Shown one piece after another: positions 1 through 64,000 of a stretch of 64,000 bases of DNA. The notes under the pieces are model-generated. The model saw only the letters and a program-made list of their open reading frames with translations. It made no database searches and was not told the origin of the DNA. Location: positions 512,001 through 576,000 of the forward strand of contig CAVUZH010000013.1 of assembly GCA_963745835.1 (NCBI GenBank), written 5' to 3'. A program made the translations under genes and the position numbers. This DNA is from an uncultured delta proteobacterium. Lineage in GTDB: Bacteria; Desulfobacterota; Binatia; UBA9968. Every line of letters starts with the position of its first letter. The first letter of the stretch is position 1.

Positions 1-189
1 GTGATCCCTGTCAAGAATTAGGGGCCGATCCGCTGTACTTTCACCAAACTTCTTAAAGCTCACGCAGCCAGGCGCTCATCGCGCCTGCTGCTCTGCGCCT
101 CTTTCACCGAATCACCCTATCCAGTATGCTTGGAGGGGTTGTTTTTTCGAAGTAGCAGATTATAGATTTGACTGGAAGGGAGCTCTCGC

Positions 190-1125
190 ATGGCAATCAA
201 TATCGATTGGCATTCGCATCATACGGCGCCGGAAGTCTCCGATCGAATCAAAGACCTAACCGGTAAGCGTCCGCATATCGACGCCTTGGATTCACCGGAT
301 TTCTCCAAACGCGTCACGGAAATGGACGAAGCGGGTGTCGATTTGCAGCTCATTTGCCAGGGCGCCGGCGTTTATGCCGACCAAATGCCGCCGGAACAAG
401 CGCTCGAGATCGTGCGCATGTCGAACAACGTGCTTGCCGAGCGACTCGCTGGTTACAAAGATCGGTTGATGGGCGTCACGGCTTTGTCGCTAAAAAATAT
501 TGCCGCGTCCGTCGCGGAAATCGAACGTACGGCAAAACAAGGCTTTCGCGCTGTACTGCTCTATCCGCACGTCGACGGCAAGATGCTCGTGGACACGCCA
601 GAAATGGACCCGATCTTCGCAAAAATTTCCGAGCTCAACCTGCCGATCTTTCTGCACGGCGCCGGTACGGCGCAAGATCCATCCTTGGCGCGTCTCGAAG
701 ACGGCGGCGCGGGAGTCGCTTATGCGGTTCTGTCTGATGGTGAGGTCGCGGAGTGCTGCCTGCGCATGATTGCCAGCGGCTTGTTCGATCGTTATCCGAA
801 TCTAAAAATCGTTATCCGCAGCTCCGGCGGCGGTATACCGCTATTGCTTCATCGGTTTTTCTGGAAGCATAAAGGGCCTAGCGGGGAGCGGCGCTACTCG
901 GAAATTTTTCTTGAGCATTTTCTCATCGATTGCGCCAGCTCGGATGACCGGACACTGTCGTTCTTGATAGACAAGATGGGCGAAAACAACATGGTTTTTG
1001 GCTCTGACTACTGCGGCGGGCTCGACCGGCTGAACAGAAGTTTTAACGCCATCCTGGCGCAGCCCGATCCCGATCACATCAAAGGTTTTATGGAAAAAAA
1101 TTCCCGGCAGCTGTTACACATTTGA
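190..1125 (+). CDS. Amidohydrolase family protein (amidohydro_2, ACMSD/LigW-like)
   Basis: 311 aa; N-terminal DWHSH metal motif, PIFLH, late FGSDY; GGAAGGGAG RBS upstream. Confidence 0.8.
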   Translation: MAINIDWHSHHTAPEVSDRIKDLTGKRPHIDALDSPDFSKRVTEMDEAGVDLQLICQGAGVYADQMPPEQALEIVRMSNNVLAERLAGYKDRLMGVTALSLKNIAASVAEIERTAKQGFRAVLLYPHVDGKMLVDTPEMDPIFAKISELNLPIFLHGAGTAQDPSLARLEDGGAGVAYAVLSDGEVAECCLRMIASGLFDRYPNLKIVIRSSGGGIPLLLHRFFWKHKGPSGERRYSEIFLEHFLIDCASSDDRTLSFLIDKMGENNMVFGSDYCGGLDRLNRSFNAILAQPDPDHIKGFMEKNSRQLLHI

Positions 1126-1193
1126 CTTGGAGCTCGAGCCTCTACGGCTATTCGCCCGGGCGTGAACTGATGGTTGCACTCCAATGAAATCCT

Positions 1194-2423
1194 ATGGCAT
1201 CTCTGTATGACCTGACGATCATCGGCGGTGGCATTCTCGGTCTCGCCACCGCGTTGAAAATCACTGCCGTCCATCCCGGCCTGAGACTATTGCTGTTGGA
1301 GAAGGAACCGGATGTCGCGCGGCACCAAACCGGCAACAACAGTGGCGTGATCCATTCAGGCCTCTACTACCGACCGGGGTCGCTAAAAGCGCGCACCTGT
1401 GTTGCCGGACGCAGAGAGCTGATCCAATTCTGCGACGAGAACAACGTGCCCTATGAAATTTGCGGCAAGGTCGTCGTCGCCACGACTGACGAAGAGCTGC
1501 CGCGTTTGGAGGAATTGCGCCGCCGCGGAGAAGCCAACGGCCTGGGTGGACTCGAAACAATCGGCGCCGAGCGCTTAAAAGAGCTTGAGCCACACGCCAC
1601 GGGAATCAAAGGCCTCCACGTCCCGGAGACCGGGATCATTGACTACAAGAAAGTGGCCGCCGCATATGCCACTAAGATTCGCGATTCTGGCGGCGACATC
1701 CGGCTGTCGCAAAAAGTCGTAGGCATACTCGATCGGCCCGATGAAATCGTGCTGCAGACTTCCGGTGGGGATTATCGCACCAAGCATTTGATCAATTGTT
1801 GCGGACTGCAATCGGACTTGATTGCAAAAATGGCTCGCGGCGCTAATCAGGACCATGAGCCGGAGCACCGCATCATTCCGTTTCGGGGCGAGTATTACAA
1901 GATCGCGCCGGAACGGCAGTTCTTGGTAAAAAATCTGATTTATCCGGTTCCCGATCCGACTTTTCCATTCTTGGGTGTTCACTTCACGCGAATGGCCAAA
2001 GGCGGCGTGGAGGCGGGTCCTAATGCGGTGCTCGCTTACGCGCGCGAAGGTTACAGCCACAGGCAGATTAACCTGAACGATCTCTGGCAAACAGTTTCGT
2101 TCAGAGGATTTTGGGCGATGACCGGAAAATACTGGCAAACCGGTTTCGGCGAGCTTTACCGCTCACTCAGCAAAACAGCTTTCGTGCGCGCGTTGCAACA
2201 GCTGGTGCCCGAGATCCGCGCGAGCGATCTGGTTGCCGGCGGCGCCGGCGTGCGCGCCCAAGCGGTCTCAACCAACGGCGCGCTGGTGGATGACTTTGTG
2301 ATTAAACAAGGCCGTAACACTATTCACATCCTCAACGCCCCGTCGCCGGGTGCGACAGCCTCGCTCGCTATCGGCCGGCAGATCTGCGAGATGGCGGAAA
2401 AAAACTTCGACCTTAGAAACTAG
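1194..2423 (+). CDS. lhgO: L-2-hydroxyglutarate oxidase (FAD-dependent)
   Basis: GGGILG dinucleotide fold, HQTGNNSGVIHSGLYY, PFRGEYY, LIYPVPDP.FPFLGVHFT, NAPSPGATASLAIG. Confidence 0.9.
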   Translation: MASLYDLTIIGGGILGLATALKITAVHPGLRLLLLEKEPDVARHQTGNNSGVIHSGLYYRPGSLKARTCVAGRRELIQFCDENNVPYEICGKVVVATTDEELPRLEELRRRGEANGLGGLETIGAERLKELEPHATGIKGLHVPETGIIDYKKVAAAYATKIRDSGGDIRLSQKVVGILDRPDEIVLQTSGGDYRTKHLINCCGLQSDLIAKMARGANQDHEPEHRIIPFRGEYYKIAPERQFLVKNLIYPVPDPTFPFLGVHFTRMAKGGVEAGPNAVLAYAREGYSHRQINLNDLWQTVSFRGFWAMTGKYWQTGFGELYRSLSKTAFVRALQQLVPEIRASDLVAGGAGVRAQAVSTNGALVDDFVIKQGRNTIHILNAPSPGATASLAIGRQICEMAEKNFDLRN

Positions 2424-2482
2424 TTCAGCGTTGCGTTACACCTAATATCGCGCATCACTTCAGTAGCCTACCCTGCGCCTTC

Positions 2483-3547
2483 TCACTGCGCCGGCTTGAA
2501 GGTGTCGCGGAATAGGGTGACGTACTTGTCGAAGTCATCCATCACCGACTGCTCGAAAGGCAAAAGCTTGTATGGCTTCAGATAAGTCGCGGTCACATCC
2601 GGTCGGGTCGGAATTCGGCGGCTGGCGCGGATTGTTTCCATTCCCGAGCGGGACAAAAGAAAATCGTAAAACAACGCCGATGTGTAGACGTTTGCGCCCG
2701 TGCTGGTGATTGCCGCGGCGACCTTCGAAATCGGAATCACTCCGTCCAGAACTGCCCATTCTACCGGCGCGCCCTGGGCCTTGGCGCGCTCGACTGTGTG
2801 TACCTGAAGCTCGGAAGCGATGGGAAACTCGCCCGCCGCCATCAGCTGGCCGATCAGCGAATGGCCTTTGCGCCACTGTATCTGCTGGGCCGCGAGTTTT
2901 TTCATGTAATCCAGTGCCGCCTCCCTGCCGTCTCGCCGTTCCAAAAAGCGCAACGAAACGACGAACCAGTTATACGGCTCCGTATCCATAGCGATTGAAC
3001 CCTTCCATTTGGCGTTCAACAAATCTTTATAGGTTTTCGGCGCTCCATCTTTATTGACCATTTTGGTGTTGTAAGCCGCTACCCACGCTGATGTGTAAAG
3101 ACCCGTCCAATAACCGCCCGGATCTTTGGCTTCCTCAGGATAAATCGAGTTTTCCAAACCTTCATAACGCGCCAACAGCTTGCGTTTGATCATGATCGAC
3201 AGTTCCAGCTCGGGCAAGGCGACGACGTCGGCCTTGAAAGCATTGGCGCGCGCCTCGGCGAGAATCCGTTCGAGTAATTTCTCGCTCGACGAGCGCAAAT
3301 GCTGGACCTGGATCGACGGATGCTGCTCGTTGAATTTCTTAATCAAAGCCAGCGCATCTTCTGCGGTCGTGCTTGAATACCAGACCAATCCGCTCTCTTT
3401 TTTGCTTCCTTCGACAAGCCGCGCCTGTCGTTCCGCCGGCGGTAATTTCATCACAGCCGCAAGCACCGCCTGACGAGTTTGGGCATCTGCTATCACGGGC
3501 AAGCTGGTTAACGACAGATAGACAATTATCAACAACAAAGTTGGCAT
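2483..3547 (-). CDS. ABC transporter substrate-binding protein (Fe3+/AfuA-like)
   Basis: Signal peptide; LVWYSS, AYNTK..PKTYKDLL...WKG, GAPVEW; paralog of 55006-56073. Confidence 0.8.
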   Translation of the reverse strand: MPTLLLIIVYLSLTSLPVIADAQTRQAVLAAVMKLPPAERQARLVEGSKKESGLVWYSSTTAEDALALIKKFNEQHPSIQVQHLRSSSEKLLERILAEARANAFKADVVALPELELSIMIKRKLLARYEGLENSIYPEEAKDPGGYWTGLYTSAWVAAYNTKMVNKDGAPKTYKDLLNAKWKGSIAMDTEPYNWFVVSLRFLERRDGREAALDYMKKLAAQQIQWRKGHSLIGQLMAAGEFPIASELQVHTVERAKAQGAPVEWAVLDGVIPISKVAAAITSTGANVYTSALFYDFLLSRSGMETIRASRRIPTRPDVTATYLKPYKLLPFEQSVMDDFDKYVTLFRDTFKPAQ

Positions 3548-3738
3548 GTTGTCGCCTCCGATTTTGATCTGAAACGTTCGCGCGAATAGAAGCGCCAGAG
3601 TTCATAAAAAGCTGCCACTGAATTAGCCAGCTTCGCCGAGTCTGTCAACTACGAAGATCTTTGAATTCACGGCCAACCTTGATTTCCACTTGCTCGTCAA
3701 ATATCGTGGCGAGATATTCTGCGGAGGAAACCATCTGA

Positions 3739-4266
3739 ATGATCATCGAATATAAGGGCAAGAAACCGGCTGTGTCTCCCAAAGCCTTCATTGCGCCCAC
3801 CGCAGTGCTCATCGGTGACGTTAGCGTCGGCGACGATGCCAGCATCTGGTGGGGCGCGGTCCTACGCTCGGATCAGGGCGGCTATCCGATCGTGATCGGA
3901 TCGCGCACCAGTATTCAGGACAACTGCGTGATTCATTCGGGCGAAGCTGCCACGATCATCGAAGAAGACTGCACTGTGGGTCACGGCGCGATTATGGAAG
4001 GATGCGTAATCAAGCGCGGCGCCATAATCGGCATGAATTCCACAATTCTGGAAAATACCGAGATTGGCGAAGAATCGCTCATCGCCGCCGGCAGTGTCGT
4101 TGTTCCGCATACCAAAATCCCGCCGCGTGTTCTTGCCGCCGGCACGCCGGCGAAAGTGAAAAAGGAAATCGAAGGCGAAGCTCTCAAATGGATAAAGATG
4201 GGCGCATCGACTTACGTCGAACTCTGCCGCAGCTATCTCGGCGGCGACTACATAATCGTTGGCTAG
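3739..4266 (+). CDS. Gamma-carbonic anhydrase family protein (YrdA/CaiE-like)
   Basis: Hexapeptide repeats; AFIAPTAVLIGDV, IQDNCVIH, TVGHGA, AGTPAKVKKE; GGAGGA RBS. Confidence 0.9.
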   Translation: MIIEYKGKKPAVSPKAFIAPTAVLIGDVSVGDDASIWWGAVLRSDQGGYPIVIGSRTSIQDNCVIHSGEAATIIEEDCTVGHGAIMEGCVIKRGAIIGMNSTILENTEIGEESLIAAGSVVVPHTKIPPRVLAAGTPAKVKKEIEGEALKWIKMGASTYVELCRSYLGGDYIIVG

Positions 4267-4298
4267 TTTCCGAGATCATCGAACAGGGGGAAAAAAGC

Positions 4299-5213
4299 GT
4301 GCGCATCATCTTGATTGGACAAGCAGCGTTTGCGGAAAAGACTCTCGATAAACTGGTCAGTAACGGGGAAGAGGTGCTCGCCGTCTTTTGTTTTCCCGAT
4401 ACGCCCGGCGGAAAAATCGATCCCGTCAAGCAGAGGGCTCTTCAGCTGGGTATCCCGGTGCATCAACACAAAACGCTCAAAACGCCTGAAGTCACCGAGC
4501 AGTTTGTTTCTCTCAAGGCAGACTTGGCGATCCTGGCATTTGTCAGCCAGATCATTCCCCCGCCGGTATTCAATGCGCCGCGCCTCGGCAGTATTTGTTA
4601 TCATCCTTCCTTGTTGCCCAAATACCGCGGCAGGACCGCGATCAATTGGGCCCTGATCCGCGGAGAAACCGTGACCGGTTTGACAATTTTTTGGTTGGAC
4701 AAGGGCATCGATACAGGGCCCATCCTCCTGCAAAAAGAAGTGCGGGTTGAACCGGACGATACCACCGGCACGTTATACTTCAACAAACTGTTCCCCATGG
4801 GAATTGAAGCGATCGGCGAAGCGGTGGACCTGATTAAAGCCGGCAATCCGCCGCGGATTGTGCAAGACGAATCAAAGGCGACATACGATCCGCCGTGCGG
4901 CGACGAACACGCGAAGATCGATTGGTCCAAACCGGCTCAGGAAGTTTATAATTTAATCCGTGGGTGCGATCCCCAGCCTGGCGCGCACACGACCTACCAG
5001 GATAAAACTTTGCGCCTCTTCGACACCCGGCTACAGAAGAACCCAAACGGCGCCGAACCGGGCCAAGTTACCGGTATCGGCGCCGAAGAGATCACCATAG
5101 CGGTCACCGGCGGCACGCTGACGGTCAAGAGAGTGCGCGGCGAATCCGGAAAAATCAGCGGCGCGGAATTCGCCAAGCAGGTTGATTTGAAAGTCGGTGA
5201 TCGGCTTGAGTGA
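4299..5213 (+). CDS. Methionyl-tRNA formyltransferase-like / formyl-THF-dependent protein
   Basis: GTG start at 4299 (MRIILIGQAAF); YHPSLLPKYRG, D.GIDTGPILLQ, NLIRGCDPQPGA; ORF-track extension to 3849 overlaps the gamma-CA gene and is spurious. Confidence 0.85.
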   Translation: MRIILIGQAAFAEKTLDKLVSNGEEVLAVFCFPDTPGGKIDPVKQRALQLGIPVHQHKTLKTPEVTEQFVSLKADLAILAFVSQIIPPPVFNAPRLGSICYHPSLLPKYRGRTAINWALIRGETVTGLTIFWLDKGIDTGPILLQKEVRVEPDDTTGTLYFNKLFPMGIEAIGEAVDLIKAGNPPRIVQDESKATYDPPCGDEHAKIDWSKPAQEVYNLIRGCDPQPGAHTTYQDKTLRLFDTRLQKNPNGAEPGQVTGIGAEEITIAVTGGTLTVKRVRGESGKISGAEFAKQVDLKVGDRLE

Positions 5214-5290
5214 TTTCACGAGCACAGCCTTTCACGCGAGGGTTCACGGGTCTAACTGAGTTCCCGCAAGTACTCTGGAAGCGGACACGC

Positions 5291-6313
5291 ATGAGATTGT
5301 CAGTACTCGATCAATCAACCGCGTCCAAGGATAGAACGCAGGACACTGCGATTCGTGAGACGCTCGAGCTTGCGCGACACTGCGACGCGTTGGGTTATCA
5401 TCGTTACTGGGTGTCGGAACATCACAACTCCGGCACCATCGCCGGCACCGCGCCCGAGATACTCATGGCCGCGATTGCGGCCACCACGGCTCGTATCCGC
5501 ATCGGCAGCGCCGGTATTATGCTGCCGCACTATTCCGCGCTGAAAGTTGCCGAGCAATTCCGCGTTTTGGAGGCCATCGCGCCGGGTCGCATCGATTTGG
5601 GAGTTGGACGCGCCCCCGGATCGGACCAGATGACGTCATACGCGCTCAATCCAAATCCGCAGAACGTCCTCGACCAATTTCCCCGACAAGTTCAAGAGCT
5701 GCAACACTGGGTATCGGGGACTCCCCTGCCTGAGGGTCATCCCTTCAGAACGGTCGTCGCGCAGCCCACCGGTCCAAGCAGCCCTGACCTATGGATTCTC
5801 GGCAGCTCGGACTACGGCGCTCAGCTCGCCGCCTATTTTGGCCTGCCTTACGCGTTCGCTTATTTTTTCAGCGAGGGCACCGGCGTGGAGCAAGCGCTCG
5901 AGCTTTATCGCAAGAACTATCGCCCGAGTGAAAATAATCCCAAGCCGATCGCGACGATTTGCGTCTGGGCGCTGGCGGCAGTTACGGAACAAGAAGCCTT
6001 GCATCAGTTAAAGACCCGCGAACGCGCGATTATCGATCGCAGACAAGGCATCCGTTTACCGCTTATGCCGCCCGAGGAAGCAGAGCGGCCATATTCTTCC
6101 GCGGAGATGGCAACTGCGCAGAAGCTTCGCCGCAAGGCGATTGTCGGCTCCAAAGAACAGGTTGCCGAGCGACTGAAAGAACTTGCAAAGAGTTTAGAAC
6201 TTGACGAACTGGTCGTAGTCACATGGACTTACGATCCGGCTCCGCGCCATCGCTCTTACGAGCTACTGGCGCAAGCTTTTGCGCTGGAACAAACAGACCG
6301 TCATTCGGCGTAG
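5291..6313 (+). CDS. LLM-class flavin-dependent oxidoreductase (YhbW-like)
   Basis: MRLSVLDQS, RYWVSEHHN, GSAGIMLPHYSALKVAEQF, GRIDLGVGRAPG, WILGSS. Confidence 0.9.
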   Translation: MRLSVLDQSTASKDRTQDTAIRETLELARHCDALGYHRYWVSEHHNSGTIAGTAPEILMAAIAATTARIRIGSAGIMLPHYSALKVAEQFRVLEAIAPGRIDLGVGRAPGSDQMTSYALNPNPQNVLDQFPRQVQELQHWVSGTPLPEGHPFRTVVAQPTGPSSPDLWILGSSDYGAQLAAYFGLPYAFAYFFSEGTGVEQALELYRKNYRPSENNPKPIATICVWALAAVTEQEALHQLKTRERAIIDRRQGIRLPLMPPEEAERPYSSAEMATAQKLRRKAIVGSKEQVAERLKELAKSLELDELVVVTWTYDPAPRHRSYELLAQAFALEQTDRHSA

Positions 6314-6472
6314 TCGGTTAGTCGATATTTGTCTGACCCGTGTCAAGACACGCACATAAGCGAAAAGAAGATTGACATGTTAGAAGATTGGCGTTTACTC
6401 TCGCCCACTGACAGCGTGACGTTCAGGGGCGCGCGCTCTTTGGATTCAATCGACAACTCAGGAGGTGTTTCC

Positions 6473-7099
6473 ATGATGACTCTCTATTTCAGTCCTGGCG
6501 CTTGTTCGTTGGCTTCTCATATCGGTCTTGAAGAAGCCGGCGCGCCATACGAGATCAAGCCTATCCTGCTGGCCAAAGGGCAGCAGAGAACCGAGGATTA
6601 TTTGAAGATCAACCCGCGCGGGAAAGTCCCGGCGCTCAGCGTGGACGGCAAAATTCTGGTCGAGAACACGGCGATCCTCACATACCTCGGAAGGCGTTTT
6701 CCCGAAAAACGGCTGATGCCAACGGATCCGGCCGAAGAGGCGCGCTGCATTGGGACCATGTGTTGGTTCTCAAGCGTCGTGCATCCCTCGTACCAACGGT
6801 TTCATCGGCCTGAGCGTTTCGCCGAAAGCGAAGCCGCGCACGCCGGGGTCAAGGAAAACGGGCGGAAGTTGTTCTGGGCCAATCTCCAGGAGATCGACTC
6901 CATGATTCAAGCAAATAATTGGGTCATGGGCCCCGAGTTCACCGCCGTCGATCCCTACGCCCTGGTTTTCTACGGCTGGGGCGAACGGAGCGGATTTCCC
7001 ATGAAAGAGCTCAGCGCCTACACGGCGTGGCAGGAGCGCATGATGAAGCGCCCGACGGTTAAGAAAAGTGTCGAGAGCGAACAGAAAGCCGCGACATAA
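6473..7099 (+). CDS. Glutathione S-transferase (beta-class-like)
   Basis: LYFSPGACSLASHI, INPRGKVPAL, ENTAILTYL; AGGAGG RBS at 6460. Confidence 0.9.
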   Translation: MMTLYFSPGACSLASHIGLEEAGAPYEIKPILLAKGQQRTEDYLKINPRGKVPALSVDGKILVENTAILTYLGRRFPEKRLMPTDPAEEARCIGTMCWFSSVVHPSYQRFHRPERFAESEAAHAGVKENGRKLFWANLQEIDSMIQANNWVMGPEFTAVDPYALVFYGWGERSGFPMKELSAYTAWQERMMKRPTVKKSVESEQKAAT

Positions 7100-7347
7100 T
7101 GTGATGACCGAACTCGGCGGGCAACAAGGATGACAACCGTTGGCGGCACCGAACAGGGGCCGGAATTCACCGTTCGACCAGCCATTGCTTCAGCTTAACG
7201 GTTCAGCCGCAGATCTTTCACCGAGTCAATCCTGCTTGCAGTAAAGTGGCGACGTCGATCGTATGTCATGCACAGCTCGGCCAAGTATCATTGCTGGCCC
7301 GAGATGCTGAAACCGCTGAACGCGCGACTTGAAGTCAGCGTTTCATC

Positions 7348-7812
7348 ATGTCCGAACCGCAGCGAACTCATCCGCTTGCAAGCATGACCGGGCTGTTTGC
7401 GCTGGTCGTCTGGTCTTTTTACGCGCTGTACGCTGCGTTTAGTTATCCGGCGAGCCTTACCTCGGTGCGCGTCGCCGCCTGCTTCGGCTTGATCGCTTGC
7501 CTGGCCGTGATCTTTAATTTCGCCTATTGGCGTGCCGCGGTTTTACTGGCTTCATTTGTTTATTTGCTGCTCTACGTGATCCGCATCGTTCGCATGACGG
7601 CGATCGCCAACCACCTGTCATTTTTCTCCGGGCTTTCCTTCTATTACAGCATTTCATGGCGGGTGACTGCCGGCTCGTTCGAAGAGAAAGCTCTGCTGGG
7701 CGGCTTACTCCATGCTTATCTGGAATTCGTCATGCCCGTGCTGGACGTCGGTCTCATCCTGGTTATCCTCATATCCTCGCGACACAAGCGCAGCATTTCG
7801 TCAATCGACTGA
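7348..7812 (+). CDS. Hypothetical membrane protein (about 4 TM)
   Basis: 154 aa with four hydrophobic segments and a basic C-tail; no recognised motif. Confidence 0.55.
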   Translation: MSEPQRTHPLASMTGLFALVVWSFYALYAAFSYPASLTSVRVAACFGLIACLAVIFNFAYWRAAVLLASFVYLLLYVIRIVRMTAIANHLSFFSGLSFYYSISWRVTAGSFEEKALLGGLLHAYLEFVMPVLDVGLILVILISSRHKRSISSID

Positions 7813-8081
7813 CACAGAGAAAGAGATACCGCGGTTTTGAGCGTGATCGAGTTCTCTGAGCATACCGGCCGAGCCAAATCCCCGGAAGCCAAACTGCCGG
7901 CCAAAAATTCCTGCCAATCGTCAGAAGCCGCAATTACGAAATTATCACCGATTTGTTTGTTGCAACGACACGCCTATTCACATTGATCGTGCGATTGACC
8001 AACGGTCGGTTCGACGGTATAGCTCTCATAAGCGATCCATCTCGCTTTCGTCTTCGTGCTCATGGTAAATTCGTGCTCTCC

Positions 8082-8672
8082 ATGTTTTCGCTGCTGTTCT
8101 TCTTTAGTACGACCGCGCTGATCTTGGCTCAGGCGCCTGCCACGGCGGCGGCGTCCACTAGCGATGCGTCGGCGAAGAAACTCAACTGGGACGAAAAATT
8201 CGAGGGCGTGGTCCACGACGCCAACAACATCGCTGGGTTTGTCGCCGAGTACCGTTGGCTGAGTAATTATTACCTCTGCAGAGTCGAATGGGACGGCCGC
8301 GTCTACGGCTCGGCGGAGGCGGCCTACCATTCGGGCAAGTATCCGGTGGCGGACCGTGACGTGTTCACTCGGCTCGATCCCGATCCGGCGCGAAAACTGT
8401 CGCGCACCAAACGCTATGACACCGCGGCCTGGGAGATCCGCAAGGTGTCGACGATGCGCGCGGTCGTATGGGCAAAATTTTCGCAGAATCCGGAGCTTGC
8501 GACAAAGCTCCTGGCGACCGGAAGCCGCCACCTTGAGGAAACCAATTGGTGGGGTGATAAAATTTGGGGCGTTTACCGAGGCGAAGGGCAGAACCTCCTT
8601 GGCAAAATCATAATGGAAACCCGCGCCCGGCTCGCAAGGGCGAGCACCGCTGCACCGGTCAGAACGAAATGA
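8082..8672 (+). CDS. NADAR (YbiA-like) family protein with a hydrophobic/Ala-rich N-terminal extension
   Basis: WLSNYY, Y.SAEAAY..K, KFSQNPEL..KLLATG, E.NWWGD.IWG, GQNLLGKIIMETR; start uncertain (ATG 8082 chosen). Confidence 0.85.
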   Translation: MFSLLFFFSTTALILAQAPATAAASTSDASAKKLNWDEKFEGVVHDANNIAGFVAEYRWLSNYYLCRVEWDGRVYGSAEAAYHSGKYPVADRDVFTRLDPDPARKLSRTKRYDTAAWEIRKVSTMRAVVWAKFSQNPELATKLLATGSRHLEETNWWGDKIWGVYRGEGQNLLGKIIMETRARLARASTAAPVRTK

Positions 8673-8839
8673 TCCGCCGCCCGCGCGGCACCCTCTTTAC
8701 CTTCGTCCGCGTCGAGGGTAATCACATCCAGTGGTAGCCGGTCTGTCCTGGAGTATGAGTTGAGCACGAACACCGAACGGCCATTGAGCTGCCGTAATTG
8801 AGTCAAGTCTACGAGGCTTGTCGGCAGCCGCTCAGCTCG

Positions 8840-10288
8840 CTAGGGTAACGGCGTCTTCAGTCCCAGCTCGTCGGCCACCGCGTGCTCGACGACCGTGCCT
8901 TTGAAGAAATCCAGATTGTTGCGCGTGTGTAGGCGCGCGGCGTTGCTAAACGTGAATTCCCGGAAATCCTGCTCGGTCACGAAGCCTTTTTCGATCAGCT
9001 CGAACGCTTCAGGCATCACCTGCCTGAAATCGGGCACGTCGAAATGCGTGAAGTCGGAGCTGAACACCGGCCGAAGCCGGACGCCCATGCGCGGATCGAA
9101 GGCCCACATCGTTGCGCGATCGTCCGCCTCGCAGCCGAAGTAAAAGTTGTTAGAGAATACCGCGCGCACATCCTCCTTTGAGTTGATTCCTGCGGCTTCA
9201 AAATCATCGGCAACATGCTCAGGCCGGCTCAGCTCTTCCAGGCTGCACTCGGGGCGGAATGCGTCCAAGTTGTTCATGATCGCGGCGGCGTTGGCTTTCA
9301 GTCTTTGATCGCCATATCGGTCGATCAGCCGGTGCATCTCGGCAGTGCTTGTTGCGCTCGGATACTGCAGCCCATCACGGCGGCGCTTCTCCCAGTGTTC
9401 GATTAAGTCGAGACACAACTGACAGGCCCAGCTTACGCCGCCTTCCATGAAGCCGAAATTGAGGGTTGGGTAGCGGCGCGCGAGGCCACCCAGAAAGACA
9501 CCGCGGGCGAAGGCGTGATTTGATTCGGCAAAGTGGCCGACGTGATTGTAGGTGAAATTGCTGATCGAGGCGCGATCCTGCCAACGGCCGCTGCCGGCGT
9601 GTTGAGTTACGGCCACGCCGAGCTCGACGCAGCGCCGCCAGAGCGGCTCATAGTCGTAGGGGCTGTCGAGAGCAATGGTATCGATGTACCAGGCGGCCTT
9701 CTGCCGGTCGATTCCCTCCGCCGCGCTTGGGATCGGTCGCTCCTCGTTGCCGCGCAGCATGATCGCTTTGAAACCTCGCTCTCTAACGGCGTATTCCAAC
9801 TCCTCAAGAGCTTCGTCCGGCGTATGGGAGGGAATCATCGCTACCGGCGCAAACCTTGCGGCAAATGGCGCGAACATATCAGCCGTCATCATGTTGTAGG
9901 CACGGATGGCGGCCCTGTGCAGGTCGTCCTGAGCAATGCCGTTGATGCTGAGCCCGAAGCTCGGATAGATCAACGCGAAATCGATACCCAATTCGGGCAG
10001 ACGCTCATTCAACAAAGCCGGCAGCAGCGCCGTGGCTTTATCGAGCGTATTGCTGGTCACACCCCACCAGATCGTGCGACGCAGACGTTTGTGCTGCCGT
10101 TCCGACCAGGTCGCTCCATACCAACTTTGATTGCGCTGCCACAGCCCTCTAATTTGATCGACAGATCCAGCGCCGCCTACTTCGCGGAGGTATTCGAGAA
10201 AGATCGGAATCGGCTCCATCCAGTGTCCGTCACCGTCGATCACCGGATGCTTGAGCGCATCGTGTATTTCTGCTGCTCGATTTTCCAT
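8840..10288 (-). CDS. Amidohydrolase family protein
   Basis: VIDGDGH motif, YNHVGHFA, FMEGG, FYFGCEADD, FSSDFTHFD; AGGAG RBS before ATG 10288. Confidence 0.85.
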   Translation of the reverse strand: MENRAAEIHDALKHPVIDGDGHWMEPIPIFLEYLREVGGAGSVDQIRGLWQRNQSWYGATWSERQHKRLRRTIWWGVTSNTLDKATALLPALLNERLPELGIDFALIYPSFGLSINGIAQDDLHRAAIRAYNMMTADMFAPFAARFAPVAMIPSHTPDEALEELEYAVRERGFKAIMLRGNEERPIPSAAEGIDRQKAAWYIDTIALDSPYDYEPLWRRCVELGVAVTQHAGSGRWQDRASISNFTYNHVGHFAESNHAFARGVFLGGLARRYPTLNFGFMEGGVSWACQLCLDLIEHWEKRRRDGLQYPSATSTAEMHRLIDRYGDQRLKANAAAIMNNLDAFRPECSLEELSRPEHVADDFEAAGINSKEDVRAVFSNNFYFGCEADDRATMWAFDPRMGVRLRPVFSSDFTHFDVPDFRQVMPEAFELIEKGFVTEQDFREFTFSNAARLHTRNNLDFFKGTVVEHAVADELGLKTPLP

Positions 10289-10372
10289 GGTCACCGCTCC
10301 TCTCGCTAGTCTCTTTTCTCTTTTAGCGACTAGCCAGTAAGTCGTCAATCGCAATTGCCTGGAACAAAGATG

Positions 10373-10580
10373 CGTTCCAACCGTTCCACCGCTGCGCTCC
10401 GTTCCAGTCGTTCCAATCGTCTAATGAAACAACTTTGTTTTCGTGCGTTGAACGACTTGAACGATTGAAACCAAGCAGCGATTGCCACGACTGGAACCGT
10501 TGGAACGGTGAAACGGCTTGAATCCCTGGAACGAGCCTAGCGAATCGGACTTGAACCTTTAAAGGTCGAACCTTTGAACC
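10373..10580. repeat. TTGAAC/TTGGAAC short-period repeat element R1 (GTTCCA arm facing TGGAAC arm)
   Basis: cgttccaa-ccgttcca...cgttccagt-cgttccaat (10373-10419), then ttgaacgac-ttgaacga...ctggaaccg-ttggaacgg...ttgaacct...ttgaacc (10448-10580). Confidence 0.8.
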
Positions 10581-10745
10581 CCGGTAGGTGACTTCATCTT
10601 GTTTCTAGTGCCTTGGAGTCGTGGCGCAACAATTTTCCTTTACGAGCCAAATTGGAATGAAAATCGGCAAGGATAAGTTAAAACTTGATTGTTTTCAGCC
10701 ATTCGGGATAAAACGCTATGCGTTACCATGTTTCTGAGACGTGGT

Positions 10746-12362
10746 ATGTTCGCCACATTGACGAAGTTTAGTCTGAGAGTCGTTATTCCAAGCGTTTGCC
10801 TCATCGTCCTTGTGAATGTGCTTCTCTCCGAACATCATGAAAGCAATCCACAAAAACGTATCGAAGTGGCGTTGGCCTCAAGAAATAATGCCGGTGCAAA
10901 AGCGGAATACCACAAGCTGATTGAGGACAATTTCTTTAAGGTCGAGTATCACAGAGGCTATATCGGCAGCCACCTCGGGCAACCTCGGCGGGGAAGCGCT
11001 TTTTCGGCGCAAGCCAATCAGGATATAATTGAGGGGTATCGACGTTACGCGTCGTCGAGCATTCCCGAAGTGTCTGACATCGGGTACTACGGACTTGGCT
11101 ATTTCTACAGTCTTCAGAGAGACGACGAGCGGGCAAGAGAGAATTTCCAGAAAGTTCGCAATACTCAACTCCCCTACCTGAACAACTCTCTTGGAGCGGT
11201 CTATCGCAGGACGGGTCGTCTCGATCTGGCGAAGCAATACTTCCATCGAGAGATCCAGGTTGGAGGTAATGTAGCGGGAGCTTATTCGGGCCTTGCTCAG
11301 ATATTTTACGCCACAAAGCAGTACAGTGATCTCAAGCAAATTGCTGCCCGTGCAGAAGCAAAAAACTCTTTTCCACCGCGTATCCGACGATTTCTGGCGC
11401 TGCGAGAGGGAAGGTATGCAGACTATTTATGGGAAGCTTCGGTTTTCCGCCGCGTGACTGCCTACGGTCTCCTCGGCGTCGTGCTGATACTTGGCACCTG
11501 GTTTGTCTATCTGCAGCAGATCGAAGGGTTCGAGCCGAAACGCCTTGGCTACACCGTAATAGTCCTGGCCGGAGGGATGATTTTTTGTTGCTTTGTAGTG
11601 CCGCTCTACGATGCCTTTGCCTTCGGATCCCGCGCCAACGGCACGGACCAAAAGGATCTCCTTTATTACGTATTAGTCGTCGGGCTCATTGAGGAAGCGT
11701 TAAAGATCATTCCCGTGCTCCTGGTCATGTGGCTGACCCGTGCGATCGATGAGCCTTTGGACTACATCATCTACGGCTCTATATCGGCGCTCGGTTTCGC
11801 CTTCATGGAAAACCTGCTCCCCGGCTATGAATGGAGACTCGGAGCAATCTCCTCCCGCGCATTGGGGGCTGTTGTCCTGCACATGACATTCACTTCATTA
11901 ATTATGTACGGACTCTTCTATAGCAGGTACCGCGCCCAGAAGAAGCCGCTTCAGTATTTTCTTCTCGCCTTTGGAGCAGCATGCGTCCTCCATGGGATCC
12001 TTGACTTCTCAGTCGACAGAGGCTGGAGCATTCTCGGTCTTCTAATATCGACTTATTGCATCCGGCAGTACGGTGTCTTTATCAATTCCACCCTGAACCT
12101 TTCCAAGCGTAACCCGGAGCGGCCGAAGCGACAACTTGAACTCACCGAGTATCTCTGCTATTCGCTGGCCGCCCTCGTGATGCTGCAGTATATCGCAATG
12201 GCGGTAAAGTACGGCCCGGGCAATGCAAACTCAACTTTCTTCTGGACAGCTTTTTTCTCGTATTTTTGGCTGTGCGTAATTCTGGTAAACCTCGGGACCT
12301 TTGACATGCGAAAGCGTCCATGGCTGCCACTTTTGAGGAGGAAAGCAACTTCTCACGCATGA
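10746..12362 (+). CDS. PrsW-family glutamic intramembrane protease with N-terminal TPR-like domain
   Basis: EEALK, ALGFAFMEN, LH, HG..D PrsW motifs in a multi-TM C-half; TPR-like helices (YYGLGYFY, NNSLGAVY, AYSGLAQIF); start uncertain. Confidence 0.8.
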   Translation: MFATLTKFSLRVVIPSVCLIVLVNVLLSEHHESNPQKRIEVALASRNNAGAKAEYHKLIEDNFFKVEYHRGYIGSHLGQPRRGSAFSAQANQDIIEGYRRYASSSIPEVSDIGYYGLGYFYSLQRDDERARENFQKVRNTQLPYLNNSLGAVYRRTGRLDLAKQYFHREIQVGGNVAGAYSGLAQIFYATKQYSDLKQIAARAEAKNSFPPRIRRFLALREGRYADYLWEASVFRRVTAYGLLGVVLILGTWFVYLQQIEGFEPKRLGYTVIVLAGGMIFCCFVVPLYDAFAFGSRANGTDQKDLLYYVLVVGLIEEALKIIPVLLVMWLTRAIDEPLDYIIYGSISALGFAFMENLLPGYEWRLGAISSRALGAVVLHMTFTSLIMYGLFYSRYRAQKKPLQYFLLAFGAACVLHGILDFSVDRGWSILGLLISTYCIRQYGVFINSTLNLSKRNPERPKRQLELTEYLCYSLAALVMLQYIAMAVKYGPGNANSTFFWTAFFSYFWLCVILVNLGTFDMRKRPWLPLLRRKATSHA

Positions 12363-12448
12363 CTCAGCAGAAATGCAGAACTTGCGTGATTGTTTGACGA
12401 CTAAAATGGTCCCTTTACTGCCTGTTGCTCCTGCCTGATGTCTGTTTG

Positions 12449-12578
12449 GTTGAACGGCTTGAACGAATTGAACCCAGCAAAACGCACTGGATCGGTTGGA
12501 ACATTTGGAGCGGCTTAAATCCCTGGAACGAGCGCAGCGAATCTGACCTTGAACTTTTGGACCTTGAACTGTTGAACT
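12449..12578. repeat. TTGAAC-family repeat element R2
   Basis: Collinear with the R1 right arm, e.g. aatccctggaacgagcgcagcgaatctgaccttgaac vs aatccctggaacgagcctagcgaatcggacttgaac. Confidence 0.8.
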
Positions 12579-12707
12579 CCCGTTACATCTGCTGCCCTTG
12601 ACTACTTCTGTCTGTTTGCCTAGTGTTCGGCCCAATCAGTGCTGGCAAGCTTAGTGCTCACGAAAAATCTTCGATACCAGGAATCGCCAAGGAAGTGGAG
12701 ATCCTAC

Positions 12708-13712
12708 ATGCCAGGGCGGCTCTTTCCCAGATCGATTGAAATTTTTGTACTGATCGCGTGTGTCCTGGCGGCAGTCCCTGGACTATCGGTGTCGGCGGAA
12801 TCGCCGTCCAAAACTATTCATTCCGTTACTAACGTCAGGCTGGCCACGCCTCCACCATCACTCAGCTATTTGCCTATCCATGTGGCGCTCCAGAAAGGGT
12901 TCTTTGCAAAACGCGGCTTTGATGTGGAAGTCATTCAGATGGCTGCTGGACTCGCAGCTCCGGCACTGCTCAACCGGTCCATCGATTATACGACGATACC
13001 GAGCGGACCGGCTACGGCTGCCGCTCGTGGACTGCCCCTTAAGGTGGTTTGCTTCACGTCGGTAAAGCTCCAGCATGTTCTTATTGGCCGCCCGGAGATC
13101 ATGAGCGTGACCGATCTTGCGGGGAAACGGATTGGTGCCGGAAGTCTTGGAACTCTCCCCGCCTATCAGGTTCGGTTCATCATCGATAGATTCCGGCTTG
13201 GAAGCGACACGATTATTGTCCCTTTGAACTCGACTAACGACCGGATCATCGCCACGCAAAAGGGCAACGTTGATGCTGCCGTCGTGTCAGCGCCCTTCGA
13301 TTTGAAGGCTGAGGAACTGGGATTGAAACGGCTCCTGCAGATCGGGTCGATACTGCCGATCCCGCAAGCAGGACTTGCCACCACCGAAGAAAAGATAAAA
13401 ACCAGACGGCACGAAGTCATTGAGTTCCTCAAAGCTACGAACGAAGGCCTCGATTACACTTGGAGCCAGCGGGAAGGCACTATTGATATCATCGCGAAGT
13501 GGATGAACTTAAATCGATCGTTAGCTGTAAGAGTCTACGAATCCGTGCGCGACACTTACTCGCAAAACGGCATCCCTTCCCAAGAGCAAACCAACGCCTA
13601 TATAGCCATGCTGAGTGCGACGGCAGCTCTGAAGGGAGACGTCTCCAGCGCTTCCATTTTCGATTTTACCCTTGCCGCCGAGGCGGCCAAAGAAATGACT
13701 GCAAAGAAGTAG
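12708..13712 (+). CDS. ABC transporter substrate-binding protein (NitT/TauT family)
   Basis: Signal peptide; YLPIHVALQKGFF...GFDVEVI, DLAGKRIG, IFDFTLA. Confidence 0.85.
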   Translation: MPGRLFPRSIEIFVLIACVLAAVPGLSVSAESPSKTIHSVTNVRLATPPPSLSYLPIHVALQKGFFAKRGFDVEVIQMAAGLAAPALLNRSIDYTTIPSGPATAAARGLPLKVVCFTSVKLQHVLIGRPEIMSVTDLAGKRIGAGSLGTLPAYQVRFIIDRFRLGSDTIIVPLNSTNDRIIATQKGNVDAAVVSAPFDLKAEELGLKRLLQIGSILPIPQAGLATTEEKIKTRRHEVIEFLKATNEGLDYTWSQREGTIDIIAKWMNLNRSLAVRVYESVRDTYSQNGIPSQEQTNAYIAMLSATAALKGDVSSASIFDFTLAAEAAKEMTAKK

Positions 13713-13949
13713 AGGGAAATAACACCGGTGGTGGAAGAGAATCTTGCCGATACCAAACTGCATGTGCAACATGCTCTGTGACATCCTCGAGAGGCAACCG
13801 GTGTTTGTACGCCAAGATGATCGGCCACTACTGACGCCAAGATTCAAATGCATTCGCAACTAACCAACTTCGGACTTCTCTGATCCGATCGGTTAAATAT
13901 TTTGAACGCACCGATTGAATTTTTTTGGTTTAACTCGGAGCAAGCTATT

Positions 13950-14087
13950 TTGAACGAGTTGAAGCCACGAAAACACTGGAGCGATTGCAACGACTGGGAA
14001 CCGTTGGAATGGTTGAAACGGGTTGAATCCACTTAGCCAAGTAGCAGCCAATCTGATCTTGAACTCTTGAACTTTGAACGTTGAACC
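13950..14087. repeat. TTGAAC-family repeat element R3
   Basis: gcgattgcaacgactgggaaccgttggaatggttgaaacgggttgaatcc (13981) matches R1 at 10478; ends in four tandem TTGAACN units. Confidence 0.8.
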
Positions 14088-14091
14088 GCTG

Positions 14092-15198
14092 CTACGTGGC
14101 AACTTTCTGTCGTTGCCCCGTCTGTGAAGCGCGCATAATCGTATCCAACGTGCGATGACGGCGCACTGCGTGATCGAAGTCGGTCTCGATAGCCGAGCCG
14201 GTGCGTATTGCCTCGGCAAACTTGACCCACATCTGGCCCACTTCGTAGGCGGGACCGTCCGTGCGCACGGTTTCGGGCACCCACTTGAATCGCTCCGGCA
14301 CGGTCAACTCCTGCAGTACCTTGTCGTCTTTCCGTCCGCCCATAATTTTACGCTGCTGCTCCCCGCCACCCTCGCCGCCGCCGATCATCGCCAGCGTGCC
14401 CTCCCTGCCGTAAATCTCCAGCCGATGCCCGCTACCGTGATACGGATGCACGCCGCAGTAGGCATTAACGATGGCGCCGTTTTCGAAGCGGCCGTGAACC
14501 GCGATGTTGTCGGGTGAGGTGACGTCCACGTATCTTTTGGTGTCGCTCTCGAACCATTGAGGGACCTGCGTACTGACCATCGCCGAGAGTTCGGCCAGTT
14601 CGCCGACCACCATGCACATGGCGTCGAACACGTGGCCGAACGTAATCGTCAGCGTGTTCGCGCCCAAGGTGACATCGCGCTGCCAGGTGCGGTCCGAAGG
14701 GCGGGTTAACACACCGCTACCCATAAGCGTCATATTCACAGCCAGCATCTGCCCGACGTAATCTTGCTGAATCAACTCGCGCATGTACAGATAAGCGGGC
14801 GACGCGCGGCGCTGCAAGCCGACCATGGTGCGAAGGTTTTTCTGGCGCGCCAGCGCCGCCAGATCTTCGGCCTCTTTGGTATTCGCGCCGAGTGGCCATT
14901 CGCAGAAAACGTGCTTGCCCGCTTCAATGGCGTGTTTCGTGAGTTCGTAGTGCGCCGGCACCCGCACTGCGACCGCCACAACTTCGACCTGCATATCCGC
15001 ATTTAGCTCTTTGTCGTTGCCGTACGCGCGCATCACGCCAAACTTATCGGCCGCTGCGTGCGCGGTATCCGCATGCGCCGTGCACACGGCGTAGAGCTCG
15101 GCTTCGGGCACGCCCGTCAACGCCGGCGCATGCGCTCGCGGTCCCCATCTGCCCCCTGCTCCAATGAGTCCTACGCGGATTGGATTGAATTGGGTCAT
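14092..15198 (-). CDS. Gfo/Idh/MocA family oxidoreductase
   Basis: IRVGLIGAG, AGKHVFCEWPL, VGLQRR, LEIYGREG; GAGGG RBS. Confidence 0.9.
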   Translation of the reverse strand: MTQFNPIRVGLIGAGGRWGPRAHAPALTGVPEAELYAVCTAHADTAHAAADKFGVMRAYGNDKELNADMQVEVVAVAVRVPAHYELTKHAIEAGKHVFCEWPLGANTKEAEDLAALARQKNLRTMVGLQRRASPAYLYMRELIQQDYVGQMLAVNMTLMGSGVLTRPSDRTWQRDVTLGANTLTITFGHVFDAMCMVVGELAELSAMVSTQVPQWFESDTKRYVDVTSPDNIAVHGRFENGAIVNAYCGVHPYHGSGHRLEIYGREGTLAMIGGGEGGGEQQRKIMGGRKDDKVLQELTVPERFKWVPETVRTDGPAYEVGQMWVKFAEAIRTGSAIETDFDHAVRRHRTLDTIMRASQTGQRQKVAT

Positions 15199-15445
15199 GG
15201 TTTCCCTCTTGTAAAATGAATTAAATTTATCGGCGCAACGCAACGAAATCGGCAAAGATGTCACAGCGCCAGTTCAGACTCTTACGTTATATCAAACTTA
15301 GAAAAAAGTCTGAGCTAGACGCGCGCCGTTACGTTGACTAAACTTGTCACAGACAGCGTGAGTTGTAGCTCGGCAGCGATACGGAACGAGTCCGGAAAAA
15401 TCGCGTCGAATTTTTGGCTAACCACCATATCGATAATGCGAACCG

Positions 15446-16438
15446 CTAGAACCGCCCTTCTTTCTCCATCCTGCGCACCGCGCTGTCTTCGATTAACTCT
15501 TCCGCTTTAAGGCGACGAATCTTCTCGTTGTTGACGCCCAGCAGACGGATGACATTACGAATGCCATCGGCGCTGGGGTAAATCTTACGTTCGTACAGAT
15601 TGACCATTGTGCGATAGCCATCTTCGGCATCTTCGATCCGTCTAAAGCGCAGCGCTTTGGCGAGACTCTTGGTAACCTGGCTCTTGTTATCAGGATTGCG
15701 GATGAACGCGACGCTATCCAGTAAGGCTCTGAGCACACTGTCCACTGCGGCGGGAGACGACGTGACGAAGCTCCGCCGCGCCATCAAGCCTGAGCCCTGA
15801 TAGGGTATCGGCAACTTCTCGCTGTCAGCGAGGACGGTGAAGCCTTTGCCCTCGAGCATCTTGCCGAAGGTGTAACCTAGGAACGACGCATCTACAGTGC
15901 CGTTGAGCACACCCTGGGCCATCACCGCCTGCTCGCCCAACGTTCTGAATTGAATTTTGTCTCGCTCGGGGACCAACCCCCAGTAATCCAGCATCAACAT
16001 CGAGAAAATCCATCCGCCGCCGCTCAAGCTGTTGACCCCGAGACTCTTGCCCTTTAACTCTGCGGGCGTTTTGATCTTTGGATTGGCCACGAACATGCCT
16101 GACAGCCGGTTAATAAATCCGGCAACAAACACCAGGTCGGCCCCTTCGGCAATCGCGCCCAGGTTCGCGCCGGAAACCGAGCCCCAGTGAAATTGAGTTT
16201 CGCCCGAGCTCAGCGCCGACATCGCCACCGGCCCATTGCGGACCTGGACGAAACTCAAATCGACGCCGTGCTTGCGAAATAAGCCCTGGTCCTGAGCTAC
16301 ATAAACCGCGCCATCGCGCTCGCTGGCCGATCCCGAGGTCATGATGATCTTGTATAACGGCGCAGCGCCTTCAGCCGGTTGAAAGGAAGGAATAAAAACA
16401 AAAAACAAGACGAGCAAATAAACCGATCGAGTTTTCAT
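15446..16438 (-). CDS. ABC transporter substrate-binding protein (NitT/TauT family)
   Basis: Signal peptide; YVAQDQGLFRKHGVD, ELKGKSLG, C-terminal IEDS.VRRMEKEG. Confidence 0.85.
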   Translation of the reverse strand: MKTRSVYLLVLFFVFIPSFQPAEGAAPLYKIIMTSGSASERDGAVYVAQDQGLFRKHGVDLSFVQVRNGPVAMSALSSGETQFHWGSVSGANLGAIAEGADLVFVAGFINRLSGMFVANPKIKTPAELKGKSLGVNSLSGGGWIFSMLMLDYWGLVPERDKIQFRTLGEQAVMAQGVLNGTVDASFLGYTFGKMLEGKGFTVLADSEKLPIPYQGSGLMARRSFVTSSPAAVDSVLRALLDSVAFIRNPDNKSQVTKSLAKALRFRRIEDAEDGYRTMVNLYERKIYPSADGIRNVIRLLGVNNEKIRRLKAEELIEDSAVRRMEKEGRF

Positions 16439-16765
16439 GAGCCTGCTCCCGTTTGAAATAGGATGATTAGATCCGCCTGCTACTCTGCGATCGCAGCCGA
16501 TCTTGGCAAAGAGTTTATCCTGCGGCAAGCGCTGAATGAGTCAATTTGTTAGCGGTTGAAGCCACAGGCAGCGCTCGCGGCATCGCGCGAGTTTTATTGA
16601 TAGAACGAGGCATAACTTCTTGGCAAGCCCCGCCTATTTCATGCTATTGATCCATTATATTTATATTCGGCGTATTCCGTTTACCATGTGCACCATCGAT
16701 CTATCGCTTTAACAGGCCTATCAGAGATTGTCAGCAGAACGCACGATCAAGGAGGAGCTTAAGCG

Positions 16766-17434
16766 ATGAAAACTCTTTACCTTTCGATCATCACAGTGAC
16801 TGTAGCCGTGCTCGGCATCACATGGGTCACGGCTCAGGACCGAGACACATCGATGAGTTTTTTTGTCACCAGCGCTGGTCCTGGCAACGGCGCCGACCTC
16901 GGCGGACTGAAAGGAGCGGATGCGCTTTGCCAGAAGATGGCCGCGGCTGGTGGAGCCGCCAGCGGTAATTGGCGCGCCTATCTGAGCGTCAGCGCCAATG
17001 ATGGGAAAGCTGCGGTAAACGCGCGTGATCGCATCGGCAAAGGTCCCTGGTACAATGCCAAAGGAGTTAAAATAGCCGACGACGTCGAGAACCTTCATTC
17101 GGATAAGAACAATCTAAACAAGGAAACGGCCTTGGACGAAAAAGGTAATCGGGTTAATGCTCGCGGTGACAAGCCGAATAAGCACGACATCTTGACCGGC
17201 TCTAAGAGCGACGGCACCGCCTACCCGGCAAGTCCAAACCTAACATGCGAAAACTGGACAGCCGGCAATTCAACCAAGCTCCCCGGAGCCGCTCAAGTCG
17301 GCCATCATGACCGCGAGGGTAATTCGCCTGAAGGCGTCTCTTGGAATTCGGCGCATGCCTCCCGCGGCTGCGGTCAAGAAGATCTCAGATCTTCCGGCGG
17401 CGATGGCTTGGTCTATTGCTTTCTTGGACGGTAA
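16766..17434 (+). CDS. Secreted lectin-like / endostatin-like domain protein
   Basis: Signal peptide; FFVTS.GPG.GADLGGL.GADALCQ, WRAYLS, NARDRIGKGPW, GHHDR, SWNSAH, GLVYCF; AAGGAGG RBS. Confidence 0.75.
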   Translation: MKTLYLSIITVTVAVLGITWVTAQDRDTSMSFFVTSAGPGNGADLGGLKGADALCQKMAAAGGAASGNWRAYLSVSANDGKAAVNARDRIGKGPWYNAKGVKIADDVENLHSDKNNLNKETALDEKGNRVNARGDKPNKHDILTGSKSDGTAYPASPNLTCENWTAGNSTKLPGAAQVGHHDREGNSPEGVSWNSAHASRGCGQEDLRSSGGDGLVYCFLGR

Positions 17435-17515
17435 AAAATACAGACGGAAAGCGTAGCAGGCGTGTGACCGTTCTTAGAGAGTTTATTCAACTGAGCCTCT
17501 GGGAAGTACGGGACT

Positions 17516-18250
17516 CTAGCTGAGTAGTTCGATGACCATCATAAAGGCAAACGGCGCCATGGATGTTCCTCCACCTGACTTCAGGCACGCCTTATACATT
17601 TCGCGGTATTCCTGCCACAGTTTTTCGGGCTCCGCATCAGGCGCCAGACAGTCTGCCGGAGAAAATTGCCGTTTGACCGAACTGATGCCGGTGTTAAAGC
17701 GTTGAAGATGGGTAAAGCCCTGCTCGAAAAGTGGCAGCGCATCGGCATAGCGCCCGGTTTGGTGATAGGTAGCCGCCAATGGAAGATTGGTAAAGTATTC
17801 ATCTGGTTCTAATCGGAACGCCAGCTTCTGCACAAACTCCGCCTCTTTATATCGCCCTTGCGCGTGCAGTTGGAAACCGAAACGAGAAAACAAACAAGCA
17901 ATCTCCGCGATTGCCTCGTCCAAATCGATTCTCGTCGCAAGCTCCGGATAACGATCTCTCGGGTAGCCGTAATCTTCGGACAAGGTGATGAAACGCATCA
18001 CGTCTTCCTTGGAACTAAGCCGCGAGACGATGGCCACGAGAAAACGATGAGATAGTTTTTCCCAATCATTGCGAGTCACCAGAATTTGCAAAAGACAATC
18101 TCGTTCTGAAAGCCCGGTTTTTTCCAAAGCCCGGTAGCGCCTAAGCATAGCGGTGACTCTTGCTTTAGGAGTGAGATGTCGCCGCGCTAATAACCGATAG
18201 ATGATGATTCCCGCGATTAGAGAAATGAGCCAGAACATCGGATTGTCCAT
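17516..18250 (-). CDS. Hypothetical protein, N-terminal TM plus TPR-like repeats
   Basis: GAGGAGG RBS before ATG 18250; TM segment; QGRYKEAE and LAATYHQTGRYADALPLFEQG. Confidence 0.6.
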   Translation of the reverse strand: MDNPMFWLISLIAGIIIYRLLARRHLTPKARVTAMLRRYRALEKTGLSERDCLLQILVTRNDWEKLSHRFLVAIVSRLSSKEDVMRFITLSEDYGYPRDRYPELATRIDLDEAIAEIACLFSRFGFQLHAQGRYKEAEFVQKLAFRLEPDEYFTNLPLAATYHQTGRYADALPLFEQGFTHLQRFNTGISSVKRQFSPADCLAPDAEPEKLWQEYREMYKACLKSGGGTSMAPFAFMMVIELLS

Positions 18251-18509
18251 TCTGACCTCCTCGCTGATGAAAAACACGCAATGCCCCGCCAGGTCAAGTC
18301 ATAGAAAATAGTCAAAGTGGCGATCACCGGCTAGCAAGCACGGCTCCGGCCATCCAGGTAATATTTTTTAGAGAGATCGTTTACGCGCAGCTCTGCCGTA
18401 CCCGATCAATCCTTTCTTTTTGCGCTTTCATCCCTGCTATAGCAGCGCTCGTCGACCGGTTTGCTAACAGAAGGCGAGAAAATGAGTCTAAGTAGATCAG
18501 GAGGAAGTC

Positions 18510-18734
18510 ATGAAAACATTGCTCTTACTGCTACTTCTAGGAAATTTAGGTCTGGCCGGCTGCGAGTTCGTCGCCGGAGCCGCTACCGGTGCTCTGGCCA
18601 CTGGAGCAGGATATGAAATCAATGCCAAGAGACAGATGGACAGGCTCGATGATGATTACCGCCACGAGCGCATAAGTCGCCGTGAATATGAACGCCGCAG
18701 AAGTCAGATAGAGAGAGGTTCCATCGTGTACTGA
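18510..18734 (+). CDS. Small lipoprotein
   Basis: AGGAGG RBS; lipobox LAGC; Gly/Ala-rich helix followed by charged tail. Confidence 0.7.
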   Translation: MKTLLLLLLLGNLGLAGCEFVAGAATGALATGAGYEINAKRQMDRLDDDYRHERISRREYERRRSQIERGSIVY

Positions 18735-19205
18735 GTTCGGCAGGGGATTGTCCGGCGCGAATAACTGGGTCCAGCGCCGGTCGATTCGGATTGACGTTGA
18801 AATATATCGCCCACAGGTGTTTGATCGCCCTAGTAGGAGCCAAACGGTATCCTGCTCGTGCCAAGAAGCCCGCATCCGGTCCGCTGAAGTTACAGCATTG
18901 AACCGGCAGATTCTTAACTCAATCCGGCGCGGCCGTATAATCAATTCTTGGCTCGTCCAGGTTGCTTGTATTAAAGTTTTTTCGTAACTTTCGCGGCCAT
19001 CATCAAAGATCAGTTCTCCCTGCTCTTTCTCATCTCAATGTGCCTTTCTATTCCAGCGCCGCACCGACGGTGTATATTGAAATAGAGGCCGATCTACTCT
19101 GCCCCGCAGCTTCAGGATTCCATCGAGCGCGTCTAATTGTAAAGAAGTAGAGATGCGCCGATCCTGATCATTAACTAGAAAACCGCGTGCGAAAGGAGGA
19201 GGAGG

Positions 19206-20708
19206 ATGCAGTATAGAGATTTCAACATTTTTCGGATGATGTTCAGAGCAGCATCGCTTCTGCTGATTGCCGTTATCTTTTTCGGCTGCACATCTGACAT
19301 TATTCCCGCCACCGGCGAAAGGCGCTATCTGGGTTATACCTGGCAACAGGAAACCGAGCTCGGCAAGGAAGCCAGCAAACAAGTCGCCGCCTTGTTCGGT
19401 GTTTACCGGGATCCTAAACTGGAGCGCTACGTCAACGATGTCGGTAGTCGGGTTCTCGCAACCAGCCACCTGCGCCGGCCGGGAACAGAGGAGCAGTTTC
19501 AAAAAACACCGATTACGTTCACGGTACTCGATAGCCCGATCATCAATGCGATGGCTCTTCCCGGTGGGTATATCTATGTCACTCGAGGAATGCTCAGCCA
19601 TCTTAATAACGAGGATGAGCTAGCCTCGGTGTTGGGGCACGAGATCGGCCATGTCACCGCGCGCCACGCAGCGCGCCAGGCATGGCAACAACAATTGGGG
19701 CAAGGACTGTTGCTCGGCGGCGCGATCTTGGGTCAGGGGCTTGGACTTCCCGCCCAGGAAATTCTCAATGTCGGCGGCATGGCGGCGCAGCTACTGTTTC
19801 TTCGTTACAGCCGTGAGGACGAATTGGAGTCGGATCAATTGAGTGTCGAGTACAGCTCACTTGCCGGCTATGACCCGGCCGAAGTGATCTCATTTTTTCA
19901 GACGCTCAACCGGATCCAAGAAAAGGAAGGACAAGGAATGCCCAATTTTCTTTCCACGCATCCCAATCCAGGCGACCGAGTGCAACGCATCAAAGAATTA
20001 ACCGATCGCCGGCGTGTTGAACGACCGCCGCAGCCCACCGTCGACCGTTATTTAAATGCCATTGAAGGGTTGGTAATCGGTGAAGACCCGCGCCAGGGTT
20101 TCGTGGAAGGCAATGTCTTTTACCATCCCGATTTGCGCTTCCGCTTTCCGGTGCCACGGGGTTTCAAAGTGCTCAACCAACCGACTCAGGTGGTGATGGT
20201 CGAGAGCCAGAACCGAGCAATCCTGGGATTTACTTCGAGTCCGGAGAAGACAATAGAATCTGCCGCTGCTAAATTCATTAATCAGCCGGGACTGCGGGTC
20301 ATCCAACGGACCCCGACGCGCTCCAATGGCTTGCCGGCACTGTTGGTGATCGCCGATGGGCAGATGGAAAAAGGTCAGGTGGTTCGGCTGATGGTTTACT
20401 TTATTGAATATCGCGGCTCGGTTTACCATTTTCTCGGCTACAGCGCGCCCCAAGCCTTCAGCATGTTTCAAAAAGAATTTATGCAGACCATGCAGGGATT
20501 CGGCGAACTTCAAGATTCGCGTCTCGTCAATAAAGAACCGGTCCGCCTCGCGCTCGAGCGTGTTTCGCGACAGGCGCGCTTTCAGGATCTAATTCCAAAG
20601 AATTTGCCCGCGCCGCTTAAGCCCGAAGATCTGGCGATCATGAACCAGGTTCAGTTGAACGACGAAATTCAACCAGGGAGAACGATCAAGTTACCAAGAG
20701 CGCGTTAG
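19206..20708 (+). CDS. M48 family zinc metalloprotease lipoprotein (BepA/YfgC-like), C-terminal LysM-like domain
   Basis: Lipobox FFGC; INAMALPGG, HEIGH, YSREDELESD, FLSTHP. Confidence 0.9.
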   Translation: MQYRDFNIFRMMFRAASLLLIAVIFFGCTSDIIPATGERRYLGYTWQQETELGKEASKQVAALFGVYRDPKLERYVNDVGSRVLATSHLRRPGTEEQFQKTPITFTVLDSPIINAMALPGGYIYVTRGMLSHLNNEDELASVLGHEIGHVTARHAARQAWQQQLGQGLLLGGAILGQGLGLPAQEILNVGGMAAQLLFLRYSREDELESDQLSVEYSSLAGYDPAEVISFFQTLNRIQEKEGQGMPNFLSTHPNPGDRVQRIKELTDRRRVERPPQPTVDRYLNAIEGLVIGEDPRQGFVEGNVFYHPDLRFRFPVPRGFKVLNQPTQVVMVESQNRAILGFTSSPEKTIESAAAKFINQPGLRVIQRTPTRSNGLPALLVIADGQMEKGQVVRLMVYFIEYRGSVYHFLGYSAPQAFSMFQKEFMQTMQGFGELQDSRLVNKEPVRLALERVSRQARFQDLIPKNLPAPLKPEDLAIMNQVQLNDEIQPGRTIKLPRAR

Positions 20709-20824
20709 CAGCAAGGTTGTGGGTTTTGGCTTTTCCAACGCATCGCGCATCTGAGAAGCGCCCGGTAAACCCGTGTAGCATGGATGAGACAGTTGGAGCA
20801 GAAGAGGCTCACTTTAGAAAATGA

Positions 20825-20858
20825 AAGCGGAGGAACTATGCAATTAGCTCCTCCGCTT
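20825..20858 (-). terminator. Intrinsic terminator hairpin between convergent M48 and entericidin genes
   Basis: aagcggagga...tcctccgctt 10-bp stem with T-rich tail on minus strand. Confidence 0.65.
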
Positions 20859-20890
20859 GTACTCGGTAGAAAACGTTAGTGGCTGTCGAT

Positions 20891-21055
20891 TTAGAGCCTG
20901 CGCCTTACCGATTCCGCGGCATCTTGCGTCTTTTCGCCGCCACGCTCAATATCGCGTCCCATTCCTTTTACGGTGTTGCAACCGATAGAGGCCAAAATAC
21001 CAGCGAGTGAAATCGCGATGGTAATTATAGAAAAACGTTTTTTCAGTGACTGCAT
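20891..21055 (-). CDS. Entericidin A/B family lipoprotein (54 aa, absent from ORF track)
   Basis: Translated by hand: MQSLKKRFSIITIAISLAGILASIGCNTVKGMGRDIERGGEKTQDAAESVRRRL; CNT..G.G.DI..GG motif; AGGAGG RBS. Confidence 0.9.
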   Translation of the reverse strand: MQSLKKRFSIITIAISLAGILASIGCNTVKGMGRDIERGGEKTQDAAESVRRRL

Positions 21056-21095
21056 AATGGAACCTCCTATGTTGAAAACTCTGCTGATTACCTAC

Positions 21096-21111
21096 AGCAA
21101 AGCCTGTACCA
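21096..21111 (-). promoter_or_regulatory. Sigma-54 (-24/-12) promoter of the entericidin gene
   Basis: TGGTAC-AGGCT-TTGCT on minus strand vs consensus TGGCAC-N5-TTGCW, 40 nt upstream of ATG. Confidence 0.65.
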
Positions 21112-21477
21112 AAAATCAGTCGAGTCTCGCAGTTTGATCGAGCGGTTCACGCAACAAGAAAGCAAAACCTGAAGATTTCAGAGAGCGGAATCTCAATGAA
21201 AGAAGAGATCGTTATCTTAAATATTGAACGACACATTGGCGGACATGCCGGAACGCATTCATCACTTGCAGAAGAAACTCAAAACCTGGAAAGCGTTTTC
21301 CGAGGAATGGGCCAAGCTCGGGCGATCAGATCAAGGAACAGGACGCGGTTAGTACAGAAGTCGCGCGAAGAGGGATGGTCTTTCCGCAGTGTGCGCCCGG
21401 TGCGTTTTGATTCTACGTTCCCCCAAGCCGTCTCGCCAGGTGCGTCGGGATATTAAATGAAGCTTAGGATCCCTGGG

Positions 21478-22305
21478 CTAGTTCTCCGTGATATCGATAA
21501 ATACTCCGTCGGGATCGGAGAACTGATGCTGGCCGTGCCGGCACGAAGCGATTAAGGCCAACCGGCGCTCTCCCTCGCTGGGCTCGCTGACGATTCTTTC
21601 GCGCATGCTCGCATCCGACTCGCGCAAAGCGGCCAGTTGTTTCTTGACCAAATCGATGCTTTCCACTTTGAAGCCCAGGTGTTCTAATCCAGGCCTGTCA
21701 ATGCCGGCGCCTTCGAAGTCGGTCATCTTCCAGGGGGCGACGATCAAGGTAACCTTGCCATCGGTGAGATAATAATTGGGATCCTCCAGCGCCTTTTCTT
21801 CTTCCTTTAACTCGAACAGGTCGCGGTAAAAGGCCGCGATCGCCTCGGCATTCATGACGCGCAACTTGATATGATGAATCCGCCTAGGGTCCTCGCGAGC
21901 CTGCTCGACGTATACATCGCGCCGATTCTGCATGCCTTCCTGGGTGAGATCGAAATAATTGCCCTCGGGATCATGAGCGCCAAAGGTCGCGAACGGTCGG
22001 TTGGAGGGCCGCTTCAACACGGCTACATCGGGGTATTCCATTTTAACGCGCGCGCAAGCTTCCTCGACGTTATCAACGTCGATACCAAAATGATGGAGCC
22101 CCGGATTGTAGCCCGGTTTCCGGCCGATAATCGTCATGCCGACGTAGCCGTCGCTGACACTGACGGCATAATTGGTCTGGATCGCCCTTTCCTCTTCGGC
22201 GGAGCCCGGCTTGGATCGTCTCATGCCGAGCACGGCTTCGTAGAATTTGGCTTCGCGCACGAAATTTTCGCTGACGATCGCAACGTGCTGGATTTTAGAT
22301 AGCAT
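21478..22305 (-). CDS. VOC (glyoxalase/extradiol dioxygenase fold) family protein, two domains
   Basis: IQHVAIV, GLHHFGIDV, DPEGNYFDL, GLEHLGFKV, DPDGVFIDI; GGAGG RBS. Confidence 0.85.
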   Translation of the reverse strand: MLSKIQHVAIVSENFVREAKFYEAVLGMRRSKPGSAEEERAIQTNYAVSVSDGYVGMTIIGRKPGYNPGLHHFGIDVDNVEEACARVKMEYPDVAVLKRPSNRPFATFGAHDPEGNYFDLTQEGMQNRRDVYVEQAREDPRRIHHIKLRVMNAEAIAAFYRDLFELKEEEKALEDPNYYLTDGKVTLIVAPWKMTDFEGAGIDRPGLEHLGFKVESIDLVKKQLAALRESDASMRERIVSEPSEGERRLALIASCRHGQHQFSDPDGVFIDITEN

Positions 22306-22325
22306 AATGCCTCCGCTTTCACTGA

Positions 22326-22420
22326 GTTCCAAATGTTCCAATCGTTTGAATGCATGAAGTGACAGAGCCTCCGAGCGCTTAAACAGTTGGAACGTTTGGA
22401 ACCACTGGAACATTTGGAAC
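22326..22420. repeat. TTGGAAC-family inverted repeat element R4
   Basis: gttccaaatgttcca (22326) is the reverse complement of tggaacatttggaac (ends 22420); right arm has 9-bp period ttggaacgt-ttggaacca-ctggaacat-ttggaac. Confidence 0.8.
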
Positions 22421-22425
22421 TTGCA

Positions 22426-23415
22426 TCACTTTCCAGTGATGCGCTTGAAGAACCCCTCTTTCTCTAATTCATCGAGAGTGCTCTCATCGACATACTTGCT
22501 CATGTTCATGTCGACTTTGGCGGCAGGGTTTCGCTGCGCGACCATCTCCAGAGTGTTGCGCACACCTTGCTGGGCTATGCGCGTCGGAAATGAAAAGCTG
22601 GTCGCGATATAGTCGTAAGTTTCCTCGACGGCCTTGGGGTTTTTCTGCTGCAGTCGCTTGGTCAGTACCGCGATCGCCTTTGGTTTATCGTTCAACAGCT
22701 GATACGTAGCCTCGGCGTAGGCTTGCTGGAAGCGCTTGACGAGCTCGCGGTTCTTAGCCAAAAAAGACCGGCGCACCACCATCGCGTTCATTGGAAAGGC
22801 CGCTGTCTGCATGTCGCGCATATGTGCGAGCACGTTCATGCCCATGCGGATTGCCTCGCCCAACTCCGGTTGTGCCAAGACGGTTGCGTCCAATGCTTTA
22901 GCCGAAAGCGCGACCAGCCGCTGCGCAGCGCCGCCGCTCTGAATGATCGTCACGGCTTGCCTTGGAACATTCCACTCCTTGAGCGCGAGCACGATCGCCA
23001 GTTCGTTAGCGCCGCCGAACCCGACTATTCCGATCTTCTTGCCGTTGAGATCCTCGGGCTTTTGGATCTCCTTCTGTGCGACGAAACTGAAGGGGAAAGT
23101 GTTGAGCGAACCCGAGATCATCACCAGGTCCGCCCCCTGATTGATCGCGTTGATCGTCGTTACCGCATCGACCTGAGCGAAATCAACGCTGTTGCCGATC
23201 AACCCTTGGATCTGGCGGGTCGAGCCCGGCAACAGAACGACATCGCCGTTGATGCCGTACTTCGCCAGCAAACCTAGATCCTTGGTCGCCCAGACCGGCG
23301 TCTGAAAACCGGCAAAGCCGGCGTACGCGATATTATAGCGCTCCTGCGCGGGAAGAGCCGTCGGCGCCAGAATGCACAGAAAGACAACCAAACCCAATAC
23401 GTTTTTCCAGGTCAT
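22426..23415 (-). CDS. ABC transporter substrate-binding protein (NitT/TauT family)
   Basis: Signal peptide; PVWATKDLGLLAKYG, DLNGKKIG, YVDESTLDELEKEGFF. Confidence 0.85.
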   Translation of the reverse strand: MTWKNVLGLVVFLCILAPTALPAQERYNIAYAGFAGFQTPVWATKDLGLLAKYGINGDVVLLPGSTRQIQGLIGNSVDFAQVDAVTTINAINQGADLVMISGSLNTFPFSFVAQKEIQKPEDLNGKKIGIVGFGGANELAIVLALKEWNVPRQAVTIIQSGGAAQRLVALSAKALDATVLAQPELGEAIRMGMNVLAHMRDMQTAAFPMNAMVVRRSFLAKNRELVKRFQQAYAEATYQLLNDKPKAIAVLTKRLQQKNPKAVEETYDYIATSFSFPTRIAQQGVRNTLEMVAQRNPAAKVDMNMSKYVDESTLDELEKEGFFKRITGK

Positions 23416-23462
23416 TTGAACGTTACCTTTCCACGGAATTCATCCGATTTCACAGGGCACCG

Positions 23463-24749
23463 TCAGCGACTGCGAACGCGCTCGATGGTCGCGATCCGCG
23501 CCCTCGTATGCTGCTTCCAGTCAACCGAGGCGTCAATTATCTCCGAAAATACCTGCAGGTGCGAAAACCGGTTCGATGCCGGATCGCGCAGTACGTGCTG
23601 CGGGTCGCGGCCGTGCTTGACGTCATTGATGGCGTTCAACAACAGCTTACGCGCGGCAATGATCGCTTTGTCCGAGGAAACCAGATGCTCCGACGTGCGG
23701 TCTTGAATCGCACCCTGGCTCTCGGTGGCAAACGCGTCATGCGCTTGAAAGTTGTAACCCATGCCCGTAAACGTCTTGGTTTTCATTGATTCGCGGTCCT
23801 GCTGATATCGATTGACGCCGGTGCGAGTCAGGCGGAAATCCGCACCAAGCTCGGCGCGGCTCTTGTTGACCAGTTCTGGCGGCAGCGCCTTTTCGCGGCT
23901 AAACATGAAAACATATTTCCAATGGCTGGTGTCATCGATGGGCACGTGCCAGTGAACAGAATACCCTTCACCCACCGTGGAACCGCCAAAGGCGGCGAGG
24001 TTGGGCATCACGAAGTTGGTAACACGCAAATAGGTTTTATCTTCTCCGGATGCTCGCAACGAACAAATTCTCAAACCGAAATCGGTGAGCTCGACTTCGA
24101 TCGTCGGCGCGATGTCTTTGCCGAGTAATGTGTTATCCGTCGTGTCGGTGCCCGGCACGACCCGTCGCAGCGGCATCGGGGCGTCGGCAAGAAACTGGTG
24201 CAGGAAGGATAAATGCACCGGATCGATGTTGCCTTCGTTACCCTGCAGATAATTGCAGTTGTAGAAAATCTTTGTGACTGCGCGCTGCTCTTCCGGCACG
24301 GAAAGAAATTCATAATCGGGCAGCAGCGGCGGCTCGCCCGCTCCCATGTACGTTAAGATCACGCCGCCGCTCTCTCTGCAGGGATGCGCCCGATGACGGA
24401 TCTGATCCCGGTTTGCGCCCCCGCCGGGCTCACCGGGCTGTTCGATAACCCGGCCGCAAACATCATAGAGCCAGCCGTGATAAATACATCTGAGCCCGCC
24501 GTTTTCGATCCGCCCATAGCTGAGGTCGGTTCCGCGATGGGAGCAATGCAAACCCAGTAGACCCGGTTGTCCATGATCGTCGCGAAACAGCACCAACTCC
24601 TCGCCCAGGACATTCACCCGCAAAGGCGCGGCGCCCTGCGGCAGTTCCTCTGATAAAGCGATTGGTTGCCAGTAGCGGCGCATGAGCTCTCCACACGGAG
24701 TTTCGGGAGCCGTTTGAGTTAAAAGATTGTTTTCTTCTCGAGAGATCAT
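23463..24749 (-). CDS. Rieske oxygenase alpha subunit (phthalate 4,5-dioxygenase / LigX-like)
   Basis: GELMRRYWQP, Rieske CSH...CIYHGW, mononuclear Fe EGNIDPVHLSFLH, D...TESQG. Confidence 0.9.
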   Translation of the reverse strand: MISREENNLLTQTAPETPCGELMRRYWQPIALSEELPQGAAPLRVNVLGEELVLFRDDHGQPGLLGLHCSHRGTDLSYGRIENGGLRCIYHGWLYDVCGRVIEQPGEPGGGANRDQIRHRAHPCRESGGVILTYMGAGEPPLLPDYEFLSVPEEQRAVTKIFYNCNYLQGNEGNIDPVHLSFLHQFLADAPMPLRRVVPGTDTTDNTLLGKDIAPTIEVELTDFGLRICSLRASGEDKTYLRVTNFVMPNLAAFGGSTVGEGYSVHWHVPIDDTSHWKYVFMFSREKALPPELVNKSRAELGADFRLTRTGVNRYQQDRESMKTKTFTGMGYNFQAHDAFATESQGAIQDRTSEHLVSSDKAIIAARKLLLNAINDVKHGRDPQHVLRDPASNRFSHLQVFSEIIDASVDWKQHTRARIATIERVRSR

Positions 24750-24836
24750 TACGGTTTGCCCCTAAACTCGATCGACTCGTATCTTGCTATTCGCCAACCG
24801 CCGAGTCAACATCTGCTTTTGTCCGCAAATACGGCA

Positions 24837-25012
24837 GTTCAAGGTTCAACCGTTCAACGTTCAACGACAGAGTAACTTGAGCAGATCGGCCAGGGTAGTA
24901 TTCCGGGGATGAACACATCAATCCTCCCTCTGACGTTGAACCTTTGAACCGTTGAACGGCTCCCGTCCACCTCAAACGCTTGAACACTCCCGTTCACCTT
25001 GAACCTGGAACG
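24837..25012. repeat. GTTCAA/TTGAAC inverted short-period repeat element R5
   Basis: Four GTTCAA units (24838-24865) facing gttgaacctttgaaccgttgaac (24935-24957), plus further TTGAAC/TGGAAC units to 25012. Confidence 0.8.
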
Positions 25013-25071
25013 TTTGCTATAGTAGGTTAAGCGGACTAAAGCACAGGCATTCGCATAGGAAGAAAGAAGCC

Positions 25072-25974
25072 ATGGCTAATCTCGTTGGTTGTTTTGCGAT
25101 GTCACACGGGCCGCAGTTGATGCTCGAGCCGAAGCATTGGAACCTCCTGCGCATGCGAGAGGCGGAAAAGCTGCCGGAGAAGCCCGAGCTCGAGAGCGAG
25201 ACTGACGAGGTCAAATGGCAGAAGTGGCATCACTGCATGGACGCAATCGCCAAGCTCCGGCAAAAATTACAAGCTTTGCATCCGGACGTTGCCATCGTTA
25301 TCGGCGACGATCAGCACGAAAATATCCTCGACGACAACACGCCGCCCTTCACGATTTTCATCGGCGATGAAGCGGAAGCAACCACCAGTCTCAGGTATCT
25401 CAATCAAGCTAAATCGGATAATCGGACTCGCTATGACATCGACAGCGAACTGGCCAAGGGTCTGTTAGCCGATCTGATGAACAATGGATTTGACCCCGCC
25501 TACTCAAAGATGACCCGCTATGACGGCGGCTTGGGCCACGCCTTCGCGCGGGTGCTCAAGTTTCTGCTTCCTGACACGAGCTGCCGGGTCGTTCCAATCA
25601 TGGTCAACACCTATTTTCCACCGGCGCCATCGGCCAAGCGTTGCGTCCAATTCGGTCGCGCATTGGCCGCGGCGATTCGCCGTGATCCTGGAACTCAACG
25701 GGTCGTGATTGTCGGTTCCGGCGGGCTTAGCCACACCAAAATCGATGAGAGACTCGACGCCGAGTTTCTGGAGTTCGTCAAACGCAACGATTTGCAGTCG
25801 ATGACCGCAATGCCTTCAGCTTTGTTTGTCGAGGGGACATCGGAAATTCTCAACTGGATTGCCACGGCCGCCGCCGCCGACCACCCGGGCGAGATCATCG
25901 AGTACCAACCGTTGTACCGATCCAGGACCGGCGTCGGTTGCGCCATGGGCTTTGCCTATTGGGATCTGCAGTAA
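25072..25974 (+). CDS. Class III extradiol ring-cleavage dioxygenase (LigB fold, DesZ-like)
   Basis: MSHGP, GDDQHE, LGHAF, SGGLSH, SEILNW, GCAMGFAYW. Confidence 0.8.
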   Translation: MANLVGCFAMSHGPQLMLEPKHWNLLRMREAEKLPEKPELESETDEVKWQKWHHCMDAIAKLRQKLQALHPDVAIVIGDDQHENILDDNTPPFTIFIGDEAEATTSLRYLNQAKSDNRTRYDIDSELAKGLLADLMNNGFDPAYSKMTRYDGGLGHAFARVLKFLLPDTSCRVVPIMVNTYFPPAPSAKRCVQFGRALAAAIRRDPGTQRVVIVGSGGLSHTKIDERLDAEFLEFVKRNDLQSMTAMPSALFVEGTSEILNWIATAAAADHPGEIIEYQPLYRSRTGVGCAMGFAYWDLQ

Positions 25975-26018
25975 TTTCGCCGGCTGATGCCCCTGGCACG
26001 AAGCCTACCAGTCACTGA

Positions 26019-27314
26019 ATGACGACCGATTCATCTGAACCGAATCCGCAAACCGTCGGCCGCCTCGCCGCATTTCGGTATCGCGACTTCCGACTTTTTT
26101 GGCTGAGTCTGTTTGTCTCCAACGTCGGTACCTGGATGCAGATGACGGCGACCAACTGGCTTTTGTATCAGCTCACCGACTCTGCCTTCCAACTCGGCCT
26201 CAACGGCCTCTTTCGCGCCGTGCCTGCAATCTTTCTGGGCTTGATCAGCGGCACGTTCGCCGATCGCTACGACAGGAAACGTCTGCTTCTCTGGACCCAG
26301 CTCGCCTTGGCATTGCTCACGCTCGGACTCGCTGTCTTGGATCATTCTGGGAGCATTCAGGCTTGGCAGATCTACGCTTTCACGTTCATCAGCGCAGCTG
26401 TCGGTTCTTTCGACGGTCCCGCGCGCCAAGCACTGTTCCCATCTCTGGTGCCTCGCTCTGCATTGCCCAATGCCGTCGCGCTGAATTCAGTATTGTGGAA
26501 AGGCGCAGCGCTAATTGGGCCTTCGCTGGGCGGCATCGCCATTAGCCTGCTGGGAACCAGCGGCGCATTCTACGCCAACGCTGCAAGCTTCTTAGCAGTT
26601 GTCATTGCTTTGATGATGATGCGCAGTTATACCCCGCCGGCTGAGAGACCTCACGATTTCTTCGGCGAAATGAAAGACGGATTCACTTACATGCTTTCAA
26701 AGCCAATCATTCTTGGGGTACTGGTCATGGAGGCGGTTTCGTCACTATTCGGCCTCGATAACGCCATGCTGACGATTTTTGCCAGCGATGTCTTTCACGT
26801 CGGCGCCCATGGTTTCGGTTTTCTACAGTCATCGCGCGGTCTTGGCGCTGTGATCGGTTCGAGCCTGTTCATCGGCATGGGGCAACAACCGGCGCAGGGA
26901 AAGATTCTGACCATCGCGGCGATTCTTTACGGCGTCGGTTTTGCGGCTTTCGGGGTTGCCCCTTCGTTTGTATTGGCGATCATCCTCCTCGCCATGGTCG
27001 GCGCCACCGACGCAATCTGGTCGGCGGCGCGCGGTACGATTCTTCAATTAACAACACCGGAGAGATTTCGCGGCCGAATCATGGGTCTGTTTCAACTGAG
27101 CAACCGCGGCCTTCATCCGTTGGGACAAACGGAAACCGGACTGATGGTTCCGCTGATCGGCGCGCGGGAAACAACTGTAGTGGGTGGGCTACTGGTTTCG
27201 GCGGTTACTCTGATGATTGCTTGGCGCATACCAAGCATCGTCCGTTTCCGATTGAATGAGGGCGAGGAGCGCGATGGCCGTGAAGTTTTCAGGGAAAACA
27301 AACTAGCAGACTGA
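26019..27314 (+). CDS. MFS transporter (DUF894/MFS_3-like)
   Basis: FRLFW, SNVGTWMQ, G.FADRYDRK, PARQA, P..FRGR.MG; about 12 TM. Confidence 0.9.
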   Translation: MTTDSSEPNPQTVGRLAAFRYRDFRLFWLSLFVSNVGTWMQMTATNWLLYQLTDSAFQLGLNGLFRAVPAIFLGLISGTFADRYDRKRLLLWTQLALALLTLGLAVLDHSGSIQAWQIYAFTFISAAVGSFDGPARQALFPSLVPRSALPNAVALNSVLWKGAALIGPSLGGIAISLLGTSGAFYANAASFLAVVIALMMMRSYTPPAERPHDFFGEMKDGFTYMLSKPIILGVLVMEAVSSLFGLDNAMLTIFASDVFHVGAHGFGFLQSSRGLGAVIGSSLFIGMGQQPAQGKILTIAAILYGVGFAAFGVAPSFVLAIILLAMVGATDAIWSAARGTILQLTTPERFRGRIMGLFQLSNRGLHPLGQTETGLMVPLIGARETTVVGGLLVSAVTLMIAWRIPSIVRFRLNEGEERDGREVFRENKLAD

Positions 27315-27546
27315 CAGACGATGAAATCTGTTCTTGAATGAAAAATATCGAACCAGCGAGATTAGGAGCACGGAGCAAACGTTTGCAACAAAGACAATCC
27401 GTTTCTGCATCTTAGAAAGCGACAGCTGTCAGTGCGCCGCGGGAAATAACGAGCAGGGGCATCAGCTTTATCTTCATCACTCACTCTAAAGATAGGCAGA
27501 ATAGAAAAACCACATGGATGTTAGTAGCGGACTTGTATTGACTCTA

Positions 27547-28638
27547 CTAGGCCGCTGCTTTCGCCGTGCAGCGCGGATGTTGTCCGCCCATCGCGCACTG
27601 GGCGCCAACCTTCACGAGTTCCTGTTCGAATTCTTTGTGAATCTGCGGATCCTCGTCCTCGTACTCCATTTGCGAGCCGCCTTTTTTAACGTCTTCATCC
27701 ACGCCGTAGAGTTTTCTCAGGCCTTTGAACTTTCTGCCGCTGGCGCGCAGCGCTAAATAGCGCGCCGGCTCGTTCCCCGCGTTGAAATGTTGGTGAAACC
27801 AGAAGTCGGGCGGAACGACGATTGAACCGGGCTGCCAATCGAAGCGCTTGATCTCCTCTCCCTGAGGCCACAGGCACGAGTAGCCCTTTCCGGCGATGAT
27901 GATCACATGCGCGCCGGGACCATGTCGATGTGCCTTCTTGTAAGTGCCGACCGGAAACTCGGAAATGTGGGCCCCCATGGTGTTTTCCGAAAGCTCCAGC
28001 ATGATGTTTTTGCCGCCAGCGCCGCGCTCTTTCCAAGCCTGAAGCGCCATTGTGTGCACGTCGGGAACAAAATTCGTATCCCAGATCCTTCCGGGAAACG
28101 AGTCGCCTTTGCCGGAAAAATATTCTTCCTCGCCGGAGAAACGATCTGAAAACACATAATTGTTGTTGAAGACAAAATCGGCGTTGTGAAATAGATTCAA
28201 CAGCACAGGCGCGTTGGTTACCGCCAGCATGCGCGCCGGTTCCGAACCGCTGCCGTTGAAGTGCTGGTAGTGGCAATTGATCGGCGGTGAAAATAGACTG
28301 CCGATTTGCCACTCGAAGGTTTGTTTTTTTCCGTTGGTTTGCCAAATCGATGTCGCCCCGTGGCCGCTGATCACGTAGATCATTTCTTCATAGAGATGGT
28401 GTTGCTCTCGGCCTTTTTGGCCCGGAGGAATTTCGTAGATGTAAGCGTCGTTGGCCTCTCCGGTGCCGATGAGATTCAAGTAAGCCCCAAAGCCGCCCAT
28501 TCTATCCCACGGCTCTAGCGGAACTTTCTTAATATCCTGAATGAAAAACTCGCGGATAATCGGAATTCCTTCTGTTTCGACCCACTGCTGATAGGTAGAC
28601 TCATCCGTCCATTTAGCTTGTTTGCTGGGAATCATCAC
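27547..28638 (-). CDS. Bicupin domain protein
   Basis: Two cupin halves: HHLYEE...YQHFN and AHRHG...FHQHFN; GGAGGA RBS. Confidence 0.8.
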   Translation of the reverse strand: MMIPSKQAKWTDESTYQQWVETEGIPIIREFFIQDIKKVPLEPWDRMGGFGAYLNLIGTGEANDAYIYEIPPGQKGREQHHLYEEMIYVISGHGATSIWQTNGKKQTFEWQIGSLFSPPINCHYQHFNGSGSEPARMLAVTNAPVLLNLFHNADFVFNNNYVFSDRFSGEEEYFSGKGDSFPGRIWDTNFVPDVHTMALQAWKERGAGGKNIMLELSENTMGAHISEFPVGTYKKAHRHGPGAHVIIIAGKGYSCLWPQGEEIKRFDWQPGSIVVPPDFWFHQHFNAGNEPARYLALRASGRKFKGLRKLYGVDEDVKKGGSQMEYEDEDPQIHKEFEQELVKVGAQCAMGGQHPRCTAKAAA

Positions 28639-28903
28639 TCCTCCGTTTCATGATTCTCGTGCATCGATGTTTTCAATTAGAATCGGGTATATCCGCGGTG
28701 ATCACTTTGTGCAAGAGACTCTAGCCAGCTCGACCATCCAAGAACCAGCGGTCGAAATTCGTCGCAATCAGCAAGGTCGTTCCATTGCTTGCTTGAGAGA
28801 TAACGCCAGGCGATACCGCTGTCCGTCGTTCATGTTGCTAGCCTAAACACCCGGCAGGGAGGGCAATAGCAGGTCACGGCGCCGTGAGGAAAGCTCATAT
28901 GAT

Positions 28904-29863
28904 CTAAGCTCGGAGGCGGGAGAGGTGAAGCTTACGAGATAAGAGCAGTTGTCGCAGTTCGCGTTTCACTTGCGCCACCACCGGCTGCCAATCTTCCGCC
29001 TGCTGCTGTCGAAACAAACGCATGGTCGGGTACCACGGGCTATCGCTCCGACCGCTCATCCAGCGCCAGTCCGCATCCTTTTGCAGCAGTGTCCAGGTTC
29101 GGACGCCTAATGCGCCGGCCAAATGAGCCGGCATGCTATCGATCGATACGACCAGATCGAGCGCCCGCATAACCCGCGCCGTCGTCAAAGCGTCGGCACC
29201 GTGCGGCAAAATCGTTTTGAAGCTTGGATGATGCTCCAATGCGGTCGCCTCTTGTTGGAGCACGTAGAAGCTAATCTCGTGAAGCTCCGCGAGTTGAGTC
29301 AGCAGATCGAATGGCACATCCCGTCGGGGATCCCAATCGCCGCCTCTCCAGACCAGACCTACCTTCATCTTACAATCGTCGAGGGCAGACGCCTCGACGT
29401 GGAAATAGGGAACTCGAGCGGGTATCGTTTCGACGGTCGTGCGAAACACGTACGGCAGTTCCATCACTTCCACGTCGGCGTCGTAGTCGCAATCCGGAGT
29501 TCCGTCGTGGAGCGGAATCATCCGGTCAATCTCCCCGGCCGTGCTTAGCAGCGCTATCAACGACGGCTGCGCCCAAACTGTTACTTGCGCGGCAATGGTT
29601 TTTAACAGAGGAATGTAGCGGATGAACTGAATGGTGTCGCCAAGGCCATGATAGCACCGCACCAGCACTCGTTTGCCGTGCAGCGATGCGCCGTTCCAGA
29701 TGACCTGTTGATGACGTGGCACATCGGTAGCCGCGCGTGGCGCAGCCAAGTGGCGCCGCAGCAGTATGTCGCTATTGCGCCAAGCCTGATCGAACTCGCC
29801 TCGCCGCATATGCTCCATCCATTGGGCAGTCAAATCGATCAGTTGATTTGGATTGCGAACCAC
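28904..29863 (-). CDS. GT9-like glycosyltransferase (type usually fused to TPR arrays)
   Basis: GLGDTIQFIRY, VGLVWRG, LDLVVSID...AHLAGALG, DWRW...SPWYPTMRLFRQ. Confidence 0.8.
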   Translation of the reverse strand: MVRNPNQLIDLTAQWMEHMRRGEFDQAWRNSDILLRRHLAAPRAATDVPRHQQVIWNGASLHGKRVLVRCYHGLGDTIQFIRYIPLLKTIAAQVTVWAQPSLIALLSTAGEIDRMIPLHDGTPDCDYDADVEVMELPYVFRTTVETIPARVPYFHVEASALDDCKMKVGLVWRGGDWDPRRDVPFDLLTQLAELHEISFYVLQQEATALEHHPSFKTILPHGADALTTARVMRALDLVVSIDSMPAHLAGALGVRTWTLLQKDADWRWMSGRSDSPWYPTMRLFRQQQAEDWQPVVAQVKRELRQLLLSRKLHLSRLRA

Positions 29864-30303
29864 TAACTGATTGAAACGCGATTTTCAGGCGCAGACAAGC
29901 GACAAGCGTTCCAGCCAAGATTCCTCAGCCTAGTCAATCAGCATGTGCTTGCCGGAGCCGGATGCGACTGACGGGCAATCATTCGAGAAGACGCACTTGG
30001 AACTGTGGATTTATTTGCGCAGCAAATGCGCTGAGAGTTAGGGATTGATCAAACCCAGTCAACGTCCTGGCGCAACTAAGACGCGGTTTCGCGCGAGCGG
30101 CTCGGTGCTTGGAACGGATCAGAATTCACGCGCGCGATTTCTCCGCTTGCATTCGCAAGTTCACACAATCGCAGCGCAGTAATGCCCTCGCCGGTTGGCG
30201 CCTGAATCTGCTGTTCCTCGCTTACGTGCCTGTCAGGACCAATGTCCGACGGCGCGAGAGTACTCGCGATGGATCTAGCGATGATTCCCAACCGAGGCAG
30301 TCT

Positions 30304-30942
30304 TTAGGAATTCAGCTTAGCCGACGGCCATCCGTAGATCCCTAAGGTCGATTTTCCCGCCATGAGATCTCTCTTGGTTTGATCCTCTTTGGCTTCGCGC
30401 TTCTGCGCCGCTTCAAGAGTTGCGGAGATCTCGGCTGCCGGGATGACGATCACGCCGTCTCGATCGCCCACCACCAAATCGCCAGGGTTGATGGTAATGT
30501 CGCCGAGTAGGATCGGCCAGTTGATGTGCCCGCCGCCCTGCTTGTCTGTGCCGCGCACTGATAAGCCGCGCGAGAACACCGGCAAGCCAAGTTGTTCGAT
30601 CAAATCTGCGTCGCGCACGCAACCGTCGATCACCAGACCCGAGATCTTTCGCTGCTGCGCCGCAATCGTCATGATCTCGCCCCAATAACCGCCTTCGTAT
30701 CCGCGATTTACCTCCGCCACTATGATCGATCCAGGTTCAGCAGCGTAGATCGCCTGATGCAGCATGAGGTTGTCCATCGGTGGGGAACTGACCGTCACCG
30801 CCGGTCCCGCAACCTTCATCCGCGGCGAAATGGGTTTGATGTGATGGGGCAAAGCACCCTTCCTGCCCATCGCCTCGTGTAATGTTGCCGTGCCGAAGTG
30901 GATCGCACGGGAGATAACTGTTTCGTTTAATGAAGGAGCCAT
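30304..30942 (-). CDS. RraA family / HMG-CHA aldolase
   Basis: TATLHEA, GPAVTV..P.DNLMLH, WGE, VIDGCVRD, PGDLVVGDRDGV. Confidence 0.85.
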   Translation of the reverse strand: MAPSLNETVISRAIHFGTATLHEAMGRKGALPHHIKPISPRMKVAGPAVTVSSPPMDNLMLHQAIYAAEPGSIIVAEVNRGYEGGYWGEIMTIAAQQRKISGLVIDGCVRDADLIEQLGLPVFSRGLSVRGTDKQGGGHINWPILLGDITINPGDLVVGDRDGVIVIPAAEISATLEAAQKREAKEDQTKRDLMAGKSTLGIYGWPSAKLNS

Positions 30943-31157
30943 AAACCTTTCCGTTAATTTTTTATCTGACGTTATATTATTCGCCGTTCAAGATGTCTCA
31001 ATCGATCGGCGCCAAAACGATCTATTCCGCTTCATATCTCATCTACCAGAACCGTATCTGGCTCACGATGAATTCCCTGGCGTCGTTTAGCCGGTCCATC
31101 CTCTGCAATCAACACACTCGCCGCGATCTTGAGCTTCTGACGCCGGGCTCCTGCGTG

Positions 31158-31829
31158 TTACTTTCCTTTACCGGCATGGAGCATCCGCTCGTAACCAAGC
31201 TTCTCCAGCATCTCGAGACTGGAAGAACCCTTGCGAATTCCTTCCGCCATCTGAGCTTCCTTCTGAAAAACCATTTCCGCCGCGTCGAGCACCTCTTCTT
31301 CTTTTTCCCTTGGAATAAACACAACACCGCTACCGTCGGCGATCACCAGATCGCCGGGATGAACCTGAACGCCGGCGAATTGAATTTCCTGATTGAAGGA
31401 TTCCTGCATCACCCGCCCGCGCGCGGTCATAGGCACGACGCCGCGGGCATAAACAGGAAACTCTAGATCGCGCGCCTCATCGATGTCTCGACAAGCGCCA
31501 TCGATAACCGCTCCGCTCAGCCCTTTTAATTTCGCCGACAACGACAATAAGCCGCCCCAGGTGGAAAACTGTCGCTGCCCGCCATTGTCGATGACGATGA
31601 TATCCCCCGGCTGGGCCGCTTCGATGGCCGGCGTGCCGAGATGCTGGGTGGGCTGCTGTAAACCAACAGGCTTTATCTTAACTGTCACGGCGCGACCGAC
31701 GATGCGCGGGCACTGCCATTGCGGCCGCACTCCCCATGTAGCGCCGGCCAGTTTCATACTGTCCAACCCATCGGAAACCGAGCAAGTATCCAGCTTCGCC
31801 AGTCGTTCGATAATCGCTTCTCGCTGCAT
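31158..31829 (-). CDS. RraA family protein (HMG aldolase-like)
   Basis: TCSVSDGLD, GRAVTV, WGGL, VIDGACRD, PGDLVIADGSGV; GGGGAG RBS before ATG 31829. Confidence 0.85.
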   Translation of the reverse strand: MQREAIIERLAKLDTCSVSDGLDSMKLAGATWGVRPQWQCPRIVGRAVTVKIKPVGLQQPTQHLGTPAIEAAQPGDIIVIDNGGQRQFSTWGGLLSLSAKLKGLSGAVIDGACRDIDEARDLEFPVYARGVVPMTARGRVMQESFNQEIQFAGVQVHPGDLVIADGSGVVFIPREKEEEVLDAAEMVFQKEAQMAEGIRKGSSSLEMLEKLGYERMLHAGKGK

Positions 31830-32363
31830 ATCTCCCCGAGCGAGCTTGTTCGATGTGAAGCTTGGGATCAACCAGCAGCTCGTTTGCCGCTTACGCAGGC
31901 TCACTCGTCTACGAAACGTCTATCTGGAAAGCTCGGAGTGTGTCAAGGGAGAGACGATCAAACGGGACTACTTGAGACACGAAGTGCCAGTAATTGTTAT
32001 CTTTAAGCCCCAAACTATTCGGTGAAACTTGAGCCGTTCATCACCAAATCATCTGCAGCGCGCAATTGTTCTGCGTGAGTGATGAGCCAAATACGCCAGG
32101 TGAAATGCCGGTTGCTCGGCATCGTTTTGTTTAGCGGTAGTTTGAGACTAAGAACCAACCGTGTAAGCGCTTGAACGATCCTCTGTTATCTTGGTTATTA
32201 ACCGTAGTCCCATCCGGCAATGATATGATACGATCTGCGTCGATGAACAACCTTGACAATTTCTGGCTTCGCTGATGATCGCGGGAAAAATCTGCTAGAG
32301 GGTATTGCATACGCCCTGAACATTTGACCAGTTCATCCATGCCTGTTTCATGATTTCCTCAAC

Positions 32364-33545
32364 ATGACGATGCCCTTCCGGCCGCGCTGGTATTTCTTCA
32401 TCGCGTTGGTCTTGATCACCTTCATCGGTCCGCTGTCAATCCATCTGTTTATCCCGGCCATGCCGACAGTCAAGGACGAGTTTGGCGTCTCGACCGGCAT
32501 GGCGCAACTCACGCTATCGCTGGCAATGTTGTCGATGGCGTTCTTCACCGTTGCCTATGGCGGCTTGTCCGATCGCTACGGACGCAAGCGCGTGCTCCTG
32601 GGCGGGCTAGCGTTGTTCACCTGCGGCGCGGCGAGCTGCATGGCCGCCGCCAACCTGCCGATGTTGCTCGCCGGGCGCATCTTGCAAGGAGCGGGAGCGG
32701 GTTGCGGTGTCGTCCTGGCGCGCGCCATTGCACGCGACGTCTACGGCCAAGAGCGCGTCGCCCAGGTGATCGCCTATCTCACCGCCGCGTACGTGCTCGG
32801 GCCGATGTTTGCGCCGCCGATCGGCGGGCAGCTGACGACACTGTTGGGCTGGCGCGCGCTGTTCGTGCTAGCGTCATCAGTTGGTTTACTGGTGATCTTC
32901 GCGGTGGCTTTGGCGGTGCCGGAAACCCGGGCAGACAACGCTGCCGCGCCCCGGAGCGTATTCTCCGGCTACAAGTCGCTGTTGCGTCGTCGGCGGTTCG
33001 TCGGTTTCATGCTCCAGCCGGGACTGATGTCTGCGGCCTTCTACACACAGGCGACCGCCGCATCCTTCCTCGCCGCGGAGCATCTCGGCGCCGATGCTGC
33101 CAACATCGGCCTGTGGTTCTTCGCCTTCCCGATCGGCTTCATGGCCGGCAGTTTCAGCTCGGGCCGGATCGGGGCCAACCGTTCCATCGAATTCATGACC
33201 ACTCTCGGTGGCATGATCGGGGTCGCCAACGGCGCGCTGCTCGTGGCTTGGCTTTATTTCGGCGGAGTATCAATGGCCGCGCTCTACATCCCGGGATTCT
33301 TCGTCAGCCTCGCTCAGGGCCTCTCGATGCCTTACGCTCAAGCCGGCGCGATGGCAGTCGACACCGAGCTCGCCGGTTCGGCCTCGGGCGCGGTGGTGTT
33401 CTCGCAATTCTTCTGGCCGGCCGCGCTGCAGCAGCTCACCGGGCTGCTCGCCGACGGCACCTGGGTGCCAATGGCGTCGGTTCACTTTGCCGCAGTGACC
33501 GGGGCCCTGCTCGCCGCCTGGATGGCGGCGCCGGCTAAGCGCTAG
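32364..33545 (+). CDS. Bcr/CflA family multidrug MFS transporter
   Basis: PAMP, QLTLS, G.LSDRYGRK.VLL.G, GRILQGAG, AP.IGG, GWRALF, AGSASG. Confidence 0.9.
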   Translation: MTMPFRPRWYFFIALVLITFIGPLSIHLFIPAMPTVKDEFGVSTGMAQLTLSLAMLSMAFFTVAYGGLSDRYGRKRVLLGGLALFTCGAASCMAAANLPMLLAGRILQGAGAGCGVVLARAIARDVYGQERVAQVIAYLTAAYVLGPMFAPPIGGQLTTLLGWRALFVLASSVGLLVIFAVALAVPETRADNAAAPRSVFSGYKSLLRRRRFVGFMLQPGLMSAAFYTQATAASFLAAEHLGADAANIGLWFFAFPIGFMAGSFSSGRIGANRSIEFMTTLGGMIGVANGALLVAWLYFGGVSMAALYIPGFFVSLAQGLSMPYAQAGAMAVDTELAGSASGAVVFSQFFWPAALQQLTGLLADGTWVPMASVHFAAVTGALLAAWMAAPAKR

Positions 33546-34009
33546 CTTTTTTAAAAAGAATTAACCCGAGCTGTCTCTCGAAGGCGTCTAAGATTGAATG
33601 TGAGACGGACACCAGCTCTGATTCGTGACAGGGCGCCGAGCATAAATCCTTCTATTTCAACATTTCGAATTTTCGTCAGACGAAACTCCCGCTGACATTT
33701 CTCTAGAAGCAACAGCACAGGGATCACACCCGCAGGGCTATGCAGACGATCTCTGAAATGCGACTAGCGAGTTTGTCTCGTGGGTCCACAGCGTCCCCCC
33801 GATGTTCCGCATATCGCGCGAAGATTTCGCAGGTCCGCATCTATTTCGAAGACGCTTCTGCTTGCCTTGAATGTGATCGACGACTAGTTGTACGCCGTCC
33901 GCCTCAAGTCATCTACGTCGGAACTGTTCCCGCAAATTTTTATATTTATATTGACGAGCTACTCTGGCTGAGGCTACTGTTCGCTGAAAAATTCGCAGGA
34001 GGATGCGTT

Positions 34010-36046
34010 GTGAATTTTAGAAAATCGTATCGAAGCATTGCGTTGCTGAGTATCGGTTCTATGCTGTTCTCCTTAGCGCGTGGCAATGTGCGTGCGGCCG
34101 GCGCCCAGTCCGGTCGCTTTCATCTCGAAGAAGCGACGATCGCCGACGTGCATCGCGCCATCCGCGCCAAGCAAATCACCGCGACGCAAATCGTGCAATT
34201 ATATTTTAAGCGAATCGAGGCCTATAACGGCCTCTGCGTGAAAGGCGACATCGACCCGGCCACTGGCCTGATGCTCGGCGATTTGACGCCGATCGAGAAT
34301 GCCGGTCAGCTAAACGCCTATACGACGTTGAACATCCGCGGCCAACGTTCCAAGACCGACACAGCCGATAACGATCCAAAAATGCCGGACGCTTTGGAAG
34401 TGGCAAAAGCTCAGGACGCGTACTTCGCGCGCACCGGCAGACTGATCGGGCCGCTGCACGGTATTCCTTTCGCGATAAAAGATAACTACGACACCGCGGA
34501 TATGCGGACCACTGCGGGCGCAGCCGCAGCGTATGCCAATGACAAACCACCGCGGGACGCTACCATGATTGCGAAACTGCGGGCCGCCGGCGCGATCTTT
34601 TTGGGCAAGACCAATCTGGATGAGTACGCGCCGGCCAGCATCGCGCGCAGCGCGCTGGGCGGCCAGACTTGCAATCCATACGACACCAAACGCGTCCCTG
34701 GTGGATCGAGCGCCGGATCTGGCGCGGCGGTGGCGGCGAATTTGGCAATGTGCGCGCTCGGCACGGACACGTCCGGCTCGGTGCGTTTTCCATCCACCGC
34801 CAATGCGCTCGTTGGCATAGTCGCTACGCAAGGGCTGGTAAGCCGAGCGGGAATAATTCCTTTATCATTTTCGCGCGACCGCGGCGGACCGATGTGCCGC
34901 ACCGTTCAGGACACCGCGACGGTGCTCGAAGTTGTCGCCGGCGCCGACCCGCGGGATCATGTAACGGCGCCGGCGCATGGCAAGAAAGCCGTACCGTACC
35001 GACAGTACGCGAACAAAAAATCCCTCGCCGGCAAACGTTTGGGTGTAGTGCGCGAGTTCATGATCGAAGCAACGGTCGCTGACCGCGACAGCATCCGCAT
35101 CGCCAACCAGGCGATAGCCGACATGAAGCGTCTCGGCGCCACCATCGTCGATCCGGTAAATTTCGACGGCGCCATAGCCGAGATCATGGCGTCTTATGAA
35201 CCGAGCTTCTTCACCCAGACTTTCAAAGATGCTGTTCCCGCGGAAATTGATCCCATTGATCGCATGGTGGAGATCAGCGGCGATCCGAAAACGCTGCCAA
35301 CCGGCCTGCGCGGCGTCAATCTCCGGATGATCGCCGGCCAGCGCCGCGGTGAAGAAGGCAAGTACGCGATGAATCTTTATCTGCGCCAGCGCGGCGATGC
35401 CAAATTTCGCAGCGTCGAAGACATGTTCGCGACCAAAACGTTCTCCGGCGATTTGCCGGTGCTGCAGAATGCATTTGGCGCCAAGGCGAAAACCCTCGAT
35501 ACGCCGGCGCATTCGAGCCACATCTTACGGATGCAAAACCTGCAACGGATACTTCACAAAGTCATGGCGGACAATAATCTCGACGCGCTGGTCTATCCTT
35601 ACAGCACCATTCCGCCGCACATGGTGTTGGCCAACCGCACGCCGGAGGTGTACGACACGCATACCGAGCCGCGGATGTTGAAGGCGGGCACGGAACTTTC
35701 CGATCCGAATTTATTGCCGGGCGAGACCAAATTGAAAACCGATTTGGATCTGTGGCGCGGCGCCGGCAGCAGCTGGAGCGTGAACTTGAGCCCGGTAAGT
35801 GGATTCCCCGCCATCGTTGTACCGGCGGGATTCACCCGAGAAGTGTACGATCGTGTCCCTGACGCCAATGATCCTAACCGCAGCCGCTTGGAAGGCCCCA
35901 AACCGGATCAAATTCCGGTCGGCATGGAATTTCTTGGGCGTCCATTCGACGAAGCGACCCTCTTTGAAATCGCCTCGGCCTATGAAGCCGGAACAAAACA
36001 CAGGCGCGCGCCGAAAGCGTTTGGGCCGCTAAAAGGAGAACCATAA
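34010..36046 (+). CDS. Amidase signature family protein (probably exported)
   Basis: GPLHGIPFAIKDN, PGGSSAG, GTDTSGSVRFP (Lys/cis-Ser/Ser triad); AGGAGG RBS before GTG 34010; signal-like N-terminus. Confidence 0.9.
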   Translation: MNFRKSYRSIALLSIGSMLFSLARGNVRAAGAQSGRFHLEEATIADVHRAIRAKQITATQIVQLYFKRIEAYNGLCVKGDIDPATGLMLGDLTPIENAGQLNAYTTLNIRGQRSKTDTADNDPKMPDALEVAKAQDAYFARTGRLIGPLHGIPFAIKDNYDTADMRTTAGAAAAYANDKPPRDATMIAKLRAAGAIFLGKTNLDEYAPASIARSALGGQTCNPYDTKRVPGGSSAGSGAAVAANLAMCALGTDTSGSVRFPSTANALVGIVATQGLVSRAGIIPLSFSRDRGGPMCRTVQDTATVLEVVAGADPRDHVTAPAHGKKAVPYRQYANKKSLAGKRLGVVREFMIEATVADRDSIRIANQAIADMKRLGATIVDPVNFDGAIAEIMASYEPSFFTQTFKDAVPAEIDPIDRMVEISGDPKTLPTGLRGVNLRMIAGQRRGEEGKYAMNLYLRQRGDAKFRSVEDMFATKTFSGDLPVLQNAFGAKAKTLDTPAHSSHILRMQNLQRILHKVMADNNLDALVYPYSTIPPHMVLANRTPEVYDTHTEPRMLKAGTELSDPNLLPGETKLKTDLDLWRGAGSSWSVNLSPVSGFPAIVVPAGFTREVYDRVPDANDPNRSRLEGPKPDQIPVGMEFLGRPFDEATLFEIASAYEAGTKHRRAPKAFGPLKGEP

Positions 36047-36470
36047 ACCAGGTAAGTTGATGGTCGGGCGTTCGGCGCGACCTGAACACACGGAGGAACG
36101 TATTGATAAAGTCGATGGCAGGTCCTCTTCCTGTTGGTGTTCGATGTGCGGTTTCGGTGGAAGGGAAAACGAGTGGGTCAGTAGGCTGCCATATTGTCGA
36201 CGACAACGGTCGGGTTGCCAGGAATATGCTTGTGCAGATGCCGGCCGATCACCCCTCCCAAGTCATCCGTATCGGTCATTGGTATCGATGCTCCAACCTC
36301 TTATGATTTAAAGACGTTCAGCGGACCGCAACTCAGTCGACAATCTTTCTCTCGGCGGGATTTCTTTGTTCATGAGCAGGCCGTCCCGTCCATTTTCGGA
36401 GTGGCCTCATTCTGCGCCGCTTTGGAATCCTTTTTAAGGAAGGACCGGTGCGCTCGTGACCGTCTCATAT

Positions 36471-36582
36471 ATTACCGTAGTAATTAAAGCTAATGGCATT
36501 GGCGGAATCAAAGTTTCCGCTCAGGGACAAATTTCCGTTCCTGTTTAGTCCGACGAAAGCTCGGTATCGGCGCCGGTTCGTT
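36471..36582 (+). pseudogene. Degraded AbrB/MazE-type antitoxin 5' remnant with operator
   Basis: atggcattggcggaatcaaagtttccgctcagggacaaatttccgttcc...cgacgaaagctcggtatcggc aligns with the gene at 48693 with two 1-nt deletions; attac...gtaat palindrome upstream of both. Confidence 0.75.
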
Positions 36583-36625
36583 GTCCACACTCAAGCCAAC
36601 TTAACTGTTCATCGGCGAGTTGCAA

Positions 36626-36654
36626 TTGACGAGAGCCGATCTAGACCGTAGATT
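36626..36654 (+). promoter_or_regulatory. Sigma-70 promoter of the phd-relE operon
   Basis: TTGACG-17 nt-TAGATT; tagacc repeated at 36642 and 36660 (possible operator). Confidence 0.5.
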
Positions 36655-36695
36655 AAAGTTAGACCAAAATTCTGGTTGAGTGGAGGAATCAAAGC

Positions 36696-36989
36696 GTGGC
36701 CAAAACCATGCCAATTTCGGAGGTAAAGACGCGCTTGCCGGAGCTCGTAACGGGTGTGGAAGAGCGCGAAGATGAAATTGTCGTCACGCGCAACGGAAAA
36801 CCCGCAGCCGTGCTGATTAACTATGATGAATACGAACGGTTGCAGGAAACGCTCGATGTATTGAGCGATCCCGTGTCCATGAGACAGATCGCTCAGAGTA
36901 AACGTTTTTATGGCAAAACCCGCCGGGGAGAATCCTACGAAGCTCTTTTCGATGAACCTCTCATTCCTGGTACACGTCGAAAACGGTAA
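36696..36989 (+). CDS. Phd/YefM family antitoxin
   Basis: ISEVKTRLPELV, IVVTRNGKPAAVLI, YERLQETL; GGAGG RBS. Confidence 0.9.
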   Translation: MAKTMPISEVKTRLPELVTGVEEREDEIVVTRNGKPAAVLINYDEYERLQETLDVLSDPVSMRQIAQSKRFYGKTRRGESYEALFDEPLIPGTRRKR

Positions 36990-37279
36990 TGGTCCCGTAT
37001 CGGACCGATATACCGCCACACAGAGCCGAGATCGTTCGCCACTTACCTCCGGATTTGAAGCGGAGCGTAAAGCAAGCGCTGCGATCATTAAGCGCAGATC
37101 CCCTCGCTGGAACGCCGCTGATCGGAGAATTAGCGGGGTTATGGCGAATCAAAGTCAGACGGTTTCGTATTGTTTATGCGCCGGATCGCAAGGCGCGACT
37201 TATTAGAATTTTCGCTATTGCACATCGACGAGAAGTGTATGAGAAAACAGCGGACCTGTTTCGACTAAGTCAAAAGTAA
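36989..37279 (+). CDS. RelE/ParE family toxin
   Basis: TAATG coupling; G.PL.GELAGLWRIKV..FRIVY, IAHRREVYE. Confidence 0.9.
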   Translation: MVPYRTDIPPHRAEIVRHLPPDLKRSVKQALRSLSADPLAGTPLIGELAGLWRIKVRRFRIVYAPDRKARLIRIFAIAHRREVYEKTADLFRLSQK

Positions 37280-37503
37280 GACCCTGCACTTCATACCATC
37301 CAATGTCGATGTCATCGCGTCTGGAGTTCTCCCGATTCGCAGGTAGAGGCCTTGCGCCTCCTGGGCAAAGCCGGATTGGCGAACACATAGCGTCAACACG
37401 ATGCGCCAAAATTAAAAACTGCTTCGCGTTCATGCTGCTCTCCTGGTTGAGCTCGTCGCATCTGCTTACTATGCAGACTCCTTTGCAAAATCGTGATTGA
37501 AGC

Positions 37504-37553
37504 CCTCACCCTGCGCTCTCCCGCAAACGGCCAACCCCCCTTGCGGAGAGGGC
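37504..37553. repeat. REP-like palindrome (CCCTCACCC...CTCTCCC...GGAGAGGG type)
   Basis: ccctcaccctgcgctctcccgcaa...ttgcggagagggc between convergent genes. Confidence 0.5.
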
Positions 37554-37573
37554 AATTCACTTGCTGCAGGCAA

Positions 37574-38617
37574 TCACGGCTCGACCAAGACCTTGATCGA
37601 CTCGCGCTGATCCATCGCCCGGTAGCCGTCAGGCACATCGTCCAAACCCACGGCCCGGTCGAAGACCTTGCCAGGCTCGATCCTGCCCTCGAGAATGTCG
37701 GGTAGAAGCTCGTCGATGTATGCGCGGACCGGCGCCGGTCCGCCGCTCACGGTGACGTTGTTGTAGAACGCCGGCAACGACCCCGGCATCGTTTGACCCT
37801 GGGGAACACCGACCCGGCCGACTGCACCGCCCGGACGCGCGATGCTGATCGCGGTGAGCATCGACTGTTCGAGGCCGACGCATTCGAGCACGGAGTGAAC
37901 GCCATAGCCGCCGGTGAGCTCACGCACGCGCTCAATCGCCTCGTCGCCGCGTTCGCTCACGACGTCAGTCGCGCCGAACTCTTTAGCGAGTGCGATCCGG
38001 GCGGCATGCCGGCCCAGCATGATGATCTGCTCAGCGCCTAAGCGTTTCGCGGCAATCACGCCGCACAATCCCACGGCGCCGTCACCCACAATGGCCACTT
38101 TCTTTCCTGGACCAACCTTCGCCGTGACGGCCGCGTGATGCCCGGTGCCCATCACGTCTGAAAGCGTGAGAAGGGAAGGCATCAATGCGTCATCTTGTCC
38201 TACGGCCAGGACGAAGAGAGTTCCGTCTGCCAGAGGCACGCGCAGCGCTTCGGCCTGCGCTCCATTCATGCCGGCGATGCCGAAGAATCCTCCCTGAACA
38301 CAGGAGGTCTGCAGTCCTTCGTGGCAGAAGACGCAGGTGCCGTCCGAGTAGGCGAACGGCATAATGACGAGATCGCCGGCTTTCATCGTGCGAACGTCGT
38401 TGCCAACTTCTTCGACGAAGCCGATCGCCTCATGTCCCATGCGACGGCCGCTGTCAGGGATCTCTTCCATTCCTCGATACGGCCATAAATCGCTGCCGCA
38501 GATACAGGCCCGGCTGACCGCTACGACCGCGTCTGTGGGCTCAATGATACGGGCGTCGGGGACATTCTCGATGCGAACGTCGCCCGCTCTGTACATTACA
38601 GTTGCACGCATAAACAT
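37574..38617 (-). CDS. Zinc-dependent alcohol dehydrogenase family protein
   Basis: CICGSD, GHE, C..C..G....C, LSDVMGTG, GDGAVG. Confidence 0.9.
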   Translation of the reverse strand: MFMRATVMYRAGDVRIENVPDARIIEPTDAVVAVSRACICGSDLWPYRGMEEIPDSGRRMGHEAIGFVEEVGNDVRTMKAGDLVIMPFAYSDGTCVFCHEGLQTSCVQGGFFGIAGMNGAQAEALRVPLADGTLFVLAVGQDDALMPSLLTLSDVMGTGHHAAVTAKVGPGKKVAIVGDGAVGLCGVIAAKRLGAEQIIMLGRHAARIALAKEFGATDVVSERGDEAIERVRELTGGYGVHSVLECVGLEQSMLTAISIARPGGAVGRVGVPQGQTMPGSLPAFYNNVTVSGGPAPVRAYIDELLPDILEGRIEPGKVFDRAVGLDDVPDGYRAMDQRESIKVLVEP

Positions 38618-38644
38618 TTACCTCTGCTTTCCGTGATTATTGAG

Positions 38645-39037
38645 CTAAGAGCTTGTTGAGCGTGGCACTACTTTCAGTGTCGTGGATCGTGCCTTCGGAG
38701 TAACAATGCTGTTAATGATGTTGGCCGCATAGCGCCGGTACTTTGTCCGGTACGCGGCATCGAGCTTGTCGTTGATTTCGGGATCGGCGTCTACGAACGT
38801 GACGTCTTTGGCAACGCCGCCGGCCTCGATGCGCCCTTCGTGACGCACCTGAGTGCCACGGAACCAGGCCGCCGTACGCCCATTCACCGATCGCACGTAG
38901 AGGTCGCCACCGTCGCGGACAATCCAAATCGTCACCGGCTTTGTCAGCGTGCCGTCCGATCGGAGTGACGCGATCTCCAGTTCTTCCGCTTCGCCAATCT
39001 TGTCCAGCTCGTTGCTGGTCCACATCGTCATCAACAC
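38645..39037 (-). CDS. DUF2255 family protein
   Basis: WT..EL..I..AEEL.IAS, PVTIW.V, LYVRS.NG...WFRG, DAAYRTKY. Confidence 0.8.
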   Translation of the reverse strand: MLMTMWTSNELDKIGEAEELEIASLRSDGTLTKPVTIWIVRDGGDLYVRSVNGRTAAWFRGTQVRHEGRIEAGGVAKDVTFVDADPEINDKLDAAYRTKYRRYAANIINSIVTPKARSTTLKVVPRSTSS

Positions 39038-39086
39038 GTCTCCTTCCTAATGCCCAGTTGCGCCAGTTGCGTTCTGCCGGTTCCTT

Positions 39087-39497
39087 TCATTCAGGGTTTG
39101 ATGCGGCCCGGTATTGTTCGTCGCTGACTTTCTCCAGCCACTCGACAACTTTGCCGTCGAGCTGTTCCTGGATGGCGATATGGGTCACCGCCGTGGTCGA
39201 TGTAGCGCCATGCCAATGCTTTTCATTCCGCGGGCACCAGACCACGTCGCCCGGCCGAATTTCCTCTTTTGAAGCGCCTTCGCTTTGCACCCACCCACAC
39301 CCGGACGTGACGATCAGGTTCTGCCCGAGCGGGTGGGTGTGCCATGCCGTCCGGGCGCCGGGCTCGAACGTGACACTCGCCGCACGCGCGCGTGAAGGGT
39401 CGGGCGCCTCGAACAACGGATCAATACGTACGTTGCCGGTAAAATATTCCGCCGGCCCTTTGGTGGAAGGCTGTGAGCCGCATCGTCGCAGGTTCAT
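39087..39497 (-). CDS. Cupin domain protein
   Basis: [38 protein letters not shown]; AAGGAGG RBS. Confidence 0.9.
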
Positions 39498-39622
39498 CGT
39501 TTAACCTCCTTGTCTGATTAGGCCATCGCTTATTTCTTCACTGCCATGCGGAAAATGTAGCAGTTGCGGCGGCACGAGATTAGAGAGTAAATTCCGCATG
39601 CACTCATGAGGTCTGTTCATAA

Positions 39623-40516
39623 ATGCAGCGCGAAAATTTTAACGATATCCTCGCGTTTCTAGCTGTCGCGCGAGAGCGAAGCTTCACCAAAGCGGCTGCA
39701 CAGCTCGGGGTTTCCCAGTCAGCGTTAAGCCATGCGATTAGCGCTTTGGAGGCAAGACTCGGACTTCGGTTGCTGACTCGCACCACGCGTAGCGTCTCGC
39801 CGACCGAGGCGGGTGAACGCCTGGTTCTGACGGTGGCTCCCCGGTTCGAGGAGATCGAAGCCGAGATGGAAGCCCTAACCGAGCTTCGGGAGAAGCCGGC
39901 CGGCACAATTCGGATCACCGCCACCGACTATGTGGCCGATACGATCCTCTGGCCGAAACTTACGAAGTTCCTGCGGGATTATCCGGACATCAAGGTCGAG
40001 ATCACCGTCGAGTACGGCCTGACCGACATCGTTGCCCAACGCTATGACGCCGGCGTGCGATCTGGCGAGCAAGTGGCCAGGGATATGATCGCGGTTCGGA
40101 TCGGACCGGACATCCGTATGGCGGTCGTTGGCGCCCCGTCATATTTCGCTAAGCGGTCTCTACCAAAGAAGCCGCAGGATTTGACCAATCACAAGTGCAT
40201 CAATCTGCGCCTGGCAACTTATGGAGGGTTGTATGCGTGGGAGTTCGAAAGAGGCGGCCGCGAACTGAAGGTGCGAGTCGATGGCCAGCTCGTCTTCAAT
40301 GGCACTGCCCAGATGCTCAATGCGGCGCTGGCAGGATTCGGCTTGGCTTATTTGCCGGAGGAGCTGGCGCGGCCGCATTTAACTCGAGGACATCTCAAGC
40401 GAGTGCTCGAGGATTGGTGCCCGCCTTTTCCGGGATATCACCTTTATTATCCGAGTCGCCGCCACTCGTCACCCGCGTTCTCACTGCTGGTTGATGCGTT
40501 GCGCTACCGGCGTTAG
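39623..40516 (+). CDS. LysR family transcriptional regulator
   Basis: SFTKAAAQLGVSQSALSH, LLTRTTRSVSPTEAG, LYYPSRR; divergent from the cupin-DUF2255-ADH operon. Confidence 0.95.
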   Translation: MQRENFNDILAFLAVARERSFTKAAAQLGVSQSALSHAISALEARLGLRLLTRTTRSVSPTEAGERLVLTVAPRFEEIEAEMEALTELREKPAGTIRITATDYVADTILWPKLTKFLRDYPDIKVEITVEYGLTDIVAQRYDAGVRSGEQVARDMIAVRIGPDIRMAVVGAPSYFAKRSLPKKPQDLTNHKCINLRLATYGGLYAWEFERGGRELKVRVDGQLVFNGTAQMLNAALAGFGLAYLPEELARPHLTRGHLKRVLEDWCPPFPGYHLYYPSRRHSSPAFSLLVDALRYRR

Positions 40517-40576
40517 CGCAGCGGGATCAGCTTCGGGTGAAATTCTCAACCAGGCGTTTCTTAGATGCTTAGCGCT

Positions 40577-41461
40577 TTAACCAAGCTCGAACTCACTGCT
40601 TTGCACGTCGCCGCCCCAGACGTCCACCGGAGTGCCGCTGGGATAGACGATCGGTTGGTGAGTGGCGTCTTCGAGCCGGCGATGGCCCCAGCCAAACTCC
40701 ACGGCAAATCCCCCGGGCGTTTGCACATAAACATGTATGGTCTGACAATTGGGATGCCGCCCTGGTCCCATGCCGATGGGCGCTCCGCGGGTCCGCAGGA
40801 AGTGGTAGGAGCGCATCACGTCATCGAGTGATCCAACTTCCAGCATCACATGTTGCAGCCGCGGAGACTTACCCGGCATGCATGGCGCGAAAGCGATGCT
40901 GTGATGGCGCGCGTTGCAGCGCAGGAAACACAACCGGATATGCTCGTCGATGCATACCCAGTCGCTCAAGCGAAAGCCCAACACACCGGTATAAAAGTCA
41001 TGTGACCGCTGCGTATCCTTGACCGTGAGCAGCACATGGCCCAGGCCTGTGACGTTTAGTTCGCGGGTGTAACGCGCGGGCTCTTTGTCGACCTCGAAGC
41101 CATGCGCTAACGCCAGAGGATGACCATCGGGATCCCTGAATTCGATAAAATCAGCCACCTGCCGTGCGAGACATTCCTCCTTGTTGCCTGCGCGCCAATC
41201 GATGTCTTGGGCTGCGAGTTTGGCTTTCCACTCGTCAAGCGCGTCACACCCACCGACGTCAAAACCAATGTAATTAAGCACCGGCTCCGGAGCCGTACGC
41301 GCGGTCAGCCGATGCGGATAGCGATCGACCCGCATATACGTCACATTTCCATCGGATGAGTCGGTAGTCGGAAACCCCAGCATGTCATGGGAGAAACGCG
41401 CGAATGTTTCACGATCCGGCATGCCGACGCCAATCTGCATAATGTCCTTTATCGTACTCAC
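40577..41461 (-). CDS. Type I extradiol dioxygenase (BphC-like VOC)
   Basis: GLGHVLL, FY..VLGFRLSD, FLRCNARHHSIA, LQHVMLEV, GRHPN, Y.QTPGGFAVEFG. Confidence 0.85.
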   Translation of the reverse strand: MSTIKDIMQIGVGMPDRETFARFSHDMLGFPTTDSSDGNVTYMRVDRYPHRLTARTAPEPVLNYIGFDVGGCDALDEWKAKLAAQDIDWRAGNKEECLARQVADFIEFRDPDGHPLALAHGFEVDKEPARYTRELNVTGLGHVLLTVKDTQRSHDFYTGVLGFRLSDWVCIDEHIRLCFLRCNARHHSIAFAPCMPGKSPRLQHVMLEVGSLDDVMRSYHFLRTRGAPIGMGPGRHPNCQTIHVYVQTPGGFAVEFGWGHRRLEDATHQPIVYPSGTPVDVWGGDVQSSEFELG

Positions 41462-41637
41462 GGTAGATTCCCTTTCGTCGCAAAATCCTCAGCGGAATTA
41501 TCATCTCTCAATCTTCCGGCTTGTACAACCGCACAGTGAATAGAACGCTGGTGTTTGTAAGTCGGTGCGCGTCCGTTGGTCGACCGCGAAATCCGGAATC
41601 TAAAAAAACAATACAGTGTTGAAAAACTCTGGTACAC

Positions 41638-41758
41638 GCTGTTCAAAAAGGCCTCAGATACTAGGCGCGCGAGAAATCGATGAGCGCAGGCGCATTTATT
41701 GATACGTTGGAGAGAGGCGATCGAGCGGCAACGAAGCAGGTGAGCCTTTTTCAACAGC
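41638..41758. mobile_element. MITE/REP-like element with 15-bp terminal inverted repeats
   Basis: gctgttcaaaaaggc (41638-41652) and gcctttttcaacagc (41744-41758), 14/15 complementary; 121 bp, non-coding. Confidence 0.65.
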
Positions 41759-41945
41759 CTGACAAAGCTTGACCCCGATGCTTAGGTTTGAGATTAAAAC
41801 GACCAAGCACAAGGACGCCCGGTGGAGGGAAAGAATCTCCCCGTCGCCGGTGTGAGCTCAGGAATCTATGAAGTAAAAGTCTGACGACGGGTCGCCGGAC
41901 GGAAAAATAGTTGTCCTTATATAATAGTTGTCTCTATTATATAGC

Positions 41946-42953
41946 ATGCCGATTCAGATTGACCGGAAAAGAGCAGAAACCCTCGCATCTCAATTCGACG
42001 AAGCGCGCGAACTCGTGCGCAACGAATTTCACGGTCTCGACACACACCGCCAGTACCGTAACGCCTTTGCCCGGCTGCTGAAGCCGGATCCGCTCGGGCG
42101 GGTACTGATGATGGGTACCGACCAGCGCGACATGTTCGCGCCGGAGCTCCGCCGCGTCATAGAAACGTCGGTGCCGAGTGACGGTCACATCTTCGACTTC
42201 GGAGCGGGCGACGGTCAAACCTTCGCGCTAGTCGCCGATTCCGTGCCGCAGGGCACCCGCGTCTCGATCGAGGAGCCCAATCCCGAATACCTCGCAAACT
42301 ATCGCGCGTTTCTAAAAACAAAGGCGCATTTGCGGCCCGGTGCGGCGCTGGCGGCGGAATTTGATGAGATCGACGCAGCGGCCGAGCGTTCGGGGGAAAA
42401 GCTTCCGTTAGATGGCAGCATCGACCTCGGCCTGGCGCTGCACATGATTTATTTCGTCAGCGACCTTCCCACCAGCGTCATAAGGATGGTGCGCTTTTTG
42501 AAGCCCGGCGGTGCGCTGTTCGTCGTCGTCACCGACGAAACCATCGGCTATACCGGGCTCGCGCTGAAAAGTTTTATCGAACAGGGCGGCGACACCGGTG
42601 ACAATGCGCGGCATCTCGCAGTCATCGAAGAGCGCCGCCGCTTGCTCGGAGTACCCGCGGAAGGCGGTGGCGCGATTGGCGAAGTGCTCGGTGCCGCGGG
42701 AACTCCGGTGGAAATTAACGTGCGGCGCCAGCCGAGCCGGCTCTATGGACACAATCTCGCCGACCTGGTCGCGCTCTCCTCGATTGCGCTCCTGGCCGGC
42801 ATCGAAGGTCTCGACAAATACGAGGCCGCAACTGCACTGCTGCGCCACAATCCCGAAGCCGCGGACCTGCGCATAGAAGACGACGGCCCCCGTAAAGGCA
42901 TGTGGAGCGTCACCCAACCGCAATGGGTCGCTGTCTTGCGCCGAACGCCCTAG
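41946..42953 (+). CDS. Class I SAM-dependent methyltransferase
   Basis: IFDFGAGDG motif I, EEPN, LHMIYFV, FLKPGG. Confidence 0.8.
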   Translation: MPIQIDRKRAETLASQFDEARELVRNEFHGLDTHRQYRNAFARLLKPDPLGRVLMMGTDQRDMFAPELRRVIETSVPSDGHIFDFGAGDGQTFALVADSVPQGTRVSIEEPNPEYLANYRAFLKTKAHLRPGAALAAEFDEIDAAAERSGEKLPLDGSIDLGLALHMIYFVSDLPTSVIRMVRFLKPGGALFVVVTDETIGYTGLALKSFIEQGGDTGDNARHLAVIEERRRLLGVPAEGGGAIGEVLGAAGTPVEINVRRQPSRLYGHNLADLVALSSIALLAGIEGLDKYEAATALLRHNPEAADLRIEDDGPRKGMWSVTQPQWVAVLRRTP

Positions 42954-43187
42954 TAGCTAGCGCCGCTTTCGATCACGACGAATTGGACGGGTGTCATCAA
43001 GAGGATTTCCCGCTCTCGCGGAGACAAAAGTTTGTCGTGGGTGTTATGTCTGAGCCGAATATGCCCTCAGTTCTTCTCGCCGGCGATGCCGGGGCCCATG
43101 GCGACCCCCATACAGCCCGCGAGCAGAGCCGCCGTCATTGCGCAAATGCACCGGGCCCGCCCTGCTCATTCCAAGGGAGCCGGTCTG

Positions 43188-44447
43188 TCAGAGAACTTCG
43201 TTGAGCATGTAGAAAGCGTTGTCTTTCAATTTGTGCCACAGCCCGCGTTTGCGCCACGCCTCGAGCTCAATTTCCTCGCACCCGGGAACGTACTTCTCGA
43301 AGACTGCGTCGAACCGCTGTGCCGTTGCCGGGTCCAGGATGCCGAGGGTAATTTCATCGTTGGTCTCGAAAGACCGGTCGTCGAAGTTGCTTGAACCCAC
43401 TGCGCTCCACACGCCGTCGATGGTCATCACTTTCTGGTGCAGCAGGGTGTGCGGATACTCGAATAGACGCACGCCGCAGCGCAGCAGCTTTTCGAAGTTG
43501 CGGTGCCCGGCGTGTTGCACCATGGGATTGTCGGATCCCGCAATCGACGGCATGATCACGCGCACGTCGACGCCGCGGGAAACGGCTTCTCCCAACGCGT
43601 CGATCGCTTCGGGCTCGGGAATGAAATAGGGATTTTGAATCCAGATTCGCTTGCGCGCGAGGCATATGGCCGTGTGGTGGAGAATCTTCACGGCAGGCGC
43701 CGAGCCTTCCGGCTTTACGAACGCGGCATGGATCAGCACGTCGCCTGCAGGCTCCAGAGCCGGGAACACATCGTCGCCGGCGAACAAATCACCCGTTTGC
43801 CCAGCCCAATTCTCGCTGAACGCGGCCTGCACGCTGTGCACGATGGGACCGCGCAACCTCACGCTGATGTCGGCGACGTGTTCGCTGTCCTGGGCGTCGC
43901 CCAACCAACTGTCGACGATGCAATGACCGCCGACGAACGCTTCGCGCCCATCGACGACGACGATCTTGCGGTGGTCGCGGTCGTTCAGCACGCCGATATT
44001 GCGCCAAACCTTTTCATGGAAAAACACGACCCGGCATCCGGCTTCTTTCATCTGTCGCACAGATGCTTTGCCGACATCTTTAGAGCCTTCCGCATCCAGC
44101 AGGACACGCACCTGCTTGCCGGCGCGAGCCCGCTCCGACAACGCGTCCGCCATGCGCTGACCGAGCGCCCCTTCCTTCCAAAGAAAGGTTTCGAAATGGA
44201 CTGACATTTGAGCTGATCGAATTCGCTCCAACAGCACCTCAAAAAAAGCGCCGTTCTCAAGGACTTCGACGGAATTGCCGGGGACGGCTGTGCCGAGGGT
44301 TAACCCGGCGAGCGAAGGAATCAGCTCACCGATCGGCGAACTGCATTCGATGCGCAGCTTGGGATCACGGTGACGTTTAATCGACCAAATGACAATCGAT
44401 AGCAGCACAACGAGACAAACTAACGCCACCGCTGTAAGAATGTTCAT
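43188..44447 (-). CDS. cls: Cardiolipin synthase-like phospholipase D
   Basis: Two HKD motifs (HRKIVVVD, HQKVMTID), N-terminal TM, VGSSNFDDRS; start taken at MNILTAV. Confidence 0.9.
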   Translation of the reverse strand: MNILTAVALVCLVVLLSIVIWSIKRHRDPKLRIECSSPIGELIPSLAGLTLGTAVPGNSVEVLENGAFFEVLLERIRSAQMSVHFETFLWKEGALGQRMADALSERARAGKQVRVLLDAEGSKDVGKASVRQMKEAGCRVVFFHEKVWRNIGVLNDRDHRKIVVVDGREAFVGGHCIVDSWLGDAQDSEHVADISVRLRGPIVHSVQAAFSENWAGQTGDLFAGDDVFPALEPAGDVLIHAAFVKPEGSAPAVKILHHTAICLARKRIWIQNPYFIPEPEAIDALGEAVSRGVDVRVIMPSIAGSDNPMVQHAGHRNFEKLLRCGVRLFEYPHTLLHQKVMTIDGVWSAVGSSNFDDRSFETNDEITLGILDPATAQRFDAVFEKYVPGCEEIELEAWRKRGLWHKLKDNAFYMLNEVL

Positions 44448-44573
44448 CGGCCCTAATCTATGAAGTCCAGTGCAGCGGAGCAAGTCATCGAGGAAGAGGA
44501 CTGCTCGTCGGGTGGGCGGCCCGTCGCTAAGGCCCCTAGTGCTTAATGCAATGGCCGTTGGCGACTGGGTGAG

Positions 44574-44625
44574 TTTCAACGATTGAATGGAGCCGAGCTA
44601 TTGAACAGCTGGAACGGTTGGAGCA
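44574..44625. repeat. Degenerate TTGAAC/TGGAAC repeat remnant R6
   Basis: attgaatgg...ttgaacagctggaacggttggagc. Confidence 0.5.
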
Positions 44626-44819
44626 ACTTTTTAGGTTATGCCGCCTGCCTCGGTGGGTAATCTCGAATGATTCGTCCAAACTCAAATCAGGATCGCGCTA
44701 TCGCATTGAACGCGCTGAAACCGACTTAAGTCGCGTCTTCGCGCAAACTTCACCAACCAACTCTACGTCTCCGCCGCTAAAACTAAGCAACCAATCCTGT
44801 GGCCGAATTTGTCACCCAG

Positions 44820-45431
44820 TTACCTGCTGTCCCCCACTCTTCTCCCCTGAGTGGCTTTGCGTGTCTCGACGACTGTTCTCCAACTTTCCCAGTCAAAGAG
44901 CAGGATGGCATCGGCTCCGGAGACCACTTTGTACCGAACTCCCTTGTGAACAAAAAACCTGTCGGGGAGTTCCGAAATTCTCTTGAAGTCTTTACTCCCG
45001 TCAACCTCGGTGGCAATCCAGTAACGGCCATCATATAGGTTCGGGTCGGTGACAAAGGGAATATCGACTCCTCCCTCCCTAAAGCTCACTTTAATCCAAT
45101 TTGGGCCTGCGCCCGTGGCAACACCGGGAGTCAATCTGGCCAGCAGCAAAGACTTCGTTCCGGCCGCATCTTGATATTGAGCGACAACGTCACTCGAAAT
45201 ATAGAACTGCAGTTTTTCCAGATCTTCTAAGTTGAGGCTGGGAGTCTGGCGATGGGAATAGTTCTGAAAAGCCATCGGCGGAGCCGACGAACAGCCAGCG
45301 AAAAGAAAAATGACAGACACCGTCAGTAATCCTCGATTGCTTCGTCTGCTGATCGAGCAGGTCCGCGAGCGGACGAGTGCATACACCCACTGCGCAGCGG
45401 ATAACGTTGCGAACGTTTTTTGAATTTTCAT
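44820..45431 (-). CDS. Hypothetical lipoprotein
   Basis: Lipobox FAGC after hydrophobic stretch; no family recognised. Confidence 0.6.
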   Translation of the reverse strand: MKIQKTFATLSAAQWVYALVRSRTCSISRRSNRGLLTVSVIFLFAGCSSAPPMAFQNYSHRQTPSLNLEDLEKLQFYISSDVVAQYQDAAGTKSLLLARLTPGVATGAGPNWIKVSFREGGVDIPFVTDPNLYDGRYWIATEVDGSKDFKRISELPDRFFVHKGVRYKVVSGADAILLFDWESWRTVVETRKATQGRRVGDSR

Positions 45432-46062
45432 TGCCGTTCTTTCTAGCTGGTCTTTACCTCGGAAATCTAATCGAAATAGACGCGGCGAGTATTTTATAGT
45501 CTCTATCGAATGTCAACACTGATTTTGCTTCTCGGTACGCGAGGCCTAAATTAGTGTTCGGGCATTCTGATGAAGGATTTTGAAACCAAGGCAATCTACG
45601 AAGAGATCGGGACCTTCGCTCATTCGACCGAAGAATACCTTCGGTATATGACGCGTCATCACGGCTTCTTCTCCTCTTGGTTAGTAGGCCTGAGGCTGCG
45701 CTCAGCCGGCGCTTTCAGTGATAGGGCTCATGCCAGAGTTTAGACAACCTCTGCATTTTATTTCGATTGATTCCTCGCGCATTCAATGATGCTTATATCC
45801 ATCACAGATTTCATCGGAATGATTCTCTCGGCGTGCAACCGCTAGTTCGGCGGCGTGTTCATCGGGTCCGCAACATGATGTCACTGCCCGCGAATACCTG
45901 TCATGGGCCATCACTCTGGCAAGAGACCCGCCTGCCGGAGCACACTCGCGAATACAAGACGCCAATTACTGACTATTCCCCCGCGACGCTCTCTTCCATT
46001 TGCGTGCATGCGGGAATGTGGGCTACTATAGCTACAGTTATAGCTATTGATGGGGACCCGTC

Positions 46063-46293
46063 ATGAAGACCGTGCAGATGACCTTGGATGAACAGCTGGT
46101 AAAGGCCGTGGACAGCGCCGCAAGGAAGTTGGGAACCACACGATCCGGCTTTACACGGGAAGCCTTGCGTTCCGCGCTCAAGGAAGTTCGCGTCAAAGAA
46201 TTGGAGTTGCAACACCGCGAAGGATACAAACGTAAGCCGGTTAAGCGCGGCGAGTTTAGCGAGTGGGAATCGGAACAGGTCTGGGGCGATTGA
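46063..46293 (+). CDS. Ribbon-helix-helix (CopG-type) antitoxin
   Basis: MKTVQMTLDEQL..AVD..ARKLG.TRS...REALR; tatagcta repeated upstream (46027, 46039). Confidence 0.85.
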   Translation: MKTVQMTLDEQLVKAVDSAARKLGTTRSGFTREALRSALKEVRVKELELQHREGYKRKPVKRGEFSEWESEQVWGD

Positions 46294-46604
46294 TGAAGCG
46301 CGGGGAAGTTAGATGGTATGTGTTTTCCAGACCCGACAAGAAACGGCCAGTGCTCATTCTAACGAGAGACTCGGCGTTGGAGTTTCTCGGAGAAGTGACC
46401 GTCGCCCCTATTACAACCGTGATTCGCGATATTCCGTCGGAGGGCTTGTTGACCAAGATGGACGGAATGCCGAGGGACTGCGCCGTAAACTTTGATCATC
46501 TTCAAACCGTTTCTAAAGGAAAGATCGGTTCGCTCATTGCGACTTTAAGCTCGAGCAAGATGCAACAAATGCGGTCAGGCTTGCTCTTTGCGCTTGGCTT
46601 CTGA
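46293..46604 (+). CDS. mazF: PemK/MazF family toxin
   Basis: TGATG coupling; MKRGEVRW, KKRPVLILTR, VTVAPITT, D.LQTV.K. Confidence 0.9.
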   Translation: MKRGEVRWYVFSRPDKKRPVLILTRDSALEFLGEVTVAPITTVIRDIPSEGLLTKMDGMPRDCAVNFDHLQTVSKGKIGSLIATLSSSKMQQMRSGLLFALGF

Positions 46605-46621
46605 ATTTCAGTTGCCCCGTT

Positions 46622-46674
46622 GCTCGGCGGATTTCGCGATCTATCAGCTGCTCAGCCGCAATGTTCTCGACCCC
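46622..46674 (+). repeat. SBP-gene-derived repeat copy C0 (internal fragment)
   Basis: 52/53 identical to 59440-59492. Confidence 0.9.
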
Positions 46675-46944
46675 TTCCTTCCAAAGAAAGTTTTCGAGAT
46701 GCACCGACTTCTGAGTCGCTTGAGTTCCCTCCAACAGCACGTCCAAAAGAAGCGCCGTTCTCCAGGACTTCGACGGAATTGCCAGGGGACGGATGTGCTG
46801 AGCGTCAGTCCGGCGAGCGAGGGAATCAGCTCATCGATCGGCGAACTACATTCAATGTGCAGCTTGGGATCACGGTGACGTCGAATCGACCAAATGACAA
46901 TCGATAGCAGCAATACCAGGCAAAGAAATGCCACCACTATTCAT
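46671..46944 (-). pseudogene. Frameshifted duplicate of the 5' end of cls
   Basis: Collinear with 44168-44447 (LSIVIWSI.RHRDPKL.IECSSPI.ELIPSLAGLTL); indels; fused to C0 at CCCC. Confidence 0.85.
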
Positions 46945-47000
46945 CGAGATTTTACGCCATTCAGTCACTATAGAGAATGGACCCTTATCCCCTCTGATTC

Positions 47001-48317
47001 TTATCGATGCGAAGCCGCAATCTGATTGAGCCGCGATTGAATCTCGCGCTCCGGTAACCAGCGCCCACGCACCATCACGCCGGACCGGCGCGCGATATTG
47101 TCGATGTCCTCGAGGGGATTGGCATCGAGTAGGATCAGATCGGCGCGCTTCCCCACTTCTATCGTTCCAAAACTATCTTTCTCTTTGAGATATAGACCGA
47201 CATTGTAGGTTCCCGACCTGAGGATGTCGTACGGCTTCATCCCCGCATCCGCCATCCGTTTCATTTCGCGGTGAATCGAAAATCCCGGGACGCTGAAGCG
47301 CTGCGGCGCGTCGCTGCCCAACAGGATTTTCACGCCGCTATCGTGTAGCGCTTTGAGCAGGCGCATACGGTTCTGGATCACGGTGCGCGCTACGTCAGGC
47401 TTGAATTCGGAGTTCTTGAGGAGATTCTCCTGAGCGCTTGTCCACTGCTGGATCTGCTGCGGCGGCATGTATTTCAGCTCCGGGTAAGCACGCAGGGTGG
47501 CCAGATCTGCGGTTCCTCGGAGTGTTTCCCACAGAGCCATGGTTGGCACGACCCAAACGCCCGCCTCGCGCGACAGCTTGGCGATCTCTTGAAGCTTGGC
47601 GTCGGGCATGGGGCCCTTTTCTCCCTGCAGAAATTCGATATAGCCGTCGAGATGATCGAAGGTTTCCTGTCCGCTCTGGATCGCATGAAGGAGCCCGACA
47701 TCGGCCGGCACGTGGCCCGCAAAGCTTATTCCCACTTCCTTTGCGGTTCTCGCCATCGCGTCGTAATGATCCCGCGCCAGACCCGTAAGGACTTTCAGGA
47801 GGTCCCATCCTTCGCCCTTCTGTTGCCGGACAGTTTGTATCGCCTCTTCGGCAGACTTGATCGTCTTTCCACTGAAGGGAGGTCCAGCGAGATAAAGATT
47901 CGGCGCCATTAATTCGCCTCGCTTGGCTCTCTCTCGAAGATCGAGTTGCCCTGGCGCGCCCTGCATTCCTCGGACAGTTGTAACGCCATTGGCGATGTAC
48001 AGGAACAAGACCGCCTCGGTAAATTCCCGAGACTGAAGGGGTGAAGGAATATGTCCATGCATTTCGCCTAGGCCCGGCATTAGATATTTGCCGCGACCGT
48101 CGAGCGACAACGCTTTCTCCGGTACCTTGGTGTTTCCCGCTGGCCCCACAGCACTGATTCGGCCATCACGGATAACAACAGTCTGATTGTTTAGCAGCCC
48201 CTCCCGGTCCATTGGGACAACGTTGACGCCGATAAACGCAAGATCTTGGGCCGAGGATGGTTCGAGAGAAACGAAAAGCATCAAAGCCACACCAACGAGA
48301 CACAAACTCGGTTTCAT
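47001..48317 (-). CDS. Secreted amidohydrolase family protein
   Basis: Signal peptide; DGRGKYLMPGLGEMHGH, NGVTTVR, GSDAP, G.IEVGKRADLILL. Confidence 0.85.
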   Translation of the reverse strand: MKPSLCLVGVALMLFVSLEPSSAQDLAFIGVNVVPMDREGLLNNQTVVIRDGRISAVGPAGNTKVPEKALSLDGRGKYLMPGLGEMHGHIPSPLQSREFTEAVLFLYIANGVTTVRGMQGAPGQLDLRERAKRGELMAPNLYLAGPPFSGKTIKSAEEAIQTVRQQKGEGWDLLKVLTGLARDHYDAMARTAKEVGISFAGHVPADVGLLHAIQSGQETFDHLDGYIEFLQGEKGPMPDAKLQEIAKLSREAGVWVVPTMALWETLRGTADLATLRAYPELKYMPPQQIQQWTSAQENLLKNSEFKPDVARTVIQNRMRLLKALHDSGVKILLGSDAPQRFSVPGFSIHREMKRMADAGMKPYDILRSGTYNVGLYLKEKDSFGTIEVGKRADLILLDANPLEDIDNIARRSGVMVRGRWLPEREIQSRLNQIAASHR

Positions 48318-48416
48318 GGGCCCCTCCGTTGAAACGCCTGCTTGAACGTACCATATATCATCACTGTCGTCCCGGGATACCCGGGGGACGCGGCATCTCG
48401 TTCTTGCGATCAGAAA

Positions 48417-48572
48417 ATGGAGGTGGCCGGCATGCTCGGTACAGCATCAGGAAAGAACTACGGCAGTCGGTTTTTGACCGTAGTGTTTACCGTTCGTGCG
48501 AACCGGATTGGTGTGATCAGCGCGCGTCCGATGAGCAGAAGCGAGAAGAAAGTATATGAAAAAGAAAATTAA
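48417..48572 (+). pseudogene. BrnT (DUF497) toxin C-terminal remnant
   Basis: R.LTVVFTVR..RI.VISARPMS..EKKVYE; conserved N-terminus not found. Confidence 0.65.
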
Positions 48573-48618
48573 ACCGGTGCCGAAGTTCAGAAACGAACAG
48601 CACGAGCGGGACTTTTGA
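48556..48618 (+). pseudogene. BrnA-type antitoxin, truncated
   Basis: MKKKIKPVPKFRNEQHERDF then TGA where the PKF..E..E..FW motif expects Trp; overlaps brnT end. Confidence 0.6.
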
Positions 48619-48657
48619 ATGCGAGGCAAGCTATGACTCGCAGGCGGCTTCCTCGGT

Positions 48658-48687
48658 TTGACGATTAATCCATTACCCCGGTAATCT
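48658..48687 (+). promoter_or_regulatory. Promoter/operator of abrB-vapC (probably leaderless)
   Basis: TTGACG-18 nt-TAATCT, ATG 5 nt later; palindrome attacc-cc-ggtaat 48672-48685. Confidence 0.55.
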
Positions 48688-48692
48688 AAGTT

Positions 48693-48956
48693 ATGGCATT
48701 AGCGCAATCAAAAGTTACGGCCCAGGGACAGATTTCTGTTCCGGCGAAAGTGCGACGAAAACTCGGTATCGGCCCAGGCTCGGTGCTGGAATGGGACGAA
48801 GAAGGTGACGTCGTGGTCGTGCGCAAAGCCGGCCGGTATACATCGGAAGACATTCATCGCGCGATCTTTCCGCGAGGGACACCGGCTTCGAAGAAGCTAG
48901 AAGACTTCGACAAATGCGTGCGGCGCTATATGAAGAAAAAACATGCGCGCCGTTGA
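48693..48956 (+). CDS. AbrB/MazE/SpoVT family antitoxin
   Basis: SKVTAQGQISVPAKVRRKLGI.PG..L.W. Confidence 0.9.
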   Translation: MALAQSKVTAQGQISVPAKVRRKLGIGPGSVLEWDEEGDVVVVRKAGRYTSEDIHRAIFPRGTPASKKLEDFDKCVRRYMKKKHARR

Positions 48957-49322
48957 CACCAATGTCTTGGTCCGTCTGGTCACGCGCGACGATCGGAAGC
49001 AGGTCGCCGCCGCGGAATCATTCGTGAGTAAGGGGCGTGGGTGGCCACCTTGGTTCTCACGGAAGCGACATGGGTTCTTACAGCTGTGTACGACCTGAGT
49101 CACGCGGAGATTCCGACGGCCATCGAAATGCTTTTGCGTCATCGGGATCTTATCATTCAAGAGTCCGATAGCGTGGCCGCAGCACTCGAGCAGTATCGCA
49201 AGCGTCCGGCGTTGGGGTTCTCCGATTGTTTGATCCTAGAAACAGCGCGGAAAGTCGGCCATCTTCCGTTGGCAACCTTTGACCGGAATCTCTCGAAGCT
49301 CGATGGAGCCGAAGGACTGTAG
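48943..49322 (+). pseudogene. vapC: VapC PIN toxin, frameshifted
   Basis: MRAVDTNVLVRL from ATG 48943; one base missing in the G run at about 49031-49035; other frame continues VL.EATWVL...FSDCLI...LATFD. Confidence 0.85.
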
Positions 49323-49456
49323 CGCTGCGCAACGCGAATTTGTTTTTGCAAAATCAGCGCGAGATTAATGCTGACTTATCAGAGTGTTGAAAAAGCGGTC
49401 GTCGACTGGACGTTTGCCGCAAGAGCCCGAGGATAATCATCAGAAGTAAAAACTGC
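49322..49456 (+). repeat. SBP-gene-derived repeat copy C1 (internally deleted)
   Basis: 49322-49372 matches 59739-59790; 49397-49452 matches 59959-60012. Confidence 0.85.
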
Positions 49457-49567
49457 CTCCAAAGCAAAACGTCAAAAGCTACAATTGACCGAAGGCCGGT
49501 CGTGCACTCAACGAAAGCTCACCATTCCAGGAAGTGGACGCCGCTGTGGTGAGAGTTCATGGTGGTG

Positions 49568-49861
49568 TTAGGCGGCCAATTTCACCGCGACTGAGACGCC
49601 AGCCTTTGCGCACAGGCCGACGAGGTAGTCCAGAGATAGCTTGTCAACCTTGTTGCGCGCGATCTCGGAGATGCGGGGCTGGACCACGCCAAGGCGCTTG
49701 GCGGCTTCCACCTGGGAAATTGCCTCACGGTCCATCCACTTACGGAGAGCTTCGGCCAGCTGGCAACGCAGGAGCATCACAGCCGCCTCGTGCGGTGGAA
49801 AGCCGAGATCAAGGAATACATTGTTTGCGCGCTTTACTTGCCGTGCTCGTTTCTTCTTCAT
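49568..49861 (-). CDS. XRE/HigA-type HTH antitoxin
   Basis: NVFLDLGF, SQ.EAAKRLGV.QPRISEI.R.K...LSLDYL. Confidence 0.9.
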   Translation of the reverse strand: MKKKRARQVKRANNVFLDLGFPPHEAAVMLLRCQLAEALRKWMDREAISQVEAAKRLGVVQPRISEIARNKVDKLSLDYLVGLCAKAGVSVAVKLAA

Positions 49862-50178
49862 GAGTGCCTCCCGGTTAACTTGTAACGCTCTGCTGCCAAC
49901 TTAATGTCCGCCTGGGACGTCTTTCGGGTCTTCTTCTGAAAAGCGTGCAAGACATAAACCGCTTCTTCGAATTTGGCCACGTACACGACGCGAAACACCG
50001 GCGCCACCTCGTATGCGAATCTCATACGCTCCAGATCCAACGGTCGGAAGCGGCTTAAAGTCTGCTGGTTCACGCCCGACTTGCACCATAAACAACTCGT
50101 ATCCGGCTTGTCGACGCGCCAATCGGGAAAGGTCGCTAAGTCGCGACGAGCTGTCCCGAGAAAGCGGATCGGTTTCAT
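49858..50178 (-). pseudogene. RelE/HigB (Gp49-like) toxin with two compensating frameshifts
   Basis: N- and C-termini in one frame (MKPIRFLG; FRVVYVAKFEEAVYVLHAFQKKT); conserved middle (AGYEL..VQ.G..P.DFKP...VG.G.YEIRIR) in another frame. Confidence 0.8.
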
Positions 50179-50187
50179 TACAAATGA

Positions 50188-50216
50188 ATTATACGATTAT
50201 TCGTATATGCTTGCAA
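50188..50216 (-). promoter_or_regulatory. Sigma-70 promoter with palindromic operator for the higBA-like pair
   Basis: TTGCAA-17 nt-TATAAT on minus strand; tatacga-ttat-tcgtata palindrome 50190-50207. Confidence 0.75.
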
Positions 50217-50326
50217 TCGCCCCACGAACCCCGAAGACAGCAACCGCCGATCTGAAAAGCTTGGTCGATAGATTATCGATATGATTTAGGAATTGGAACC
50301 GTCGGGGATTATCAACCAGCCATATA

Positions 50327-50405
50327 CGTGGTCGAAGAATGGATTTCCGTGGGAGCGTTTAGAGCGAAAGAAACAATCACCGCCAAGCCGCAACAGGTAA
50401 TCGAT
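50327..50405 (+). repeat. SBP-gene-derived repeat copy C2
   Basis: cgtggtcgaagaatggatttccgtggga...tcaccgccaagccgcaacag matches 59890-59967. Confidence 0.9.
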
Positions 50406-50493
50406 CGAACTCAGACGGCATTGCGCCCGCTGCGGCGCGTTGGTATTTTGTTTCCGGCTCGGACGGCGATAAGCTGTCCTGACAGGAGAAGGG

Positions 50494-51330
50494 ATGTCGA
50501 TCTTTAAGACCACCGGTCTTGTCGCCGGCCATTACGAGTGCCGCTCCCTGGCGGAAACTCTGCCGGTCTTCACCGATCTATTGGCCATGGAGGTCGTCGA
50601 GCGGACGGCGAGCATAGCCATACTCAAGCACCCCAACACGGAGTGGCGCCTGATCGTACATGAAGGGGGACCCGACGCGCCGGAAAAGAGTTTCGACAAT
50701 CACTACGGCTTCCGCGTCGCCCACCATGGGGAGGTGGAAGCAGCCTGGAAACACCTCGAAGCCAACAAAGAGAAATACGGCCTCAGCAAGATCACTAAGC
50801 CGCAGAGCGCGCATTTCGCTTACTCGATCTACTTTCGCGAGCCCGGCGGCAACCACTTGGAAATCGAATATTACAATCCCGGCGGCGCGCAGCATGGCCG
50901 CGCCCACACCGCCGGCCATTGGAACAAGCCGCTCGCCGACGAGCGATTGTCCCAGCGCGGCTACCTGCCGCAAGCGTTCACTCACGGCACGCTGCAGTGC
51001 GACGACATCGAGCGCAGCCGGCAATTTTACACCGAGGTTCTCGGACTCGAGATCCTGGCGGGATTCAACAACGCCCAGTATATCAAGCACGCGGCGGCGC
51101 CCTGGTACATCGTCGTCTTGAAACGCAGCCCGCGGCAATATCTCGCGCCGGTAAACCGCTTCACTCTGCAAATGGATTCAGCCGCAGCAGTCGAGCAAGC
51201 GCACCGCGAATTCTCGATCAACGGCGCGACCGCCGGCATTACAGAACTCGGCAAGCTCGACGCCATTGACGGCAAAACCAGTTTTATCTTCAGCGACCCG
51301 GATAGGAACTGGTGGGAGCTAAACGCCTAA
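50494..51330 (+). CDS. VOC family protein, two domains
   Basis: HYGFRV, YFREPGGNHLEIE, THGTLQC, FSDPDRNWWEL; AGGAG RBS. Confidence 0.85.
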   Translation: MSIFKTTGLVAGHYECRSLAETLPVFTDLLAMEVVERTASIAILKHPNTEWRLIVHEGGPDAPEKSFDNHYGFRVAHHGEVEAAWKHLEANKEKYGLSKITKPQSAHFAYSIYFREPGGNHLEIEYYNPGGAQHGRAHTAGHWNKPLADERLSQRGYLPQAFTHGTLQCDDIERSRQFYTEVLGLEILAGFNNAQYIKHAAAPWYIVVLKRSPRQYLAPVNRFTLQMDSAAAVEQAHREFSINGATAGITELGKLDAIDGKTSFIFSDPDRNWWELNA

Positions 51331-52413
51331 TGAAAAACAAACACGGACTGCAAACCATCGTGTTTACTGTCTTTCTTCTGCTCGCGTGGTGGATCGTTTT
51401 GGCCCCCACGGCATTGGCCCAGACGCCATTCTATGAAGGAAAGAATCTTCTTCTTGTGAGCGGCACTGACGCGGGCGGTGCCGGCGATCTGCGCACGCGC
51501 GCAGTGATTCCGGTCTTGAAAAAACATATTCCCGGCCACCCCAGCCATCGTTATGCAGTACATGCCCGGCGCGGGCGGACGTAAGGCGGCCAATCACATG
51601 TACAAATCGGTTCGGCCTGATGGTTTGACGGTCGGCGCCATGATCACCGGCATGGTGCAGGGCACGATTTTCGGCGAACAAGACGTACTTTATGATCTCG
51701 ACAAGTTCATTTATCTCGGCTCCCATGCCCGCTATGCGCCCTATGCCTTTGTGACGCACAAGGCCGCGGGCTTCAACAGCCGGGAAACTTTGAGCGCGAC
51801 CCGCGGCGTGCGCATCGGCGCGCCGTCTGTCGGCCACAGCCTCTACACCATGGCCCGGCTGTTCGCCTACATGCTGGACATGAAAGAGCCGCGTTTGGTC
51901 ACCGGCTATACACCGCGGGAAATCGACTTTGCTTTAGAAAGGAACGAAATCGATGCGCGGGTGAGTATCCTGGACAGTTTGCTGACGCGCAATGCCCATT
52001 GGTTAGATAAAGATCTGGTGCATGTCCACGCGACCATGGATATCCCCAAGGGCTTCAAACACCCCGACCGCAGGCTCGCCAAACTCCCCGAGATCGAGGG
52101 TTTCGCCCGCTCAAACCAAGAACGCCGTCTCATCCAGCTTTTTCGCGGGGCGCGCGATACCGGTCAGCCTTTTGTGCTGCCGCCGGGCACGCCGGCGGAG
52201 CACGTTAAAATATTGCGGGAAGCCATGCGCAGAGTCTTCGCCGATCCGGAGTACAGCAAAGCCTACGAGAAACTCACTTCGGAGCCCGCTATGACGGTAA
52301 CCTGGGAGGAGTTCGAAACACAGCTGCGCGAGTTGCCGCGGGAAGCCGAGACCATCGATCTCTTCAAGCGGCTTTCCGGCCCGGCACCGCTGCCGGCCCG
52401 GCCGTCCCGGTAA
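51330..52413 (+). pseudogene. TctC/Bug-like tripartite tricarboxylate transporter binding protein, frameshifted
   Basis: Signal peptide and FYEGK...AGG.GD...KHIPGHP in one frame; MPGAGG..AAN.MY...PDGLT and LPPGTP in the next; shift near 51540. Confidence 0.8.
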
Positions 52414-52447
52414 CCACGCGCCGTTTACAACAAGAGTACTCTGATTC

Positions 52448-52645
52448 CGACCGCCGAGTGGTTCTATGCTCTCTAGCGCGAGCAGTTGAACCCCGATCTC
52501 GCGGTACCGGACTCGGCCGTCGAAGAATGGATTTCCGTGGGAACGTTTAGAGCAAAAGAAGATCACCGCCAAGCCGCAACAGGTCGTCGACTGGAAGTTT
52601 GCCGAAAGAGCCCGACGCTGATCAGTGAAATTAAAGAACTGCCCC
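52448..52645 (+). repeat. SBP-gene-derived repeat copy C3
   Basis: Collinear with 59815-60015 and 54698-54895. Confidence 0.9.
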
Positions 52646-52744
52646 CGAACGGACTTCGCACGATGATCGGTGTCGTGTAACAGATCGGCGGGCTTTTGGA
52701 CCGGGATTTATATCACGGCCTGGGTCCTCGCCTAGGGGTATTAC

Positions 52745-53179
52745 TCACTCTTTCCGCACCGTAATTTCGTAGTCGCCACGGGTCTTGGATGCAAGCACTG
52801 AGACCATTATGTAGTACAGCTCGCCAGGACGGCTCTCAAAAGCAAGGGTGAGAGGTTGGTCCTCAGGATTTATGCCCGGGAGCAGGGTCACGCCCTCGCG
52901 CACCTGAGCAACCCTCTTCTCATTCTGATCATAAACGTCCACTGCCCCTTGAAAGCCGGCTTTAGAGCGCTTGCGTACAATAACCCGTGTTTTGGGGCTG
53001 GACGCGGTGAATTGGAAGAAATGCCGCTCTTGGCCCGGCACGAGCGAACCGCTCAGCGTTGCCCCTTCAGCGATTGGTTTTGCAGTAGTAATGCTCGTGT
53101 TAGAACCTGGCAGCGCTGGTGAGTCTGCGGCGGGGGACTGCGCCGGGCTCATGGAGCCAATAAGCGCCCCATTCAGCAT
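52745..53179 (-). CDS. Stand-alone PPC-like beta-domain protein, paralog of the TIR protein ectodomain
   Basis: 52745-53099 vs 53385-53739: about 27 mismatches in 355 bp (hand count), both frames open; true start may lie upstream. Confidence 0.65.
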   Translation of the reverse strand: MLNGALIGSMSPAQSPAADSPALPGSNTSITTAKPIAEGATLSGSLVPGQERHFFQFTASSPKTRVIVRKRSKAGFQGAVDVYDQNEKRVAQVREGVTLLPGINPEDQPLTLAFESRPGELYYIMVSVLASKTRGDYEITVRKE

Positions 53180-53384
53180 CGCAATGGCCCAGACACATCG
53201 TCGAACACGTTGGGTGACATCCGTATAGCTAGGCGTATGTACCTCCGATCGACAATTTGTGGGTAATGCTAATCCACGTCATGCTATTGCAAGAACGCCC
53301 TACACGAACAGCGTTTTTCTTCAGAGCGTTACAAAGTTGCGCTTACCAGCCAGCTTTCAATGCATAGGACTACCTCATTATCAC

Positions 53385-54515
53385 TTACTCTTCCCGCACC
53401 GTAATTTCGTAATCGCCACGTGTCTTGGACGCAAGCACTGAGACCATTATGTAGTACAGCTCGCCAGGACGGCTCTCAAAAGCAACGGTGAGAGGTTGGT
53501 CCTGAGGACTTATGCCCGAAAGCAGGGACACGCCCTCCCGCGCCTGAGCAACCCTCTTCTCATTCTGATCATAAACGTCCACCGCTCCTTGAAAGCCGTC
53601 TTTAGAGCGCTTGCGTACAATAACCTTTATTTTGGGGCGCGCCGCGGTGAATTGGAAGAAATGTCGCTCTTGGCCTGGCACGAGCGAATCGCTCAGCGTT
53701 GTCCCTTCAGCGATTGGTTTTGCAGTAGTAATGCTTGTGCCTGACTCGGAAGAGGGAGCACGACGAAACATAAAGAATACGAAGGCTGAAACCAAAACAA
53801 TGGTAATAATACTTCCACCAACCCATAAACGAGTTTTTGAGAAGGAGAGGCTAGGAGAAGGACCTGGCGAGTCGTGATGCGTTGTAGTATGAGCGCCTTG
53901 GTCGCGTCGCTTTTGCCGCTCTGGCTGTTGCGCTCTTGCTGCTTCCTCCTGTGCGCGACTTTTTTCTTCTTCGATGCGCCTTCGGATCTCGTCGTCCGGT
54001 TTCAATCTGGTCGCTTCCTCAGCCCGCTGTCGTTCCTGTTGGCGGAGACGCTCTTCGTCTACCTTGCGGCGCTCTTCGGCTTCCCCAAGGCGTTGCTCTT
54101 CTGCTACGGTCGCCCCCGTAGAGCTCAGTCTAAGAATCGTATAGATGTCCTCGACAAGCCTTCGAAACTCTGAGAAGTCTTTTGAGCCATCCCAATTAAA
54201 CAAACTTGGTGTATGAAGTTCTTCAAATCTAAAAGGTAGTTCCACTTGTTGGATCGTAACGGGGACGAGCTTCTTGCGTTTCAATGCATGCGTTGCCTCG
54301 TCTTTTACGTATAGCGACTGCACGGAACGTTTGGACCACAACACAATGACGCACTTCGCTTCGTTTAATGCCTTCTCAATCACGTCATTAAACCGTTCAC
54401 CTGCCCGGAGCTTCGGGTCCCACCAGACAGTCCAGCCTTCACTTTCAAGTGCATTTGCAAGTTGTCTTGCTGTGGCTTGATCTTCTCGGTTATAGCTGAT
54501 GAATATGTCGCTCAT
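53385..54515 (-). CDS. TIR domain - coiled coil - TM - PPC-like ectodomain protein
   Basis: DIFISY.RED, VWWD..L..G, CVIVLWS..SV.S.YV.DEA (catalytic Glu position); E/R/Q-rich linker; TM LWVGGSIITIVLVSAFVFFMF; beta-rich C-domain ending GDYEITV. Confidence 0.85.
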   Translation of the reverse strand: MSDIFISYNREDQATARQLANALESEGWTVWWDPKLRAGERFNDVIEKALNEAKCVIVLWSKRSVQSLYVKDEATHALKRKKLVPVTIQQVELPFRFEELHTPSLFNWDGSKDFSEFRRLVEDIYTILRLSSTGATVAEEQRLGEAEERRKVDEERLRQQERQRAEEATRLKPDDEIRRRIEEEKSRAQEEAARAQQPERQKRRDQGAHTTTHHDSPGPSPSLSFSKTRLWVGGSIITIVLVSAFVFFMFRRAPSSESGTSITTAKPIAEGTTLSDSLVPGQERHFFQFTAARPKIKVIVRKRSKDGFQGAVDVYDQNEKRVAQAREGVSLLSGISPQDQPLTVAFESRPGELYYIMVSVLASKTRGDYEITVREE

Positions 54516-54678
54516 TGACGGTACACAGGATTGAGAACAAAAACGCCAAAGACTCGTAGGGTGGTTAATATGGTGGGCTGTCCCGGCGTGTCTGCCGATT
54601 TCCCGTCTTATACTTCGCCGAGAGAGAAAAAATCAACGAGTAAGGCGTCTCCCTAAAACCGATCACGCAGATCGACAA

Positions 54679-54895
54679 TGGAAAAACTCTTGAAGCTCGA
54701 CCGCCGAGCGGTTCTATGCTCTCTACCGCGAGCAATTTAACCTCGATGTCACGGTACCCGACTCCGTCGTCGACGAATGGATTGCGGTGGGAACGTTTAG
54801 AGCAAAAGAAAAAATCACCGCCAGGCGCAACAGGCCGTCGATTGGACGTTGCCGAAAAAGCGCGCCGCTGATCATCAAAGTAAAGAACCGGCCCC
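54679..54895 (+). repeat. SBP-gene-derived repeat copy C4
   Basis: Collinear with 59797-60015; shares an 8-nt deletion with C3. Confidence 0.9.
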
Positions 54896-55005
54896 GAGGC
54901 ACAACGTCACAAAGCAACTTGACCCGAAGCAGTCGCTCTTAGGCTTTGTGATACCACTTATGATCGACAATAGGTCAATGACTCATGCCCGACCCCTGCC
55001 ACTGA

Positions 55006-56073
55006 TTAGCCTTTGCGGCCGATTTCTCGGAGCAGCTTCTCCCATTGTTCCATCGATTGTTCGTACTGGGCCATCGACATGCCCGCTTCGGGGTACCAAA
55101 GTTTGTAGGGCGTAGGCTTCAGAGGACCGCCATAGTTCAGGTCGCCGAGGATCTTTGCCCCTTCCGGGCTGAGAAGAAAATCGGCCATCAGCACCGCGGC
55201 ATGCGGCCGCGCCGCCTGCGCCGTGATCGCTACGCCGCCGGTGTTGGTCGGCACGACATCCATCGGTACCCAATCCACCGGCGCTCCTTTGCCTTTCACC
55301 TCGATGGCATGGTCGCGGAAGATCGTCGGCGCCAAGGGAACTTCACCGGAAACCACCAGGTCCGCCATCGCTCGACCGGATACGGAGTGCAGAACTACCT
55401 CCTGCGCCTTGAGTTTCTTCACGAACTCTTCACCTTTAAGCTTGAGCATCGCGCCGATCGCTCTCACTCCGGTTTCGTTGGAAACGAAGCCGATTTTCCC
55501 CTTGAGCTCGGGTTTCAAAAGATCGTCGTACTTTTTTGGTACGGCGGACGTCGGGATAAGCGTCGTGTTGTAGCCGACGCCGCTGTATGTCTCGCGATCG
55601 ACCGCCCAGTAGACGAGTCCTCGGCCGGCGTCTTCTTTTGTGTTGGCAGGATATTTTTTCAAATGGGGCGAGGTGTAGGCGGCAAGCAGTTTATTTTCGC
55701 GCAGATAAGTCAGCGGCGGCACCGTCGTTTCCAAAACGTCGACGAGGATCTGCTTGGCCTGGGCCTCGGCCGTGATCCGGGTCATGATATCGGTGCTCGT
55801 ACCCCGATAGGTCTCGACTTTGATCCCCGGATACTTTGCTTCGAAGCCGTTGGCGAGATCTTTGTATGAGCTCCCCGCCAGCGAGGTGTACCAAACGACC
55901 TTGCCTTCAGCTCTGGCGCCCGCGACAAGCCGCTGCTCGCGATCGGCGCCGGCGTAAGCCGCGAGCTCGGCCGTGGAGACCGGTTTCTTGCTTTGTGCCC
56001 ACGCGCCGGCAATCCACTGATGCGTGAACAAAAAAACTGCAATGGACAATATTTTCAGTCGGGTAAATCCCAT
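55006..56073 (-). CDS. ABC transporter substrate-binding protein (Fe3+/AfuA-like)
   Basis: Signal peptide; GARAEGKVVWYTSL, GYNT...P..YDDLL.P.LKG, GAPVDW. Confidence 0.85.
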   Translation of the reverse strand: MGFTRLKILSIAVFLFTHQWIAGAWAQSKKPVSTAELAAYAGADREQRLVAGARAEGKVVWYTSLAGSSYKDLANGFEAKYPGIKVETYRGTSTDIMTRITAEAQAKQILVDVLETTVPPLTYLRENKLLAAYTSPHLKKYPANTKEDAGRGLVYWAVDRETYSGVGYNTTLIPTSAVPKKYDDLLKPELKGKIGFVSNETGVRAIGAMLKLKGEEFVKKLKAQEVVLHSVSGRAMADLVVSGEVPLAPTIFRDHAIEVKGKGAPVDWVPMDVVPTNTGGVAITAQAARPHAAVLMADFLLSPEGAKILGDLNYGGPLKPTPYKLWYPEAGMSMAQYEQSMEQWEKLLREIGRKG

Positions 56074-56214
56074 AACCCCCCCCGGGGGTAGCCGATGGAC
56101 GAGGCGAGCGGCAAATCTTTGGCCGTTCGCGGTTAAAAATCTTCGAATAGCATAAGCGTCAGATGCAGGTCAACGCGACCGGCGTTTGTTCGATCACTGA
56201 GCGCTAACGACTGG

Positions 56215-56245
56215 GTTGACACAGTCAACGAAACTCATTTAGAGT
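56215..56245 (+). promoter_or_regulatory. Candidate sigma-70 promoter with palindromic operator
   Basis: TTGACA-18 nt-TAGAGT; GTTGAC-aca-GTCAAC palindrome overlaps the -35. Confidence 0.5.
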
Positions 56246-56278
56246 CGATCATGTTTAGATTACAATCGAGGAGGTCGT

Positions 56279-57142
56279 ATGATCGTCGAGAACCATGCCA
56301 AGGGACAAATCTCGTGGCCCAATAAAAATCGAGTTGCGGTCGCCATCACTTTCGATTTTCAGGGTGGCGAGCCGGTGCGGCCGGGACCGAACGGAAAGTT
56401 GAACAACGAGGATTACGCGGAAGGGGAATATGGACCCAAGACGGGCATATGGCGGATCCTAAGCATGCTCGACGAAGTCAACGTCAAGACCACGTTTCTG
56501 ACGTGCGGCGGGATCGCGGAAAGATACCCCGACGCGATGAAAGCGATCGTCGAGCGCGGACATGAGGTCGCGGGACACGGCTACCACCATGAAATTGCGC
56601 GCGACCTGACGCGACAAGAAGAAAAGGATTGCATCCGGCGGACCACGGACATGCTCATGAAGCGAACCGGAAAGCCTCCGATCGGTTGGCGGACATGCAC
56701 GCAAAGTAACGATACGGTAGAACTGCTGATGGAAGAAGGATACGTGTGGAACAGCAATTCGTTCGCGGACGATCTCCCGTTCGTGTGGGAAAACGGCGAG
56801 TCGCGGCTGGTCGAGCTGCCGCGCCAGCCGTTTGGCGACGGCCGGCTCTATGGACATCAGAACCGGGCCGGCGATCATCCGGACAATGCCTTGCGCTTGT
56901 GGCAACGCTTCTTTAACGACCTTTACGCCGAATCGGCGACCGCACCGATGTTCACGACCTTCCAACTGCATCCGTATGTGTCGAGCCGGCTCGGTAGAAC
57001 CAGCGCGCTCAAAGAAATGATCGAATACATGAAGGGCCACGAAGGCGTGTGGTTCGCCAGCGGCATAGAGATCGCCGAATGGTGGCTCGAGCAAAACTTT
57101 TCAGAGAAACCCGCGCCGCTGCGCATCGCCGCGGTTTCCTAA
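56279..57142 (+). CDS. Polysaccharide deacetylase family protein (PuuE-like)
   Basis: WP...RVAV..TFD, EYG.KTGIWRIL, HEVAGHGY.H, GWR, LHP; GAGGAGG RBS. Confidence 0.85.
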   Translation: MIVENHAKGQISWPNKNRVAVAITFDFQGGEPVRPGPNGKLNNEDYAEGEYGPKTGIWRILSMLDEVNVKTTFLTCGGIAERYPDAMKAIVERGHEVAGHGYHHEIARDLTRQEEKDCIRRTTDMLMKRTGKPPIGWRTCTQSNDTVELLMEEGYVWNSNSFADDLPFVWENGESRLVELPRQPFGDGRLYGHQNRAGDHPDNALRLWQRFFNDLYAESATAPMFTTFQLHPYVSSRLGRTSALKEMIEYMKGHEGVWFASGIEIAEWWLEQNFSEKPAPLRIAAVS

Positions 57143-57157
57143 TTAGAACACCCCATC

Positions 57158-57203
57158 CGCGGATGCCGAGCTGAAATTTCTCTGCGTCAAGTCGGCATCC
57201 GCG
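57158..57203. terminator. Stem-loop downstream of the deacetylase gene
   Basis: cgcggatgccga...tcggcatccgcg perfect 12-bp stem; no U-tract. Confidence 0.45.
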
Positions 57204-57467
57204 TGGTCCCATCTCACCCCTCGCCCTCTCGCGGAAATGTCTTTTCCGCCGACCGCTGAATCTGAAATGTCACAGACGTGACTCCTAAGGCCGTTCCGTT
57301 ATGAGACAGCGCCGAGTTCTAATCAGCGTCGTAACCGACGACGCCACCCGCCCAGCGGTTCTGCCGATCATAGCTTGGCAGCCGCTGAGCGAAAGAACAG
57401 CATCAGGACGAAAGTCTGGAACTGTCATACTTTTACTTTGAGCTCCATTAGCCAGGTAGAGCCGTCG

Positions 57468-57914
57468 TTAGCTGGCTTTTCGTACTTCTTTGTTTTTAGC
57501 CGCTTCAAGCTCGCGACCTAACTGATCAAGAGCCTCAGCATTCATGAGTTTTCGTATCTTGGGAAACATTTTTCCCTCTTCCTCTTCTTCCGCATGATGC
57601 TCTACGTTTTCCATTAACACTTTCAGTTTAGGTTCAAACTTCTCGCTATCTGCGGTCAGATTTTCCATCTCTCGGAGGAGAGTCTTTACCTGCTTGTGCT
57701 CCTCGAGAGATTCAAGCACCATATCTTTTAACTCTTCGTTTTTTGCTACGGCCGGATAGAAAACCGTCTCCTCAATATGCGTATGAGTTTCTAGTTCCGT
57801 TTTAATCTTTTCAAAAAGTTGCAACTGCTGTTTCTTGTTTTCGCTTCCTTCTGCCTTTTCGAATAGTTCTTTCACCGTCTTATGGTCTGTCTTAAGAAGT
57901 TCTAAAGCATCCAT
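57468..57914 (-). CDS. Hemerythrin/HHE cation-binding domain protein
   Basis: MDALELLKTDH, HTHIEE.VFYP, EEH, H..EEE..MFP; GGAGG RBS. Confidence 0.9.
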   Translation of the reverse strand: MDALELLKTDHKTVKELFEKAEGSENKKQQLQLFEKIKTELETHTHIEETVFYPAVAKNEELKDMVLESLEEHKQVKTLLREMENLTADSEKFEPKLKVLMENVEHHAEEEEEGKMFPKIRKLMNAEALDQLGRELEAAKNKEVRKAS

Positions 57915-57972
57915 TTACTTTCCTCCAAAAAAAGGTCGTTATTAATATTAGATACGAACTAAGTCCTAAAGG

Positions 57973-58004
57973 TGCGAGTCCGCCCATCTAGCTGCGGACT
58001 CGCA
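57973..58004 (-). terminator. Hairpin (probable terminator) after the stress membrane protein gene
   Basis: tgcgagtccgc...gcggactcgca 11-bp stem. Confidence 0.55.
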
Positions 58005-58015
58005 ACAAAGCCCGC

Positions 58016-58555
58016 CTAAACGCGGCTTTCTTCCTGCTTGGGAACGCCTTTCTCTTCGCTGTACGAGATGTCGTGGGCGCCGGCACGTTCAAAAATATCC
58101 TTTGCGCGCTTTACTTCATCGCTATCTTCCGAGTGCACTGAAATCAGGATGTTGCCCTCTTTGATTTTTCCCTCGTATCGCTTGGCCTCATACTCAGGAA
58201 TGCCCATGCCCACGAGCGCTCCGGTTAGCCCGCCGACGGCGGCGCCTATACCCGCACCGGCCAGAGCGGCCATGATCGGTCCGGCAGCTATAAACGGGCC
58301 GACGCCAGGAATGGCCAAGGCCCCAATGCCCACCAGCCATCCCAAAGCTCCTCCTAAGACTCCCCCGGTGCCTGCTCCTGTAGCGGCCCCCTCCGGTGCC
58401 TTAGTGTGCTGTTCGTGAGCAAAATCCTTCGTTCCCGATTTGTCAGGGAACAGGACCGAGATATCATTGTTGGAAAAGCCCGCAGCCTTCAGCTCTTGGA
58501 CTATCCTTTCGGCTTGGCTTTCATTATCACTTAAACAAAAAACTGATTTTGACAT
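58016..58555 (-). CDS. General stress membrane protein (YflT/DUF3341-like glycine zipper)
   Basis: L.AAGF...DISVL, GA.TG...GG.LG.L.G.G.LAIPG.GP..AAGP, GIPEYEAKRYE. Confidence 0.8.
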   Translation of the reverse strand: MSKSVFCLSDNESQAERIVQELKAAGFSNNDISVLFPDKSGTKDFAHEQHTKAPEGAATGAGTGGVLGGALGWLVGIGALAIPGVGPFIAAGPIMAALAGAGIGAAVGGLTGALVGMGIPEYEAKRYEGKIKEGNILISVHSEDSDEVKRAKDIFERAGAHDISYSEEKGVPKQEESRV

Positions 58556-58572
58556 ACTTTTCTCCTTTAAAT

Positions 58573-58968
58573 TTAGTTTGCGATCTCCAATTGGTTATCG
58601 ACACTTTTTACACCAGCAATCTGCTGCGCTTTGGCACCGATATTAGTTTTCTCTTGCTCACTCTGCACCGGCCCACGTAGCGTCACTGTGCCATCATTCG
58701 TGATGATCTTTACGTTCTTGCCATTCGTGGAGACGGAATCGTCCGCTGTGACAGCCTGCCGGACGTTTTGTGAAATCGTCCGGTCCGCCTCACTCTCAGA
58801 TTGATCGCCCGGGGTCTTTGTCGCATCGTTACGATCTCGGACGTTACGGCCACTATTATCTGCCGCTATGTCGGCGGTTTGACTCGGCTGGTCATTCTTC
58901 GACACCTCGTTCTTGCTACACCCGACTACTAGAAACGCTAGAACAAAACCTAAAGCACTTGTTCTCAT
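58573..58968 (-). CDS. BON domain lipoprotein
   Basis: Lipobox VVGC; DN...N.RDR, NVKIIT.DG.VTLRGPV, GVKSVDNQL; AAGGAGG RBS. Confidence 0.9.
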   Translation of the reverse strand: MRTSALGFVLAFLVVGCSKNEVSKNDQPSQTADIAADNSGRNVRDRNDATKTPGDQSESEADRTISQNVRQAVTADDSVSTNGKNVKIITNDGTVTLRGPVQSEQEKTNIGAKAQQIAGVKSVDNQLEIAN

Positions 58969-59344
58969 AAAACCTCCTTCGTTTAAGATTTTTGTTTCTC
59001 CGAAATTGCTGATTTCCGAAAATCGTCCTTAGTAAAACCACTGCCTAACACCCCTCGATTTGGGAGTCTGTAGATCGAGCGGTTTGTCACTCCTTGCTGA
59101 CAACTTCTGCCCATACCTGGAAGGAGAATGGGGTGGACGCAAGTCGAAACGCTTGCGCGAATCGGCAGTATCATCTTTTCTAAGCGTCAGCGAGATTCGT
59201 CAACCCTGGTCAGGAGGGGTTGTGGTTCGAGCAGGTAGTGTAAGTCTTACGAGATGGAGTGCCTACGTGCTCCTTCCCTTTAAGCAGTTAATCCGCTTTG
59301 TCAATGGTTAGATTCGTTCTTTCTTCTTCGCCCGAGCAGATTCC

Positions 59345-60015
59345 CGTACAAATCCAGCGCTATGCGATCATCTCGCGTCCCGACATCGCCAGCGTCAAGG
59401 ATCTCAAAGGGAAAAGGCTGGCGATCAACACCTTCGGCAGCTCGGCGGATTTCGCGATCTATCAGCTGCTCAGCCGCAATGGTCTCGACCCCAACAAAGA
59501 TGTCACGCTGCTATCGATCCCCGGCAGCCCGGACGCCCGTTTCGCCGCGCTGATCGGAGGCTCGGTCGAGGCCACCGTGGTGAACAGCCCGTTCGAATAT
59601 CGCGCCGAGCAAGAAGGCTTTAAGGTATTGCTCTCGATCAAAGAGACCGCCGAGTTCGTCAAAATCCCCATCAACGGGCTGAGCACGTGCCAGCGAAAAA
59701 TTGACAGAGAGCCCGATGAATTCGTGCGCATGCTGCGGGCGCTGCGCAACGCCGATTTGTTTTTGCAAAATCAGCGCGAGATCAGTGCCGGGTTAGTGGA
59801 AAAACTCTGAAGCTCGACCGCTCAGTCGCGGAGCGGTTCTATGCTCTCTACCGCGAGCAGTTTGATCCCGATCTCACGGTACCCGACTCCGTGGTCGAAG
59901 AATGGATTTCCGTGGGAACATTTAGAGCAAAAGAAAAAATCACCGCCAAGCCGCAACAGTCATCGATTGGAGGTTTGCCGAAAAACCCCGACGCTGATCA
60001 TCAAAAGTAAAAAGC
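59345..60015 (+). pseudogene. 5'-truncated, frameshifted NitT/TauT SBP gene; longest copy (C5) of the repeat
   Basis: IASVKDLKGKRLAI..FGS..D, GLDPNKDV, RFAALIGG.V; no signal peptide; 1-nt deletions near 59807 and 59959; ancestral stop TGA 59995-59997. Confidence 0.85.
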
Positions 60016-60312
60016 CCTGACCACGGCTGAACCGAAAATTCCCTGCGCTGGAGGTTAACCGGCTAGTTTCATCGCTTCCGCGGCGCACTTTTAAACTTGC
60101 CTAACTCTAATACGACGTATTGGTCTTTTTTTGCATCGATACAGATCGCTTGGTCTAGGAGCGTCGGAGCGCGAGCTATCTCAGATCATCACGACTACCG
60201 AGCCGCATAGCCCGACGGTTGTTCACTTCCCAAGCAACTTGACAGTCTTTAACAGGTTTCGTTAGAAGGATCTCAATCACTGCTTCTCGTGTTTTTTCGT
60301 GGCAGGTTCATT

Positions 60313-61068
60313 ATGAGCTCCACTACCATCAGTTTAATCGCGCTCGTGTGCATTTTTGGCGGCGCACTGATTGGCATCCTGCTTCATACGATCCTGCCTG
60401 AGCATCATCTCAGTTCCGACTCAAAAGACATCGTCAAGCTCGGCGTGGGGCTGGTCGGAACTATGGCAGCCCTTGTTCTGGGCCTACTGGTGGCGGCGGC
60501 CAAGGGCGCTTACGATGCGCAGAGCGCGGAGCTGACACAGATATCGGCCAACATCGCTGCGCTCGACCGCGTCTTGGCCAATTATGGACCTGAGACCAAG
60601 GAGATTCGCGATTTGTTGCACGGCGCCTCCGCGCGCATTCTCGATCAGCTGTGGGGTAATGACAGTCACAGCGCGTTCCTAAGCACTCCGGTATCCGCCG
60701 CTGGTGAAGTTCTTTACAACAAAATTCAGGCGCTCTCGCCGCAGAATAACACGCAGAGCGCGCACCAGGGCCAAGCCTTGAGTATCGTGATGGATACCGG
60801 AAGGACTCGCTGGTTAATGTATGCTCAGGCTACGACTTCGGTTTCCATGCCGCTCTTGATCGTACTGGTGCTTTGGCTCACTGTGATCTTCATCAGTTTC
60901 GGTCTGCTTGCGCCCTTTAACGCTACGGTTGTTTCCAGTTTGTTCGTGTCCGCGCTGTCGGTAGCCGGCGCAATCTTCTTGATCCTAGAGATGTATACCC
61001 CTTACACGGGAGTCATTCAGATCTCCAACGCTCCGCTGCGCGCCACCTTGGTGCATCTTGGCAAGTAA
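60313..61068 (+). CDS. DUF4239-like membrane protein
   Basis: LPEHHL...SKD.VKLG.GL..TM.ALVLGLL, LDR.LA.YGPE, FLILEM.TP..G. Confidence 0.75.
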   Translation: MSSTTISLIALVCIFGGALIGILLHTILPEHHLSSDSKDIVKLGVGLVGTMAALVLGLLVAAAKGAYDAQSAELTQISANIAALDRVLANYGPETKEIRDLLHGASARILDQLWGNDSHSAFLSTPVSAAGEVLYNKIQALSPQNNTQSAHQGQALSIVMDTGRTRWLMYAQATTSVSMPLLIVLVLWLTVIFISFGLLAPFNATVVSSLFVSALSVAGAIFLILEMYTPYTGVIQISNAPLRATLVHLGK

Positions 61069-61096
61069 CTCGCCAATCCGTGCCGCTCACGCCTTC

Positions 61097-61517
61097 AGGG
61101 CGCCGGAACTGGTTGCGGGGAGTGGATCGGTTGGCGAATGGTTTGCGGTGAAATCCCAGCGGCGACGCAGGATTGGAGAGTCAACTGATGAGCGGATTTT
61201 GGGCAGCGGAGCATTTGTAAAGCGTGTTCTAAAAGAAGCAGATGCGCGGACACTCCGGCAAAACGCCTTCAAGAAAACCAAACGCTATGCGGAGCGTGTC
61301 GTTGCCGCGGCCTGCAAGAAAGACGGCATATCGCTAACAGAACTCCGAAGCGGGAGTCGCCGTGGGAAACTGCCCGCCGTGAGAGTGAAGATCGTTCAGG
61401 GGCTAGTGGAGGATTACGGCGTGCCCACCGCCGAAGTCGCTCGCCAAGTGGGTATCTCGACATCTGGAGTTTCAAAGATTCTGACACGAAATTTGTCCAG
61501 CTAGTCAACAGCGTCCC
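61097..61517 (+). mobile_element. RAYT/IS200-like (Y1) transposase C-terminal remnant 1
   Basis: R.PELV.G, DERILGSG.FV..VL, C-terminal HTH (AEVARQVGISTSGVSK); no HUH domain; ends gtcaacagcgtccc. Confidence 0.65.
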
Positions 61518-61639
61518 TAATCGCCACGACTGGTCAAGCTGCCGGGAAACGTGAGTGCCGGTGAGTGGTCACGGCGAATACCTAGGAAAAAAACGCGGAC
61601 TGATCGACTATGGACCAGTGATGGGAGAGTTGAAGACCG

Positions 61640-62017
61640 CTGCTCGTTATGAAGCGTTTTATCCGCGAAGGAGCCAAGGTTAATTATCGGGCGGAGTGGC
61701 ATCCTGGAGACGGGGCGCCGTTTCTAGGACCGGAGCGCTTCGTAAAGACGATTGCCGACGAATCGGTTCCGCCGCCCATCTCCCGGCGTGCAACGTTGAA
61801 GGATTTACTCAAGAGCGTAGCGGCCAAGTCGGGACTTTCGGCCGAGGTATCGCTTCGAAAAGGCCGATTCGGAAGCGTAGTAAACGCCCGCGATCAATTT
61901 GTTCGCGAAGCCGTGTTGCACCAGGGGTATCTCGCTTCTCAGGTCGCATCTTTTCTCGATTGCCATGCATCAATGTCAGCCTACAAAAGACGTAATAGAC
62001 TTAGGCAAGTCTGACAC
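61640..62017 (+). mobile_element. RAYT-like transposase C-terminal remnant 2
   Basis: FLGPERFV, AR..FV..A...GY.ASQVA.FL DnaA-C-like HTH; degraded; ends caagtctgacac. Confidence 0.55.
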
Positions 62018-62120
62018 TATTGGCTTTTGCCTCACCGGACTTGTTGCGAGCGTTTTCGCATTCACCTAATTAGTTGCGAACAAAAGCAGCCCTGTACGAT
62101 TGGAACGCCCCATTGAGCTC

Positions 62121-63137
62121 TCACTGCTTATAAAGGGCTTCGATGAATCCGCTCTCTTCGAACTCCTTGATGAAGCGCAACTCGACGAAGTCCGTGGGAC
62201 GCGCCTCTTTGGCTCTGTCGCCCAGCGACTCCAAAACCGCTTTAATCCCTTCTAAAGAAGGATATTGATTGCGCGGCAGCTTGTCGTCGGTGATCGACAC
62301 ATCATAGCTTTTCTCGAGCACGGCAGTGTCCTTGAAGCCGCCCATGAGCTGCATGAAGACTTTCATGCCGGTTTTTCTGTCCCGCTTCATCATGTGCACC
62401 GCTTCCACTTGCGACTTCACATAGCGGCGCACGATGTCCGGATGCTCCTTGATGAAGCGCCGGGTCGTCACCGGCGCGACGTTTTGAAACGGCAGCGCGC
62501 TCACGTCCGCCAAGATCCTGAAGCCCTCCTTCTCAGCGGCAAAGATCGTCGGCGGGTTGAGCGACGTCGCCTGCACCCGTCCGGTGCGCAGCGCCGCCAG
62601 GCGCTCCGGCGTTCCACCCACCGCGACAATGGAAACATCTTTGGCAGGATTGAGCCCGAGCTTTCTCACGGCCAATTGCGTCGCCGTGTACGAGCCGCCG
62701 GAAAGACCCGCGGCGCCGATAATCGCGCCTTTGAGCTGTTCCGCCGACTTGATGCTCGGATGTCCCACCAGCCAGTAATCGAGCCCGGTGTAGCCGCCCG
62801 CCACATAGACGGCTCCCGAGCCGCCGAGATTGCTTTGCAAAACCGCCGGCGCCGCCGCTTGAATCAATCCCACTTCGCCTGAAATGAGTGCCATCGTCGA
62901 CACCGCGGCCTGAGCGCGAATCACGGTGACGTCGAGACCGTTCCTGGCAAATATCCCCGCCTCTTTCGCTAAAACCACCGGGAGATTGACCGGCCCCACA
63001 CCGGTATAGCTGACGTTAAGCTTCACCGGCTGTGCACGGCTCTCAGAAAGAAAAACGGCAGAACCAAAGCACGTGAAAAACACTGCGAACATCACGCGCG
63101 TCCATTTCAACGCGCTGCTTAAAGCAGAACTCTCCAT
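62121..63137 (-). CDS. ABC transporter substrate-binding protein (NitT/TauT family)
   Basis: Signal peptide; AKEAGIFARNGLDV, LGLNP.KDV, ERLAAL..G, FV..RFIKEFEESGFI. Confidence 0.85.
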   Translation of the reverse strand: MESSALSSALKWTRVMFAVFFTCFGSAVFLSESRAQPVKLNVSYTGVGPVNLPVVLAKEAGIFARNGLDVTVIRAQAAVSTMALISGEVGLIQAAAPAVLQSNLGGSGAVYVAGGYTGLDYWLVGHPSIKSAEQLKGAIIGAAGLSGGSYTATQLAVRKLGLNPAKDVSIVAVGGTPERLAALRTGRVQATSLNPPTIFAAEKEGFRILADVSALPFQNVAPVTTRRFIKEHPDIVRRYVKSQVEAVHMMKRDRKTGMKVFMQLMGGFKDTAVLEKSYDVSITDDKLPRNQYPSLEGIKAVLESLGDRAKEARPTDFVELRFIKEFEESGFIEALYKQ

Positions 63138-63439
63138 TCGTCGCGACCCTCGGTTCCTTGCATTCAATTGTGATTGCCGATCATGACGGGGAACAGTTGT
63201 TCCAGGATGACTAGCAGCACCGCCAGCTAACTGGAAATGGGCACCGGCGTCAATAGCCGCTGCCCATCGCCGCGCGGCCACGGGTGCAACGCGTTGAAGA
63301 AAGCAGAAATGTTGATTTTGGAAAGCGCAAGGTCGATAACGGTACGTCGAAGAACGTAGCTGGCAGGAGCACCTGAGAAGGTCAGCGATCCGGGGTCACT
63401 CATGAAAAGCTTGTCAAGGTCTCGTTTAGATGCACCTCT

Positions 63440-63640
63440 TCACGGGAGGCGTGGGGTTAGTCTAATCACCCACACTCCCGTTGTTTGCGACCAGAGTTCT
63501 GTTCGGTCTCGGTCGACCAATCGGTCAGTCACTCATGCGTGCTCTTCGGCACATTATTGAATTCGACTCTGGTCTCCTAATCAAATCTTCGGATCTCCGG
63601 CTTAGGCCGGGACCATGACCCCAGGAGGATGACCAGAGAC
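63440..63640 (-). ncRNA. Putative IS110 bridge/seek RNA
   Basis: Two stem-internal loop-hairpin units; segments match the element's own junction (catgagtgac 10/10; ggggtca 7/7); terminal hairpin 63442-63481; boundaries approximate. Confidence 0.6.
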
Positions 63641-64000
63641 GTCGGTAACTTTTTTTCGCCCAGGTACAGCCATAAGTCGTTGCCGAGGTCTGTGACGCTT
63701 AAACGACTCACTTCGCTTGAGCATGGCGTAAATGACAGTGAGGATCTTTCGCGCTACCGCCACTTTCGCCGTGCTCCGACCGCGTCGTCGACTCACTCTG
63801 CGGTACACTTTCTGAAAGTTCGAATCCCCGTTGGCGGCATGGATGCTGATCTCTACCAAAATCCATCGCAGCCATCGTGAACCCTGTTTGGTGATCCTGC
63901 CGCTGTAGCTCTTGCTTCCCGAGCTATAGATACTGGGAACCAACCCGGCATACGAACACAATCGCTTGGCATCAGGAAAACGGTCAACCTCACCAATCTC
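63602..64000 (-). CDS. IS110 family transposase (partial, C-terminal domain)
   Basis: EIGEVDRFPDAKRLCSYAGLVP...SSG....GRITKQGSRWLRWILVE, AKVAVARK. Confidence 0.9.
   Translation of the reverse strand, partial: EIGEVDRFPDAKRLCSYAGLVPSIYSSGSKSYSGRITKQGSRWLRWILVEISIHAANGDSNFQKVYRRVSRRRGRSTAKVAVARKILTVIYAMLKRSESFKRHRPRQRLMAVPGRKKVTDVSGHPPGVMVPA

What the first reader, a model, noticed from the sequence alone, without database searches (positions are those of the whole stretch)
46622..60015. Cassette-like array delimited by six direct repeats derived from a protein-coding gene
Seen: pieces of one NitT/TauT SBP gene recur in the same orientation at 46622-46674, 49322-49456, 50327-50405, 52448-52645, 54679-54895 and 59345-60015. 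Five cover the 3' end (consensus about EKLLKLDRSVAERFYALYREQFNPDLTVPDSVVEEWISVGTFRAKEKITAKPQQVVDWRFAEKARR*). Four run about 20-25 nt past the stop to a similar right boundary. Every copy is truncated or frameshifted. Each interval holds a self-contained module: amidohydrolase + TA pairs; higBA-like; VOC + TctC; TIR + ectodomain copy; SBP + deacetylase + stress genes. Copies hug the cargo: C1 starts at the vapC stop, C0 18 nt after mazF, C3 35 nt after tctC. No integrase, tRNA or canonical attC array is present. Inference: a gene-accretion platform using a coding-sequence-derived recombination anchor, either serial site-specific integration by a trans-acting recombinase or homology-anchored capture. 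I know of no description of this.
Basis: partly seen in the sequence, partly recalled or inferred. Interest (0 to 1): 0.85.

Follow-up and report, generated by a model that had tools for sequence, protein, structure and literature searches.

The report
Gene-tail relics flanking inserted gene modules
Seven decayed end-pieces of one transporter-binding-protein gene separate small blocks of accessory genes, and most likely mark places where foreign DNA was added by ordinary recombination rather than by a new kind of cassette machine.

Summary
All six pieces lie at the stated places on the + strand. A seventh lies 56 kb downstream, outside the window. Nothing comparable occurs elsewhere in the 7.3 Mb genome except one intact 70% paralogue.

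The pieces are 82-98% alike, carry indels and evolve at the local neutral rate. Both their left and right ends are staggered. No integrase, resolvase, tRNA, Rfam RNA or attC-like hairpin is present. Two same-genus genomes, three metagenome contigs and contigs from four public runs hold the same pieces. Some show a different module order, with breakpoints inside the pieces.

The same signature, an insert flanked by a diverged direct copy of part of the target gene, recurs in the window for a phospholipase D gene (a relative keeps the uninserted form), for vapB, and as a tandem partial copy of the TIR gene.

Genome-wide, 13 intact genes have a displaced 3' piece nearby, 11 of them downstream. 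Differences between gene and piece concentrate at third codon positions (97:56:203).

Best reading: serial additive integration by single-crossover recombination of circularised homeologous DNA, followed by piece-to-piece recombination. This process is known from experiment. A decayed site-specific accretion array is the main rival. I rate it a new variant of a known kind, of moderate interest.

The parts
46622..46674 (+). C0: 53-nt internal piece of the SBP gene (-557..-505), fused to the PLD fragment
   Evidence: 98% to 59440-59492. The junction with the PLD fragment shares CCCC (alignment).
49322..49494 (+). C1: SBP tail in two pieces (49322-49371 and 49397-49494). It starts at the last base of the vapC stop.
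   Evidence: G002's vapBC homology also ends at 49323.
50327..50405 (+). C2: SBP piece -107..-30, without the stop codon
   Evidence: 92% to C5 and C6. Spanned with both flanks by public contigs X1 record 2 and X9 record 25.
52448..52649 (+). C3: SBP tail -174..+28
   Evidence: Its right junction and the ectodomain gene behind it recur behind the long copy in G004:C441.
54679..54927 (+). C4: SBP tail -200..+59, with an 8-nt deletion
   Evidence: Spanned with both flanks by public contig X9 record 27.
59298..60022 (+). C5: longest copy, NMT1-family SBP pseudogene. It lacks codons 1-85 and is frameshifted.
   Evidence: Pfam NMT1_2/NMT1. tblastn residues 86-262 and 261-312 lie in two frames. The same 5' truncation is seen in G004 and metagenome contig L039.
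44168..44433 (-). PLD gene segment that is duplicated (left copy, inside ORF 43188-44579)
   Evidence: 86% direct repeat with 46671-46938. Pfam PLDc_2.
46671..46938 (-). PLD fragment (right copy) that keeps the native 5' continuation towards the amidohydrolase
   Evidence: G004:C445 has one PLD copy contiguous with the amidohydrolase, without 44450-46670. Three-way sites. Public-contig joint 44333->46844 in run X6.
44580..46621 (.). Inserted module 0: unknown lipoprotein-like ORF and mazEF
   Evidence: Pfam RHH_1 and PemK_toxin. Absent from G004:C445.
47001..49322 (.). Module 1: amidohydrolase, BrnT remnant, vapB, vapC (two frames)
   Evidence: Pfam; ORFs.
49568..50178 (-). Module 2: higA-like HTH and Gp49/HigB-like toxin
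   Evidence: Pfam HTH_37 and Gp49. No match in the 5 same-genus genomes searched.
50494..52413 (+). Module 3: VOC/glyoxalase and a TctC-like SBP (weak Pfam hit, two overlapping frames)
   Evidence: Pfam. 96% match on G004:C618, which stops at 52437.
52745..54515 (-). Module 4: TIR-transmembrane-ectodomain gene, plus a 5'-truncated copy of its 3' ectodomain part
   Evidence: Pfam TIR_2. 361-nt direct repeat 52739-53099 / 53379-53739 at 92%.
55006..57142 (.). Module 5a: SBP_bac_8-type binding protein and polysaccharide deacetylase. Absent between tail and stress genes in G004 and L039.
   Evidence: Pfam.
57327..59297 (-). Module 5b: hemerythrin, YflT-like and BON genes. It travels together with the left end of C5.
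   Evidence: Pfam. Collinear with G004:C441 1273-3894 and L039 1150-3517.
36471..36583 (+). 115-nt fragment of the vapB 5' region, 12 kb upstream of vapB
   Evidence: 77% to 48672-48785. G002:C46 has the MFS gene (window 32364-33545) directly next to vapBC.
61102..61519 (+). 3' part of a multicopy IS200-like (Y1_Tnp) element. The full copy lies 1.8 kb behind C6.
   Evidence: 97-98% to C13 window-equivalent 119465-119882, C5 and C20 copies. Pfam Y1_Tnp on the full copy.

Best explanation
The array is a fossil record of serial additive DNA acquisition at one spot of a flexible chromosome region. Each time, incoming DNA from a related bacterium carried its own copy of part of a resident gene: here the last 100-700 nt of an NMT1-family SBP gene plus up to 60 nt behind it.

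Proposed steps:
1. The incoming DNA became circular, either by illegitimate end-joining or by recombination between two tails in the donor.
2. It entered by one homologous (homeologous) crossover inside that gene part.
3. This leaves the cargo flanked by two direct, non-identical copies of the gene part, whose ends depend on what each incoming molecule carried.
4. Repetition stacks modules between tails.
5. Later, recombination between tails deletes, excises and re-inserts modules, which gives different orders in different strains.

The SBP gene itself is dead and the tails now drift neutrally.

Shown: the repeats, their confinement to the locus, the staggered ends, the lack of recombinases, the strain-to-strain rearrangements, the uninserted PLD allele, and the genome-wide tail pattern with a third-codon-position bias.

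Inferred: circular intermediates, RecA dependence, and the order of events.
For: 1. Seven direct copies lie within 70 kb and none elsewhere. All are in one orientation, as crossover insertion requires.

2. Both ends are staggered. Left ends are at -107 to -699. Right ends are at -30, +23, +28, +59 and +60. In relatives the right ends are at +35, +36, +47, +54 and +60.

3. The PLD case in the same window.
- A 2.5-kb insert is flanked by a 268-nt direct repeat at 86%.
- G004:C445 carries the uninserted form, and so does one public contig.
- The single G004 copy matches the left copy at the first 12 informative sites, then is mixed (11 left, 12 right). It continues into the right copy's flank.
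- The divergent part of the right copy shares variants with the more distant G005 allele.
- The fragment junction has 4-nt microhomology.

4. Cargo junctions travel with the cargo while tails are exchanged.
- The stress module plus the C5 left end is kept in G004 and L039.
- The C3 right junction plus the ectodomain gene follows the long copy in G004.

5. Genome-wide.
- 32 pairs of intact gene and nearby fragment; 31 are direct.
- 17 reach the gene's 3' end, 14 of them downstream.
- That is 13 parent genes against 1 with a 5' fragment, once an IS is set aside.

6. In 16 such pairs the repeat ends -63 to +69 nt from the stop. Differences fall 97:56:203 on codon positions 1:2:3 (chi-square p 9e-22). 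So the two copies diverged as working alleles in different lineages, not by decay in place.

7. These parents are unrelated genes. No boundary k-mer is shared beyond shuffles. No tyrosine or serine recombinase is near, except one 8 kb from one locus.

8. Experimental precedent (passages read in PMC3240628). In E. coli, linear DNA with one-sided homology to the lacZ end mostly recircularised and integrated by a RecA-dependent single crossover. 56 of 60 Lac- clones showed the PCR product diagnostic of a partial lacZ duplication; sequencing of 14 of them gave sizes of 109-950 bp.
Against: - In a simple serial model the most complete gene copy should sit at the upstream end. Here the longest copy (C5) is sixth of seven, so extra rearrangements must be assumed.
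- The SBP tails form a star-like set with mostly private variants: 79 singleton against 11 shared variant classes. Their third-position excess is only modest (26:21:43, p 0.012). That fits a burst from one source sequence as well as it fits import of distinct alleles.
- The genome-wide excess of 3' over 5' fragments is not predicted by random crossover insertion unless selection is invoked.
- The PLD informative-site pattern is only half clean.
- No circular form or empty site for any SBP module was demonstrated. The public-run joints lie inside repeats, come from short contigs, and C6 was not in the laid stretch, so several can be mis-laid C6-like pieces.
- G004's order rests on one 4.4-kb short contig whose junctions coincide with repeats. 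L039 independently supports only the tail-stress-C5 part.
Confidence: 0.5

Rival explanations
1. Decayed site-specific accretion array. Integrative elements with a tyrosine, serine or other recombinase repeatedly integrated into the 3' part of the SBP gene, each bringing a replacement gene end. The elements then lost their integration genes and became cis-mobilizable-element-like modules. Later deletions blurred the att boundaries.
For: - This is the classical source of direct repeats of a gene's 3' end bounding tandem islands, including integrase-less ones (passages in PMC3146451 and PMC5704250).
- The genome-wide bias to displaced 3' ends lying downstream, with repeats ending near the stop codon and a third-position bias, is what element-borne replacement ends predict.
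- In the Ldh_2 array on contig C16 the three tails start within about 45 nt of each other, and two end within 7 nt of the stop.
- C2's right end (-30) and C1b's left end (-39) bracket the same 10 nt, the only segment common to all six 3' copies.
Against: - There is no Phage_integrase or Resolvase hit in or near the array, nor near 12 of the 13 other loci.
- Tail left ends spread over about 600 nt.
- There is no intact target gene.
- At least 13 unrelated target genes would need many different integrase specificities, but the genome has only 13 Phage_integrase and 2 Resolvase hits in all.
- No motif is shared at the boundaries.
- The cargo modules are 0.6-4.4 kb, small for integrative elements.
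Confidence: 0.25
2. Tandem amplification of a segment containing the SBP gene, followed by independent deletion of most of each unit and insertion of unrelated genes between the surviving tails.
For: - Direct orientation and confinement to one locus.
- Star-like relationship of the copies with mostly private changes.
- Paralogous divergence (11-16%) is only slightly above the orthologous G000-G004 divergence (8-12%), which suggests a burst.
Against: - No two intervals share any cargo sequence beyond the tails.
- Every unit would have had to lose the 5' part and keep the 3' part.
- It does not explain the genome-wide third-codon-position signature at other loci, nor the PLD insert with a foreign-looking fragment.
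Confidence: 0.1
3. A dedicated, so far undescribed cassette system. A trans-acting recombinase encoded elsewhere, for example one of the abundant IS200-like Y1 or IS110 enzymes of this genome, uses gene tails as portable recombination sites.
For: - An IS200-like element lies 1.1-1.8 kb behind C5 and C6, and next to tail arrays on contigs C20 and C5.
- An IS110 abuts the tail in G002 and another lies at the window's end.
- Several tail arrays exist in one genome.
- Junctions hug stop codons.
Against: - There is no hairpin (z-scores 0.0 to 1.4), no shared motif and no common core.
- The IS copies sit outside the modules, and such elements simply collect in flexible regions.
Confidence: 0.1
4. 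Assembly artefact: strain variants wrongly strung together in a metagenome-assembled genome.
For: - The genome is a MAG with 9.3% contamination.
- Single-base differences from public contigs occur inside genes.
Against: - Truncated tails with the same junctions occur in independent assemblies: G004:C441, G002:C371 and the three metagenome contigs L038, L039 and L040.
- Contigs of four runs from four studies cover all 30 bins and span C2 and C4 with both flanks.
- Copies differ by 8-18%, so they would not collapse in an assembly graph.
Confidence: 0.03

Closest known systems
Insertion-duplication by single crossover of a circular or recircularised DNA (Campbell-type integration), as measured in E. 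coli conjugation (PMC3240628; passages read)
   Same: - The inserted DNA is flanked by a direct partial duplication of the homologous gene end.
- The duplication size varies (109-950 bp there, about 80-700 nt here).
- No site-specific recombinase is needed.
   Different: - Here the events are natural, serial (seven copies) and homeologous (82-92% identity).
- They were followed by tail-to-tail rearrangement.
- RecA dependence and circular intermediates are inferred, not shown.
Tandem accretion of genomic islands and cis-mobilizable elements at the 3' end of a target gene. Examples: ssrA islands of Dehalococcoides (PMC3146451) and ICE/IME/CIME tandems (PMC5704250). Passages read.
   Same: - An array of modules in one orientation, each bounded by a direct repeat of the target gene's end.
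- Some modules lack integration genes.
- The number and order of modules vary between strains.
   Different: - Those repeats are short (for example 20 bp), share one insertion point, start from an intact target gene, and many islands carry an integrase module.
- Here the repeats are long, diverged and staggered at both ends, the target gene is dead, and no integrase is present.
Integron cassette arrays, including integrase-less attC clusters (recalled from general knowledge; no paper read here)
   Same: - Small modules, toxin-antitoxin and VOC-type cargo.
- Repeats hug the end of the preceding gene.
- Similar repeats recur within one array.
   Different: - No IntI.
- The repeats are coding-derived and do not fold as hairpins.
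- Cargo lies on both strands and is often multi-gene.
Tycheposon islands with partial tRNA repeats (bioRxiv 10.1101/2020.12.28.424599; only the search listing and the start of the abstract were seen; details recalled)
   Same: Flexible islands built by repeated integration at a gene's end, leaving partial gene copies.
   Different: - The targets are tRNA genes and the elements carry recombinases.
- Not examined further here.

Membership tests
Site-specific tandem accretion array (ICE/IME/CIME type) | Intact target gene at the upstream end of the array | tested here: not met
   The longest copy lacks codons 1-85 and is frameshifted. No copy above 70% identity elsewhere in the genome. The only intact relative is a 356-aa paralogue on contig C3.
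Site-specific tandem accretion array (ICE/IME/CIME type) | All repeats share one crossover core at the same position | tested here: inconclusive
   Ends are staggered on both sides. Only 10 nt (-39..-30) are common to the six 3' copies, bracketed by C2's right end and C1b's left end. This could be a core or chance.
Site-specific tandem accretion array (ICE/IME/CIME type) | Tyrosine or serine recombinase in or beside at least some modules | tested here: not met
   The nearest PF00589 hit is at C13:754684, about 180 kb away. PF00239 hits occur only on contig C24. Pfam scans of the ORFs I picked in 37574-64000, plus two further upstream (29 proteins in three calls), found none.
Site-specific tandem accretion array (ICE/IME/CIME type) | Excision as circles, empty sites | tested here: inconclusive
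   Public contigs show joints between tails: 49349->59768 in 2 runs, 52636/52641->60123/60119 in 2 runs, 59887->52553 in 2 runs.
Integron / attC cluster | IntI-type integrase next to the array | tested here: not met
Integron / attC cluster | attC sites that fold as imperfect hairpins in single-stranded DNA | tested here: not met
   Six folds of tail ends on both strands gave z-scores 0.02 to 1.41, no better than shuffles. The repeats align to SBP coding sequence.
Integron / attC cluster | Co-oriented, mostly single promoterless ORF cassettes | tested here: not met
   Cargo lies on both strands and holds 2-5 genes per interval.
Insertion-duplication by single homologous crossover | Insert flanked by direct copies of a segment that is single-copy in the uninserted form | tested here: met
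   PLD: two copies in G000, one in G004:C445, without the 2.5-kb insert. For the SBP tails no uninserted form was found. The tails themselves occur in only 3 of the 8 genomes of the genus (G000, G002, G004).
Insertion-duplication by single homologous crossover | The two copies are reciprocal donor/recipient hybrids | tested here: inconclusive
   PLD: the first 12 informative sites match the left copy, then 11 left and 12 right. G004's long tail is C3-like at its last 7 informative sites and mixed before.
Insertion-duplication by single homologous crossover | RecA dependence, circular donor | not testable with these tools
   Needs genetics or long reads.
Silent-cassette gene-conversion system (pilS/vls type; recalled) | One intact expression copy fed by truncated silent copies | tested here: not met
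   No intact copy exists, and the copies carry indels and drift at the neutral rate.

The most novel reading that the evidence does not exclude
In this lineage gene tails act as portable homology anchors of an integrase-free cassette system. Any module flanked by two tails can pop out as a circle by recombination between them and re-enter at any other tail, in the same or a related cell. A dead gene's end then works like an attC site, and this mode (displaced 3' ends at 13 or more loci) is the main route of additive gene gain in the genome. Alternatively, an unrecognised trans-acting recombinase does the same job.
Probability: 0.15. Interest if true: 0.75.

Novelty: new variant of a known kind. 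Interest (0 to 1): 0.45.

Why it matters
How bacteria add genes, rather than swap them, without dedicated mobile-element machinery is poorly documented in natural genomes.

This locus offers a readable record of such additions in an uncultured soil lineage. The only named genome record with the same motif is titled Candidatus Binatia. The record consists of:
- seven displaced gene ends at one locus;
- a neighbouring insert whose uninserted allele survives in a relative;
- a genome-wide excess of displaced 3' gene ends whose differences look like those between working alleles.

If general, scanning genomes for displaced gene tails with a third-codon-position bias would be a simple way to date and count additive transfers between relatives. 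It could also find integration hotspots that integrase-based island finders miss.

If instead it is a decayed site-specific array, it is an ordinary island graveyard with an unusual protein-gene target.

Tried and rejected
- RNA or structure explanations. Rfam found nothing in 40000-64000 at E<=0.1, nor in a second array. There are no tRNAs in the window. Single-strand DNA folds of tail ends were no better than shuffles.
- A shared recognition motif at the repeat boundaries of 14 parent/tail pairs (the two with the fragment upstream were left out) plus the six 3' SBP copies C1-C6. The top k-mers (k 8-10) were shared by 2-3 loci, as in shuffles.
- Selection on the tails. Orthologous tails are 88-92% alike. 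Nearby third codon positions are 86-96% alike, intergenic DNA 88-96%, and the C5 pseudogene 87-90%. So there is no sign of constraint.
- Foreign base composition. GC is 0.52-0.57 in the array against 0.51-0.62 in the rest of the window, so composition is uninformative.
- A link between the IS200-like element and tail arrays. It was noted at three places, but the element lies outside the modules and I could not test the link.
- The other large direct-repeat array, C13:681041-696041. It turned out to be five copies of a Y1_Tnp (IS200-like) gene or pseudogene, not gene tails.
- Public-run joints. I could not use them as proof of excision or empty sites. Parts without cover are not interpreted.
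- G005 has the PLD and relA-like genes but no tails. Its contigs are short and gave no clean empty site for the SBP array.
- Supplementary files of the papers were not consulted. They may hold maps that bear on how close the known accretion arrays are.
- I make no claim that the phenomenon is not in print. Only three literature searches were run and none was specific to this lineage.

Full report
**What is there**

The window is G000:C13:512001-576000 of a 7.28-Mb, 25-contig metagenome-assembled genome, 97% complete and 9.3% contaminated.

A seventh, C6, lies at C13:628722-629052, which is 56 kb downstream of C5 and outside the window.

The gene is an NMT1/NitT-TauT-type substrate-binding protein (Pfam NMT1_2 and NMT1 on the longest copy).

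A genome-wide search with the longest copy gave 9 hits:
- the seven copies;
- one intact 356-aa paralogue at 70% identity on contig C3;
- one weak 44-nt hit.

No tRNA, Rfam family, tyrosine recombinase or serine recombinase lies in or near the array.

**Anatomy of the copies**

Counting from the last base of the stop codon, the copies cover:

| Copy | Extent |
|---|---|
| C0 | -557..-505 |
| C1 | -258..-209, then 25 unrelated nt, then -39..+60 |
| C2 | -107..-30 |
| C3 | -174..+28 |
| C4 | -200..+59 |
| C5 | -699..+23 |
| C6 | -270..+60 |

- Both ends are staggered. The only stretch common to the six 3' copies is -39..-30.
- The copies are 82-94% alike. The exception is C0, which is 98% like C5 over 53 nt.
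- All carry indels of 1-17 nt relative to the best-preserved copy.
- Single-stranded folds of the tail ends are no more stable than shuffled sequence.

**Relatives**

Of 41 genomes searched, including G000 itself, fragments above 80% identity occur only in G000 and in two same-genus genomes.
- G002 has one tail, wedged between an HTH-bearing putative transposase gene (only helix-turn-helix Pfam domains were found) and an IS110.
- G004 has two tails on one 4.4-kb contig.
- Intact 325-326-aa orthologues at 74-76% identity exist in two other genera, each next to a gene that I read by eye, without a family scan, as a dienelactone-hydrolase-like gene. They have no extra tails.

A degenerate 29-mer from the tail found three metagenome contigs and one genome record, titled Candidatus Binatia.

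G004:C441 reads, in order:
- a relA-like gene, which in G000 lies 4.6 kb upstream of C6;
- a C6-type tail;
- the hemerythrin/YflT/BON module;
- the long C5-type copy, which runs into the C3-type right junction;
- the ectodomain gene.

Metagenome contig L039 independently shows tail - 545 nt - stress module - C5. L038 shows another context again: an SBP_bac gene, the tail, and a BrnT gene. Its tail keeps an open 67-codon frame and is almost the consensus.

So a module keeps its own junctions, but the partner on the other side of the tail changes.

Near-identical sequence is held by 19 of the 24 listed public runs, from 7 studies. Contigs of four runs from four studies cover all 30 bins and span C2 and C4 with both flanks. 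They also show joints between different tails, which I treat as weak evidence only.

**The same footprint for other genes in the window**

- **PLD.** A 268-nt part of the PLD gene is repeated at 86% identity around a 2.5-kb insert holding a lipoprotein-like ORF, mazEF and C0.
  - G004:C445 carries PLD contiguous with the amidohydrolase and lacks the insert. One public contig agrees.
  - In a three-way comparison, the single G004 copy follows the left copy for the first 12 informative sites, then is mixed. It continues into the flank of the right copy.
  - The strongly divergent part of the right copy shares variants with the more distant G005 allele.
  - The C0/PLD junction has a 4-nt microhomology.
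- **vapB.** A 115-nt vapB 5' fragment sits 12 kb upstream of vapB. G002 has the MFS gene (window 32364-33545) and vapBC adjacent.
- **TIR gene.** The TIR gene's 3' ectodomain part is repeated 280 nt downstream at 92% identity.

**Genome-wide**

A self-BLAST of the genome found 174 low-copy local repeat pairs, 170 of them direct.

I then restricted the set to an intact ORF of at least 200 aa with a partner fragment outside any long ORF. That left 32 pairs:
- 31 are direct;
- 17 reach the parent's 3' end, 14 of them downstream;
- 2 are at the 5' end;
- 13 are internal.

Counting parents and leaving out an IS, 13 genes have a 3' tail copy and 1 has a 5' copy.

Three further arrays resemble the finding:
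- an Ldh_2 gene on contig C16 with three tails;
- an unknown 455-aa gene on C24 with four;
- an amidohydrolase-like tail present five times on C20.

In 16 parent/tail pairs:
- the repeat ends between 63 nt before and 69 nt after the stop;
- differences fall 97:56:203 on codon positions 1, 2 and 3 (p 9e-22).

That is the mark of two alleles that diverged while functional, which points to import from related lineages rather than decay of a local duplicate.

For the SBP tails the bias is weaker (26:21:43, p 0.012) and most variants are private. This fits tails that have long been dead. Their divergence between G000 and G004 equals the local neutral level.

**Mechanism**

These features argue against a dedicated site-specific system:
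- long, diverged repeats in one orientation;
- staggered ends;
- no recombinase;
- no shared motif;
- many unrelated target genes.

They fit integration of circular or recircularised DNA by a single homologous crossover. That process duplicates whatever part of the gene the incoming molecule carried. It has been measured: in E. coli, linear DNA with homology to the lacZ end mostly recircularised and integrated by a RecA-dependent single crossover. Fifty-six of 60 Lac- clones gave the PCR product diagnostic of a partial lacZ duplication, and sequencing of 14 of them gave sizes of 109-950 bp (passages in PMC3240628).

Once two tails flank a module, recombination between them can excise it as a circle and re-insert it at another tail. 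This would explain the permuted order in G004 and L039.

Weak points of this reading:
- The longest copy is not at the upstream end.
- The tails form a star-like set.
- The 3' excess needs either selection or a site-specific origin.

A decayed accretion array of integrative elements therefore remains a serious rival. Such arrays, including integrase-less members, are well described (passages in PMC3146451 and PMC5704250).

**Verdict**

The interpretation as an accretion structure anchored on a coding-derived repeat is reasonable, and the homology-based variant is favoured. It is not unprecedented, and the array is a drifting relic.

Novelty: a new variant of a known kind. Interest: moderate. 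It comes mostly from the genome-wide displaced-tail signature, which deserves a test in other genomes.

Noticed in passing
window 41615-41761: A MITE-like element of about 150 nt. It gave about 60 similar hits across the genome at 72-87% identity; a second copy at window-equivalent 105401-105550 gave well over 100. It is absent from the orthologous site in G004:C445, where 41611 joins 41765.
   Followed up: partly
window 61058-61519; full copy at G000:C13:630821-631885: An IS200-like element encoding a 322-aa Y1_Tnp protein with a C-terminal HTH-like part. Five or six copies at 93-99% identity lie on contigs C13, C5, C20 and C18, three of them beside arrays of direct repeats.
   Followed up: partly
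G000:C13:681041-696041 (L045): Five direct copies, four of about 740 nt and one of about 360 nt (92-97% alike), of a second Y1_Tnp gene or pseudogene. They are spaced 3.0-4.6 kb apart, with 1-3 ordinary genes (GAPDH-like, TctC-type SBPs) between them.
   Followed up: partly
G000:C16:91571-103046; C24:320449-326801; C20:48067-73936: Three more arrays of 3' gene-tail copies in direct orientation. Two start from an intact parent gene: Ldh_2, and an unknown 455-aa protein. Cargo includes a YefM/RelE-like pair that I read by eye and did not scan.
   Followed up: partly
window 49029, 51545, 54822, 59807: Public-run contigs differ from the assembly by single-base indels inside vapC, the TctC-like gene, C4 and C5. 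Some frameshifts of the MAG may therefore be assembly errors or strain differences.
   Followed up: no
whole contig C13: Very large expansion of NMT1-type binding-protein paralogues: dozens of tblastn hits at 22-35% identity on contig C13 alone with one orthologue as query.
   Followed up: no
window 43188-44579 (-): The PLD ORF starts with about 44 residues encoded by the inserted DNA. The G004 orthologue aligns only from residue 43, so the G000 gene may use a new start or be inactive.
   Followed up: no
G005:C165 (L043) 4963-5182: A second, more divergent PLD 5' fragment (72-75% identity) lies 3.4 kb from the PLD gene of G005. PLD fragments therefore recur in another species of the genus.
   Followed up: no
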